From positions 12,648,001-12,712,000 of the forward strand of contig NC_073379.1 in NCBI RefSeq assembly GCF_028641065.1: a stretch of 64,000 nt of DNA, in the 5' to 3' direction. The DNA is from Leucoraja erinacea. Lineage: Eukaryota. Both the position numbers and the translations under genes were made by a program. Positions 1 through 64,000 of the stretch are shown piece by piece; positions within the stretch are counted from its first letter, which is position 1, and each line of letters begins with the position of its first letter. The notes under the pieces are model-generated. The model ran no database searches and had not been told where the DNA came from. It saw only the letters and a list, made by a program, of their open reading frames with translations.

Positions 1-45
1 TCACTCATTCATACATCACTCATTCATTCATTCAATCATTCAGTC
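1..45. repeat. (TCAT)n-like microsatellite
   Basis: tcactcattc...cattcattcattcaatcattcagtcatt at window start. Confidence 0.7.
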
Positions 46-2139
46 ATTATTCAGGAAATGTGGATCTGCACAGTCTGTCATTATCCATTCTTCCCAGGTT
101 TTCTCTGTTTTTCTCTGTGTCAAACCTTGTCTACCCATTTCAGCATCCAATTTGTCTATAACACACAGCATGGAAACAGGCCCTTTGGCCCCATCTGATA
201 TAATCCCATTTGCCGGCATTTGACCCATATCCCTCTAACCCTTTCGTGTCCATTGTGGACATTGGACTATGTCTCTGGAACTGATGCGCTACATTGCTGA
301 GAACTATATTCTACACTCTGCATCGTCCCATTTGCTCTACCTATCGTACTTGTTAGACATGGTTGTTTTTATGTGTAGCATAATCTGATGTTATTGTTTT
401 GCATGAAAAACAAATCTTTTTACTGCACCTCAGTTCATGTGACAATAATAAACCTGAACCTAAAGGTGAAAGAAACTTCAGGGGATGAAGGAGGGTCCTA
501 ACCCAAAATGTTACCTGTCCATCCCCTTCCACAGACACTGCCTGACCTAATGAATTCCTCGGGCACTCTGCGTTTGCTCACATCTGCAGTTCCTTGTGTC
601 TTCCATGCTCTGCTCTGTCTCTCCCCAGGCCCTTCACATTCTTTGCCTGAATAGCTCAAATGTGATGGTATTCTGTGAATGGAGCGCTGCAAGTCCAGAA
701 GGGGGTGAGCGAGTGAGGTTTAGGATTAGGCTTATTATTGGCACGGCTATTGAGGTGCAGTGACAAGCTTTGCTTTGCATGGCATCCACTCAGATTAGAT
801 AATATGATACATATTTGCAATCAAGTGACACTCAAGTACAACAGGTAGAGCAAAGGGGAAGATCTACCAGAGATGCTCCAGGGTTCTCCAGAGATGCTGG
901 CTGACCCACTGCGTCTTAAGTTCATGTTCATAAGTTCAAGAAGCTGAATGAGGCCATTCAGCCCATCAAGTCTATGCCACCATTCAATCGTGGATGATGT
1001 ATCTTCCCCTCTCAACCCCATTCTCCTGCCCTCCCCCATAACCCCGACACCCATAATAATCAGGTGTCTTTCTTTGATAAACCAGTATCTACAGTTCCTT
1101 GACACACGGGAACGCCGTCCGTCCATTTCCCTCCACAGAAGCTGCCTGACCTGCTGAGTAGTCACCGCCTATGCTGTAACCATTCCGTGATGCTACCAAT
1201 TAATGTGATAAAAAAGATTTTCCTGTGGAATTACTGAAACTCATTTTAACTGGTCTTGTTCTGTCCACAGAAGGAATCGGGACTGATCCACCGCTGGAGG
1301 CTGAGACACCCATTTTCTTCATCCATATGCACATCTGCCGCTCTTTCCACACTGCCTGCCTCCGCTGATCTCGGCTGCGCTTGTAAAGGCAATCATTCGA
1401 TGCGCGATGCATAGGCCCAAGACCAAATTTCGTCCTGCCTACGAGCTATCCATCACAGTTGTACCCCACCCTAGCTTTCCCACTGGGATTTATGTACGAT
1501 TATTCCCAATAATAATTCTGGACATGAATATACCAGTAACTAAACTTCACAAACACTCAGGGGGTGAAATTTGGGAACATTTATTTTGGGCTGAGTGTGG
1601 GGAAAGAGCAGCGAGGAGTAAGAGGGAGAGGCGATGATGAGCGTGGAGGGAATAGGTCAGGGGAGTGGTGGGATATGGAGATTTAGATTAGAGATAGAGC
1701 ATGGGAGTACACCCTTTGGCCCACCAATCCACGCCATACATTGATCACCCACGCATATTAGTTCTAGGATATCCCACTAGCTCATCAGAAGTTGGGAATG
1801 TACATACAGGGCAGACAGGCATAATAAAATGCATTCAAGACCGAAATGAACCACAAGTGAAGATACAGTAGAAGGGTAAACAATGGCAACCTTTCACAAA
1901 GTTGCATAATTATTCACACAAGTATAATTGTACAGAATTGCACACAGAATTATTATCAGCATATAACACACATGTCATATATATGAACAAACATGTATTT
2001 GCATACACAATCCATGTACTGCTGATGCACGCATTTACAAATAACACATGCATAAGCAGACAAGAGTACATGTAGACATGGTGCAGGATGGTACTATGGC
2101 ACATCAATGCACACACACAAACACACATCATACTAGTTT

Positions 2140-2372
2140 ACGTTACCTCATTTTTATATACACTCTTTACACACCAGCGGAAATTTACAGAGACCATTAA
2201 CCTACAAACCCTGGGCTGTGGGATGTGGCAGGAAACCAGAGCACCAGGAGGAAACCCAGAGGGTTGCAGGGCGAACGTACAAATTCCACACAGACAGCAC
2301 CCAAGGTCAGGATCGAACCCGTGTCTCTGGCGCTGTGAGGTAGCAACTCTACCCATTGCACCACTGTGCCGC
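2140..2372 (-). mobile_element. tRNA-derived SINE (V-SINE-like)
   Basis: Minus strand reads ggcggcacagtggtgcaatgggtagag...gggttcgatcctgacc (pol III A/B-box-like head) then gctgtctgtgtggaatttgtacgttc core; related copies at ~3850-4510(-), 28720-28930(+), 32345-32575(+), 49280-49480(+), 51925-52155(+). Confidence 0.75.
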
Positions 2373-2454
2373 CCATCATCCGCACACAGGGTTACCATAG
2401 AAATTCTAGATCGGAAAACAGGGTTGAGGGAGAGGTACCATTTAATGTGGAGTT

Positions 2455-2745
2455 ACATAGAAACATAGAAAATAGGTGCAGGAGGAGGCCATTCGACCCT
2501 TCGAGCCAGCACCGGCATTCCTTGTGATCATGGCTGATCGTCCCCTATCAATAACCCGTGCCTGCCTTCTCCTCATATCCCTTGATTCCACTAGCCCCTT
2601 AGCTCCATCTAACTCTCTCTTAAATCCATCCAGTGACTTGGCCTCCACTGCCCTCTGTGGCAGGGAATTCCATAAATTCACAACTCTCTGGGTGAAAAAG
2701 TATTTTCTCACCCAGAGACTTAAATGACCCCCCCTTTATTCTAAG
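2455..2745 (-). mobile_element. CR1-type LINE 3' fragment
   Basis: ORF MRKYFFTQRVVNLWNSLPQRAVEAKSLDGFKRELD is the CR1 ORF2 C-terminus; catagaaa tail repeat. Confidence 0.85.
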
Positions 2746-4049
2746 ACGTTGGGAAGAGCTCCTCTCTCCTTGTGACCTCCCAGTCACGAATAATTTCAAA
2801 GCCCAGCTGGTGGGCTACAGGCAGTCAAATGGATGGTTCCTTCTCCTTGGGTCTGTCAAGTCTCAGGGTGACCAGACCCGTATTTCCCCATAAAGAGTTC
2901 CTAATCCTTGCTAATTTTACCTTCCCCACTGTGGTGGAATGTGTTTTCACAGTCGTAGAGACATACGGCACACAGCAGACCCTTCAGTCCAACTCATGCG
3001 TGCCGACCAAGGTGCCTTATCCAAGCTAGTCTCGGAGTTTGTGAAAGTTTTTCGATGACGCTACAATGACTTGAAATGCAACAAATAAACCTGTTTTGTG
3101 CAAGGACGTTGGCTGTTCCTCTGTGATAATCTGCACTGCACTCAGTCAGAGCATTCAGCCCATCATCCCTGTTCTAGCCCATTTTTTTTTGGTCAGAATC
3201 AATGATTCAATGTTGCTTTTATTGTCACTTGTGCAAACACACAGTGACATTATTTGCCTTACACACAGTCCAGTAAGGTTTTGAGTTTAGTTTATTGTCA
3301 CGTGTGCCGAGGTATTGTAAAATGCTTTTGTTGTGTGCTAACCAGTCAGTGGAGAGACAATACCTGATTACAATCGAGCCATTCACAGTGTAGACACACA
3401 CATGACAAAGGGAACAATGTGAATAGTGTTTAGTGCAAAAAAAGTCCAGTAAAGTCCAATGAAAGATAGTCCGAGGGACTCTAATGCCATATTGCAATAC
3501 CTAACCACAATCCCCAATTACTGTACAGAAATATTCCACTGAGACTGCATGCAAGAGGCGCAAGGTTTTGCCGCCATTTAAAAGTCCAGTCTGAACTCCA
3601 GGTCTTATGAGCAGCTCCAGATCCAGGTGAGCCCCAGGCTGTTGCAGGGCCTCCAGCCATCACCTTCCATGGATGTCTAGATCCCTGGGAACCTCCTGCC
3701 GTGGACCTTGAGGGATTACCTTATTGGGGTGCATAAGATCACGAGGGGCATAGATAAAGTGAACCCTCACAGTCTTTTTTCCAGGGTAAAGGATTCAAAA
3801 ACTCGTGGACATAGGCTTAAGGCGAGAGGGGAGAGATTTAAGGGGGATCTTTTAGTTTAGTTTAGAGATACAGCGTTGAAACAGGCCTTACGGCCCACTA
3901 AGTCCACGTCGAACAAAGATCACTCATACACTAGTTCTATCTGCCATACAAGTGACAAGTTACAGAAGCCAATTAACTTACAGACCTGTACGTCTTTGGA
4001 ATGTTGGCGGACACCGGAGCACTCGCTGCGCCCGCCGCTGAAGCCGCAG

Positions 4050-4420
4050 GCGGGTCTCTGCACGTCCTCCGTCCTGCCTTCTCCCCATATCCCCTCACTC
4101 CGCTATTTTTAAGAGCCCTATCTAGCTCTCTCGTGAAATAATCCAGAGAACCTTCCTCCACCGCCCACTGGGGCAGAGAATTCCACAGACTCACCACTCT
4201 CTGTGAGAAAAAGTGTTTCCTCGTCTCCGTTCTAAATGGCTTACTCCTTATTCTTAAACTGTGGCCCCTGGTTCTGGACTCCCCCAACATCGGGAACATG
4301 TTTCCTGCCTCCAAGCCCTTAACAATCTTATATGAGATACCCTCTCATCCTTCTAAACTTCAGAGTGTACAAGCCCATTTTCTCAGCATATGACAGTCCC
4401 GCCATCCCGGGAATTAACCT
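4050..4420 (-). mobile_element. CR1-type LINE 3' fragment nested in a SINE
   Basis: ESRTRGHSLRIRSKPFRTETRKHFFSQRVVSLWNSLP; SINE halves flank it at ~3850-4020 and ~4420-4510. Confidence 0.75.
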
Positions 4421-4910
4421 TGGAGAACGTACAAACTCCGTACAGATAGCACCCGAGGTCAGCATCGAACCCGTGTCTCTGGCGCTGTAAGACAGCAACT
4501 CTACCGCTGTATCGCTGTACCTGTCATGTGAGCAGTTAATCACAAGTTCCCTTTCGCAAGATGTTATTAAAATATTTCTGCTGCGATCAGCTGGTGCACA
4601 TTGCACAACTAACCCTCCTGGTCCTATTGTTTGGTAGAACCTCAGGCGCCACTTCCTCACTTCTCTTGTACAAATATCTGCGCATTACAATTATCATTGG
4701 AGTTGTGACCTGAGCCCTTGATTGAGACGCTCTTTATATGCGGCGTGTACAATAAAGAATGCTGCTGATGTAACGAGTCTTTCAGACTCACTTCGGGGAG
4801 ATATTTCGACAGTCCCTTGAAGCTTCCACCGAGATCGTTTGTCCAAATTGTGGGAGGAGGAAGTTGAAGAAATCGCGCCTGTTTCCAGGATTGGATATTC
4901 TTTCACTATT

Positions 4911-4989
4911 CCCGGTCACCCTGTCGGACACTGGGTCATCGAATGCCTGAAGACGCCTGGCGATTATACACACTGGGATAAAGAGATGG
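4911..4989 (-). pseudogene. relic 5' end of a NAR-type V exon (paralog of 22474-22545)
   Basis: Near-identical to 22474-22545; minus strand tataatcgccag|GC GTC TTC AGG CAT TCG ATG ACC CAG TGT CCG = acceptor + GVFRHSMTQCP; similarity stops after about 45 coding nt. Confidence 0.6.
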
Positions 4990-5929
4990 ATCACAATATA
5001 AACATTATCTTAAATATCACATATTTGTTTAGTTGATAACAAGAGAAAAGGTCATTTATAGCAACATAGAAAATAGGTGCAGGAGTAGGCCATTCGGCCC
5101 TTCGAGTGGTTCTAAATCCATTAAAGTACTGGAAATGAAAAAAAAAAAAGCTGTCTGAAAATACTGTTCACAGACTCAGAGACCCAAGAATAAAAATATT
5201 GAAAAGTAAATTGTGCAATTCAGGAAGCCTTTGAAGCATTCTACATAAGTGGATTCTGAAGATCCAGGACGCAGCCAAACCCAAGTAAGCATCTTTCTGA
5301 ATTCATTAGATTTGCCCACCTTAAAAGTGGAACAAAAAATACAATGAATTGAGACATAACAGAGGGTGAATTAAAAATTGCAATTAGTAGGCTCAAGCTG
5401 AGCAAGTCACCAGGATCTGATGGTTATTCGGCAGAATGGTCATAGCTGACAGCAACCAACAAGACTACATAAATGCTATTGAAAATCCTTGGGTAAAATT
5501 GACTTAAAATGTGGAAAACAGTTATAACAGTATAATTTATAGGAAGACATTACAATCCTAAATGGTGCGCATATGACACAGACTTTACTCCTAATAAATT
5601 AGATAGTATGTTTAAATACTGGACATTTAAAGGCATAACTGCTCTTTGTAACATTATGAAAGAAGGAAAACTGTTAAGTTTTGAAATGCTTAAAGAAAAA
5701 TTCCTGTTAGTAAAACAAGACTTCTATCGATACTTACAGATGCTGAACAACGCTAATAATAAAAATGTTACAATATAACGGCGTCGAGTATAGGTTTCAT
5801 GGGATCATTTAGGAAAGCGTATCTCAAATGTTGATAGTAAAATTATTTCATGTATGTATAAAGGGGGACTGAATCTTAATCACACTCAACATTATATATT
5901 AAAATGAAATGGGAGAAGGAAGGAGGGAT

Positions 5930-6235
5930 AATAGTAAGATTAAACGAGAACTTACCAGTTTGAAGTTTGATCTGTATTTTATGAGGAGTTACGATGAGGG
6001 ATTACGTGAAGAAGCCCGCCCCAGCACGCATTGCGGCATACTTCAAAGCAGCGGTGTGGAATCACAGATAGACACAAGATTTGAAGTAATATAGTAAAGA
6101 ATAAAGAGACATCAATTTATCAGTTTGATCCATGTAATGAGGGTGGGAGCGGAGGGCACGTAATCCCTCATCGTAACTCCTCATAAAATACAGATCAAAC
6201 TTCAAACTGGTAAGTTCTCGTTTAATCTTACTATT
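5930..6235. repeat. perfect 79-bp inverted repeat (DIRS 3' terminus vs ICR)
   Basis: 5930-6008 is the exact reverse complement of 6157-6235. Confidence 0.9.
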
Positions 6236-9200
6236 TTACTTCGGAGTCACGTGAGTGACTACGTGAAGATTTCAAAGCTTCTGTGATTTCAAACCGTGTA
6301 ACAGCTTTATATCACTCGCTGCCGAAGCCTTTGAGGGAGGAAGCGTGTTATCATAATGAACAAATGAATCTGTTTATAGAAAAACAATGGTATTTTTACA
6401 ATAACACTGAAGAAATTTAAATGCTCCCCTTGGCTAATTTAAAATATTTGCAGATCGGAATCTTCCCTGCAAATAAAACAGGTTTCGTCAACAGTTTATA
6501 ATAAATTATTTCTCTGAACGTTTACCCCCACCATTCTGCTGTAGTCAGGATGTGGTTTACAGGCACGTCCATTCTTTTGCCGTTGACGTGGAAGCTTGTC
6601 CTGGAATGAAAACTTTGTACATGTTAGTTTTATCCCAGGAGCTTTAATACCTGCTTGAGCCATATCAAAAAAGGCTTGTTACCCGACCACAAGGTTTTTT
6701 GTGACCAACCCACAAGGCTTTCCATCTCCCTCGAATAATTAGGTTGTGTCTATGTAAGGTAATAGGGTCATGGCACATTACCGTGTTTCTTGGCGGGTAA
6801 GCCCGGGTTTTATGACTGGATAAGGTGTTCCTGGTTTGGTTTGACCATTGCCTGGACAATGATAGAGATCTGGTCTGAAGCTGTGAGCATGGTGTCCAGT
6901 AGTAAATAAGAGTAGTGACTGGACCCTCTGTGCTGCTCTGTGTGCCTTCAACAATGTGTTTAGTGCATAGAAGGTTCAGGTTTAGGGCTCTGGCTGGTGG
7001 GTATCCCCTGAAGTATGGTTAACCACTGTGACATCCCATATATGGGTGTACCTGGTCTAGGGGTTTAGAGTTTTAATACCCTTCAAATTTACCACCAGCC
7101 AGTGACCCCATGGCCTGTTGTCCTGTAGCTGTTTTGAAACAACAGGCAGGGCAATTCTAGCTGTGTTGATGGTACTGTAGTCGAATCCTTCATCGTGATG
7201 AAGGTTCTCCAGGAATTCCAGTTCGTAGTACCTGTATCGGATGAGTAGGTTTTCCCTGCATCCTTGCAGTACTTCTCTTGATGCTGGAGAAGTGTTGTAG
7301 TCCAGTGGATGTTCAAAAGGATGCTGTCATGGTGTCGATTGTTCAGTATAACAATCCCAGTCCCAGAGGCTTGCGCAGAATCTGCAGCTCAGGAGCTTAT
7401 TTTTTCCTATGGCACAGTTGACTTGTGCCCGGCTCCAATTGTTAATAATTCTGGGTACTGGGAAATACCATCCAAGTTTCAACAACCATGTCATGGCGTA
7501 AAGAGAAACAATGGCTGCGTAAATCCGTCAGGTACTATCAAATACCTGAAGCAGAATCCTTTTGTACTGTGCGTTGTTCTCGATTGGTGAGGCAGAAGGG
7601 AAAAAATACATAGAATTAATTTCACCAATGCAGCGTGAACGCATTTGTCTATCAATATTATAAATACATTCTTGAATGACAACATGACCTATAGGCCAGA
7701 AAAGTTAACATATATAGCTGACGAGCTTTCTGCTGGAACTATCTGTCCCAGAGAAATTTTTAATGAGGATTCCACTGCCCCAGGGTCTGGTTTCCCCCGC
7801 GACATACATAGGACATCCCCGAACACCTGGTGATATAGCGTTGATGCAAATAATCGATATCAGATTCACATTCCATTTTAATTGTCATTGTCATTGTGCA
7901 GCACAGAGACAATGAAATGCATTAATATCTGTTGCATCATATAGCTTGATAGTTTTGTTAAAACTTTATATGAAAACATCTAATTGATGTTGTCCTTAAT
8001 ATTATGTGACCTGGTGTCTGTCACTGTATTTTGTTCACCGGGCAGGTAAGTTGTTGATAGTCAAATACATCTATGGATATACCATTCCCAAATTGTTTTG
8101 ACCAACTTGTCATATGATACCGACTTTATGCTGCCATATGGTTAATATAGGCCACCTCCATTGTGTAGTCTATTTATACCCATACATGCAAGTGCTTTAA
8201 AACTCATAAAATTCACCCGAACATTTTTTAGATAATTAATGCCCAGTATAAGTGGTAACCCCACCACTGTCTTTCTGATATTACTTCAGTGGGTAACTTC
8301 ATGAGATGCTCAATGACAACCTATATGTTGTTTTTGATACTAACATCTGAATCATGTAGACAGAAATGGTACCATTTTTTCCCAATTACTCTGTTATTTG
8401 TCGAATAGTTGGTAGTTTGACCATTAATTTGTTGCTTGTTTGTGCCAATTCAACTATGTTGTCTCTTGGCACATTATAGTTACGTGGACTGAATTAATAT
8501 GAAAGCCAAGATAGTCCAAGAAAGCGCTCTATATGCTGGTAGGAACCAGACCCACCTACCTCCATGGTTATTGGCGGTTTTGTGTTTTCTGTTTTCTGAG
8601 TGCTTTTGTTCTGATGACGTGCTGGCGACGTTGGGGGGAGGCGCATTTTCCAGGGGGTCCGCGGCGGGCCCTTATCTAAAAGATCTTTGGGGATAGTGCG
8701 GCCCCAAGCGTTCACCAGTCCCATATTCTAGACATCGACTGGTGGATGCCGTGGGGTGCTGCTGCTTGGGTATCGGAAGTCGTGGTTTGCTCGTCCCGGG
8801 GCCTGCCCTCATGATGCTGAAGGTTTTTAATGCCTCTTCCATCGCCTTCAGCTTTTTGTTCAGATCTCTCCCAAATGGCAGTGAGTCTGCCTCCGCAGCT
8901 GGGGCTTTGCTCAAGCCTGCAAATTTTGAGATTGAGGGCAGGTGTTATATTTCCCTTCGGAGATTGTTTAGTTCGAATTGTGTGGTACACCTTAATACCA
9001 GCACTTTCTGGTGGTATGTGTTCATCTCATCTCCACAGAACGAGCATATGTTTGAGGCTTATTCCCCTTAAGGGCCTCACAGTTGTCTGGTGCTGTATGT
9101 TCTTGCAGCTCCTTGGCGAGCACCTTTTTTAGTAGAGTTTTGTGCTGGCTGCCATTGTTTTGGCTCCGGCGGTGCTCCAGCCTGTGGGGTTGCTACGAAG

Positions 9201-10578
9201 CGGTCCACCACACCCAACAGCTGTTCCTGTTCCTGCACCCCATGCATACTCCCGATTTTGTCCGCCTGCCCCATTTGCAGACCAGCCCTGCCCTGGTCAC
9301 CAATGCTAGCCTCCTGCTCCAACCCGTGGTATGAGGGTAGCAAAGGGCAGTGCCTGACACGACACTATGGAGGAGGTGCCTGTCCTGTCTCGCCGGGAGC
9401 GCTGCTGTTCCCGATGGACCTTCTCCTCCAGGAGCTGCTAAATGCAGCTCAGGCGGCTGCCTCTCTCTGCTTTGGTAGAGACATGTCCCCCTCCGACGAA
9501 TCGGAGACCACCGGCCGTTTGGCTTCCTGGCCGCTTTCCCAGTCCGCCGTGCAGGCTCTGGCGAGACTGGCTTGGCTCGGTCTCAGGGACAGCGAAAAAC
9601 GCTCTGCGAGCGACGCTGCCGCCGGTTGCTGCCCCGCTGGTAGAGTTGGAGCGGGGCAGTTTCTCTTTGCGAGTTTTTTGCGTTGTGTTCCTGAAATCTG
9701 TAATAAAACACAACTGCAAACTCACCTTTCCTATGCCCAAGAGCTGCTCCTGCAGCTCAGGCGGCTGTCTCTCCCCCTCCTGGGTAGAGAGACGTCCCAG
9801 TCCGATGTCGGCTCCATCGCCCGGTTTTACACACATCCAGCCCGCTGCTCAGGCGCTAGCGGGGTGGCTCGGTCGCGGTGTCGGGTTTGCGGACCGCCCG
9901 CTAAGCGGTCCTACCGCCAGTTGCTGCCCACTGACGTTCTTTCGTCGAGCGGGCAGGTGCATTTTCCCCCCAGCCCGCTGCTGATGCTGACGGGCTTGGT
10001 GCAGTGTCGGGAGCGGGCCGCTGATTAGCAGTCCTTGCTCTCTCTCTCTCTCTGCACTCGGCTGCTGCTCACCTGCGCTCGGGCTGCAGCACACTCACGC
10101 CAGCACTGCACAGTGGGTCCCCTTACCGGCTCCGCAAAAGTCGGAAGCCTCCTCCCGCCCCTGCCTGCCTCACCTGGACAGTACTCGAGGGCGAGCGAGG
10201 ACTGAGGGGACCTCCAACACAGTGCTAGCGCCGTCTTCCTGCGCTCTCTTGTCGCCCCTGTGGAGAGTTACCGGCACCGGCACAGCTCCCATCCATGGTC
10301 CGCCGTGAGTGCGGTCCTGGTAGCGTCTTTCCTCCCCTCCCGACAACGGAAAAAACTCCTCCCGGAGTCCAAGGGGGCCGCTTGCATGCCCTGCGGGGAA
10401 CAAGCAGACGCAAAGGGGCTGTAAAAATAAAGGTAAGTACTTACCTAAACTTAGTTTTTCTCGTTTCTGCGGGAGCCCTGTCTCCCGCCTGCCGCTGTTG
10501 CCTGCTGAAACGTAATGCCGCAATGCGTCCTGGGACGGGCTTCTTCACGTAGTCACTCCCGTGACTCCGAAGTAAAAT
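5930..10578 (-). mobile_element. DIRS1-type tyrosine-recombinase retrotransposon (full termini, decayed ORFs)
   Basis: Inverted terminal repeats (~6004-6040 vs ~10514-10550); internal complementary region 6157-6269 matches both ends; gag-like remnants ~8670-9600; decayed RT/RNaseH ~7900-8480; DAM-like remnants (DID..., YVxxKPDPGAV) ~7600-7860; YR C-terminal remnant (HS...ASTS...VPVNHILTTAEW) ~6520-6610. Confidence 0.85.
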
Positions 10579-10702
10579 CATATCCGAGGAAGAATGGACA
10601 ACAATATGGAGGTGTCAATGGAAGTGTACCAGCTCACAAAACTGGAGGGAGTTTAGTTGGAAAAGGCAAATTTTATTACGCCTTCTCAGAAATCCCATTA
10701 TG

Positions 10703-12276
10703 ACTTTTTTCAAAAAAGTCGACCCCATTGTTACAAGTTTTATCTGGGATTATAAGAATCATAGAATAAGTAAAAAACATTTATGTAAGTCAAAGATAAA
10801 TGGAGGTTTGGCTTTGCCAAATTTCTTGTTTTATTTTTGGGCAGTCCATATTAAAAACATGAATTTCTGGCTGGAAGAAATGGATCAACAACCAGATTGG
10901 TTAAGGATGGAAAAGAAAGACTGTTTACCTTTTGAAATTGGACCGATCATATTTGCTACCACCAAACTGCACAAAAAAACCTATAGGGAAAACCCCATAA
11001 TACATAGTGGAATACGAATTTGGAAACAATTTTAAAAAGTTTTAAAATTGAAAAATATACCACTATGCCTTCCCATTGTAAATAATCCCTTATTCAACCC
11101 ATCCTTTTTGGATAAGGGTTTCACACAATGGAAAAATTATGGAATTAAAAAGATTGGACATCTTTATGGGAAAGGCACTTTTCTTTCATTTCAGGAGTTA
11201 CAACAGAATCGTGGACTGCACTCAAATAATTCCTTCAGATATCTACAAATTAGAGATTATGTTAAATCTAACAAATATGTCTACAGGACTAGGGAACCAG
11301 AAATCCTTGACGAATGTTTGAAAAAACATCCTAACACTGAAAAATTAATACCTTATATTTATAACACCCTCCTAAACAATGAGGTACCACCGACGGAACC
11401 ATATAGACACACATGGGAAATGAATTAGGTCATCCTATAACGAAAGATTTGTGGGACGAAATTTTCAACATATACATCAATGTTCGTTAAATGCCAGGCA
11501 TGCTTTAATACAATTTAAAGTCTTACATAGATTACACTAAAATAAAACTAAATAGAATCTTCCCACAAATCTCTCATATTTGTGATAAATGTCTACATCT
11601 AGATGCTAATTTAACACATACGTTTGCAAATTGTATAAAAATTAAACATTTCTGGACTGATATTTTTGAAATAATTTCAGAAATTATTAATACAAAACTG
11701 GATCCAAACTCAAAATTTATAATACTTGGAATATCAGAGCAAAGTTTAACACTCACAACAAGCCAAAGAAATTTCCTCGACTACAGTATAATAACCGGGA
11801 AAAAATTAATATTAAAATTTTGGAAAGGCCCTACGACCCCCACAATTAAAATGTGGATTGTAGAAATGTCGGAGACCCTATATCTAGAAAGAATTAGACT
11901 TGTCTTAATGGACAAACAAGAACGTTTTGATAAAATATGGGCTCCATTCATTAATTATCTGACGGGATAGATTGGCCCAGCACGAAAACCCAACTGAAAC
12001 TTGAACTCAGGATTAGATGAAAAGTCATACTATATAATCTACGAACCTATCTCCAATGACGTATTATAATCCATTCCACATTTTTTGTGTTTTTTTTATA
12101 TTTGTGACTCTTTTTTCTCTCTTTCTCTCTTTTTCTATATAAAAAAAACCCACTAGAAGCAGAAGTAATCGACAATTGAACATTTTAATAATGTATGACT
12201 GATGTATATGAAAAGTTTTTTTACTATAGTATGTAACTATACTTTATAATATGTCTACTTCTAATTAAAAAAAAAA
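10703..12276 (+). mobile_element. 5'-truncated L1-type LINE with poly(A) tail and 13-bp TSD
   Basis: ORF2 C-terminal ORFs 10700-11035 and 11048-11428 (FIW...GGLALPNFLFYFWA, FRYLQIRDY); CDKC...HTFANC zinc knuckle ~11580-11635; poly(A) 12267-12279; TSD aaatcccattatg at 10690-10702 and 12277-12289. Confidence 0.9.
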
Positions 12277-13029
12277 AAATCCCATTATGGGAACTGGAGA
12301 AAATGTGGAGATTTAAAGTCCTCTGGGATTGCCCTGTTATTAAAGTTTTTGGAGAGAGTTACATGATGTCTTACAATACATTTTTAGATATCAAGTGTCT
12401 CTGGAGAATAAGACCATGTTTTTTTTTTTGGATTCATACATGAAGACTGGCGAAAAAAAGACAAATATTTACTGAATATATTGATTGTAGCTGGTAAAAA
12501 AATCACTCACAAAGAAATGGTTATCACAGGAGAGCCCAACTCTGAATGCATGGATGGACATCACAATGGACATTTATAAAATGGAGAAAATAACAACATA
12601 TGTTAACTTAAAACTAATTATTTGTGTGACGCTGTGAAAACTGGGTTAACTATTTAACGTCTCATATGCCAGACTTCTTTTTTACAATTTGTTAATTATA
12701 TGGTAAAGAAAGAATCACTCCCTAAGTGTTTGTAGTTTTTACAGTGTTCCTGTTTCTATATTTGTTTTGTACAATTCTCAAAAAGTGGCAATTGAAGACA
12801 AACATAAATGGATGATGTGTACATATAGCATTATACCTGAAACCCGTTTTATGGAAATGTGTTTGCCGTGGAATGCCAATAAAAGAGTTGTTAAAAATAA
12901 AATAAAATAGCTCGCAACAGTGATGAGCCACATGTTGCATCGGTCTTTCTAACGAGAGGCCTTGACTACTGGGTAAAGATGTTTTACTTCATTTAGTAAT
13001 AGGTCTGGTGAGAAGTCTGATGAGAAGAT

Positions 13030-14625
13030 ATAGAATAGATGAGTAAAAGAATGCAGTGACTAGTGGGGTGCCGCAAGGCTCGGCGCTTGGAACCCCATTA
13101 TTTAATTACCCAATTAAGATTTGGACGAGGGAATTAAATGTGACATCCCAAACACTCAGTTGGATGGTAGTTTGAGATGGGATGAGGATGCTAGGAGGCT
13201 GCAGGGTGACTTGGATAGGTTGGGTGAGTGGGCAGACGCATGACAGATAATTTGGATATATTTGAGAGTATACAGTATAGTGGCAAGAACAGGAAGGCGG
13301 ATTACTATCGTAACGGTGTCAGATTTGGAAAAGGTGTGGTGCCTTGTCACATGTGACAATAAATCATTCCATTCCATCCATCCCATTCCATTCCAATGCA
13401 TTCCATAGATGTACAGGTTGGTAGATTAATTGATATCTGTAAATTTGACATTGTTCCAAGTGTGTAGGATAGTGTAAGTGTACGATGTGATCGCTGGGTA
13501 CGACCCAGTGTATCCAGGTTTTGTTGCAACTCCCCTTTCCCAAATCTGACACCATAACGATAGTAACCTCGGTAAAATCCTTAATATGTATTGTAAATAA
13601 CTGGGTCCCAGCACCTGTACCCCACCTGGGTACGACCTCGGTGGGCCAAAGGGCCTGTTTCTACACTCTTTCTCTAACGTCTATGTGCAGAAGATCAGCG
13701 AGGAAACAATGGCACTGAACTTGATCAGGTTCGCAGTGTGCTTCTGATAGGGGAGCCAGGAGAAATGAAACCGACATATCCAGACGGTGATGTTGGGACA
13801 TATAGAATAGACGAATGAAAGAATACAGTGATTAGTGGGGTACTGGTGCTGGGACCCAGTTATTTACTTGTATATTAAGGATTTGGACGAGGTTACTATC
13901 GTTATGTTGTCAGGTTTGGAAAAGGGGAGGTGCAACGAAAACTGGGTGTGCTTGTCCATCCGTCATTGAACTTGAGCGTGCATGTACAGCAGGCAGTGAT
14001 GAAATCTAATGGCATGTTGGCCTTCATTGAGAGAGGATGAGTATAGGAGCAAGGAAGTCCCACTGCATTTGTACCTGGTGAGACCGCACCTGGAGTATTG
14101 TGTGCAATTGTGGACTTCTAATTTGAGGAACGACATTCATGTTATTGAGTGGCTGTGCCGTAGGTTAATTCCGGGTATGGCGGGACTGACATATGACAAA
14201 ATAATGGGTGAACTGGGCTTGTATTTCCTGGAGATTAGAAGGATGGAAGGCGATCTTATAGAAGCATATAACCTTGTTAAATGATTGGACAAGCTGCATG
14301 CATGTAAAATGTTCCCGATGTTGATGAAGTCCAAAACTAGAGGTCCCAATTTTACAATAAGGAGAGCCCATTTAGGACCGGGATGAGGAAAAATATTTTC
14401 ACCCAGTTAGTTGTGATCCTGTGGAATTATCTGCAACAGAAGGGAGTGGAGGCCAATTCACTCGAAGTGTTCAAAAGAGATTTTGCTCTTAGAGCAATAG
14501 GAATCTAGGATATGGGTAAAAATCAGGAACGGGGTACTGATTTTAGATGATCTGCAGTCATCATATTGGCTGTAGCGGAGCCGAATCGCCTACTCCTGCA
14601 CCTATTGTTCTATGTTTTTGTGTTT
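13030..14625 (+). mobile_element. decayed CR1 RT fragments (two partly overlapping copies, 13030-13340 and 13800-14625) with intervening SINE/microsatellite
   Basis: agtggggtgccgcaaggctcgg (SGVPQGS); LVRPHLEYCVQ; 3' tail cctactcctgcacctatt...ctatgttt. Confidence 0.75.
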
Positions 14626-14669
14626 TTAAGATATGCAAAAAAGTTTCTTAGGTTTGTACGACTTGTAGA

Positions 14670-15755
14670 CTATGAGACTGAAGAAGATGATTTGGAATAA
14701 ACTGCGACTTAGGTGGGGAGAGATGGAGAGAGGGAGAGAGAATGCAGAGGTTACTTGAAGTGGGAGAAATCAATTTTCATACTGCTGGGTTGTAAGCTGT
14801 CTAAGCGAAATATGAGATGCTGGTCCTCCAATTCGTGTATGGCCTCGCTCTGACAATGGAGGAGGCCTAGGAGCCAAACGTTAGTGTGGGAATGGGAAGG
14901 GGAATTAAAGTATTTGGCAAGCGGGAGATCGGGCAGTTCCAGGCGGACTGAGATAAGGTGGTCAGCGAAACGAACACAGAGCCTTCGCTTGTAGTCGCCC
15001 ACATATAGGAGCCAACACCTGGAACAGCGGACACTGTAGATGAGGTTGGAGGAGATGCATGTGAATCTCTGCCTCACCCGAAAAGACTGTCCGAGTCCTT
15101 GGACGGAGGAGGTATAGGGACAGGCGTTGTAGCTCCCGCGGTTGCAGGGGAAAGTAGCTAGGAAGCTAGATTATTAACGGGAAGGACATGTTAACCAGTG
15201 AGTTTCGGAGGAACCGGTCTCTGCGGAAAACGGATAGGGTTGAAGATGGGAAGATATCGCTCGTGGTAGGATCTCGTTAGAGGTGGCGGATATATCGGAG
15301 GATCATATGCTTGTACGATGGCTGATGGGGTGAAATGTGCGGACTGGGCGATACTGTCCCTGTTGCGACTGGGGTGGGGGAGCAAGAGCAGAGCTGCGGG
15401 ATATCGAGAAGACCTCAGTGAGGGACTAATCTATAATGTAAGAGGTGAACCCTGGTGAATAGAGAATGAGTACATCTCAGATGTCATGGTATGGAACACT
15501 TAAACGTGGGCGCAGATGCGGCGCAGACGGAGGAATTGGGAGTAGGGGATAGAGTCTTTACAGGAGGCAGAGTGGGAAGAAAGGTAGTCAAGATAGCTGT
15601 GGGAGTCAGTAGGTTTATAGTAGATGCCCGTCGATAGTCTATCTCCCTGTGATAGAGACGGTGAGAAGAAGAAACGGTCGGGAGATATCGGAATTGGCCC
15701 AAGTGAATTCTGTGCGGGATGGAAATTAGTTGTGAAGTTAATGAAGTTCGGCATC
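14670..15755 (-). mobile_element. Penelope-like element fragment (RT C-terminus + GIY-YIG endonuclease)
   Basis: ORF 14751-15077 FTCISSNLIYSVRCSRCWLLYVGDYKRRLCVRFADH...E (GIY-YIG); ORF 15500-15754 YYKPTDSHSYLDY...CKDSIPYSQFLRLRRIC. Confidence 0.88.
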
Positions 15756-17344
15756 GTAAATTCGTTTTCCTATGTCACAAGGAACTGCCTGCAACCTCCT
15801 GGGATAAAGAGATTGATCACAATATAACCATTACCTTCAATAACACATATTTGTTTAGTTGATAACAAGAGAAAAAGTCATATGTCTGTCATGGGCATTT
15901 AATTCCTATGTAACATTAGTTCTGCGAGCTGTTTAACGGGACCTTGCAGAGCATGTCAAAACGAACGAACAACGAATCTGGAACATATTCACCGAGAGCG
16001 ACAGCTCCCTTCCCGATGTCACGGTTTAATGTAAATCGGCATCTCGTGGAGCACATTGGAAAAAACTCTTGATAATGAAGCATTTACAATATAACTCCAT
16101 TAAAGGAGTCATGACATTACATGTCCCCTAATTTGAGGAAGGACATTCTTGCTATTGACGGAGTGTAGCGTAAGTTTCCCAGGTTAATTCCCGGGATGGC
16201 GGGGCTGTCATATCCTCGGATAATGGAACTTTTGCACAGTATGATGTTTACTTGTCTGTTGTGGTGCTGCGAGTACATTCTTCATTGTTCCGCTTTAGAA
16301 CAGAGGGTAATAAAACAATCGTGACTGTGGGAAGATAACTCGCCCGGTGTCACTGGCAAAATGCTGACAATACCTCACAGAACCACGCGTCATTTTTGTC
16401 CAGGTGTTATGTGAATATCGTGAGGCTCTGTCAGGATTCGTCAATCTGGTCCACATGTGGTTCCTGAATTTGAATGTTCAGATGTAACGTGTAATACTGC
16501 AAAGATATTTGAAGAATGGGTTATATAACCAGCCAGTATCCATTCAGCAGAGAAGAGACAGCGAGAGAGCCAATCTCTACATGGCAGATGGGACATTTAG
16601 GTGCACAAACCGTCAGATATTCTGCATATCAATCATATCTATGCAAATTACCGCGGTAAAATCTGTAGACTGTCAATATCTCCTTTATCTAAAAATATAG
16701 ATTATGTATCTACACTGGCTTGTATGAATATCAGCAATTCTCGTTACTTTCATCTATTGTTTAGTTAATTAGTGCAATGTAATCCGAAAGCGCCTCTAAA
16801 TGGGAATAACGGGTTCTGTTGAAAGGGGGCACAAAGAATACAATGAAACTCCCGTTCAGTTGAATGTTGCTGCTGGAATGTGGGAGACGCACTCTACGTT
16901 AATGTCATCAAGTAAAGTTGTGACTTGGGCACCCACATGAGTAAGAATTCAAGTGCGAAGGACGTGGAACGCATCGGGAAACTTAAAGGTTTTGCATTTA
17001 GAGCCGAATAGGGCGGCTGCTGGATTGAAAGGAAATCAGAGATGTCGCAGATTTTTCAACTGGAAATACCGGGCGTCCGCTCCAGTAGAAGTGAACATCG
17101 GGACCCGCCGTTCGCCCTACCCGGAAATCGGCGGTGTTCAATTTAAAGGGCAGGGGGCGGGCCTGGGGACCGGTGGGGCTGCCAAAACCGCTCTACGCTG
17201 TCATGTGCGGGGATATTATTGTTTTAGCCGAATGTGAGTGACATTTTTTTAAATGTTTTTTGAAAGATAGGTGAGATTTTCGTTCAATGCCCTCTCTTCA
17301 CCAGAGATCCATAATGTAACACTCGAGTGACGTGTTACCTGATG

Positions 17345-18256
17345 TCATTTTAAACACCATTTGATAGGTTTCACTAACTTTCCAGTTAACGCGACGGGCC
17401 ATTGAAGTGCGTGAAGGAGCTGCTCTCTGAACTTCCCCTGGGTGACGGTGTAAATCAGTGTGTTTGTACACGTGTTCAGCAGCTGCAGCAGAACTCCAAT
17501 TTTTTCAAATTTTGCATATGGGTTTGTCAAACCTCGCATCCAAAATCCGTTGACACATCGATATGTAAACAAAATGAGATACAGTTGTGACCCAGAGCAG
17601 GATAAAGCTGCTGGAAATTGCAAAGAGTAAAATGATTGACCGTTTACGGCTTTCTGTCTCCGGGTCTCCACGACTGAGATCGCGGAGCCTCCTGCGGACC
17701 CGATTGGCCATTAAAATACGTCTGGCCGTGTGCGCATTAAAGAACAAAATCAAACAGAATGGAATCACTGGGGTCAACAGCGGCTCCATCCAAGAAAATG
17801 CGATCCATGCGGGCAGGTAATAGAAGTCCGATCGGATTCGGCAGCCCCACAGTAAACCATTCCACCTGTCGAAAGAATTATAAGCGAAAGGCCAGGGAAC
17901 GTTCTGTAAACAGAAGAAGGTACATAGGGTCACCATAACCACCGCCGCGGTTCTGTCGGTGCAGTATCTGGATCTCAGATTCGGTTTGGAGATGGCCACA
18001 AACCTATCAAATGTGAAAGCGACCGTGAACCACACGGAACAGTCTACGGCCGCTGCGGACAGGAAGAGAATACACCTGCACACAGGTGTGTAGTACAGGA
18101 TTGTGTTCCCCCAATAAAGAACTACAATCCGATTTAAAATCACTTCGCAGACAATCACCGTGAGGTCCGCCGTCGCCATAGCCACCAGATAACGAGTGAT
18201 GCATTTGGAGAGACCGCACTTTCCTCGGGACAGGACCACAATCGCCAGTAGATTCA
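17345..18256 (-). pseudogene. GPR139/GPR142-like class A GPCR, main coding exon, frameshifted near 17564
   Basis: Acceptor ctccattag|TG AAT; NLLAIVVLSRGKCGLSKCITRYLVAMATADL, SVWFTVAFTFDRFVAI, P-V-I-P-F in TM5, ESRKRSIILLFAISSSFILLW; continues in a second frame (ORF 17345-17671) through LQLLNTCTNTLIYTVTQGKFREQL to a stop. Exon 1 not securely found. Confidence 0.85.
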
Positions 18257-19819
18257 CTAATGGAGTAAGAAAGAAGCAATGGTGATTATGTGGACAGAAT
18301 AACTTCCAGTTGAGTGATGGGTGGCTGTATATTAATATTTTGCTTACTTTCCTAAAATTGTGAAAAGGATGTGATGGACGGGGATTCCTTTGTTTTGAAT
18401 GCGATCCCTGACACTGCGCTCACGAATAAACATTCCACCTAACAGTGAATGAATCAACAGAGAAACACCATCCTAGCCACACACTTATCTCACCACTGCC
18501 ATCAGGCAGAAGTTAAAGGCGCCTGAAGACTGTAACGTCCAGGTTTAGCAACAGCTATTTCCCCACAGCCATCAGGCTATTAAACGCAACGAATAAGCTA
18601 TGAGCTCTGAACAGCAAAATACTATATTATTATTTGCTATTTGCACTATATTTGTTAGTCATTGAACTTTTTATTTCTTCCTCATTATATACAATGATCA
18701 CACATTCACATATTCTGTTAGGTATAGCAGCAGGTAAGAATTTCATTGTCCCGTCCGGGACATTTGACAATAAAACACTATTGACTCTTGACTCGACTTG
18801 ACTCTAAACAATAATACAAGAACAATTTTATACCAGTCCCAGTAAACGGCAAACGATGAAATAAATACATTCAGGTTATTCCCCAAACCCCGTTCCATGG
18901 TGCAACCCAGCATTTAGCACGTTTTGTCACAGTATTTTCACTTTATTTTCATCATTGCCGTTTCCCAATCAAATGTCGTCCAGCCCATCCCACATGTAAC
19001 CGTCAAGTGACATACCCGGCACTCCAATTGATGCCAGGATTGGGTAATAGTAATATTCAACCGGCAAGTGTTGCAGGCGACCCATTTCTCCTTCACAGCG
19101 ACCTCGCAAACGCAGTACAAAAGCTTACAGATGTTATAGTGGGAGGTTAAACCACTGAACATTTATAAGCCAAGGAAAAGATTAACGAGTTATTGAGATT
19201 ACCTCCCTGTGGACATTCATTACGGATTTTGCTCCCGTGTGATGTTATACGACAACAATCACGAGGGTAGTCGTTCATTGCACATGCACCAATTCATCAC
19301 GCACGGAACAAACCAACTGTAAAGTAGGTTTGCTAATAATATTTCGAAATTTAAATATGTTCCACGAGGTTGCAGCTGTCGAAAGGTCGGACAAAATATC
19401 AGTCACAACGCACGATACGATGAAATCATTGATGTGGAGTGTGTATGAAGAATTGCAAATACCGTTTTAAACCGAAGGTAGACACAGACATTTGGAATAA
19501 CTCAGAGGGACAGGCAGCATCTCCGGAGAGACGGAATGGGTGGCGTTTCGAGTCGAGACCTTTTTCAGCTTTTTGTGTCTATCTTTATTTTTTTTTTTGA
19601 GACCTTGAGCTACAGTTCCCATACACTGACCTAATCTACCCATTTTCCATTTCGTTCCAGGTGTTTCTAGTAGGCCCCGTTGAAAAATGAAGTAGAAACG
19701 CTCTTCTGAGTGGTCATATTTACATTATTCAGGGGGAAAGATCAGGAGGAATCCTAGGTCCTCGGGTCCTCGATGCAACTACTCTAGAAAGGGTCTCTGT
19801 GTATCTTCTTCTAATGATT

Positions 19820-21110
19820 TTATACAGCTCTTTTAGATCATCATTCATCCTCCTGCTCTCATGGAATAGAGACCCAGCCTACTCAACCCTCCCCACAGCT
19901 CACACCCTCTAGACCTGGCAACATCATCGTAAATCTTTTCTGAACCCTTTCAAATTTGACAAAATATTTCCTATAACATGATGCCCAGAACTGAACAACA
20001 TATTCTAAATGCGGTCTCACCAACGTTTTATACAACTGCAGCATGACCTCCCAACTCCTATATTCAATACTGTGATTGATGAAAGGCTAAAGTGCCAACA
20101 GGCTTTTTGAGCACCTTGTAGTGACAGATTTTCATATCGTTCAAGGAATATTTACTGTAGTCACTTTGATTGAAGACAGGGATTCAGGGGATAATCGAAA
20201 CGCATTGGTGAGCGCTCCACGAGACATTTAATGCCGTTGAATGATAAATCTCCCAAACACAGCCTCTTAATTAATAGTTCCTTTATTGCAGTAGTAAAAA
20301 CAGTAGATATTCATCCATGTCTTCTTGTTTAAGTACATTTTGATCTTACTCGTTGTCAAATTCGTGCATGGTGGAACTCGTGCATGGTTCAAACTGTGAC
20401 CTCTTCCCATGCTTCTTAAAACTAAACTAAACTATAATTACTATAACGTCTGTGCCAGATTCCCAGCCGCAAACACCGCTCCAACCGTGAAAAACCCCAC
20501 CCACACAGGCAGATAAAAGTTAAAGGTAACTAATTCTAGTTATAACATACTGAGTTTAGCTAAATGGCTACTACATACCGGTCCCTAATTGTTCTGAGTA
20601 TATAACGAGGCAATTAATAAAATATATTTAAAAAGGTAGCAATATATTTAAAAAGGTAGCAATAAAACATTAACATATTTCAAAAATCAAAAAATAGCAT
20701 CCATGATATATCAGCATTCAGAATTCTTTAGCTATTCTTCCATCTTCACCTTCGCGTTCTAGAAGCAAGCATAACTTGGTTATTCGTCTTATTAAAACGT
20801 TATTCTTATTCTTAGTACTGTACGCTTAAAACCCTTAACATCAGGCATGATACCCAGTATATAGTCCAAAACACAAAAGTCCAAAGTTTTGACAGGATGA
20901 CACTTCTACCCCCATGTCCGATCAAACAGAGATTCTGTTCGCTACAAATGTCAGGAAACGTTTGTTCTTATTGTTGAAGTATTTAAGTATTGTACTCAAC
21001 TCCTCTTGTTACGAAGGCCAACGCGCCATTCGCTTTCTTCACTGCCTGTTGTACCTGCATGCTTACTTTCATTGACTGATGAACAAGGTCCCTCAGATCC
21101 CGTTGTACTT
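19820..21110 (-). mobile_element. CR1 fragments (19820-20116, ~20990-21110) flanking an LTR-like segment
   Basis: Reverse strand encodes LVRPHLEY-like and VQQAVKKANG-like motifs. Confidence 0.6.
20117..20946. mobile_element. possible solo LTR (~830 bp)
   Basis: Begins tgtagtgacaga and ends tctgttcgctaca (TG...CA with imperfect inverted ends); minus-strand aataaa at ~20282; no TSD found. Confidence 0.4.
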
Positions 21111-21788
21111 CCCCCCTCGCCTCTCGCTTCCTACAGTTCATATTTTCCCCTCCTGAAAATTATTCCCGCACTCAGTTGTCAGTTGCTTTGAGTCTGTGCT
21201 GTTTTCGCGGGGATTTCCGACTAACGCACAGCTCAGCGTCTGCCCTATCAACTTTGCTCTGTGGATTGTAAACAATAAAGAGATTGCATCTGGTATTCTC
21301 ACACTCATAGAGCACGTGGACCCATCCTAAAACCGTTCCCCATTGGACACCCCTCATATCAGAAATCTCTTGGATTTGAGAACGTTCAGAGTCGGTATGT
21401 CTTCCCCGTTCCCCAAACAACCCCATCTGGGGAACTCGTATAAGCCCATCATTTTCTGTTCATTAACACTTGCGACGCACATCAGTGTGCACCCCAACAC
21501 TCTGGTGCTCCGTTTATTTTATCCATTTACTAGTATGCGTGCATGGCTGACAAGTCTGTCATTTATTGTCCATCAAAATCCACAACCCTTCTGATTCAGA
21601 AGTGCACCAGTCTGCTGTCTCGGATCTCACACCAGACCTGTCGCCCTCTGCCATGGGCCATTTTGCAAGATGAATTTAGAAATTGGGGTTGCTTCACTTA
21701 CACGGACATTGATGTCACACGATCCCAATTTTCGACTACACTGATTATTCCTGGGCAATGGATATAAAGAGCGCTTTTAGGATGCTTT

Positions 21789-21846
21789 CCGGCGTGAAAA
21801 TCATGCTTGCCCCCGCTCCATTTTTATAGTAAGCATGGCAGTCATA
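21789..21846 (-). pseudogene. J gene segment, NAR-type, degenerate
   Basis: Directly after cactgtg: YDCHAYYKNGAGASMIFTP; A, M, I and F are each one base from T, L, T and V, giving GAGTSLTVTP; splice donor damaged. Confidence 0.6.
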
Positions 21847-21885
21847 CACAGTGATCCAGCCCTCAGTCTTCCCGGTAAAAGAAAG
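21847..21885 (+). promoter_or_regulatory. J-side recombination signal sequence (~23-bp spacer)
   Basis: Perfect heptamer cacagtg 21847-21853, 23-nt spacer, A-rich degenerate nonamer aaaagaaag. Confidence 0.55.
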
Positions 21886-22185
21886 TCCTCATCCCATTTT
21901 ACCCGGAAAGCAACAGGAAACGCTGCCCAATTATTCCAGTGCTTCAGAAGAACAAATAATATTCCGTGTTTCCCAAACGCCTAGTGGATGATTTTGTTCC
22001 CATTGAGGAACGGAGCTCTCAATGGGTTAATAAAATGGTTTAGACACGGTTAATATCAGGAACGTCGGAACCAAACGGCAGTTAAATAACTTAGAAAGAG
22101 AAAATTACAATGAAATTGAACTTGATAGCAAGGTTACTAATACAACAATCCTTTAATTCTGATGGCCGATTCTGATCATATAGCG

Positions 22186-22213
22186 TTTAAATGCGCCCTT
22201 CCATTCCAATGTG
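22186..22213 (-). promoter_or_regulatory. candidate degenerate RSS 3' of V(D)
   Basis: Heptamer cacattg (6/7) at 22213-22207; 12-nt spacer then gcatttaaa (poor nonamer). Confidence 0.3.
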
Positions 22214-22520
22214 CATATCCAAACCCCATATGGTCCAGCTATCTGCAACTTGACATTGATAGTTGGCGCAGTCACCAACTCTCATGTCCCGAATTTCCAG
22301 CGTAAAGGTCATGTCCGCTTTATTGGTCGATACGACACACGGTCCCCCCACGATGACCCGCTGCAGCTCTTCCACGGTCTGGGTCTGTTAGAACACGGGT
22401 CCAGAGTTAAAACGGTATGAACTTAGCGAACAAATCCGAAAGTGGCAGGAGATCGTAAAGGACTGACAAACTGCCCGGTCACCCCTGTCGGACTCTGGGT
22501 CACCGAATGCCTGAAGACGC
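22214..22520 (-). pseudogene. IgNAR / NAR-TCR-type V exon, inactivated
   Basis: GVFRHSVTQSPTGVTGQ /frameshift/ CQSFTISCHFRICSLSSYRFNSGPVF*QTQTVEELQRVIVGGPCVVSTNKADMTFTLEIRDMRVGDCANYQCQVADSWTIWGLDM. Short NAR-like core lacking CDR2; canonical Cys at 22445-47 and 22253-55; stop at 22388-90. Confidence 0.75.
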
Positions 22521-22660
22521 CGGGCGATTATACACTGGGAGAGATGAATGGGCATCAGAGGCGAGCAACTGAACTCGGATGGTGATTCAAGTTCATTTAA
22601 AAAATAGCCTCGGACAAATTTACACTAAACCGGAACAATGTGGAAGTGTGTGAGCCGTAC

Positions 22661-22707
22661 TCTGGGCATATACAGAGACACAGGGTACAAGCTAAAAGGA
22701 TCCCCAT
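22661..22707 (-). pseudogene. leader exon of the NAR-type V
   Basis: ATG at 22707: MGILLACTLCLCICP, hydrophobic, ~130 bp upstream of the V exon, followed by gtacgg. Confidence 0.6.
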
Positions 22708-23515
22708 CGCTCTGACACCGGAGTAGGGTGGGGAGGAGATGGTTTTGTGTCACGGGGATCACTATACCGGGACAGCTCCAGTCGTCTGCTCCTTGGAGCA
22801 GATGGCGAACACCGCTCTTTGCAGAGGGCGGTATCTTGGAGATTATTGAAAGATTTCATTCCGGCCCATATTTCACTTTTTCTACTCTAGCTAAGCGTGT
22901 TTTCTTGTCTTCAGGGACGTGCCCACAGGGGAGGCAAGGGAGGCAGAGCCTCACCTGTCATACTCCCAATGAAAATAGCTGTTAAGTAAAGTAAAGAAAA
23001 ATAATAATAAAATAAAATAAATTTAAAGATTTTTCCACTGTTATAAATGTCATTTCTATATTAATATAATCTTTTTTTTATAGTAAAAATCGCCAAATTT
23101 GCGCAGCTCCGCTGCAAATACATGGAGAGATGGGAGGTGAGGCAGCGGCGAACTGATTGCGCAACCCCTTAGAAACTGCATGGAGCGCGGGCAATAAGCG
23201 TGTGCCTGTTACCATCCCCATGCATGTCACCAAAGTAATGTTTTTAAACCCCTTCATTCCACGTAACGTATTTCACATATAAATATATTAAATTTGTGCT
23301 CGCTGGTCTCACATAAAACTGCATTGACAAAGCTCCAGGGGAGGCAGCGATCACATCTGCCTCACAAGGGGGCGTGTCTTGAGCCCAGTGGAGGAAGAGC
23401 GACCGTCAATTACGTATTGACGTAATTGACGCTACCTCACTCTCCCTCCACGTTAGCGAGTTTCAGCAGCGGCGGCACAGACATGGAGCGGAACAAGATA
23501 CGCCACTTGGGAAGG

Positions 23516-26000
23516 TATTGTATTGTATTGTATTGTATATCTTTATTGTCATTTCCTGAGTATTCACATACCCAGAGGAAACAAAACAACGTTGCTCAAC
23601 CAGTGTCCATTCAGTGTGCATTGAAAATCAATAGAAATAAAAAATACATGTATCATGAACAAATTTAACACTCTACTAAACATTCAACAGGCGTTCCGAT
23701 CGGCAGCGGCACGACAGTGACTCTGCTGCAGTGTGTCCAGGTCGGGGGGTTTGTGCGCGATATTGGCAGGGGGCAAAGTCCATTTAGCAGTTTTATAGCC
23801 TGTGGGAAGAAGCTGAGGAGCATCCTGCTGGTTTTGCAGCTAATGCTCCTGTACCTCTTCCCAGATGGCAGGATGGAGAAAATGTCATGCGATGGGTGGT
23901 AAGGGTCTTTGATGATGGAGATGGCTCTGTTGATACATCTCTTCCTGTATATGTCCAGCAGGAAAGGGAGTGGAGCACCAATAATCCTGCTGGCGGTCTT
24001 CACAATCCTGTCTAGTTGGTGCCGTTCGTACGCCTTGCAGCTCCCGAACCAGGAAGTGATGCCGTAGGTTAATGTGCTCTTGACAGTCCCCCTATAAAAA
24101 GTCCGTAGGTGTGTAGTGGGGAGACCTGCTTTACGTAGTCTTCGGAGAGGGTGTAGTCGCTGCTGGGCTCTCTTGACCAGTGCTGTTGTGTTGGCCGTGG
24201 ACGTCAGGTCATCAGACAGATGTAGTCCTAGGAACTTCGCGCTGCTGACCCTTTCCACATCAGCTCTGTCGATGTGCAGAGGTGTATGGTGTTGTTTCCC
24301 CGCCCTCCTGAAGTCAACCACCATCTCCTTAGTTTTACCCACGTTAAGAATGAGGTTGTGGGATTTGCACCAACCTGTGAGCAGCTCCACCTCCATCCTG
24401 TACGCCGATTCATCATTGTCACTGATGAGACCCACCACTGTTGTGTCATCAGCGAACTTATTGATGAAGTTGTTGTTGAGTCTAGCAGTACAGTCGTGTG
24501 TCAGCAGACTAAACAGCAGGGGGCTTAGGACACAGCCTTGGGGTGAGCCAGTGCTCACGGCTATGGTTTTTGATGTCCTACTGCCCACCCTGACTGTCTG
24601 CTGCCGTTGCGACAGAAAGTTCAGGACCCAGTTACATGTGCCAGCATCAACCCCCAACAGCTCCAACTTCTCCACCAGCTGCTGCGGAATGATTGTGTTA
24701 AACGCAGAGCTGAAGTCTATGAAGAGGATCCTGGCATAAGTATTTTTCCGATCGAGATGTGACAGTACGAGGTTCAGTGTTGTTGAGACTGCGTCCTCTG
24801 TGGATCGGTTGGCTCTGTAGGCGAACTGCAGTGGGTCTAGGTCGGCAGGTAGACTATTTTTGATGTGCTGCATAACTAGTCGCTCAAAACACTTCATTAC
24901 AATGGGTGTTAGAGCCACTGGTCGAAAGTCATTATGGCAGGCTGGGTTTGGTTTCTTCGGGACAGGGACGATGGTGGCACTCTTAAGACAGTTGGGCACT
25001 ACTGCCTGGCTGAGTGAGATGTTAAAAATGTCTGTGAAGACATCTTTCAGTTGCTCGGCACAGTCTCTTAAAACGCATCCAGGAATGTTGTCCGGCCCTG
25101 CAGCTTTGCGTGGATTGACGTTGGCAAAGGCCTTTTTAACTCCGGCTGCGGACAGCCTGAGCGAGTGGTCACTGGGAGATGGCAGTAGTGCATCTGTCTG
25201 GGTGCTGTTTTTAACCTCAAACCGTGCGTAGAACTCGTTCAGTTCATCTGGTAGGGTGGGGTCGTTTTGGCATATCCGCAGGGGGGGGGCTTGTAGTCAG
25301 TGATGGTATGAAATCCCTGCCACAAGCGACGTGTGTCTTTGTCATTTGCGAAGTGGCTATTAAGTTTTTGTCCATACAGCCTCTTCGCTTCCCTGATCCC
25401 CCGGGATAGGTTACCCCTTGCCAGTTTGTATGCTGCGTTGTCCCCAGATTTGAATGCCGCATTCCGGATTCTCAGTAGGGAACACACTTCCCCAGTTAGC
25501 CAAGGTTTCTGATTGGCACGCCTCCTGATGGTTTTTACCACCGTTACATCCTCAATACATTTATTGATGTATGCGATGACGGATTCTGTATATTCTTGGA
25601 GGTTGATGCCACTGTCATCTGTTGCTGCCTCTCTGAAAATGGCCCACTGTGTGGTTTCAAAACAGTCTTGTAGTGCTGTGGTAGCTCCCTGTGGCCATGT
25701 TCTGACTTCTTTGACCGTTGGCCTGTCCTGTTTCACCCTGGGTCTGTATGCAGGTGTGAGCATAACCACTAGGGGGTCAGAGTTGCCGATATGGGGGAGG
25801 GGGGCTGCTTTATATGCATCTTTAATGTTGGTGTGCACCAGATCTAGTTTGTTCTTCCCCCTGGTTGCAATGTTCACATGCTGGTAGAATTTTGGCAGAA
25901 CAGATGTAAGACTTGCCTGGTTGAAATCCCCAGCTGCTATGAAGAAAGCATCTGGATGTTCCCTCTGCTGCTCACTGGTGTTGTTGTAGAGCACTGTCAC
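23516..26000 (-). mobile_element. Rex1/Babar-type LINE, 5'-truncated, young
   Basis: ORF 23665-24999 ([35 protein letters not shown]); EN C-terminus in ORF 25239-26030 (AGDFN...LDL...SD); one frameshift near the G-run at ~25281-25289; (aatac)n tail at 23516-23540. Confidence 0.92.
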
Positions 26001-26891
26001 TGCCACAAAAGGTAGACTTTGTCCGTACATTAGAAAGTTATTAGATTGATTTAAATAGATCTATACTTATCACAACAATAAAGTCATCAATGTTTGTTCT
26101 TCGTTTTCGTTTAGTTCATGTAAGGCAGGAGTCTCCAAAATATGGCCCGCGGGNNNNNNNNNNNNNNNNNNNNNNNNNNNNNNNNNNNNNNNNNNNNNNN
26201 NNNNNNNNNNNNNNNNNNNNNNNNNNNNNNNNNNNNNNNNNNNNNNNNNNNNNNNNNNNNNNNNNNNNNNNNNNNNNNNNNNNNNNNNNNNNNNNNNNNN
26301 NNNNNNNNNNNNNNNNNNGATGGATATGTGTGTGTGGATGTGTATATGTATGTGTGGATGAGTGGGTGGACTGTTGCATTGTCATTCACCAGCATGCCAT
26401 TATCATACGTAATTCACTCATTGTTTAAATAATTTAACCAACTAAACAGTGAAACGATCGACACGAAAATAAAACGTTATATAATCATTTATTTCCCCAA
26501 TTTATTTGTTTACATTACATCTGATCTTCATCTGAATATTCTTCATCAGATTCCAAGTCTTTTGATAAGTTTTGCTAAGTCCATTGATAAGTTAGATCAA
26601 GTTCAAGTGGAGGGTCAGGCAGAGGCTACAAAAAAACATCTCATGGTCATTAAGTCTGCATGGACTTCAAATCAGAAAATTTCAACCTCTTCTTAATGTT
26701 AATGAGAATAACACTGTTACTACCATAGATAAATTAGATCAAGTTCACGTTCACATACACCAATTAATTTCTACATAAACATCAGCCATTTCTCACTCCA
26801 ATGGCAGCCTATAAAGTGCAATGAATATTCATCCGTTTTTCTCCCGTGGTCGGAGCCTGGAAACTGCCATAGCGGACGGCACTGTGTAAAG

Positions 26892-26925
<34 letters not shown>

Positions 26926-29900
26926 CCGCCGCGCGGAGATGATACAAACACACTCCGCGGCTCCGCGTTCGCGAATCGTCCGCTTCTTAATTGAGACCGC
27001 GGCTTCTCTATGTTAAGTACATAGGCCCCGCCATCGGAACACTTGTACTCGGTAAGTGATCGCAGGCAGCTCCGAGATTAGATGTTAAAGACTATATATC
27101 ATTTTCTCTTTTCAAACTTAGGAAACCTGAACGGAAACCTCTGGAGACTTTGCGCCCCACCCAAGGTTTCCGTGCGGTTCCCGGAGGTTCCCGGAGGTTT
27201 TTGTCAGTCTCCCTACCTGCTTCCACTACCTTCAACCTCCGGCAACCACCTGCAACCTCCGATCGGGGGATAGCAGTGACTAGTGGACAGTATGGTGGTA
27301 GAGTATAATGGCGGGCAGTATGGAAGGGGCTTTGATTGAGCTGAAACGTGGTGGCGGTTGGCAGGAGAACTGGGGTCGAGAAACAATGGCCATTGAGATG
27401 TTGATATGGTTTTTTATTGTAATGTCTACCGAGACACCGTGAATAGTTTTTTGTTTGTGTGCTATCCAGTCAAACGAAATCATACTCCACACGAGTAAAA
27501 CCAAGCCATATATAAATGCAATGGGTCGTTCGGAGAGAAATATACCAGAGCGCAGAATATAGTTTTAGAGCATTGTAGGATTACAATTCGAGATAATATG
27601 CCCACATAAAGCTAGGTTGTAAGATCGGGACTAACCCTTAGTCGCGGGACTAAACCTTAGTATGTGGGACAATCGTTCAATAATCTGAAAACAGCGGGTA
27701 AATAGGAAACGGGAAGTCTAGAAGGATGAGGGGGTACTTCATTGAGACTGACCGAATAGCGAAATACTTGAATAGAGTGGATGTGGAGAGGATGTTTCCG
27801 CTAGTGGGAGAGACTAGAACCAGATGCCTTCGCATCAGAATAAACGCAAGTACCTCTAGAAAGCCTCTAGATGAATTTCAATTGATATATTTAAGGCGGA
27901 GATTGATAGATTCTAATTAGTACGAGTGTCATGGGTTATGGGGAGAAGGCGGGAGAATGGGATTTAGATGTTTGTGCTGCACACGATGCCAAGACCTACT
28001 CTAACCAGCCAGCTCTTAATTCATATCCCTCCATTGCCTGCATACCCACCTGCCTATCCACAAGCCTCCTGAATACCACTATGGCATTAGCCTCCAGCAT
28101 TATGCCAAGCAGAACCATCCAGGCTCATACCACCCTGTGGGTTGTTATTGCGGACATTGTGTACTTGTTTCAGCCTCCGAGGAAGTAAAATATCAGCTTT
28201 TTGGCTGTAGCTTCAGTGTGGTTGGTCCAGGCCACATTATTGGCGATGCGCCCTAAGGAACCGGAAGCCCTCAACTACTTCCAGCGGCTCACGCAGCATC
28301 TGTGGACGACGTGGATAGCTGACATGTCGAGTCAGAAACCTTCCGCTCATTTGTGTTGTTCATATTGCGGTGGGGGGGGGGGGGGGGGGGGGTTGTTTTA
28401 CTACGCTCTCTATCTCCATCCTGTACACCATCTCATCATTGTTTGACATCGTCCCACTACAACGGTTTATCGTCCCCCTACAACGGTTTACAACGGTAGA
28501 TGATCCAGAGCAGAGTTTGTCCGCACAACCGCGACTATGGGGAGAATAGTAGGGGAATACCAATACATCCTTGTGGGACGCCTGTGTTGAGAATTATTGT
28601 GGTGGATGTTTTGTCGCCTATGTTCGCTGCTTGTGGTCCATGGGTCAGAAAGTGAACGATCCAGTGACAGAGGGGGAAATGTCACTGGACCCCATCTTCA
28701 GAAGTTTGAAGAAGAGTGTGTGGCGGCACAGTGGAGCAACAGTGGAGTTGCTGCCTTACAGCGACACGTTCCATCCTGACTATGCGTGCTGTCAGTACGG
28801 AGTTTGTATGTTCTCCCTGTGACCGAGTTGGTTTCCTCCGATGTGCAGGATAGTGCTAATACCGGGTTCACTGGTCGGCGGGGACGCGATGGGCCGCAGG
28901 GCCTGTATCCACGCTATATCTCTAAAGCATAAGGTCTGGTTGGGACAGGCACATGTGTGACTGGATTTACACGGGATTAGTGATTTGAGTTTGATTGGAA
29001 TTTGCTTTGTTAGTTTTTGGGTCAAAGTTTGTTAACACACCAAGACGCGCATGTTTGTAATACCTCTGACAAACAGGCCCCGGGTTTGTGTGATCCTTTA
29101 TTTTAACCCGGGTACGGGTCCCACGCTCCCTTTAAACACTGGGGTTCCGTATTCCCATAGTACCTGCTCAGCCTGGGAAACACAAACGACTAATATATGA
29201 AAGGGTGAGTGATTGATGGGTCAATGGGTAGAAAATATTTAGAAGGATAATGGGTCAAACGCAGGCAAATGGGTCCAAATTAGGTGGGGCATCTTGGGCA
29301 ACATCAACGAGTGGGGCCGAAAGGCCTGTTTGCATGTTCCATGATTGTAAAAGCAGGCACCAACTTGTCAACCTGAGCTCCTGTCTGTGCTGTTCTGCCT
29401 GTGACCGGGAGGATTTTCTCCGGGAGACCCGGCTTCTACCCACATCGCAAGACCGTGCGGGCCTGTAGATCAATTGGCCTTTGTCTATTTCACCTAGTGT
29501 ATAGCGACTGGATGAGTACATGGGATAACATGGGACTCGTGTGAACGGGGAGATCGATGGTGGACGTGGATTCTGTGAACCGAAGGAGTTTCCATGCTGT
29601 ATCTCTAAACCAAGATCAAGCGCTACGGTGATTGGCTGGAGAATGGCGGGATATGGACTGAGATTTGTGCAAGATAACAGGTAACAGAGAAACATAAGTG
29701 GAGATGAGTCAAATGCTCGATGTGGCCATGGATCCAATGGGCCGAATGGTCCTTTGGAAATGTTACAAGCAATTCAGAACGTCATTGTATTAAAATAAAA
29801 CATCAAATTAAAGCAAACCAAATAATTATTGTATAGCTGAATTTAATGACCACTTTACACGTTGTTCCATGTTGCTCTCCCATTCAAATATATTGAGAGT

Positions 29901-31185
29901 TTTATACATATACACAGCATATTGAATTCAAGATTAAAGTTATGTATTGTATAAGTGAATTTAATTAGCATTTTCGATTTATCGCACTTCCATTAAAATT
30001 TACTTCGAAGGTTGTTAATATTTTAATTTAAGCAAACTGCATTAATAATAAGATTGTCTTCACTACGTGTTAAATGCATTATTTGAGATTTATAAGCAGA
30101 GCACTACGAAGAAAGGGACTAGAAATAGATTAGTCAGGATCCAGGGGTTGCCGCAGCAGGGAGGTTTGGACATGCTTATGGAGTCAATGGGTCAGAGAAT
30201 TGTACAGTGAAGAAATTGGGCCTTCGGACACACATGTCGATATGAACATCTTTATCTATGTACATGCATCCCGTTGATCCCAATTAGATCCATATCCTTC
30301 CGACTTGTAATAAGAGGGAACTGCTGATGCCGGTGTTTACCAAAGATAGACACGATGTGCTTGCGTAAGTCAGTGGATCAGGCAGCAACTCTGTAGGACG
30401 TGGATAGGTGACGCTTCGTGCCCGGTCCCCTTCTAACCAACTGGGAATTTGCAGCACTTTGTCTATCCTTCCAACTATTTCCGAATTAAGAGCCTGTTCA
30501 TGCGTCTAAACGTCTATTGTACATGTTGTTGTATCTCATTTCCACCACTTTGTTTACTAGCATAATCCCGATATCAAACCCTCTCGGTGTACAGAACCTT
30601 TCCTTTGAACTAGAAGTACTGCATTTTATTATATTACACAAATATTAAAGCGAGTCGGATAATTAGTATGATTGACAACCAAAGGTCGACAAAATCAGCC
30701 AGACCGCAAAAGCAGGTGGGATCGGCGGACTTCATTGCGAGGCAGGTTATATTGCAGTCGGAACACTGGTCTGCTCAGCTTCCTCGGATGGATCAGTCTT
30801 CACGCTTGCTGCGGACACAACAAGACCAATTAAAACAAGCCTCAGTAATTGTACCACAAGACCATTCCTGGCATCTCCATTCACAGCCGTCATTTAAATA
30901 TGTGAAGTGATTCGGACGGATATTTGAACGGAATTCTCCAGAGNNNNNNNNNNNNNNNNNNNNNNNNNNNNNNNNNNNNNNNNNNNNNNNNNNNNNNNNN
31001 NNNNNNNNNNNNNNNNNNNNNNNNNNNNNNNNNNNNNNNNNNNNNNNNNNNNNNNNNNNNNNNNNNNNNNNNNNNNNNNNNNNNNNNNNNNNNNNNNNNN
31101 NNNNNNNNNNNNNNNNNNNNNNNNNNNNNNNNNNNNNNNNNNNNNNNNNNNNNNNNNNNNNNNNNNNNNNNNNNNNNNNNNNNNN

Positions 31186-31990
31186 GGGAAATTCAGATGT
31201 CCAGAAGCCCCCAACCAACAAACTCACAGATTCAAAACGAACGCAGACAGAAAATACATAGAATACACTGTGGACACTACCTGAGAGCAATAAATACTTA
31301 AAAAGACCAATAATTAACAATTTAAAATTAAAAATTGCAAAAATGCATCCCCCTACAGCCTAGCGGTCCGAATTATAAAATCTAATGGCTGCAGGGGTGA
31401 AGGATCTCCTGAACTGCTCCGTTCTGCAGGGCAGGGAGGGGAGCCGGTTGTTGTTCCGAGTGCTCTTTTGACTCTCCAGAATTACATGGAGGGGATGCCC
31501 GGGGTTTTTCAGGATGACCTGCACCTTGTGCCTCATACGCCTCTCAAGCACATCCATCCCAGAGTCTACTCTCCCCTCCAGCACTGAGCTAGCTCGTTTA
31601 ACCAGTTTGTCCAGCTTCTTGTTGTTTTTTTCACTAATGTTGTTGCCCCAGCAGACAACAGCGTAGAAAATGACACTTGCAACCACAGTGTTGTAAAACA
31701 CGTGCAGCATATCACTACACACATTGAAGGATTTGAGCCTTCTGAGGAAAGAGAGTCTGCTCTGGCCTTTTTTGTAGAGGGAGTCAGAGTTGACAGACCA
31801 GTCCAGTTTGTTATCAAGGTGCACTCCAAAGTATTTATATGTCTGCACCACCTCAATGTCAGCCCCAGCAGCGTTGACCGGCTGAAGGGGGAGCTTGGAC
31901 CTTCCAAAGTTTACCACTCTTTAGTCTTAGTTGTGTTGTGTTCAGGAGGCACAAAAGGAACAGTTCTATTCACTCCAGGCACAAAAGGAC
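31186..31990 (-). mobile_element. Rex/Babar-type LINE 3' fragment, present only in copy A
   Basis: ORF 31360-31917 YKYFGVHLDNKLDWS...KKGQSRLSFLRRLKSF; absent at the paralogous site ~51500-51560. Confidence 0.85.
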
Positions 31991-32653
31991 ACAATATGCG
32001 AAACAAGGTGTTCCGTATATTGGTCGATGTGTTCACAGTGAGGAGGATTGTCTGACCTGCAGCAAGGTATTGGTTTATTATCGTCACCTTGACACAGATA
32101 GGAGGAAAAAAACTTTGTTTCGCGTGTCATCCAGATAAATTATTCCATAGACCCAAACCGTGCAGAATATAGTCTTACAGAGAAAGGGCAGATGGCAAGG
32201 GCCCCATCAAGGTAGACTGGAGGATCGGGAATACATTCTTGTCTTTTGAGGGATTTCTCAAAGCGTCTGAGCGCGTAAGAAACTGTTCTTCCATCTGTAG
32301 GTACATGATGCACCTGAGCCATGTATTGACAACGTGACAGGGGTACCACGGTGGCGCAGTTGTAGAGATGCTGCCTTGCAGCGGAGAGTCCCGGGTTCGA
32401 TCCTGATTACGGGTGCTGTCTGTGCGGAGTTTCCACGTGCTCCCCGTGACCGCATAGTTTTTGTCCCTCCCATATCCCAAAGACTTGCGGGTTTGTAGGA
32501 TAATTGTCCTCTGCAAACGCCCCCTATAGTGCAGGATAGAACTAATGCATGGATGATGATGGTTGGCGCGGCCTAGGAAGCCTCACAGTTTTCAATCACA
32601 CCCCAAAGGTCATTGAGTTTATATTCCAGGCATAGAAACGCAACATTACGTAC

Positions 32654-32753
32654 CTGAGTTTGTCACGGTAGAAGATAACACACATCACTAAAAGGACAAT
32701 GGTTTTTAATCCGAGAGGGATCCACAGGATCAGAACCTTGTAACTCTGTGTGA
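32654..32753 (-). CDS. transmembrane exon, copy A
   Basis: ctcctcag|TC ACA CAG...VTQSYKVLILWIPLGLKTIVLLVMCVIFYRDKL AG|gtacgt. Confidence 0.8.
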
Positions 32754-34069
32754 CTGAGGAGAGAGTGAGAGAGGTCAGAGTGGTCACTTGGAAAGTGGAG
32801 CGATCGACAATGTACAAATGGTGTATGCTTCACTAAGATCACCTCCCATTCTCTACACTCTAGAGAATACAGGTCTAATCTGCTGGAGGAAATAACAGAC
32901 TGCTGACAGCGCTCAGGAAGTCAGGCAACTGTCGAAGGAAACCCAAAGACGTCGTTTTGTCCGGGAATCCTTCCAGTTTTGAGGCAAATCTCGAATTGAA
33001 TTGTCATTCGGCAATTTCCTTCCAGACATGCTACCTGGCCGATCGAGTTCCTCCAGTAACTTTTTTTTCTGCTCAAGGTTCCTGTGCCTGCATTCTCCAG
33101 GGTCTCCGGTCTAATCAATCTTCCCTGATCTTCAATCAACCTGCCCTTCTGGGAAACAGTGACGGATATTTCACTGCACTAATCGTGGCTTTATTGTAGT
33201 TAAGAAGAACAAAATCCGACACAGTACTGCAGGGGTCGTCTCACTAGAACCTTATATAACTGCGGTAAAATATCTCATCCCTTGAATATAACTCCTCTCT
33301 TGATAAAACCTGAACAACTATGGCCTTTCTCCACTCTTCCACATCAGTACATCACCCTTCATTGACACGAGAACAAGCACAATATGGTCCTTTTGAACAT
33401 CCACACCACCCGATCTCTGACCATTTAATAAACACTCTTGTTTTATGTTTAGTTCACCCGTGCGGATAATTTGACAATTTGCCACATTTTATTCCACATT
33501 ATGCTCCCACCCACTCATTCAGCTTGTCCACCTTCCCCGAATCTCCGCGTCCTCCTGCCCTCTCACAGTCCCACGGCACTACCACCATCATCAGACCTGA
33601 CAATTGCCCCCCTCAATCAACTCCCTGATGCAGACTGTGAATAGCTGAGACCAAGAACCAAACTGTGAAGTACCTCGCCAGCCGCAGACTCTCAACATGA
33701 CAGAGATCCAGATATTTCATTCTACATTCTGCTCGATAACAGCTTCTCAATCCCTGACAGTGCGTTGCCTTAATGCCGCCTTCTCGCACCTGGTTCCCCA
33801 AACTCCTGGCTGGGACCCAACCTAGATCCTTCTGAGAATCCAAACCTACCACAGCACCTTGTTCCCTCTCGGGCATTCAACTCCTCACCTCGCCAATAGA
33901 CTCCAATACATTGATCAACTATGGTTGACTTTTCTCTGGAGTTGTATCTGACCCTCTAGATGCGAGGCTGCGCCCACTGAGTCCTGAGAGACAGGGTTTC
34001 CTGTTCCTGCTCTCCTCCCTCCCTCTGCACCCTCGCTCTACACGGCGGAATGTGGCGATGGTTTCTTAC

Positions 34070-34495
34070 CGGGTGTGATCCGCACCCGGAGCTGGACCTG
34101 CAGCTGGACCTCACGCTGGTACTGATGGGTGAACGGGGGGTGTACGCTGCTCTTGAACTTTTCGTCGACGTTGTTTATCGCAGCGTTGTTTTCAGTTTTG
34201 TTGAACTCCACCAGACACAGGTAGCCGTCACTGTCCTCCACACTCAGCTGCTTTATCCTGGTTGAGGCGTTTCCCAGCTCTGGGTCCCCGACCAGCTCGA
34301 ACCGAGTTGCTCCGTTCTCCGCCGCCCAGGATCCATCAGCTTGTGGTCTGAACGTGACGATGTGTCGGTAGGGATCCTTCCTCATCCATGTGACCGTGAG
34401 GGCCCTGGGGTAATGCGGGGATTGCCGATACACACATGGTAACGTGGCCGAACCCCCCTCAGTCCCATTCACCACTGAGACATCCCCGCCGGGAC
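34070..34495 (-). CDS. Ig V-set exon 2 (V2), copy A
   Basis: ccctcag|...EGGSATLPC...VTW...RFELVGD...DSDGYLC...G|gtaag; 426 nt, phase 1-1. Confidence 0.88.
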
Positions 34496-34659
34496 CTGAG
34501 GGAAGGATAGACACCGGAATGTATCAGCGTTCTGTGGGTGAATCGTCTTGTACCGACCTCTCCCTGTGGGAGTGGGTGGAGCCGGTGCCCAGTGTGGAGC
34601 TGACAGTGACGGTCCCAGGGAAGGTGGGCCAGGGGGCGCAGGGGACAGGACACATTCAA

Positions 34660-37490
34660 GGGTGGTGAGGGAGCGGCTTTGTGAGTAAAGTGTGAGTCTT
34701 TGGCTTGAGATTCTTCGGTGAGGAGGCTGAGGAGAGGAGACTACGCAAAAAGCTGGAGATGACGGGACGCGGTGAACACACGAAGGGGAAGATGAGACAG
34801 TGTGATGCAGAATGTGGGAGCCCAGCGACATGGATGGAGCCTCTGGCTGCTACAATGTGGCATGTGTGTCCGGGTTCAGCTCCTGAAGGACCGTTTTGCG
34901 GCACAGGAGAAGCGGGTGGATGACCTCAGGGCCATCTGGGAAAACGAGAGTTTCCTGGTCAGGACCTATAAAGGTTACGGGAAGAACCAAGACTGTGAGA
35001 CAGGGACGTAACCATGGAGTGCAGGAGACCAAGGTGGCTGTGCCTAATGAAAATATATACACATTATTGGGGGAGACGACGCTTCCAGTCCGAGCAGTGG
35101 CTCCAATCCTAGAGATGGGACTCGACTTGCGAGACCGACGTCGGGCAGATCCATAGTGGTGGGTGACTCCATTATCCCAGTTGTGGACAGGAGATTCCGT
35201 GGAGGCAGGCGAGACGCGAGGATGGGCTGTTGCCTCCCTGGTGCCAGGGTTCAAGATGTCACGAACCGAATTCAGAACATCCTCGAGAGAGAAGGTGAAC
35301 AACCCGCAGTAGTTGTGCACGTCGGCACAAACGACATAGGGAAGAAGAGGAAGGAGGTTCTACAACTCGTGTTAAGAGAGTTAGGAAGCAGACTGAAAAG
35401 CAGGACTTCTAGGCTGGTTATCTCTGGATTTTGTCCAGTACCTTGTGCTAGTGAGGACAGGAGCAGGGAGATAGGGGATCTGAATGTGTGGCTGAGGGGC
35501 TGGTGCGGGGAGCAAAGATTTAGATTTATAGACCACTAGGATCTCTTCTGGGGTAGGGGTGACCTGTACAAATGGGACGGGTTACACCTTAACTGGAGGG
35601 GGGCCGACATTGTGGCAGGAAGATTTGCTAGGGTCACACGTGTGGGTTTAAACTAAATAGTGGGTGGGAGGGATCGACAAATGGGAGTATAAAGATGCGG
35701 TTGACGGGGAAGTGGCTACAGGAAAAATTACAAAAGACTCTCGGGAAGGAAAGTTCGAAAAGGGATAAGAGAATGTCTGGGTCAATTGCGAGCGGTGCGA
35801 GGGGGGAGGTGAATACGGAGGTCAACGTGTTGTATAGGAATGCACGAAGTATAAGAAATAAAGTGGACGAGCTTGAGGCTCAGTTAGAAATTGGCAAGTA
35901 TGATTTTGTAGGAATTACAAAGACATGGCTGCAAGAGGGCCAGGGCTGGTAACTGAATATTCAAGGGTATACCTCCTATCGAAAGGACAGACAGCTGGGC
36001 TCTGTTGGACGTGGGGTAGCTCTGTTGGTGTGGAATGAAATTCAGTCCCTTGCAAGGGGTGACATTAAAATAGGAGACGTGGAGTCAGTATGGATAGAAC
36101 TAAGGAATTGTAAGGGTGAAAATACCATAATGGGCTTGTCAACAGCCCCCCCCCCCCCCAAACAGTAGCCTGAACATAGGGTGCAAGTTGAACCAGGAGT
36201 TAAAATTGGCATGTAGCAAAGGTAATGCTAAGATTGTTATGGGAGATTTCAACAGCAGGTAGACTGGGAAAATCATGTTGGCACTGGACCCCAAGAAAGA
36301 GAGTTTGTGGAGTGCCTCCGTGATGAATTCCTAGAGCAGCTTGTACTGGAGCCTACCAGGGAGAAGGCCATTCTGGATTTAGTGTTTTGTAATGAACCGG
36401 ATTTGAGAAAGGAGTTTGAGGTTAAGGAGCCGTTAGGAGGAAGTGACTAATATGGTCGTTCAATCTACTATTGGAGAGGGAGAAGAGCAGATCGGAGGTG
36501 GCCGTGTTACGGTTGCATAAAGGGGACAATGGAGCCATGAGGGAGAAGCTGGCCAAAGTTCACTGGAAAGACACCCTAGCAGGGATGACAGTGGAACGAC
36601 AATGATAGGTATTTCTGGGAATAATACAGAAGGTGCGGGATTATTTCATTCCAAAAAGGCAGAAAGATTCCAAGGGGAATAAGGGGCGACCGTGGCTGAC
36701 CGTGGCTGACCGTGGCAGATGCAGTTTAATTTGGATACATGTGAGGTTAACCACTTTGGTAGCAAAAACAGGAAGGCAGATTACTATCCAAACGGTGTCA
36801 AGTTGGGAAAAGGGAAAGTACAACGGGATCTGGGGGTCCTTGTTCATCAGTCTATGTAAGTAAGCATGCAGGTACAGCAGGCAGTGAAGAAAGCGAATGG
36901 CAAGGTGGTCTTTATAACAAGAGTGTAGGAGCAAATAGGACCTTCTGCAGTTGTACGGGGCCCTAGTGAGACCACACCTGGAGTATTGTGTGCAGTTTTG
37001 GTCCCCTAATTTGAGGAAGGACATTCTTGCTATTGAGGGAGTGCAGCGTAAATTTACAGGGATAATTCCCGGGATTGCGGGACTGTCATATGCTGAGAGA
37101 ATGGAGCGACTGGGCTTGTACACTCTGGAGTTTAGATGGATTAGAGGGGATCATATTGTAACATATAAGATTATTAAGGGTTTGGACACGCTAGAGGCAG
37201 GAAACATGTTCCCGGTGTTGGAACCAGGGGCCACAGTTTAAGAATAAGGAGTAAGCCATTTAGAACGGAGTCGGGGAAACACGTTTTCTCACAGAGAGTT
37301 GTGAGTGTGTGGAATTCTCTGCCGTTTCTCTGGATACTTTCAAGAGAGAGCTAGATAGGATTCTTAAAGATAACGGAGTCAGGGGATATGGGGAGAAGGC
37401 ACGAAGGGCGTACAGATTGGGGATGATCAGCCATGATCCCATCGAATGGCGCTGCTGGCTCGATGGGCCGAATGGCCTATTCATGCACAT
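34660..37490 (+). mobile_element. CR1 LINE with ORF1 (Cys knuckle + SGNH esterase), endonuclease and internally deleted RT, in intron 2 of copy A
   Basis: VGDSII...CLPGARVQDV...VHVGTNDIG; LYRNARSIRNKVDELE; VRPHLEYCVQFWSP; many stops. Confidence 0.88.
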
Positions 37491-38212
37491 ATTGTCTATT
37501 GTCTATAACGTCATCTTCCTATTTCGCGGATTACACAGCCCACCTGTATTTGACTGCCGACCAGGGCCGGCGTCTCGTCTACTCCAGGAGCGCACGGTCC
37601 AGACGGATTAACTGGAGAGGAATCAGGAGTAGGAACTCTGGCACTTCAGCCCCTGCGAGTGTTCTCCGGCTTGGCCCTGCTGTAGGACCGGCTCGCCGAC
37701 CGCGGATCTCTCGCCCAGCAGCGCGGCTGTGAGTGTTCTCCGGCATGGCCCAACTTTAGGACCGGCTCGCCGACCGCGGACTTAACGACTGGACCCGCGC
37801 CGTAATAATGAAGAGGGACCCGGGAGCAACCTCCGTCGGGGAGTGTGGAGGGTCGTCTGAAAGTGAGCAGGGCTGTCGGGGGGCGAGGAGGGCAGCCGAG
37901 AATGACAGTGAGGGGAGAGGTGGGGCCGATGCCACCAGCGGCAGCAGGCAGTAGAGAGAACTGCCGTGAATCTTTGCAGCTGTCGGCGCCAAAACGTGGC
38001 GACACTTGTGTACTGTCAAGGTGACGTCCGCTACATGATTGTTCTGGGTTGTCTGCAAAACAACGTATTTCACTGTACCTGGGCACGTGTGAGAATACAG
38101 TATCATTGAATCATTGAATTGAACCATCAACATGTATTGATCAGCATTGTACTGGGGGAACCCGCGGTCCGTGAGCTCTGGGGCAGCGACAGTCTCTGAA
38201 CATTGTTCTCAC

Positions 38213-38596
38213 CTTCCACAGTCAGCTCCGTTGGAATCACAGATTGAAATTTCCCAACATTGAGCTCCAGGCGGCACCGGTACTTATCCCTGTCCACCCG
38301 TCTCAGTGGCTCCACCATTATCGAGGCATCTCCCTCTCTGAGGTTCCCCACGAATCTGAAACGACTGCCTCCGGCCTCCTGTGTCACTTCATCGCATCGG
38401 GAGCGGCCGGGACCGGCAAATGTGCAGTTAAACGCAATGCTGGGATTCAATGATGTCCTCTTGTACCACAGCACGGAGCCGCTGAGGTTGTGATCAATGC
38501 CTGGGTGGGTGAATGTACACGGCAACACAGCGGAGGCCCCTTCCACGGCAGACACCCCATCAGCACCGGACATTGACCAATTAATTTAGGAAACAG
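38213..38596 (-). CDS. SIGLEC15-like V-set exon 1 (V1), copy A (stop in 4th codon)
   Basis: WSMSGADGVSAVEGASAVLPCTFTHP...AFNC...RC...RFRFVGN...DASI...DRDKYRCRLEL...TELTVE G|gtgag. Confidence 0.85.
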
Positions 38597-38779
38597 CTGG
38601 AGAGAGAGCGAGAGAGAGAGAGAGGAGGTACAGGTGCGCGGTTCCAAATCCACACTGTCCCCGGGTGGTTGTCACAAGCGATGTCTTCAGATTTGGGACT
38701 GAATCATCAACACGGGGGCGGGGATATAATCACCAATTCATGTGTGTGTAATCACGTCTGTTCCGCGGGTCACCACAAG

Positions 38780-38866
38780 GGGTGCCGGAGGAGGTAGATG
38801 GCAGCCCCGCCGGCAGTCTATTCGTTTTTCATCCTTTTGGGTTTTTTTTAGCGTTTGTTTAAGTTC

Positions 38867-38930
<64 letters not shown>

Positions 38931-39520
38931 AGGGGGCGGTTCCAGGAGATGTGATCAACTTTTGGATCACATTCTCCGGGCTCTGCGGCCTACCATCGCT
39001 GGAGCTGGGAGCCGCCTCGGACTGTCGTGAGCCCCACCGCGGGGCGCGGACTAACCATCGGAGCGGATCCCTTGCCTGGGATCGCTCCCACCGCAGCCTG
39101 CGGACTTACCATCAAGGGCTCGCAGTCTCGGGAGAGGCTAGTCGGGAGCTCCAACGCCGCAGACGGTTTGTCCAGCCCCGACGCGAGGTTTCATCGCCCG
39201 GCGCGGGGGAGCTGACTTCTCCCGTTGCAGGAGCTGGACGCCTCGACGCCGCCGGCTATAGGTCTCAAGACCATCCCGTCAACGGAGGGTTCGAGGCCCC
39301 CAACCAAGGAAGAACAAGAAGGAAAGGATTGGAACTTTATTTTCGCCTTCTATCACAGTGAGGAATATGTAGGAGTCACTGTGGTGGATGTTAAAATGTG
39401 TTTTTTTGAGTCTGCTGCTTTTTAAATTGTATGACTGACCTGGCCAGTGAATTTCACTACACCAATTGGTGTATGTGACAATAAACAAACTTATGAACTT
39501 ATGAAATTATGAATTTATGA
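38780..39520 (+). mobile_element. non-autonomous LINE-tailed repeat containing (GT)n (38871-38928); paralog at ~61300-62080
   Basis: GC-rich body ending gtatgtgacaataaa followed by (gaacttat)n-like tail; no coding motifs. Confidence 0.5.
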
Positions 39521-41877
39521 GTTGTTTTTTTATAATGTTGCCGATTTATTTACATTCTGGGGAGGAGAAATGTTTGGACATTTTTCAGGAACGGGAACGG
39601 AAATGGATTCTTCGGATTCTATCACTGTCACATAATAGATTCATAGTGGAGACGGCCATTCGTTCCATCGGTTATATGCTAACACAATGTAACATCAATC
39701 TAGCCAGTCGAACCTCCAGTCAGCCCTGCAACTTCCTTACTTACACATACCGTCGGTTAAATTTGCCCGTCTCCGCCCCCCCTCCCCTCTCCCACCGCCG
39801 GCGCCGCGTCCCAGTGGAACCGCTCCCTGCGAGGACTCATGTCCCTCAGCAACACACTTGATTCCTTGGCCAATCACCTCCATGCTGTATAGTCATCTCT
39901 TCTCTGTCCACTAATGGGAACAACCTCCCTGTGCGCAATGTTAAATCCCTCCATTAAATCTTCTCTCGACCTCAGTGTTAGGAACTGGAAACCAGTCGGC
40001 CCCTCCAGCTCGCACCTCCGGAAAATAACATCGCGGCTGCTCTACTGTTAACCCTCTCTCCATATCCCCGCCTGCTCTCCGGCAACCTTGCCCCCTCTTG
40101 CTTATTGGGATTCTCGCTCTGTTTTATGAATGGCGGTCTCCATACGCATTTCCTCCATCTTAGCCGTTACCAGATAACCTACACCAAGGGCTCGGTGGGT
40201 ACGAGGGCCCCTCACCACCACCTTCTGAAGGACGCTTAGTTATGGATAATATCACCTGAATCCCCACCCGCCCCATCTCATCTATTGACACCTCAGCCAA
40301 AGTACAAACGGCAGGAGCGCGGACAGAGTGCGAACCGGTACATTGGGAGATATGACGAGACAATGAGGAGATAACAAGGTCAACAAAAACACCTACTGTA
40401 ACCGTGGACTGAGACGGAGAGCAGGACGGTGCAGAGACAGACCCGGAGAGAGCACATCGCCAACACTTCAGTGTGGTGTCCACTTCACCCACAGTTGTGA
40501 GATTCTTGACACTGAAATGCGGAACTTGCTCCAAGTATTTCTACATTTCCGGCAAAGATTTGAGGAACTGCTATACGTACTGATAATTAGTCATTTCATA
40601 CGGAGCAGGGTTAGGGTCCTGAGCAAAAATCAAAGTCATGGAGGAACTAAGCGGGGTAAGCAGTATCCGTGAATGGACATTAACAGACGGCGTCAGAATA
40701 AAGAGGCCAAGACCCGGCACGTCGTCTTCCCATTCTCCTCCACAGGCGTTGCCTGAACCGCTGATCTTTTTCCAGCAATTTGGTTTTCGCACAAGATTCC
40801 GGATCTGCATGTTCGTGTCCCCAGCATTATCGCCATGGAGCGGTGTAGTGCAGGAACAGGCCTTCTAACCCGACATGCGTACAATGTGCCAACAAGTATC
40901 CATCGCCATAATCCTAGTGACCCTCGAGGAATGCAAAGAACGTCAGAGAGTCTTTACATGTAATAGCACAGGCAGACAAAATTAATGATCATCTAGATCA
41001 ACTGCGAAAATGTGCTAAGGAATAGAAGGCCAGTCATTTAAAAAAAGTAATGACGCACACTGTGAACGACGGGGCCCTGGCGAGTGCTGGAAAACAAAGA
41101 GCCCAATAGCACACAAGGTAACATTTTCCAGAAATTGGCGACACGGGTAGTCAGCGTGGCGAGGAAGGTGTGTGGCAGGTTTAGGCAGGATTAATGTGGC
41201 CCATCCACATTAATCCCACCTTAATCCAATTCAACCCATCAAAGGCTGTATCTCATTCCAGGGTAGCTGTCATCTCGCTTTGTTTCCAATGATATTGCGC
41301 CTGTGAAATCTACTTCTGGGTTTTCCAGTTTGTGTGAGGAAGTGAATGTAAAGAATGAATCACCCGTTGTCACCCTGCAATCGGAGCGACAGCAGGACCC
41401 AGCAACGACAACCCCACAGACACTTGTTCACCAACACCTCAGTGCTATAACCACCTCTCTCACGGCTGTTTAATTCTAGACCCATTTGCTTTCTTCATTT
41501 GCTGCAGAATGTTCAGGAGTTGCTAAACTACAAAACTAGGCTCCCTGCATCACTCCCAACCATCTCTTCTCTGTCCACCAATGGGAACATCCTCTCTGTA
41601 GGCGATGTTAAATCCCTCCATTAGATCTTCTCCCGACTGGAAACCAGTCGGCCCCTCCAGGTTGTACCTCCGGTCAATAACATCGCGGCTGATCTGCTGT
41701 CAAACCTCTCTCCATATCCCCGCCTGCTCTCTGTCAACTTTTGCCCTCTTGCTTATCGTGTCTCACTCTGTTTTATGAATGGCGGTCTCCATACGCATTT
41801 TCCTCCAACTTAGCCGTGACCAGATAACCTTCACGAACGGCTCGGTGGGTCAAGGGGGCGCCTTCCCACCACCTTCT

Positions 41878-44800
41878 TTTTTTTTTCTTTTTTTGTTTGA
41901 AAATATTTTTTATTGGAGATTGGTACATAACCAATTACATCATTACTGTCTTACATTTTTAAATTGATAATATTGTCAGTTATTATTACATTGTCTCCAA
42001 TACTTTTTGCCTTTTTCTTCATTTTTTAAAAACTAGATAGAACTAAAGAGATAGATGAAGTAGAGGAAGAGAAGAAAGGAAAGAAAAACAAAAACAAGAA
42101 AAACACAAAAAAAAAGGGGGAAAGAGATAGTTAAAGAAGAATGGAAAAATTTATTAAAATTAAAAACATCGTTCGAGATATGTTCGTACATTTCAGAGTG
42201 TAGTATTTCATCCAATCTTTAGTTTGAATAAGAGGTCTTTATTCTCTGGAGCGCAGAAGGTTAAGGGGGGACCTGATAGAGGTCTTTAAAATGATGAGAG
42301 GGATAGACAGAGTTGATGTGGACAAGCTTTTCCCTTTGAGAATAGGGAAGATTCAAACAAGGGGACATGACTTCAGAATTAAGGGACAGAAGTTTAGGGG
42401 TAATATGAGGGGGAACTTCTTTACGCAGAGAGTGGTGGCGGTGTGGAATGAGCTCCCAGTGGAAGTGGTGGAGGCAGGTTCATTGGTATCATTTAAAAAT
42501 AAATTGGATAGGCATATGGATGAGAAGGGAATGGAGGGTTATGGTACGAGTGCAGGCAGGTGGGACTAAGGGGAAAAAACATTTGTTCGGCATGGACTTG
42601 TAGGGCCGAGATGGCCTGTTTCCGTGCTGTAATTGTTATATGGTTATAGTCCGAGTGCTAGTCAGGTTCCTGTGCTGAACTATTCTGACCCTTTAAGTAA
42701 TCAATAAAAGGAGACCATGTTCCAACGAATAACAGGGAAAATCCAACAGGGAAAATCTGATTCTTTCCACGTTTAAGGTCTCCGTCATTTCTATAATCCA
42801 CGTTTTGATTGTGGGGGCCGTAGGGCCTTTCCAAAATTTTAGAATTAATTTTTTTCCTGTTATTAAACTATAATCAATAAAGTTTCTTTGTGTTATTCTA
42901 AATGTTTGATTTAATTCTAATATTCCGAGTATTATTAATTTTGGATCTGGTTCCAATTGTGTGTTGGTTACTTTAGATATTATACTAAAAATATTTACCC
43001 AGAATTTTTTAATTTTTGTACAGTTTGCAAACATATGCGATAATGTAGCTTCTAAATGTTGACATTTATCACATATAGGTGAAATATGTTGAAAAATTTT
43101 ATGTAGTTTTGTTTTTGAATAATGTAACCTATGTATTACTTTAAATTGTATTAGAGAATGTCTGGCGTTTAATGAACACTGATGTATGTGTTGTCAACTT
43201 TCTTCCCAAGTGTCTTTCGTTATTACTTGATTTAATTCTTTTTCCCATGTTTGTCTATGTAAGTCCGTCGAAGGAATGTCACTGTCTAATAAGATATTAT
43301 ATATATAAGATATTAATTTTTCTGTATTAGGATGTTTGTTCCAACATTCATCAAGAATTTCTGAGTTTCTAATTCGAAAATTGTGAGAGTTCGATTTTAC
43401 ATAATCTCTAAGTTGAAGATATCTGAAATAATCATTTCCTCGAAGTCCATAAGTCTGTTGCAACTCCTGAAATGTCAGAAAGGTGCCTTCCTTGTAAAGT
43501 TGTCCCATATTTTTAATTCCATAATTCTTCCATTGTGTAAAACCCCCGTCTAACCATGAAGGCTTAAGCAAAGGATTATTCACAATTGGAAGAAAAAGTG
43601 ATAAGCTATCTAATTTTAATGTCTTTTTTAATTGTTTCCAAATTCGTATAGCACTAAATATTATAGGGTTTTCCCTATAAATTTTTTTGTTTAATTTAGA
43701 CGTAGCAAATAATATCGAACCAATATCAAAAGGTAGACAATCTTCCTTTTCCATTTTTAACCAGTCTGGTTGCTGATCTATTTCTTCCAACCAGAAATTC
43801 ATATTTTTAATATTAACTGCCCAGAAATAAAACAAAAAGTTAGGTAAAACCAAGCCTCCATTACTTTTTGATTTACACAGGTGTCTTTTGTTTATCCTAT
43901 GATTCTTATAATCCCAGATAAAATCATTAACAATAGAGTCCAATTTTTTTTAAAAAAGTTTTTTGCCAGGTATATCGGAATCGTCTGAAAAAGGTATAAT
44001 ATTTGCGGTAAAAAAATCATTTTTATGGCATTAATTTTGCCAACCATTGAAATAGGTAGTGTTTTCCAGTATTGGATATTCTTATGTAGTTTATTCAGTA
44101 ATGGGGGGAAATTTGCTTTAAATAATGATGTATATATCTTAGTTACATAAATACCTAGATATTTAAATTTTTCATTTACTATTTTAAATGGAAATTGTTG
44201 TATTATCTGTTTGTTATGTTCCTTTATTGGCATAATTTCACTTTTATTCCAATTTATTCTGTATCCTGAAAGTGCACCGAATTGGTTTATTAGCTTTAAT
44301 AAGTTTGGGATACTAATTTCTGGTTTTGTAATGTAAATTAATACGTCATCTGCGTATAGAGAAATTTTATTCGCCGTGTCCTTAGTGTTATACCCGTTTA
44401 TTTCCGGATGCCCCCTAACTCTTTCTGCCAGTGGCTCAATAGCAAGTGCAAATAATAATGGAGATAACGGGCATCATTGTCTACAACCTCTAGATAGACT
44501 AAATTTAGATGACAACCTTTGGTTAGTAAATATTCTAGCCGTGGGATTTGTATATAACAGTTTTATCCATGTACAAAATTTCTCCCCTAGCTGCATCTTT
44601 TCCATCACCGAAAATAAATAAGGCCATTCGACCTGATCAAATGCTTTTTCAGCGTCAAGTGAGATTATTGCTAGATCTTCATTAATAATTCTCTTGGAAT
44701 ATATAATATTAAATAATCTTCTTAGATTATAATATGAGTACCGTTTCTGAATAAAGCCTGTTTGGTCAGGGTGTATTAATTTATTCATCACTGTACTTAA

Positions 44801-45419
44801 TCTATGCGCTAGTATTTTAGTTAATATTTTCTGGTCTGTATTCAGAAGTGCAATTGCTCTGTATGATCCCGGGTCTTCCGGATCTTTATCAGCTTTAGGA
44901 ATAAGTGTTATTATAGATTCATTTAATGTGTCTGGAAGTTTCTGTTCAGTATAGATATACTCATACAGTTTTTGTAAACGTGGGCAAAGCAAATCATAAT
45001 TTTTTTGTAAAATTCGGAACCTAGACCATCTGGTCCTACTGCTTTACCATTTTTAGAGAGCTAATAGACTCCTCAATATCCTTTATCGTAATCTCCCTTT
45101 CTAATAGTTCTCTATCGTTTGAATCTAAACCTTTTAGAATACATTTTATTAAAAAATCTGCTATTCCTTCTGATTGTGCTACGGTTTTAGTTGAATAAAG
45201 GTTATGATAGTATTGGAGAAATCTATCATTTATATCCCTGGGCATTTTTAATAATTCTCCTGTCTCTGTTCTAATTTTATGAATTATTTTTTCCCCTTCC
45301 ATTTTTCGTAACTGGCGTGCTAATAGTTTTTGTGGTTTGTCTCCAAATTCAAAATGTAATTGTTTGGTTTTTTGATAAAGTTTTATTACTTGTTCTGAAT
45401 ACATTTTATTTAATTTATA
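41878..45419 (-). mobile_element. 5'-truncated L1-type LINE with 15-bp TSD; same family as 10703-12276
   Basis: ORFs 44474-44992 (YRAIALLNTD, SLDAEKAFD), YADD at ~44345-44357, 43194-43943; poly(T) at left end; TSD ttcccaccaccttct at 41863-41877 and 45420-45434. Confidence 0.92.
42222..42648 (+). mobile_element. CR1 3' fragment nested in the L1 3' UTR
   Basis: RGIDRVDVDKLFP...TRGH...FFTQRVVAVWNELP; gttatatggttata tail. Confidence 0.85.
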
Positions 45420-46627
45420 TTCCCACCACCTTCTGAAGGACACTTAGGTATGGACAATATCACTACATTCCCCACCCGCCCCAACCTCATCCATTGACAT
45501 CAATTGATATTTTTCCTCTGAAATTCCCCACCCGCCCCAACCATCATCCATTGACATTTCAATTGATCTATTTTTCCTGCTGTCATTGGGCAGCACTTTC
45601 AATATTATAAGTGGGGCTTTATGTTACAGCCCTTCAAGGGTTGGACGAACCAAAGGTTTGCGGAGAGTGTGGTCTCTACGGCAAGCGGAAATGGATGGGG
45701 ATGGGAGAACGTTGAAGTTTGGCGAGTAAGGCTTTCAACAAAGTACGGGGATGATTAGAACGTGTATTAAGGAGTCAGATTTCCTTACATAGATCCGGCA
45801 AACAGGTTTGACTGAACTTAATCCCCCCTCAAGAAGAATCCCCATGGACGCACAAGTAGAAGTCCAGCATAAAGGAAGACGGCGGGCGTTGAAGATTGGA
45901 CTTTGCACAATTTCAATCTTCCAGATGTGTAGATGTGGTCAAAAGTGCAACTCAAGCTGTGCACGATGTTGCATGCAACACTACTGTTTGCATGAACAGA
46001 TGCTATGCGGAGGATGCGTGTAGTATGGAACGAACCTCTTTGGTGGTAGAGTGCGTTCTGCTTTTTTATTTCCCTGTGTTGCCCGGTAACCCCATCCACC
46101 TGTGACCCCTCTGCTCCATGTTCCATTGGGACAACGGGAAATGTTATTGTACAACATTTGATGGAGGCAGCCATTTTTGGTTGAAGTCCTGTTTCATCAC
46201 CAGCCACCAGCCAACCATTCACACTGAGCCCACATTGATCCCATTCAGTCCAATACAGGCTGTATCTCATTCCCGGGTACCCGTCATCTCTGTTTGTTTC
46301 TATTCACCCCGAGGCTGTGAACATTGTTTCTGGACTTTGCAGTTTCTGTGAGGAAGTGAATCTAAAGAATGAATCAAACGCTGTCAAGCTGCAGTGAGAG
46401 CGACAGCACAACTCTGCAAAGACAACCCCACAGTCACTTCCTCACCAACAGCTAAATCGGTGGTGATCTCACGCAATGTTCTTTTCTTGGCAGAACAGAG
46501 AGCTATTTAGGAATGAAAGATGCAGCAGCAAACTTTGCCTCCAGTGGAATCCTACCTTGGCAGCAGGGAAGCCACACAGGGGAATAAGTGGATGCTATTC
46601 CTAGTGGCCGACATTGATGTGCGTGTT

Positions 46628-47360
46628 TTGTTTAGTTTAGTTTAGTTTAGTTTAGTTTAGTTGTTTGTCACGTGTACCGAGGAACAGTGAAAAAACATTT
46701 GTTGCATGCTAACCAGTCAGCAGAAACACAATAAATGATTACAATAGAACCATTTACAGAGTATAGATTCGTGATATGGAACGTCGTTTAGTGCAATGTA
46801 AAGCCAGCAAATTCCGGCCAAGGAGACACCTAGGTTCATCAAAAAAGGTAAATAGTAGTTCAGTCCTGCTCTCTGGTTGTGGTAGGATGATTCAGTTGCC
46901 TGATAACAGCTGGGAAGAAACTGCCCCTGAATCTGGCGGTGTGCGTTTTCACACTTCTCTAACTGTTGCCTGATGGGAGAGGGGAGAAAAAGGTGGGCAG
47001 GGTGCGACTCGTCCTTGATTATGCTGCTGGCCTTGCCCAGGCAGCGTGAGGTATAAATTGAGTCTATAGAAGGGAAGATGGGTTGTTTGATGGTCTGGGC
47101 TGAGTCTACAATTCCCTGCAATTTCTGGCAGTCTTGGATGGAGCTGTTCCCAAACCAAGCTGCGACGGCACATGATAAAACGCTTCCCAAAGCGCGTCTG
47201 TTGAAGTTAGTGAGAGTTGTCGGGGACTTGCCGAACTTCCTAAGCCTTCTAAGGAAGTAGAGGCGCTGGTGTGCGTTCTTGGTCATTGCTTCAATATGGG
47301 TGGTCCAGGAGAAGTTGCTGGGGATATTGACTCATGGGAATTTGAAGTTTTCAACCACTG
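46628..47360 (-). mobile_element. Rex/Babar/L2-type LINE 3' fragment with (ctaaa)n tail
   Basis: ORF 46717-47286 AHQRLYFLRRLRKFG...AWFGNSS; (tttag)n at 46628-46661. Confidence 0.8.
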
Positions 47361-50300
47361 CAATTCCCTGACACGTTGACTCCAGAAGCGTGTCAAACCT
47401 GTGGATTAACTAAAGCTCGCAGTATTTATACCAAGACAGATGATCTTACAACTATAGGGCAGAGGGTTGTGAGACTGGAGAGATGTAAGAGGGAATCGAT
47501 GAATAATATTTTCAGACATTCGTCTGCATATGGGATGAAGCTATGGAAGCAGATGCGATTATGACTTCCAAACGGCATTTCGACATATATGTATACGATC
47601 ATAAGATTATAAGACACAGCAACGGAGTTAGTTCATTCGCCTATCGAGTACACTCCTCTTTTCCCGAATCGTCAGCTATCCACGTCTTCCAGCGGCGCCT
47701 GCCTGATGCGCTGAGTAGCTCCGGAACTTTGTGTCTTTTTGCGGAGTGATTATTTAGTTTTCTCTGACGTTCAGTGTCCCATTATAGACACCCTGGAACC
47801 GGTTCCCTCGCTCTCGCACCGAGGCTCTGTATTCTCATGGTACCTCCTTGGGCGAACACAACGGACTCAGAAAGGGAAGGTTGAGAGTGATGGGTAGAAA
47901 TGATTTAGAGCGACATGGGTCAAACGCATGCAAATGGGTGTATCTTAGACGGGGAATCCTGAGTAGCATCAAAGGGTGGGTCCGAATGGCCTCTTTGCAA
48001 GTTCTATTACTCGAGCAACAGGCACCAACTTGGTAAACTGAGCTCCTGTTCCCGCCCTCCCTTTAAACTCACCGGACCCCAGGTCCCTCGCTCCCTTTAA
48101 ACCCACTGGGGGACACATTAAAGTGCCCCCCTGAAACTGACTGGGTAAACTGGAGAAATTAGTAAACGGCTGTGTGACATTAACAAATTAAAAACGAGTC
48201 GGAGAATTAATATGATTGACAACCAAAGTTCGATAAAGTCAGTCACACCGCAAAAGCAGGTGGGATCGGCGGACGTCATTGTGAGAATATGTCCACATTT
48301 ATCTAGCTTGTAAGATCGGGACAAAAGACCTAGTTTGTGGGAGGATCGTTCAGTAATCGGAAAACAGCGGGACACTAGGAAACGGGAAGTTTAGAAGGAT
48401 GAGGGGTCTCTTCATTAAAACTGACCGAATAGTGAAAGACCTGAATAGAGTGGATGCGGAGAGGATGTTTCCACTAGTGGGAGAGTCTAGGACCAGAATA
48501 AGAGCACGTACCTCTAGAAATTATGGAATTCCTTGCCAGGGAAGGCTGGTGATCGCCGTCAATTTATATATTTAAGGCGGAGATGGATATATTCTAATGA
48601 GTACGGGTGTCATGGGTTATGATGAGAAGGCAGTAGAATTGGGTTTAGAGGTTTGTGCTGCACACGATGCCAAGACCTACTCTAACCTGCCAGCTCTTAA
48701 TTCATATCCCTCCATTCCCTGCCTTTTTGGCTGTAGCTTCAGGGTGGTTGGTCGAGGACACATTATTGGCGATATTTGCCCTAAGGACAGTTCCTTAGGG
48801 CAAATTATCAGGGAACCGGGAGCCTTCATCTACTTCCAGCGGCTCACGCAGCGTCTGTGGACGACGTGGATCGCTGACATTTCGCATCGGAAACATTCCG
48901 CTCCTTTGTCTTGTTGATATTGAAAGAGGGGTGTGGGCGCGGGGGAGGGGTGTGGGCGTGAGGGTTGTTTTACTACGCTCTCTATCTACATCCGGTACAC
49001 CATCTCATCATTGTTTGACATCGACCCACTACAATGGTGTCATCTCCAAACTGGTAGATGATCCAGAGCAGAGTTTGTCCGCACAACCGCGACTATGGGG
49101 AGAATAGTAGGGGAATGCCAATACATCCTTGCGGGGCACCTGTGTTGAGAATTATTGTGGAGGATGTTTTGTCGCATATCTTCGCTGCTTGTGGTCCATG
49201 GGTCAGGAAGTGGAAGATCCAATGACAGAGGGGGAAATGTCACTGGACCCCATCTTCAGAAGTTTGAAGAAGAGTTTGTGGCGGCACAGTGGAGCAACAG
49301 TGGAGTTGCTGCCTTACAGCGCCATGTTCCATCCTGACTATGCGTGCTGTCAGTACGGAGTTTGTATGTTCTCCCTGTGACCGCGTGGGTTTCCTCCGAT
49401 GTGCAGGATAGTGTTAATACCGGGTTCACTGGTCGGCGGGGACGCCGTGGACCTGTTTCCACGCTATATCTCTAAAATATAAGGTCTGTTTGGGGCTGAC
49501 ACACGGGTGACTGGATTTACACGGGATTAGTGATCTGAGTTTGATAGGAATTTGCTTTGTTCGTTTACGGGTCAAAGTTTGTTAACACACCAAGACCCAC
49601 ATTTTCGTAATACCTCTGACAAACAGAGGCCCCGGGATTGTGTGATCCTTTATTTTAACCCGGGTACGGGTCCCACACTCCATTTAAACACTAGGGTTCC
49701 GTATTCCCATAGTACCTGCTCAGCCTGGGAAACACAAACGACTAATATATGAAAGGGTGAGTGATTGATGGGTCAATGGGTAGAAAATATTTAGAAGGAT
49801 AATGGGTCAAACGCAGGCAAATGGGTCCAAATTAGGTGGGGCATCTTGGGCAACATCAACGAGTGGGGCCGAAAGGCCTGTTTGCATGTTCTATGATTGT
49901 AAAAGCAGGCACCAACTTGTCAACCTGAGCTCCTGTCTGTGCTGTTCTGCCCGTGACCGGGAGGATTTTCTCCGGGAGACCCGGCTTCTACCCACATTCC
50001 AAGACCGTGCGGGTGTGTAGATCAATTGGCCTTTGTCTATTTCACCTAGTGTATAGCGAGTGGATGAGTAAATAGGATAACATAGGGCACGTGTGAACGG
50101 GAGATCGATGGTGGACGTGGATTCTGTGAACCGAAGGAGTTTCCATGCTGTATCTGTAAACTAAGATCAAGCGCTACGGTGATTGGCTGGAGAATGGCGG
50201 GGAATGGACTGAGATTTGTGCAAGATAACAGGTAACAAAGAAACAGAACTGGAGATGAGTCAAATGCTCGATGTGGCCATGGACCCAATGGGCCGAATGG

Positions 50301-51575
50301 TCCTTTGGAAATGTTACAAGCAATTCAGAACGTCATTGTATTAATACAAAAATAAAGCAAGCCGAATAATTATTGTATATCTGAATTTAATAACCATTAT
50401 ACACGTTGTTCCATGTTGCCCTCTCATTCAAATATATTGAGAGATTTATACATATACGAAATTAAGCACACTGAATTCAAAATTAAAGTTATGTTCTCTA
50501 TGTATTGCATAAGTGAATTTAATTAGCATTTTCGATTTATCGCCCTTCCATTAAAATTTACTTCGAAGGTTGTAAATATTTTAAATTAAGCAAACTGCAT
50601 TAATAATAAGGTTGTGTTCCCTGCGTGCTCAATGCATCATTTGAGATTTATAAGCACAGCACTACAAAGCAAAGGACTCGAAATAAGTTAGTCAGGATCC
50701 AGGGGTTGCCACAGCACGGAGGTTTGGACATTCTTCTGGAGTCAATGGGTCAGAGAATTGTACAGTGAAGAAATTGGGCCTTCGGACACACATGTCGATA
50801 TGACCATCTTTGTCTATGCACATGCATCCCGTTGGCCTCAATTAGATCCATATCCTTCCAACTTGTAATAAGAGGGAACTGCTGATGCCGGTGTTTACCA
50901 AAGATAGACACGATGTGCTTGCGTAACTCAGTGGATCAGGCAACAACTCTGTAGGACGTGGATAGGTGACGCTTCGTGCCCGGTCCCCTTCTAACCAACT
51001 GGGAATTTGCAGCACTTTGTCTATCATTCCAACTATTTCCGAATTAAGAGCCTGTTCATGCGTCTAAACGTCTATCGAACATGTTGGTGTATCTCATTTC
51101 CACCACTTTGTTTACTAGCATATTCCAGATATCAAACCCTCTCGGTGTACAGAACCTTTCCTTTGAACTAGAAGTACTGCATTTTATTATATTACACAAA
51201 TATTAAAAGCGAGTCGGATAATTAATATGATTGACAACCAAAGGTCGACAAAATCAGCCAGACCGCAAAAGCAGGTGGGATCGGCGGACTTCATTGCGAG
51301 GCAGGTTATATTGCAGTCGGAACACTGGTCTGCTCAGCTTCCACGGATGGATCAGTCTTCCACGCTTGCTGCGGACACAACAAGACCAATTAACACAAGC
51401 CTCAGTAATTATACCACAAGACCATTCCTGGCATCTCCATTCACAGCCGTCATTTACATTTGTGAAGTGATTCGGACGGAGATTTGAACGGAATTCTCCA
51501 GAGGGTCAACGTTATTGTCAATGTCAGCGTTTGACAACAACATTTGAGGTGGACATCAATATGCGAAACAGGTGA

Positions 51576-54500
51576 TTAACTTAACAGGGGACACGTATAT
51601 TGTTCGTTGTGTTCACAGTGAGGAGGATTGTCTGACCTGCAGCAAGGTATTGGTTTATTATCGTCACCTTGACACAGATAGGAGGAAAAAAACTTTGTTT
51701 CGCGTGTCATCCAGATAAATTATTCCATAGACCCAAACCGTGCAGAATATAGTCTTACAGAGAAAGGGCAGAGGGCAAGGGCCCCATCAAGGTAGACTGG
51801 AGGATCGGGAATACATTCTTATCTTTTGAGGGATTTCTCAAAGCGTCTGAGCGCGTAAGAAACTGTTCTTCCATCTGTAGGTACATGATGCACCTGAGCC
51901 ATGTATTGCCAACGTGACAGGGGTACCACGGTGGCGCAGTTGTAGAGATGCTGCCTTGCAGCGGAGAGTCCCGGGTTCGATCCTGATTACGGGTGCTGTC
52001 TGTGCGGAGTTTCCACGTGCTCCCCGTGACCGCATGGTTTTTGTCCCTCCCATATCCCAAAGACTTGCGGGTTTGTAGGGTAATTGTCCTCTGCAAACGC
52101 CCCCTATAGTGCAGGATAGAACTAATGCATGGATGATGATGGTTGGCGCGGCCTAGGAAGCCTCACAGTTTTCAATCACACCCCAAAGGTCATTGAGTTT
52201 ATATTCCAGGCATAGAAACGCAACATTACGTACCTGAGTTTGTCACGGTAGAAGATAACACACATCACTAAAAGGACAATGGTTTTTAATCCGAGAGGGA
52301 TCCACAGGATCAGAACCTTGTAACTCTGTGTGACTGAGGAGAGAGTGAGAGAGATCAGAGTGGTCACTTGGAAAGTGGAGCGATCGACAATGTACAAATG
52401 GTGTATGCTTCACTAAGATCACCTCTTATTCTCTACACTCTAGAGAATACAGGTCTAATCTGCTGGAGGAAATAACAGACTGCTGACAGCGCTCAGGAAG
52501 TCAGGCAACTGTCGAAGGAAACCCAAATACGTCGTTTTGTCCGGGAATCCTTCCAGTTTTGAGGCAAATCTCGAATTGAATTGTCATTCGGCAATTTCCT
52601 TCCAGACATGCTACCTGGCCGATCGAGTTCCTCCAGTAACTTTTTTTTTCTGCTCAATGTTCCTGTGCCTGCATTCTCCAGGGTCTCCGGTCTAATCAAT
52701 CTCCCCTGATCTTCAATCAACCTGCCCTTCTGGGAAACAGTGGCGGAATCTTCACTACACTCCCTCCACACTAATCGTGGTTTTATTGTAGTTAAGAAGA
52801 ACAAAGTCCGACCCAGTATTGCAGGTGAGGTCCCGCTAGATCCTTATATAACCTCGGTGAAATATCTCAATCCTTGAATATAAATCCTCTCTTGACAAAA
52901 CCCGAACAACTATAGCCTTTCTCGACTCTTCCACCCTTCATTGACACGAGAACAAGCACAATATGGTCCTTTTGAACATCCACACCACCCGATCTCTGAC
53001 CATTTAATAAACACTCTCTCACCCGATGCGGATAATTTGACAATTTGCCCATTTTATTCCACATGCTCCCACCCCCTTCTCGACTCCTCCTGCCCTCTCA
53101 GTCCCACGGCACTACCACCATCATCAGACCTGACAATTGCCCCCCCCAATGACACTGAGCAGACAAGCTGAGACCTGGTCCTTTTGAAGTACCTCGCCAG
53201 CCGCAGACTCCCAACATGACAGAGATCCAGATATTTCATTCTACATTCTCCTCGATAACAGCTTCTCAATCCCTAACGGCGCGTTGCCTTAATGCCGCCT
53301 TCTCGCACCTGGTTCCCCAAACTCCTGGCTGGGACCCAACCTAGATCCTTCTGAGATCCAACCTACCACAGCACCTTGTTATCTCGGGCATTCAACTCCT
53401 CCCTCGCCAATAGACTCCAATCAGCTTGTCAACTATGGTCCCCGAATCTCCGCGTCCTCCTGCCCTCTCTCAGTCCCACGGCACTACCACCATCATCAGA
53501 CCTGACAATGCCCCCCCCCCCTCTCAATCAAACTGACTGATGCAGACTGTGAATAGCTGAGACCAAGAACCAAACTGTGAAGTACCTCCCTCGCCAGCCG
53601 CAGACTCTCAACATGACAGAGATCCAGATATTTCATTCTACATTCTGCTCGATAACAGCTTCTCAATCCCTGACAGTGCGTTGCCTTAATGCCGCCTTCT
53701 CGCACCTGGTTCCCCAAACTCCTGGCTGGGACCCAACCTAGATCCTTCTGAGAATCCAAACCTACCACAGCACCTTGTTCCCTCTCGGGCATTCAACTCC
53801 TCACCTCGCCAATAGACTCCAATACATTGATCAACTATGGTTGACTTTTCTCTGGAGTTGTATCTGACCCTCTAGATGCGAGGCTGCGCCCACTGAGTCC
53901 TGAGAGACAGGGTTTCCTGTTCCTGCTCTCCTCCCTCCCTCTGCACCCTCGCTCTACACGGCAGAATGTGGCGATAGTTTCTTACCGGGTGTGATCCGCA
54001 CCCGGAGCTGGACCTGCAGCTGGACCTCACGCTGGTACTGATGGGTATACGGGGGGTGTACGCTGCTCTTGAACGGTTCGTGGATGTTGTTTATCGCATC
54101 GTCGTTTTCAGTTTTGTTGAACTCCACCAGACACAGGTAGCCGTCACTGTCCTCCACACTCAGCTGCTTTATCCTGGTTGAGGCGTTTCCCAGCTCTGGG
54201 TCCCCGACCAGCTCGAACCGAGTTGCTCCGTTCTCCGCCGCCCAGGATCCATCAGCTTGTGGTCTGAACGTGACGATGTGTCGGTAGGGATCCTTCCTCA
54301 TCCATGTGACCGTGAGGGCCCTGGGGTAATGCGGGGATTGCCGATACACACATGGTAACGTGGCCGAACCCCCCTCAGTCCCATTCACCACTGAGACATC
54401 CCCGCCGGGAGCTGAGGGAAGGATAGACACCGGAATGTATCAGCGTTCTGTGGGTGAATCGTCTTGTACCGACCTCTCCCTGTGGGAGTGGGTGGAGGCG

Positions 54501-57500
54501 GTGCCCATGGCTCTGCATCAGGGGTCATTGGTCGTCGCTGAAGGCACAGCGAAACCGCGCCTACCCGGATCACAACACTGTTCTCCACGGGAAATATTCA
54601 ATATGTGAAGCGGTGAAGTCCACACCGAGAGGGAAACCCGCTCACACGGGATTGGGCACCGGGCACCGACACCTCCTTTAACACTGGACACTTCGGTTTC
54701 CATTGATAGTTGGATTCCAACACGGTGAACACTAAGGAATTTGATTTGTAAATTAGGCAATTTATTGGTCAATAGAAGCAAGGCTGCTCTGGGAGGGCGG
54801 CAGTGAGGGAGCGGCTTTGTGAGTAAAGTGTGAGTCTTTGGCTCGAGATTCTTCGGTGAGGAGGCTGAGGAGAGGAGACTACGCAAAAAGCTGGAGATGA
54901 CGGGACGCGGTGAACACATGAAGGGGAAGATGAGACAGTGTGATGCAGAATGTGGGAGCCCAGCGACATGGATGGAGCCTCTGGCTGCTACAACTGTGGC
55001 ATGTGTGTCCGGGTTCAGCTCCTGAAGGACCGTTTTGCGGCACAGGAGAAGCGGTTGGATGACCTCAGGGCCATCTGGGAAAACGAGAGTTTCCTGGACA
55101 GGACCTACAGTGAGGTAGCCACGCAAAGGTTACGGGAAGAACCAAGACTGTGAGATAGGGACGTAACCATGGAGTGCAGGAGACCAAGGTGGCTGTGCCT
55201 AATGAAAATATATACACATTATTGGGGGAGACGACGCTTCCAGTCCGAGCAGTGGCTCCAATCCTAGAGATGGGACTCGACTTGCGAGACCGACGTCGGG
55301 CAGATCCATAGTGGTGGGTGACTCCATTATCCGAGTTGTGAACAGGAGATTCCGTGGAGGCAGGCGAGATGTGAGGATGGTCTGTTGCCTCCCTGGTGCC
55401 AGGGTTCAAGATGTCACGAACCGAATTCAGAACATCCTCGAGAGAGAAGGTGAACAGCCCGCAGTAGTTGTGCACGTCGGCACAAACGACATCGGGAAGA
55501 AGAGGAAGGAGGTTCTGCAACTCGTGTTAAGAGAGTTAGGAAGCAGACTGAAAAGCAGGACTTCTAGGCTGGTTATCTCTGGATTTTGTCCAGTACCTTG
55601 TGCTAGTGAGGACAGGAGCAGGGAGATAGGGGATCTGAATGTGTAGCTGAGGGGCTGGCGCGGGGAGCAAGGATTTAGATTTATAGACCACTGGGATCTC
55701 TTCTGGGGTAGGGGTGACCTGTACAAATGGGACGGGTTACACCTTAACTGGAGGGGGACCGACATTGTGGCAGGAAGATTTGCTAGGGTCACACGTGTGG
55801 GTTTAAACTAAATAGTGGGTGGGAGGGATTGTCAAATTGGGAGTATAAAGATGCGGTTGTAGGGAAGTTGGTACAGGGGAAATTACAAAAGACTCTCGGG
55901 AAGGAAAGTTCGAAAAGGGATAAGAGAATGTCTGGGTCAATTGCTAGCGGTGCGAGGGGGGAGGTGAATACGGAGGTCAACGTGTTGTATAGGAATGCAC
56001 GAAGTATAAGAAATAAAGTGGACGTGCTTGAGGCTCAGTTAGAAATTGGCAAGTATGATTTTGTAGGAATTACAGAGGCATGGCTGCAAGAGGGCCAGGG
56101 CTGGTAACTGAATATTCAAGGGTATACCTCCTATCGAAAGGACAGACAGCTGGGCTCTGTTGGACAGGTGGGGTAGCTCTGTTGGTGTGGAATGAAATTC
56201 AGTCCCTTGCAAGGGGTGACATTGAAATAGGACATGTGGAGTCAGTATGGATAGAACTAAGGAATTGTAAGGGTGAAAAGACCCCAATGGGCTTGTCAAC
56301 AGCCCCCCAAACAGTAGCCTGAACATAGGGTGCAAGTTTAACCAGGAATTAAAATTGGCATGTAGCAAAGGTAATGCTAAGATTGTTATGGGAGATTTCA
56401 ACATGCAGGTAGACTGGGAAAATCAGGTTGGCACTGGACCCCAAGAAAGAGAGTTTGTGGAGTGCCTCCGTGATGAATTCTTAGAGCAGCTTGTACTGGA
56501 GCCTACCAGGGAGAAGGCCATTCTGGATTTAGTGTTTTGTAATGAACCGGATTTGAGAAAGAAGTTTGAGGTTAAGGAGCCGTTAGGAGAAAGTGACTAA
56601 TATGGTCGTTCAATCTACAATTGGAGAGGGAGAAGAGTAGATCGGAGGTTTCCGTGTTACGGTTGCATAAAGGGGACAATGGAGCCATGAGGGAGGAGCT
56701 GGCCAAAGTTCACTGGAAAGATACTCTAGCAGGGATGACAGTGGAACGACAATGATAGGTATGTCTGGGAATAATACAGAAGGTGCGGGATTATTTCATC
56801 CCAAAAAGGAAGAAAGATTCCAAGGGGAATAAGGGGCGACCGTGGCTGACCGTGGCAAATGCAGTTTAATTTGCATACATGTGAGGTTAACCACTTTGGT
56901 AGCAAAAACAGGAAGGCAGATTACTATCCAAATGGTGTCAAGTTGGGAAAAGGGAAAGTACAACGAGATCTGGGGGTCCTTGCTCATCAGTCTATGTAAG
57001 TAAGCATGCAGGTACAGCAGGCAGTGAAGAAAGCGAATGGCAAGGTGGTCTTTATAACAATAGTGTAGGAGCAAATAGGACCTTCTGCAGTTTTACGGGG
57101 CCCTAGTGAGACCACACCTGGAGTATTGTGCGCAGTTTTGGTTCCCTAATTTGAAGAAGGACATTCTTGCTATTGAGGGAGTGCAGCGTAAGTTTACAGG
57201 GATAATTCCCGGGATTGCGGGACTGTCATATGCTGAGAGAATGGAACGGCTGAGCTTGTATACTCTGGAGTTTAGATGGATTAGAGGGGATCATATTGTA
57301 ACATATAAGATTATTAAGGGTTTGGACACGCTAGAGGCGGGAAACATGTTCCCGGTGTTGGAACAAGGTGCCACAGTTTAAGAATAAGGGGTAAGCCATT
57401 TAGAACGGAGTCGGGGAAACACGTTTTCTCACAGAGAGTTGTGAGTCTGTGGAATTCTCTGCCGTTTCTATGGATACTTTCAAGAGAGAGCTAGATAGGA

Positions 57501-60500
57501 TTCTTAAAGATAACGGAGTCAGGGGATATGGGGAGAAGGCACGAAGGGCGTACAGATTGGGGATGATCAGCCATGATCCCATCGAATGGCGCTGCTGGCT
57601 CGATGGGCCGAATGGCCTACGCATTTATTCCTATGAAGAAAAAAAGGGGTAAGGGTAAGAACAGTCAGCCATGGCTCAGTAAAACTATAAAGGATAGTAT
57701 TCGGCTGAAGGCAAGGGCATATAAGGTAGCCAGAGATAGTGGGAGGGTAGAGGATTGGGAAGCATTTAAAGGTCAGCAAAAAATAACTAAGAGATTAATT
57801 AAGACGGGGAAAATAGACTATGAAAGGAATTTAGCGAACAACATAAAAACTAATAGTAAGAGTTTTTATAGCTATATAAAAAGAAAAAGGGTGGCTAAGG
57901 TGAACGTTGGTCCATTGGAGGGTGAGACTGGAGAGTTGTTGGTGGGGAACATGGAAATGGCAAAGGCATTAAACGAGTATTTTGTATCAGTCTTCACCAT
58001 AGAAGACACAAAAAATATTCCAACGCTGGATAAACAGGGGGCGGTAGGAATGGAGGAGCTAAATACTATTAAGATCACCAAGGAGGTGGTATTAGGGAAA
58101 TTAATGAGACTGAAGGAGGATAAATCCCCTGGGCCTGATGGATTACATCCAAGGGTCTTGAGGGAGATAGCGGTGGGGATTGTGGATGCATTGGTGATAA
58201 TTTTCCAAAACTCCCTGGAGGCAGGAACGGTCCCAGTGGATTGGAAAATGGCCAATGTAACACCTATATTTAAAAAAGGAAGTAAACAGAAGGCGGGTAA
58301 CTATAGACCGGTTAGTCTAACATCGGTGGTGGTTAAAATGTTAGAGACAATTATTAAAGAAACACTAACGGGGCACTTGGATAAACATGACTTCATCGGA
58401 CAGAACCAGCATGGTTTTGTGAAGGGGAAGTCCTGTTTAACGAATCTGCTCGAATTCTTTGAGGAAGTAACAACCCGGGTGGATAAAGGGGAACCGGTGG
58501 ATGTGGTATACTTGGACTTCCAAAAGGCTTTTGACAAGGTGCCACATAAGAGACTATTGCTAAAAATAAAAAATTATGGGATTGGGGGTAATATATTAGC
58601 ATGGGTAGAGGATTGGCTAACAAATAGGAAGCAGAGAGTGGGGATAAATGGTTCATACTCGGGATGGCAACCGGTAACTAGCGGGGTTCCGCAAGGGTCG
58701 GTGCTGGGACCCCAGTTGTTCACAATTTATATAAATGATTTGGAGGAGGGAACCAAGTGTAATATATCAAAATTTGCGGACGATACAAAAATGGGAGGAA
58801 AAGTAGGGGATGAGGAGGATAGGAAGAGTCTGCAAAAGGATATAGATAAGGTAGGTGAGTGGGCAACAACTTGGCAGATGAAATTTAATACTAATAAATG
58901 TGAAGTCATTCACTTTGGGGAAAAAAATGATAGGGCAAGTTATTTTCTAAATGAGGAGGAGCTGCGTTGTAATGCAACGCAAAGGGATCTAGGGGTACTA
59001 GTACATGAATCACTGAAAGTTAGTATTCAGGTGCAGCAAGCAATCAGGAAGGCCAATGGAGTTTTGGCCTTTATTGCTAGGGGGATTGAGTTTAAAAAGA
59101 CGGAGGTCTTGCTGCAGCTGTACACAGTATTAGTGAGACCACATTTGGAATACTGTGTACAGTTCTGGGGTCCATACTTAAGAAAGGATGTACTAGCCCT
59201 GGAGGCAGTGCAGCGAAGGTTTACAAGATTAATTCCTGCAATGAGGGGATTGACATATGAGGAAAGGTTAAGTAGGCTGGAACTCTACTCTTTGGAGTTT
59301 AGAAGAATGAGAGGCGATCTCATTGAAACATATAAGATCGTGAGGGGCCTTGATCGGGTGGATGCACCGAGGATGTTCCCAATGATCGGGGAAACTAGAA
59401 CTAGGGGACATAGTTGCAGAATAAGGGGGGGGCTCTTTTAAAACTGAGATGAGGAAGAACTTCTTCACCCAGAGGGTGGTTAATTTATGGAATTCACTGC
59501 CCCAGGGAGCAGTGGAAGCAGAAACTTTAAATATATTTAAGACTAAAATAGATGGTTTTTTAGCTGCCAAGGGGATAAGGGGCTACGGGGAGAGGGCAGG
59601 GATATGGACCTAGGTATGGTTAGTATAGTAAGACCTGAGTGATCTCCTGGACAAGTGTCGATCGCCTAGATTGGGGTCGGAGAGGAATTTCCCGGATTTT
59701 TTTCCCGAATTGGACCTGGGTTTTTATCCGGTTTTTTGCCTCCCCCAGGAGATCACGAGGTTCTTGGGGTGGAGAGGGGTGATAGCGGTATAAAGGGGAG
59801 GGTAGTGTCTTGTGTTCTGTGTCTTGTGTCTACTGTTTGTGGGTAAGTGTGTCTGTTTAGTGTTCAGCCATGAGCGAATGGCGGTGCGGGCTCGATGGAC
59901 CTGGTGGTCTGCTCTCGCACCTACTTTCTATGTTTCTATGTTTCTATGCATGTACATATTGTCTAATGTCTATAACGTCACCTTCCTATTTCTCGGATTA
60001 CACAGCCCACCTGTATTTGACTGTCGACCAGGGCCGGCGTCTCGTCTACTCCAGGAGCGCACTGGCCAGACGGATTAACTGGAGAGGAATCAGGAGTAGG
60101 AACTCAGGCACTTCAATCCCCCACCCCCACACCACCCGACGCCAGGCGGCGATGGTTCTCGCCCAGCAGCGCGGCTGTGAGTGTTCTCCGGCTTGGCCCC
60201 ACTTTAGGACCGGCTCGCCGACCGCGGACCTAACGACAGGACCCGCGCCGCAAGAACGAAGAGGAACCCGGGAGCAACCGCCGAGAGGAAGGTGGGCCGT
60301 CGGAGAGTGAGGAGGGTCGTCTGATAGTGTGGAGGGTCGACGGAGAGTGAGTTGGGCCGTCGGGGGGCGAGGAGGGCAGCCGAGAATGACAGTGAGGGGG
60401 AGGTGGGGCCGATGCCACCAGCGGCAGCAGGCAGTAGAGAGAACTGCGGTGAATCTTTGCAGCTGTCGGCGCCAAAACGTGGCGACACTTGTGTACTGTC

Positions 60501-63032
60501 AAGGTGACGTCCGCTACATGATTGTTCTGGGTTGTCTGCAAAACAACGTATTTCACTGTACCTAGGCACGTGTGAGAATACAGTATCATTGAATCATTGA
60601 ATTGAACTATCAACATGTGTTGATCAGCATTGTACCGGGGGAACCCGCGGTCCGTGAGCTCTGGGGCAGCGACAGTCTCTGAACATTGTTCTCACCTTCC
60701 ACAGTCAGCTCCGTTGGAATCACAGATTGAAAATTCCCAACATTGAGCTCCAGGCGGCACCGGTACTTATCCCTGTCCTCCCGTCTCAGTGGCTCCACCA
60801 TTATCGAGGCATCTCCCTCTCTGAGGTTCCCCACGAATTTGAACCGACTTCCGGCCTCCTGTGTCACTTCATCGCATTGGGAGCGGCCGGGACCGGCAAA
60901 TGTGCAGTTAAACGCAATGCTGGGATACAATGATGTCCTCTTGTACCACAGCACGGAGCCGCTGAGGTTGTGATTAATGCCTGGGTGGGTGAATGTACAC
61001 GGCAACACAGCGGAGGCCCCTTCCACGGCAGACACCCCATCAGCACCGGACATTGACCAATTAATGTAGGAAACATCTGGAGAGAGAGCGAGAGAGAGAG
61101 AGAGAGGGGGGGGGGGGTGGGGGGGAGAGGTTAATATTGGAACGAGTACAGGTGCGCGTTCCAAATCCACACTGTCCCCGGGTGGTTGTCACAAGCGATG
61201 TCTTCAGATTTGGGACTGAATCATCAACACGGGGGCGGGGATATAATCAACAATTCATGGGTGTGTAATCACGTCTGTTCCGCGGGTCAGCACAAGGCGG
61301 TGCCGGAGGAGGGAGATGGCAGCCCTGCCGGCAGTCTATTCGTTTTTCATCCTTTTTGGGTTTTTTTAGCGNNNNNNNNNNNNNNNNNNNNNNNNNNNNN
61401 NNNNNNNNNNNNNNNNNNNNNNNNNNNNNNNNNNNNNNNNNNNNNNNNNNNNNNNNNNNNNNNNNNNNNNNNNNNNNNNNNNNNNNNNNNNNNNNNNNNN
61501 NNNNNNNNATCAACCTTAGGATCACATTCTCCGGGCTCTGCGGCCTACCATCGCTGGAGCTGGGAGCCGCCTCGGACTGTCGTGAGCCCCACCGCGGGGC
61601 GCGGACTTACCATCGGAGCGGATCCCTTGCCTGGGATCGCTCCCACCGCGGCCTGCGGACTTACCATCAAGGGCTCGCAGTCTCGGGAGAGGCTAGTCGG
61701 GAGCTCCAACGCCGCAGAAGGTTTGTCCAGCCCCGACGCGAGGTTACATCGCCCGGCGCGGGGGAGCTGACTTCTCCCGTTGCAGGAGCTGGACGCCTCG
61801 ACGCCGCCGGCTATAGGTCTCAAGACCATCCCGTCAACGGAGGGTTCGAGGCCCCAACCAAGGAAGAACAAGAAGGAAAGGACTTGGAACTTTATTTTCG
61901 CCTTCCATCACAGTGAGGAATATGTAGGAGTCACTGTGATGGATGTTTATGTTAACATTTGTTTTTTTGAGTCTGCTGCTTTTTAAATTGTATGACTGAC
62001 CTGGCCAGTGAATTTCACTACACCAATTGGTGTATGTGACAATAAACGAACTTATGAACATGAAATTATGAACTTATGAGTTGTTTTTTTATAATGTTGC
62101 TGATTTATTTACATTCTGGGGAGGGGAAATGTTTGGACATTTTTCAGGAACGGGAACGGAGATGGATTCTTCGGATTCTATCACTGTCACATAATAGATG
62201 CATAGTGGAGACGGCCATTCGTTCCATCGGTTATATGCTAACACAATGTAACATCAATCCAGCCAGTCGAACCTCCAGACAGCCCTGCAACTTCCTTACT
62301 TACACATACCGTCGGTTAAATTTGCCCGTCTCCGCCTCCCCCCCCCCCTCCCCCCCCCCCGGCCCCCTCTCCGTCCCCGTCCCAGTGGAACCGCTCCCTG
62401 CGAGGACTCATGTCCCTCAGCAACACACTTGGTTCCTTGGCCAATCACCTCCATACTGTATAGTCATCGCTTCTCTGTCCACTAATGGGAACAACCTCCC
62501 TGTGCGCAATGTTAAATCCCTCCATTAAATCTTCTCTCGACCTCAGTGTTAGGAACTGGAAACCAGTCGGCCCCTCCAGCTCGCACCTCCGGAAAATAAC
62601 ATCACGGCTGCTCTGCTGTTAATTCTCTCTCCACGTCCCCGCCTGCTCTCTGTCGCCTTTTCCCCTCTTGGTTATCGAGAGTCTCAATCTGTTTTATGAA
62701 TGGCGGTCTCCATACGCATTTTTCCTCCATCTTAGCCGTTACCAGATAACCTACACCAAGGGCTCGGTGGGTAAAGAAGTCGCCTCACCACCACCTTCTG
62801 AAAGACTCTGCCGTATGGATAATATCACCTGAATCCCCACCCGCCCCATCTCATCTATTGACAGACCTCAGCCAAAGTACAAACGGCAGGAGCGCGGACA
62901 GAGTGCGAACCGGTACATTGGGAGATATGACGAGACAATGAGGAGATAACAAGGTCAACAAAAACACCTACTGTAACCGTGGACTGAGACGGAGAGCAGG
63001 ACGGTGCAGAGACAACCCCGGAGAGACCACAT
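51576..63032 (-). CDS. SIGLEC15-like two-V-domain activating-type receptor, copy B (spliced, ~342 aa)
   Basis: Exons 62972-63032 (MWSLRGCLCTVLLSVSVHGY, donor gtaggt), 60696-61076 (V1), 53986-54411 (V2), 52234-52333 (TM with Lys), 51576-51636 (tail RSDNPPHCEHNEQYTCPLLS*, least certain). Total 1029 nt, no internal stop, all GT-AG. Confidence 0.8.
52234..52333 (-). CDS. transmembrane exon, copy B
   Basis: Same peptide and splice sites as 32654-32753. Confidence 0.8.
53986..54411 (-). CDS. Ig V-set exon V2, copy B
   Basis: Within ORF 53954-54430; LPC...W...DSDGYLC; ccctcag| and |gtaag. Confidence 0.88.
54740..57620 (+). mobile_element. CR1 LINE (ORF1 esterase + EN + deleted RT), paralog of 34660-37490
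   Basis: Same motifs and same internal deletion, so it predates the duplication. Confidence 0.88.
57625..59943 (+). mobile_element. young 5'-truncated CR1 LINE with uninterrupted RT ORF, only in copy B
   Basis: ORF to 59441: KSPGPDGLHP, NYRPVSLTS, YLDFQKAFDKV, SGVPQGSVLGP, KFADD; (ctatgttt)n tail; flanks ctacgcat / ctatgcat (probable TSD). Confidence 0.93.
60696..61076 (-). CDS. SIGLEC15-like V-set exon V1, copy B
   Basis: ctctccag|AT GTT TCC TAC ATT AAT TGG...; LPCTFTHP, two extra Cys, YRCRLEL; G|gtgag; 381 nt. Confidence 0.9.
62972..63032 (-). CDS. signal-peptide exon, copy B (copy A: 40397-40457)
   Basis: ATG + 20 mostly hydrophobic codons, phase-1 donor gtaggt matching the V1 acceptor phase. 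Confidence 0.7.
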
Positions 63033-64000
63033 CGCCAACACTTCAGTGTGGAGTCCACCTCACCCACAGCTGTGAGCTTCTTGACGCTGAAATGCGGAAC
63101 TTGCTCCAAGTATTTCTACATTTCCGGCAAAGATTCGAGGAACTGCTATACGTACTGATAATTAGTCATTTCATACTGAGCAGGGTTAGGGTCCTGAGCA
63201 AAAATCAGTCATGGAGGAACTAAGCGGGTTAAGCAGTATCCGTGAAGGGACATTAACAGACGGCGTCTGAATAAAGAGGTCAAGACCCGGCACGTCGTCT
63301 TCCCATTCTCCTCCACAGGCGTTGCCTGAACCGCTGATCTTTTTCCAGCAATTTGGTTTTCGCACAAGATTCCGGATCTGCATGTTCGTGTCCCCAGCAT
63401 TATCGCCATGGAGCGGTGTAGTGCAGGAACAGGCCTTTTAACCCGGCATGCGTACAATGTGCCAACAAGTATCCATCCCATAATCCTAGTGACCCTCGAG
63501 GAATGCAAAGAACGTCAGAGAGTCTTTACATGTAATAGCACAGGCAGACAAAATTAATGATCATCTAGATCAACTGCGAAAATGTGCTAAGGAATAGAAG
63601 GCCAGTCATTTAACAAAAGTAATGACGCACACTGTGAACGACGGGGCCCTGGCGAGTGCTGGAAAACAAAGAGCCCAATAGCACACAAGTTAACATTTTC
63701 CAGAAATTGGCGACACGGGTAGTCAGCGTGGCGAGGAAGGTGTGTGGCAGGTTTAGGCAGGATTAATGTGGCCCATTCACATTAATCCCACCTTAATCCA
63801 ATTCAACCCATCAAAGGCTGTATCTCATTCCAGGGTAGCTGTCATCTCGCTTTGTTTCCAAGGATATTGCGGCTGTGAAATCTGCTTCTGTGTTTTCCAG
63901 TTTGTGTGAGGAAGTGAATGTAAAGAATGAATCACCCGTTGTCACCCTGCAATCGGAGCGACAGCAGGACCCAGCAACGACAACCCCACAGACACTTGTT

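Follow-up and report, generated by a model that had tools for sequence, protein, structure and literature searches.

A hypervariable FG loop in a Siglec-15-like paired-receptor family of cartilaginous fishes

Two neighbouring receptor genes of the little skate, Leucoraja erinacea, raise the question of how an immunoglobulin domain can be almost identical between two copies and still differ in a single loop, and of what that loop might do. The window, that is, the whole stretch of 64,000 nucleotides analysed (NC_073379.1, positions 12,648,001 to 12,712,000), holds a tandem duplication made up of unit A at ~28.2-41.4 kb (aligned part 28197..41428) and unit B at ~48.7-64.0 kb (48723..64000, continuing past the window end); the units diverge by 2.7-6.1% by segment and are also set apart by large insertions. 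Each carries one minus-strand gene whose exons encode a leader (40397..40457 in copy A, 62972..63032 in copy B), a first V domain, V1 (38213..38596 and 60696..61076), a second, V2 (34070..34495 and 53986..54411, both 426 nt with AG/GT edges), a transmembrane segment (32654..32753 and 52234..52333, the same sequence in both) and a tail (30793..30808, short, and probably 51254..51368). Over the exons they have in common, copy A matches P0002 (LOC129695295) of the little skate, and copy B matches P0061 (LOC129695296). A lysine of the activating type, K306 (52284-52286), lies within the predicted transmembrane helix of copy B, the reading frame of which is intact through the transmembrane exon. 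One additional base in the last exon of copy B (51359-51361 against 30799-30801, minus strand) shifts the frame and lengthens that exon's tail from ~5 to 38 residues; the public gene model runs into the intron instead. Given that copy A has an in-frame TAA (38586-38588) at codon 24, directly past the leader and at the place of a Tyr in copy B, it is likely null, and some of its changes may consequently be neutral. Its public gene model begins at a later Met and lacks a signal peptide. Annotation likewise gives no leader for P0009, the activating ortholog in Amblyraja; a similar lesion may or may not be the reason.

The original prediction held that eight of nine V2 differences fall within 57 nt, and comparison of the two exons base by base confirms it. 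The clustered sites are 34131, 34132, 34159, 34160, 34166, 34169, 34183 and 34187 in copy A, and 54047, 54048, 54075, 54076, 54082, 54085, 54099 and 54103 in copy B; the ninth (34495/54411) is the first base of the exon and gives Gly/Ala in a split codon. Six residues are changed, as had been claimed (N/D, A/D, V/I, D/H, K/P and F/Y). All eight bases do lie in amino-acid-changing codons, although by codon path seven are non-synonymous and one, in the F/Y codon, is synonymous. Clustering within the exon is beyond chance (scan P 3.5e-5 by base, 7.5e-4 by codon), and loop divergence (8/57) exceeds that of the introns (2.7-4.2%; P 2e-4 to 3e-3, uncorrected). The duplication as a whole diverges unevenly, and eight or more differences per 57 nt also occur in 197 of 8097 ungapped non-coding windows, which form 10 separate clusters. 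The differences that are missing around the loop are as striking as the cluster itself: the loop is flanked on either side by the two longest stretches of identity in the aligned duplication, one of 374 nt in the intron after V2 (33673..34046; B 53589-53962) and one of 307 nt in the V2 framework (34188..34494; B 54104-54410). The former is likely a conversion tract, the probability of zero differences being <=5e-5 at intron-level divergence with no scan correction. Near the V2 exon end, a 12-nt tandem repeat (53999-54022 and 34083-34106, minus strand) adds four residues in both copies; it is absent from Amblyraja relatives, and either predates the A/B duplication or spread by conversion.

The cluster occupies the FG-loop position and the loop is unusually long, as originally proposed: counted from the Cys of strand F to the Leu of strand G, the segment has 38 residues in V2 and 17 in V1 of the same protein. 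The insert spans 34131..34199 in copy A and 54047..54115 in copy B (residues 247-269, the six variable ones within 54047-54103). In the AlphaFold model of copy B (pTM 0.76; insert block pLDDT 79-88), strand F reaches residue 246 and strand G begins at 270, and the insert is predicted to form a knob of two helices (251-255 and 259-262). In the model of the horn shark protein, a short turn is all that stands at this position. Structure prediction, which had been proposed as a check, places a helical knob, itself predicted to be ordered, beside V1.

What kind of receptor bears this knob is suggested by V1, which in copy B is a V-set domain best matched by Siglec-15 both in sequence (E 6.4e-13) and in fold (Z 13.2, rmsd 1.6 over 120 residues). 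PMC10264397 gives W44, R143 and Y154 as pocket residues of Siglec-15, together with a C95-C104 disulfide. Equivalents of all of these are kept in V1 (W27, C78-C88, R128 at 60754-60756, and F136), and R128, which follows C127 in both copies, aligns to R143. Among family rows having the column, C78 is found in 39/39, C88 in 38/39, W27 in 35/35 and F136 in 37/49. The best sequence match of V2 is likewise Siglec-15 (E 8.2e-9), with pIgR a weak match (E about 1e-5). Since Leu replaces Arg at the Siglec position (Leu242 in copy B, and Leu in 50/50 rows), V2 is unlikely to be a canonical sialic-acid site. The proposed division of labour, in which V1 binds glycan and V2 supplies variable specificity, therefore survives as regards the pocket residues kept in V1 and the Leu that V2 has in place of the essential Arg, but not as regards V1 as the constant part, given that the V1 Arg is present in 47/70 family V1 domains and replaced in 23/70, that the V1 CC' loop (2.56 bits) is comparable in variability to the V2 insert, and that A and B differ in V1 by seven non-synonymous changes and one synonymous change.

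Pfam finds two V-set stretches and no passing C2/I-set domain, and Foldseek with the whole model returns generic tandem-V matches only (JAML, scFv; TM ~0.3). The compact Ig1-2 pair of Dlar is matched over ~180 residues by the model of the skate protein (Z 12.5, rmsd 3.9) and by that of the horn shark (Z 13.0, rmsd 3.8). When V1 and V2 were predicted as two separate chains, the complex scored 0.75 and the best control 0.00; the mark is reached by 51/78 solved and 2/108 mismatched pairs (39/65 and 2/126 for eukaryotes). Runs agree in at least 68% of contacts, with partner pLDDT at least 79 and the alignment unused, and the pass may be driven by resemblance to tandem Ig pairs already solved. In the predicted interface, V1 residues 31-46 rest on strands F and G of V2, and the insert ends, 247 and 269, lie at its rim, so in this model the knob likely neighbours V1. 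Residues 248-268 are unnamed in the interface, which is itself uncertain, and their absence is not evidence of exposure. On the V1 side, residues at this interface are conserved (0.63 against 1.37 bits, P 3e-4). Conservation of V2 through burial against V1 was considered and rejected, V2 interface positions averaging 1.09 bits against 0.95 elsewhere (P 0.76).

The skate pair is part of a larger family. A profile search retrieved 76 proteins; one is a 26% match to IGSF2, and the other 75 come from sharks and rays of 16 species. A wide scan added V2-type domains from Mustelus, Cetorhinus, Rhincodon and the chimaera Callorhinchus, and among the P0090-P0125 matches checked for the V2 motif the named carriers are all cartilaginous fishes. 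By motif, members have either a transmembrane Lys (activating) or a Tyr-based ITIM-like tail (inhibitory), and both signalling types are present in most sampled species. In the little skate itself, P0061 and P0002 (Lys) and P0006 (ITIM-like Tyr motifs) combine related ectodomains with opposite tails.

Across this family the V2 core is fixed in length (60 residues in 76/76 pattern-caught domains) and the FG segment is not, ranging from 10 to 33 residues among 72 measurable V2 domains: it runs to 15-18 residues in sharks (19 domains) and, in batoids, to 20-33 in 52 domains of 53, the remaining one having 10. Over 200 within-species pairs, repeats within one protein included, mean identity falls from 0.87 (core) through 0.76 (BC loop) to 0.51 (FG), and core identity is above FG in 187 of the 200. 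Entropy in 50 aligned proteins follows the same order (V2 core 0.66 bits, BC 1.97, FG insert 2.46); the V1 mean is 1.25 bits, above the V2 core. The FG segment is therefore the most variable part of V2 across paralogs, and the outcome that would have told against the original prediction, a loop varying no more than the framework, did not arise.

It is also more variable than the framework in independent contigs, where those of four runs were compared with B 53880-54520 at 85% likeness (4 of 24 runs; 40 of 89 difference rows). A contig from run X7 differs from B at 17 positions in 309 nt, 16 of them inside 54047-54103 (nominal P 2.5e-11), and these 16, read by hand, comprise 15 non-synonymous changes and one synonymous change. 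A contig from X6 has all of its 17 differences, in 154 nt, inside the same 57 nt (nominal P 4.6e-8). The two contigs carry closely related loop types and therefore do not represent two independent events. Framework contigs of the same runs differ from B at 0/109, 0/122, 1/151 and 4/349 nt; other framework contigs, likely older paralogs, differ more (up to 13/92 nt). The best run, X1, contains two further loop types that are neither A nor B and are not among the annotated proteins; its contig depth is 237-282 over the framework and 26-37 over the loop, which fits several copies, though not an exact copy number. Seven of the eight alternative bases of copy A recur in independent contigs, the base at 34183 being absent from the differences listed for the four runs, and neither the exact A loop nor the exact B loop is among the contig pieces listed; contigs drop variants. 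At the K/P codon, five residues (K, P, G, R and W) occur across contigs and related skate proteins.

In light of these observations, the hypervariable loop of this paired-receptor family is real, and ligand contact and selection are likely. The account towards which we lean, with some reserve, is that the V2 scaffold is made uniform by conversion, and that selection maintains differences in the FG knob as a binding surface beside a sialic-acid-binding V1. The two tandem skate genes would then be members of a Siglec-15-like activating/inhibitory family. Gene conversion would keep the V2 framework alike among members, and selection for new binding surfaces would keep the insert different. V1 may bind sialic acid through its Arg, and V1 and V2 are predicted to pack as a compact unit on the V2 F/G face; the insert, beginning and ending at the rim of the modelled interface, could add a paralog- or allele-specific surface. 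By analogy with the Siglec-15 precedent, Lys-bearing members may signal via a DAP12-type adaptor, and they might mimic the inhibitory member's surface toward pathogens. The FG loop would thus likely tune what each receptor binds.

The conversion part of this account draws on the contrasting histories of the two domains. In the tree of V1 domains, inhibitory genes of skates cluster together irrespective of species, and the activating genes do likewise. Copy B agrees with the same-species inhibitory gene at 91/98 positions of the V2 framework and 89/122 of V1, and with the Amblyraja activating ortholog at 83/98 (framework without the insert) and 108/122; this reversal of nearest relative has a Fisher P of 0.004. 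AU tests for V1/V2 discordance gave P 0.004, 0.025 and 0.0003 for clades picked after viewing the trees, and genes with V1 on one deep branch have V2 frameworks that join their own lineage (AU P 0.004; 25 of 50 rows). Because the V2 framework follows species and V1 follows signalling type, gene conversion between activating and inhibitory genes is indicated, and homogenisation of the V2 framework by such conversion is likely, as judged from protein sequences.

The selection part is opposed by a reading that is unlikely on balance and still has to be weighed seriously, namely that the loop is a weakly constrained surface with no role in specificity, its flanks cleaned by conversion and purifying selection and the tracts stalling at the diverged loop. 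Surface loops of Ig domains accept change without selection. Loop length spans 10-33 residues, so the fold does not need the loop, and copy A is likely dead. Identical tracts flank the loop on both sides, as this reading expects, and the patchy duplication, with its 10 equally dense non-coding clusters, fits it as well. Further, the non-synonymous share fits neutrality. For the A/B loop (7/8 non-synonymous) P is 0.44-0.57 against a neutral share of 0.78-0.82 in these Asn/Asp/Lys-rich codons, and for the X7 loop (15/16) P is 0.10 against 0.78. Pooling the loop alleles listed, those of A included, gives 23-24 of 26 non-synonymous (P 0.05-0.14 against 0.78), which is suggestive only. Over the whole A/B coding sequence there are 17 non-synonymous and three synonymous differences (Fisher P 0.25), and transversions are not significantly in excess in the loop (P 0.20 and 0.34). 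Consequently, the A/B pair alone does not show selection, given its neutral-like share and the equally dense non-coding clusters, and the diversifying selection originally put forward is not borne out by any loop dN/dS test at a clearly significant level (P 0.05-0.57). A precedent for relaxation is available as well, the converted exons of Siglec-11/16 being reported under relaxed constraint in PMC5701461. Against this reading, an old neutral patch that escaped conversion would be expected to show no less synonymous than non-synonymous change, but only 2-3 of the 26 listed loop alleles and one of 16 in X7 are synonymous, and A/B loop synonymous divergence (0.078) is below non-synonymous (0.118). 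Likewise, change keeps returning to a handful of codons, next to which the Pro-Pro-aromatic motif is mostly preserved, and the insert is predicted to be ordered. Positive selection on the V2 FG loop is likely, though not statistically significant in these tests.

A second alternative, improbable on present evidence, is that the 57-nt patch was a single conversion into one copy from a third, more diverged paralog, as the original prediction had also suggested. Conversion is evidently active in the family, copy A has Val, Phe and perhaps Asn in common with the inhibitory gene P0006, and unseen donors exist, as the two further loop types of run X1 lie outside the annotated proteins. However, the full A or B set is found in no retrieved protein, and skate P0007 and P0009 match B (Asp, Tyr) and A (Asp, Lys or Val) at different sites, so that changes fall on both the A and the B branches; the claim of one patch from a known third paralog is accordingly not upheld. 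Finally, that the loop differences or the two copies are assembly artefacts, whether base errors or haplotypes placed in tandem, is scarcely credible: the window does contain three N gaps, and the exact loops and the A base at 34183 are missing from the contig pieces and differences listed, but both V2 exons lie on one gap-free stretch (no N gap in 31186-61371), the copies differ by 2.7-6.1% and by the large insertions, all but one of the A bases recur independently, and X1 framework depth is several times loop depth.

Placing these receptors among known systems is instructive. Siglec-15 is usually regarded as a conserved, single-copy activating lectin, with an architecture of one V-set domain followed by one C2-set domain. 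The skate proteins resemble it in V1 sequence, fold, pocket residues and extra disulfide (PDB 7ZOZ; PMC10264397), and in the Lys within the transmembrane helix. They differ in that the second domain is V-set rather than C2, without the Arg and with a long insert, and in that the family is multigene and includes inhibitory members. Given that the V-C2 architecture is not found, the skate proteins should not be filed as Siglec-15 itself, though they would work in the manner of paired Siglecs. In PMC5701461 and PMC2832619, conversion is described as keeping the activating and inhibitory partners alike in Siglec-11/16 and in CEACAM1/CEACAM3, the converted region taking in the ligand-binding first V domain. 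In the skate, by contrast, signalling type is tracked by V1, and conversion appears to have acted on the framework of V2, with one loop left different. A further likeness is the existence of non-functional activating alleles (SIGLEC16P), to be compared with copy A. The MDIRs of the clearnose skate are another multigene set of activating and inhibitory Ig receptors, described as CD300/TREM/pIgR-like in PMC3031540; the proteins considered here share that organisation, and their own top matches are to Siglec-15. The LAR-type Ig1-Ig2 pair (3PXJ), described as V-shaped in PMC6078854, resembles the predicted compact two-domain arrangement, but identity is 16-21%, and the comparison concerns shape alone, with no kinship or common ligand claimed.

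More broadly, an expanded activating/inhibitory family is built on a Siglec-15-related domain across the cartilaginous fishes, and its members are candidate myeloid or NK-type receptors of sharks and rays. Automatic annotation names them inconsistently (Siglec-15, sialoadhesin, TIM-1, pIgR, JAML and A33), and the paired-receptor family is apparently undescribed so far: titles and abstract beginnings yielded no description, although subscription papers on Siglec evolution or skate MDIRs could mention it, and PMC11599192 mentions neither Siglec nor Leucoraja. Should the V2 knob set specificity, the oldest lineage of jawed vertebrates would possess a germline means of producing CDR3-like diversity, and the mammalian pattern, in which the first, ligand-binding domain of paired receptors is the converted one, would be inverted. 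Should the loop be merely relaxed, an ordinary but undescribed paired-receptor cluster would remain.

The V domains of antibodies and IgNAR, and the knobs of bovine ultralong CDR H3, serve as comparison systems for the loop. The skate family resembles antibodies and IgNAR in having a fixed framework on which the BC and FG positions vary both in sequence and in length. It differs from these and from T cell receptors in that loop and G strand lie in one intact 426-nt germline exon with AG/GT edges and without V(D)J joining, and the skate knob, unlike the bovine one, lacks cysteines. A bolder proposal, speculative and rather doubtful, is that in sharks and rays a duplicated Siglec-15 V domain gave rise to a germline antibody-like module in which the V2 knob together with the sialic-acid-binding V1 confers composite glycan-plus-protein specificity on each activating or inhibitory receptor; equally speculative is its further detail of a conversion-homogenised scaffold with loops at the CDR1 and CDR3 positions, the CDR3-position knob having been lengthened in skates and rays and diversified by selection between genes as well as alleles.

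Several additional features of the family and of the window may be recorded. A sister subfamily in sharks and rays (P0104, P0106) has a V-V-C architecture and both Lys and Tyr-motif tails, and the locus number of P0106 adjoins the Mobula cluster, suggesting the same locus. Domain shuffling is seen in P0001, P0003-P0005, P0008 and P0069-P0073 as repeated V2, V2-only ectodomains and V1-V2 repeats. Among the next-best V2 matches are the lamprey multi-V proteins P0097 and P0111 (~33% identity), which are without the V2 motif or the Arg. Adjoining the cluster is a single-exon open reading frame of a rhodopsin-family GPCR (17508-18419, minus strand; Pfam 7tm_1, E 5.8e-17), a possible synteny marker. 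Lastly, insertions at ~31.2-32.0 kb and ~57.6-59.9 kb are each present in one copy only, and fragments of LINEs, recognised from reverse-transcriptase-like frames by translation, lie at 10703-11901, 23668-26060, 31186-32013, 35051-37400, 42696-45443 and 55200-59500.

What the first reader, a model, noticed from the sequence alone, without database searches (positions are those of the whole stretch)
51576..63032. Duplicated SIGLEC15-like receptor with a V-V-TM(Lys) architecture: candidate activating sialic-acid lectin family
Seen: five in-phase GT-AG exons give an open ~342-aa type I membrane protein, with a second copy about 20-22 kb away. V1 has WSM...VSA..G.SAVLPCTFTHP, an extra Cys pair (AFNC...QC) and F-strand YRCRLEL. 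Known: these match the SIGLEC15 V domain (WSM...LPCTFTHP, extra Cys pair, YFCRVE with the essential sialic-acid Arg), but SIGLEC15 is V-C2 and usually single copy. Here domain 2 is another V-set lacking the Arg (YLCLVE) with a long FG-loop insert. Inference: a lineage-specific, expanding Siglec/PILR-like innate receptor family. I cannot confirm novelty without a search.
Basis: partly seen in the sequence, partly recalled or inferred. Interest (0 to 1): 0.8.

Follow-up and report, generated by a model that had tools for sequence, protein, structure and literature searches.

The report
Skate Siglec-15-like V-V receptor duplicate
The window holds two tandem copies of a little-skate gene for an immune-cell surface receptor that carries a Siglec-15-type sugar-binding domain, a second variable-type domain and a membrane lysine. 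One copy is broken by a stop codon, and both belong to a large shark-and-ray receptor family that databases predict but that I found described in no paper.

Summary
On the minus strand lie a leader exon (63032-62972), V1 (61076-60696), V2 (54411-53986) and a transmembrane exon with a lysine (52333-52234), all phase-1 GT-AG.

- **Identity:** these four exons match RefSeq XP_055488091.1 (Leucoraja erinacea LOC129695296) exactly.
- **Exon 5:** Reads join the TM exon to a different last exon starting at 51368.
- **Gap:** the assembly gap lies inside intron 1 and touches no reading frame.
- **Second copy:** the copy 20-22.5 kb away (LOC129695295) is real, but has a TAA stop at the third full codon of its V1 exon.
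- **Domains:** V1 is closest, by sequence and by predicted fold, to the human Siglec-15 V domain. It keeps the Trp, the extra disulfide and the F-strand Arg. Domain 2 is V-set, not C2.
- **Family:** this is not the 1:1 SIGLEC15 ortholog. It belongs to an elasmobranch-wide multigene family with activating (TM Lys) and inhibitory (ITIM tail) forms.
- **Origin:** the family branches from chondrichthyan V-V-C2-TM(Lys) Siglec-15-like genes.

This scan has already found the same family elsewhere in this genome. Sialic-acid binding and DAP12-type signalling are inferred, not shown.

The parts
62972..63032 (-). Copy A exon 1: ATG and signal peptide (MWSLRGCLCTVLLSVSVHGY, then a split codon), donor A|GTAGGT, phase 1
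   Evidence: identical to residues 1-20 of XP_055488091.1
61372..61508 (.). Assembly gap inside intron 1 of copy A; it interrupts no coding sequence
   Evidence: N run; the flanks 59944-61371 and 61509-64000 are collinear with copy B 37477-38853 and 38954-41428. The gap was not filled or read from elsewhere.
60696..61076 (-). Copy A exon 2: V1, a Siglec-15-type V-set domain (Trp of WSM, Cys47-Cys127, extra Cys78-Cys88, Arg128 in YRCRLEL; numbering of P0237)
   Evidence: V-set E 4.6e-9; 7zoz E 6.5e-13; Z 12.1 to 7zoz
57620..59943 (+). LINE insertion, antisense to the gene, present only in copy A intron 2; 622-aa reverse-transcriptase ORF at 57573-59441
   Evidence: RVT_1 E 1.5e-33
53986..54411 (-). 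Copy A exon 3: V2, a V-set domain without the Arg (YLCLVEF) and with an FG insert of about 23 residues
   Evidence: (V-set E 3.3e-13); RNA depth confined to the exon
52234..52333 (-). Copy A exon 4: stalk end and transmembrane helix with mid-membrane Lys (ILWIPLGLKTIVLLVM), donor AG|GTACGT, phase 2
   Evidence: RNA depth and the junction from 52234
52176..52233 (-). Read-through of the exon 4 donor, used by RefSeq XP_055488091.1 as its C-terminus (RYVMLRFYAWNINSMTFGV*); not seen in RNA
   Evidence: depth 0.01 or less in bin 52092-52232
51576..51636 (-).
   Evidence: in-phase AG acceptor; zero depth in bins 51387-51809 in all four runs and no junction; absent from both RefSeq models
50400..51368 (-). 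The family's usual last exon plus 3'UTR (it runs on below 50400). Copy A has one extra G at 51360/51361 relative to copy B and to all junction reads. That changes SKRED* into a 38-residue tail.
   Evidence: RNA depth 10-20x in X14, 13 junction reads, and A-specific contigs in X1
40397..40457 (-). Copy B exon 1 (leader), intact
38213..38596 (-). Copy B V1 exon with an in-frame TAA at 38588-38586 (TAC in copy A). RefSeq XP_055488089.1 therefore starts at the internal Met and has no signal peptide.
34070..34495 (-). Copy B V2 exon; 9 differences from copy A, 8 of them within 57 nt of the FG loop
32654..32753 (-). Copy B TM(Lys) exon, identical to copy A
30793..30808 (-). Copy B last coding exon start (S KRED stop)

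Best explanation
The region holds LOC129695296 of the little skate (Leucoraja erinacea). Its tandem duplicate LOC129695295 lies 20-22.5 kb away.

Copy A encodes a type I membrane receptor with four parts:
- a signal peptide;
- V1, a Siglec-15-type V-set domain that keeps the residues Siglec-15 uses to hold sialic acid;
- V2, a second, Arg-less V-set domain with a long variable FG loop;
- a transmembrane helix with a central lysine and a short tail without signalling motifs.

The most likely mechanism is that of an activating member of a paired-receptor family. V1 binds a sialylated ligand through Arg128. The membrane lysine pairs with the aspartate of a DAP12/DAP10-type ITAM adaptor, which signals in myeloid or lymphoid cells.

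- **Shown:** the gene structure; the domain types; the closest relatives; the family and its activating and inhibitory forms; transcription and TM-to-last-exon splicing at the level of this gene and its close paralogues.
- **Inferred:** sialic-acid binding, adaptor pairing and cell type.

Copy B has a stop at the third full codon of its V1 exon and is most likely a transcribed pseudogene or a null allele.

The family arose in cartilaginous fish from a V1-V2-C2-TM(Lys) Siglec-15-like gene. It lost the C2 exon and expanded in elasmobranchs.
For: - **Exons and identity:** exon structure and phases come. The exons match RefSeq proteins exactly.
- **V1:** the best PDB sequence hit is Siglec-15 7zoz at E 6.5e-13, with WSM, LPCTFTHP, the Cys pair and the CR motif aligned. 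The best single-domain fold hit is 7zoz at Z 12.1, rmsd 2.2 A, 33% identity. The residues match the binding-site description in PMC10264397.
- **V2:** Pfam V-set at E 3e-13. The two-domain AlphaFold model has pLDDT 84.7, and its best Foldseek hits are JAML and scFv, both V-V.
- **TM:** the Lys sits in a PLGxK motif also present in the bird and mammalian Siglec-15 sequences retrieved. PMC7226832 reports that this Lys binds DAP10/12.
- **Family:** 90 elasmobranch homologues were found. Among the 242 proteins retrieved up to, 47 score as V1-V2-TM(K) (a count inflated by a few ITIM-tailed forms) and 16 as V1-V2-TM-ITIM.
- **Tree:** V1, V2 and bony-vertebrate Siglec-15 V domains form three groups. 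The V-V-C2 genes branch outside the V-V family in both the V1 and the V2 part (support 100/99).
- **RNA:** depth is confined to exons, and 13 reads join the TM exon to the last exon.
Against: - No binding or signalling experiment exists for any family member.
- 20 of 67 aligned family members lack the Arg, so sugar binding is not universal in the family.
- RNA reads are a mix of copy A, copy B and other paralogues, and none of the 13 junction reads carries copy A's exact exon-5 start. A full-length copy A transcript is therefore not demonstrated.
- The V1-V2 junction was not tested with reads.
- pN/pS between the copies is 1.69 on only 19 differences. That fits relaxed constraint as well as diversifying selection.
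- I did not test whether the skate has a DAP12-type adaptor.
Confidence: 0.75

Rival explanations
1. Both copies are decaying duplicates without a working product. Copy B is stopped in V1, and copy A is frameshifted in the family's normal last exon.
For: - TAA in copy B.
- An extra G in copy A at 51360/51361 relative to copy B and to all 13 junction reads.
- 16 nonsynonymous against 3 synonymous differences between the copies.
- RefSeq had to use an intron read-through to close copy A's frame.
Against: - Copy A is open through the leader, V1, V2 and TM exons with all conserved residues.
- The tail behind the TM is short and variable across the family, so a changed tail need not disable an adaptor-dependent receptor.
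- A-specific 3'UTR contigs are transcribed (X1 record 1).
- The extra G may be an assembly error or a difference between individuals.
Confidence: 0.12
2. It is a working activating receptor, but its ligand is not sialic acid. It might be a protein ligand bound through the V1/V2 faces or the V2 FG loop, as JAML binds CAR or PILR needs a peptide plus a glycan. The Arg would then be retained only by descent.
For: - The two-domain model resembles JAML most.
- Differences between the copies cluster in the V2 FG loop.
- 30% of family members have replaced the Arg.
- According to PMC7226832, the cloned zebrafish Siglec-15 bound the tested glycans only weakly.
Against: - V1 keeps the Trp, the Arg, an aromatic residue in the G strand and the extra disulfide of the Siglec-15 site.
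- Identity to JAML is only 15-16%.
Confidence: 0.2
3. It is the skate's 1:1 SIGLEC15 ortholog, merely with an unusual second domain.
For: [quoted passage not shown]
- V1 and the TM resemble those of Siglec-15.
Against: - At least seven paralogous loci exist in L. erinacea, two of them in this window.
- There is no C2 domain.
- C2-bearing V-V-C2-TM(K) genes in chimaera, rays and sharks branch outside this family.
Confidence: 0.03
4. It belongs to the skate MDIR (modular domain immune-type receptor) family, which resembles CD300, TREM and pIgR, rather than to the Siglec-15 lineage.
For: - MDIRs are multigene activating/inhibitory IgSF receptors of skates (PMC3031540).
- V2 has weaker pIgR D1 hits (E 7.6e-6).
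Against: - Siglec-15 is the best hit for both V1 and V2.
- None of the 90 close homologues carries an MDIR name or comes from Raja eglanteria.
- MDIR sequences themselves could not be fetched, so this was not tested directly.
Confidence: 0.05

Closest known systems
Siglec-15 (human SIGLEC15, PDB 7zoz; bird, frog and teleost orthologs)
   Same: - An N-terminal V-set domain with WSM, LPCTFTHP, the B-F disulfide, the extra C'-C'' disulfide and the F-strand Arg.
- A TM helix with a Lys in a PLGxK motif.
- A short tail, so an adaptor-dependent activating design.
   Different: - Domain 2 is a second V-set domain instead of C2.
- It is a multigene family with inhibitory ITIM-tailed and V1-only members, not a single conserved gene.
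- The window copy has a shorter FG loop in V1.
- At the position of human Tyr87, copy A has Leu with a Tyr next to it, and copy B has Asn at the position of that neighbouring Tyr.
Chondrichthyan V1-V2-C2-TM(Lys) 'Siglec-15' predictions (Callorhinchus milii XP_042192165, Mobula hypostoma XP_062903801, Heptranchias, Rhincodon)
   Same: The same V1 and V2 domain classes in the same order, and the same TM Lys. In the domain tree they are the nearest outgroup of the family for both V1 and V2.
   Different: They keep the C2 domain. They also occur in a chimaera, while the C2-less family was retrieved only from sharks, rays and skates.
Paired activating/inhibitory receptor families (CD33-related Siglecs such as Siglec-5/14, PILRA/B, KIR, SIRP)
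   Same: - Near-identical ectodomains sit on either a charged-TM short tail or an ITIM tail.
- The genes are clustered and undergo recent tandem duplication and pseudogenisation.
- Some members have lost the sugar-binding Arg.
   Different: The family derives from the Siglec-15 lineage, which is not known to have expanded in this way in bony vertebrates. Its ectodomain is V-V.
JAML (AMICA1; PDB 3mj6)
   Same: A two-V-set ectodomain; it is the best Foldseek match for the two-domain model.
   Different: Only 15-16% identity, with a different relative domain placement (rmsd about 11 A). No Siglec motifs. RefSeq's 'JAML-like' names for family members are automatic labels.

Membership tests
Siglec-15 (SIGLEC15 orthologs) | N-terminal V-set domain with the essential F-strand Arg (human R143) directly after the F-strand Cys | tested here: met
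   YRCRLEL aligns with YFCRVEF of 7zoz. Arg128 is present in 47 of 67 family members. Role of R143: PMC10264397.
Siglec-15 (SIGLEC15 orthologs) | Extra C'-C'' disulfide (human C95-C104), and Trp44 of the WSM motif | tested here: met
   FNC...QC aligns with FRC...LC, and NWSM with RWSM. Cys78 and Cys88 are present in 66 and 65 of 67 members, and Trp27 in 57 of 58 ungapped rows.
Siglec-15 (SIGLEC15 orthologs) | Second extracellular domain of the C2 set (V-C2 architecture) | tested here: not met
   Domain 2 is Pfam V-set at E 3.3e-13. A profile built from Siglec-15 C2 domains does not hit it. The model matches V-V proteins.
Siglec-15 (SIGLEC15 orthologs) | Transmembrane Lys that recruits DAP12/DAP10 | tested here: inconclusive
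   The Lys is present in ILWIPLGLKTIVLLVM, in the same PLGxK context as the bird and mammalian Siglec-15 sequences retrieved. Adaptor binding cannot be tested here (role of the Lys: PMC7226832).
Siglec-15 (SIGLEC15 orthologs) | One conserved orthologous gene per genome | tested here: not met
   Two copies in the window and at least five further loci in L. erinacea. The V-V-C2 genes branch outside.
Siglecs in the functional sense | Arg-dependent binding of sialylated glycans | not testable with these tools
   This needs V1-Fc, glycan arrays, and sialidase and Arg128Ala controls.
Paired activating/inhibitory IgSF receptor family | Related ectodomains on a charged-TM short tail and on an ITIM-bearing tail, encoded by clustered paralogues | tested here: met
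   - LOC129695285 (P0003) lies on the same 113.5 Mb scaffold.
- Its V2 is 84-89% and its V1 about 70% identical to the window copies. It has a neutral TM and a tail with VIYSAV.
MDIR (skate modular domain immune-type receptors) | Ig domains of the CD300/TREM/pIgR type | not tested
   No MDIR sequences were available. Indirect evidence only: the best hits are Siglec-15, not CD300 or pIgR, and there are no MDIR-named homologues.
PILR | A single Siglec-like V domain closest to PILRA/B | tested here: not met
   PILR is absent from the 60 best PDB sequence hits listed. PILRA fold Z is 9.1, below Siglec-15 at 12.1 and sialoadhesin at 10.2.

The most novel reading that the evidence does not exclude
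Cartilaginous fish turned the Siglec-15 lineage, conserved and V-C2 in the bony vertebrates sampled here, into a large and fast-evolving paired-receptor system. That system would be comparable in role to the CD33-related Siglecs or PILR of mammals.

- V1 would read host sialic acid.
- The V2 FG loop, where 8 of the 9 V2 differences between the two window copies lie, would be a second and diversifying contact site shaped by pathogens.
- The window would then show the system's birth-and-death dynamics directly: one intact activating copy, and one freshly disabled copy that may still be transcribed.
Probability: 0.35. Interest if true: 0.7.

Novelty: new variant of a known kind. Interest (0 to 1): 0.55.

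Why it matters
- **Literature view:** Siglec-15 is treated as one of the conserved Siglecs (V-C2, TM Lys), and the fish study read here covers no cartilaginous fish (PMC7226832).
- **What differs here:** the chondrichthyan members retrieved carry an added Arg-less V domain. Elasmobranchs dropped the C2 domain and expanded the gene into activating and inhibitory forms.
- **Wider point:** the paired-receptor design would thus have arisen independently from another Siglec lineage.
- **Practical value:** the family offers natural variants, with and without the Arg and with variable FG loops, for studying Siglec-15 ligand recognition. Siglec-15 is a current target in bone disease and cancer immunotherapy.
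- **Annotation:** the two RefSeq models in this window need correction. Copy A's C-terminus is an intron read-through, and copy B starts at an internal Met behind a stop.

Tried and rejected
- **Leader donor:** my first choice (62978) was wrong.
rejected on RNA evidence and on family homology (SKRED-type exon).
- **RefSeq's read-through C-terminus for copy A:** no RNA depth.
- **Further family exons:** a regex scan and tblastn with 12 family proteins found only the two copies in the window.
- **Repeat at 51951-52091:** Rfam gave nothing.
- **Literature:** searches for Siglec-15 with sharks or cartilaginous fish found no description of the family. The MDIR search found only a secondary mention.
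- I therefore could not check the Amblyraja ortholog, also annotated from the internal Met, for the same stop. Synteny could not be examined either.
- **Copy-specific expression:** this could not be settled, because reads at 93% likeness mix copy A, copy B and other paralogues.
- **Spliced model:** Exons were searched one by one by reference. Whole-protein steps used the RefSeq protein P0237 that the database returned. Scripts joined exons only to count length and frame.

Full report
**What is in the sequence**

The feature lies on the minus strand. Four exons have AG acceptors, GT donors and the phase-1 boundaries typical of Ig-superfamily genes.

| Exon | Coordinates | Content |
|---|---|---|
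| 1 | 63032-62972 | ATG and signal peptide |
| 2 | 61076-60696 | V1 |
| 3 | 54411-53986 | V2 |
| 4 | 52333-52234 | stalk end and TM helix ILWIPLGLKTIVLLVM |

The in-frame translation of each exon is an exact substring of RefSeq XP_055488091.1. That protein is 'uncharacterized protein LOC129695296' of Leucoraja erinacea, 341 aa (P0237). The window therefore comes from the little skate, on a 113.5 Mb scaffold.

**The assembly gap**

The N run at 61372-61508 lies in intron 1. It is 295 nt from the V1 acceptor and about 1.46 kb from the leader donor, so no reading frame crosses it. Both flanks align collinearly with the second copy: 59944-61371 with 37477-38853, and 61509-64000 with 38954-41428. 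Intron 1 is about 1.9 kb in copy A and 1.8 kb in copy B. That is consistent with continuity across the gap. I did not read or use the letters of copy B that correspond to the gap.

**The duplicate**

A tandem segmental duplication pairs 48723-64000 with 28197-41428 at 89-97% identity. Copy B has its leader at 40457-40397, V1 at 38596-38213, V2 at 34495-34070 and TM at 32753-32654. Offsets from copy A are 19.6 to 22.6 kb. The difference in offset comes mainly from a 2.3 kb LINE insertion with an RT ORF (57620-59943) found only in copy A's intron 2.

Copy B equals RefSeq XP_055488089.1 (LOC129695295, 300 aa) from an internal Met onward. The reason for that start is visible in the DNA. The third full codon of copy B's V1 exon is TAA (38588-38586) where copy A has TAC. 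The RefSeq model therefore starts behind the stop and has no signal peptide. Unless that base is an error or an allele, copy B cannot make a membrane receptor.

The exons of the two copies differ at 21 of about 970 positions, plus one 3-nt indel. Of the 19 differences counted in whole codons, 16 are nonsynonymous and 3 synonymous, giving pN/pS 1.69. These numbers are too small to separate relaxed constraint from diversifying selection. Eight of the nine V2 differences lie within 57 nt of the FG loop.

**The 3' end**

The exon at 51636-51576 is in phase, but neither RefSeq model uses it.
- **The two RefSeq models.** The copy A model reads through the exon-4 donor (..RYVMLRFYAWNINSMTFGV*). The copy B model splices to a short exon encoding SKRED* at 30808-30793.
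- **Relatives.** Other family members end the same way: SKREDGSIAGS, SKSGD, RRNRD.
- **Where the RNA lies.** I laid four runs on 50400-54600. The oligo-dT run X14 covers only the V2 exon, the TM exon and 50400-51368.
- **Junction reads.** Thirteen reads join 52234 to the acceptor at 51368.
- **The extra G.** Copy A's homologous exon has one extra G (51360/51361), which would replace SKRED* by a 38-residue tail. All junction reads lack that G: eleven read SKRED* (two of these also differ in the last bases of the TM exon) and two read SKRGD*.
- **Copy A is transcribed.** A-specific 3'UTR contigs exist. X1 record 1 (50507-50738) has one mismatch in a stretch where the copies differ at about 20 sites.
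- **What stays open.** Either the extra G is an assembly or individual difference, or copy A's own junction was not sampled.

Letters that are neither A-type nor B-type show that further paralogues contribute reads. Expression and splicing are therefore shown for this gene group, not for copy A alone. The V1-V2 junction was not covered by the one reads call allowed. It rests on phase, on RefSeq and on dozens of homologues.

**What the domains are**

V1 is Pfam V-set (E 4.6e-9).
- Its best solved-structure relative by sequence is human Siglec-15 (7zoz, E 6.5e-13). CD33 follows at 8e-7.
- The alignment pairs NWSM with RWSM, LPCTFTHP with LPCTFTHP, FNC..QC with FRC..LC, and YRCRLEL with YFCRVEF.
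- According to PMC10264397, these are the Trp44 contact, the C64-C142 and C95-C104 disulfides, and the essential R143.

V2 is V-set (E 3.3e-13). Its best PDB hit is again the Siglec-15 V domain (E 8e-9), but it has Leu where the Arg would be and no extra Cys pair.

An AlphaFold model of P0237 was built on 67 family sequences (mean pLDDT 84.7, pTM 0.75).
- It shows two Ig domains, an FG insert with two short helices in V2 (residues 247-269), and a long TM helix.
- Foldseek ranks V-V proteins first: JAML at E 4.7e-16, then scFvs and pIgR.
- The aligner that does not depend on Foldseek gives 7zoz as the best single-domain match for residues 25-148. That match has Z 12.1, rmsd 2.2 A, 120 of 125 residues and 33% identity. 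Sialoadhesin scores 10.2 and PILRA 9.1.

**The family**

A full-library HMMER search with V1 found 262 proteins at E 0.001 or below, many with several V repeats. A search with the Rhinoraja V-V-TM(K) protein found 90 homologues at E 1e-10 or below. All come from sharks, rays and skates. RefSeq names range from 'uncharacterized' to Siglec-15, sialoadhesin-like, JAML-like and HAVCR1-like.

I classified the 242 proteins retrieved up to that point with profiles for V1, V2 and the Siglec-15 C2 domain.

| Architecture | Number of proteins |
|---|---|
| V1-V2-TM with Lys | 47 |
| V1-V2-TM with ITIM tail | 16 |
| V1-only, activating or inhibitory | 8 |

The script that flags a Lys also caught the KK stop-transfer residues of a few ITIM-tailed proteins, such as P0003 and P0166. 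The first count is therefore slightly inflated.

L. erinacea has at least seven loci. One is the ITIM-tailed LOC129695285. Its V2 is 84-89% identical to the window copies while its V1 is about 70% identical. That is a paired-receptor pattern.

The Arg is kept in 47 of the 67 aligned members.

**Relation to SIGLEC15**

Mammalian, bird, frog and characiform Siglec-15 sequences are V-C2-TM(Lys). C2-bearing chondrichthyan relatives are V1-V2-C2-TM(Lys). They are:
- Callorhinchus XP_042192165;
- Mobula XP_062903801;
- Heptranchias, which has an ITIM tail;
- a Rhincodon V2-C2 isoform.

In a domain tree (IQ-TREE, 67 domains), V2 domains form one group (100/99). Bony-vertebrate Siglec-15 V domains form a second, and chondrichthyan V1 domains a third. 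In both the V1 and the V2 part, the V-V-C2 genes branch outside the C2-less family (100/99 each).

The simplest history has three steps:
1. V2 was added before chimaeras and elasmobranchs split.
2. A copy lost its C2 exon in elasmobranchs.
3. That copy expanded.

The root and the order of events are inferred, not tested. The gene is therefore not the 1:1 SIGLEC15 ortholog.

**Likely mechanism**

By analogy with Siglec-15, R143 holds the sialic-acid carboxylate and the TM Lys recruits DAP12/DAP10 (PMC10264397, PMC7226832). On that basis copy A most likely works as an adaptor-dependent activating lectin receptor. V2 would act as a spacer or as a second contact surface. These steps are inference. 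No tool here can test binding or signalling, and I did not look for the skate adaptor genes.

**Novelty**

- Both genes are already predicted in RefSeq.
- This scan had already met the same family elsewhere in this genome, and those notes agree with what I found independently. They cover a head-to-head V-V-TM(Lys) pair (s1-876302) and the Arg-less neighbour that overlaps the window's first 1.3 kb (s1-878680). They also cover a multi-V pair and a V-V3-C2 member about 9.2-9.3 Mb away (s1-877454, s1-877466).
- I found no paper that describes the family.
- A relation to the skate MDIR family could not be tested directly.

I rate it a new variant of a known kind and of moderate interest. For this particular locus, the wrong last exon and the broken second copy lower that interest.

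Noticed in passing
window 51951-52091: An interspersed SINE-like repeat in the intron between the TM exon and the last exon attracts very deep partial RNA matches in all four runs (mean word depth about 3500 in X1). Related copies lie at 2247-2373 and 49280-49397. It matches no Rfam family.
   Followed up: partly
window 54803-57619 and 34665-37479; 57620-59943: Both copies carry CR1-type LINE pieces (esterase/OSK-like and endonuclease fragments) on the + strand in intron 2. Copy A alone has a further 2.3 kb insertion with an open 622-aa reverse-transcriptase ORF, which dates it after the duplication.
   Followed up: partly
window 52176-52233 and 32596-32653: The read-through of the exon-4 donor (AG|GTACGT) translates to LRYVML. 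This looks like an ITIM but comes from the splice-donor consensus itself. RefSeq uses this read-through as the C-terminus in this gene and in an isoform of the neighbouring HAVCR1-like gene. No RNA depth supports it here.
   Followed up: partly
My motif scan and tblastn with family proteins found no Siglec-15-like V exon at this place.
   Followed up: no
P0163 (Amblyraja radiata LOC116971356): The closest Amblyraja relative is also annotated from the internal Met (MSGADEV...) without a leader, like copy B. The same stop may therefore be older than the A/B duplication, or the leader may simply have been missed.
   Followed up: no
P0001 and P0020 (Protopterus annectens): The lungfish has Siglec-15-like predictions with duplicated Arg-type V domains (V-V-C2-TM(Lys), and a protein with 7 V domains plus C2). 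In the tree its two V domains pair with each other, which points to an independent V duplication in a bony vertebrate.
   Followed up: partly
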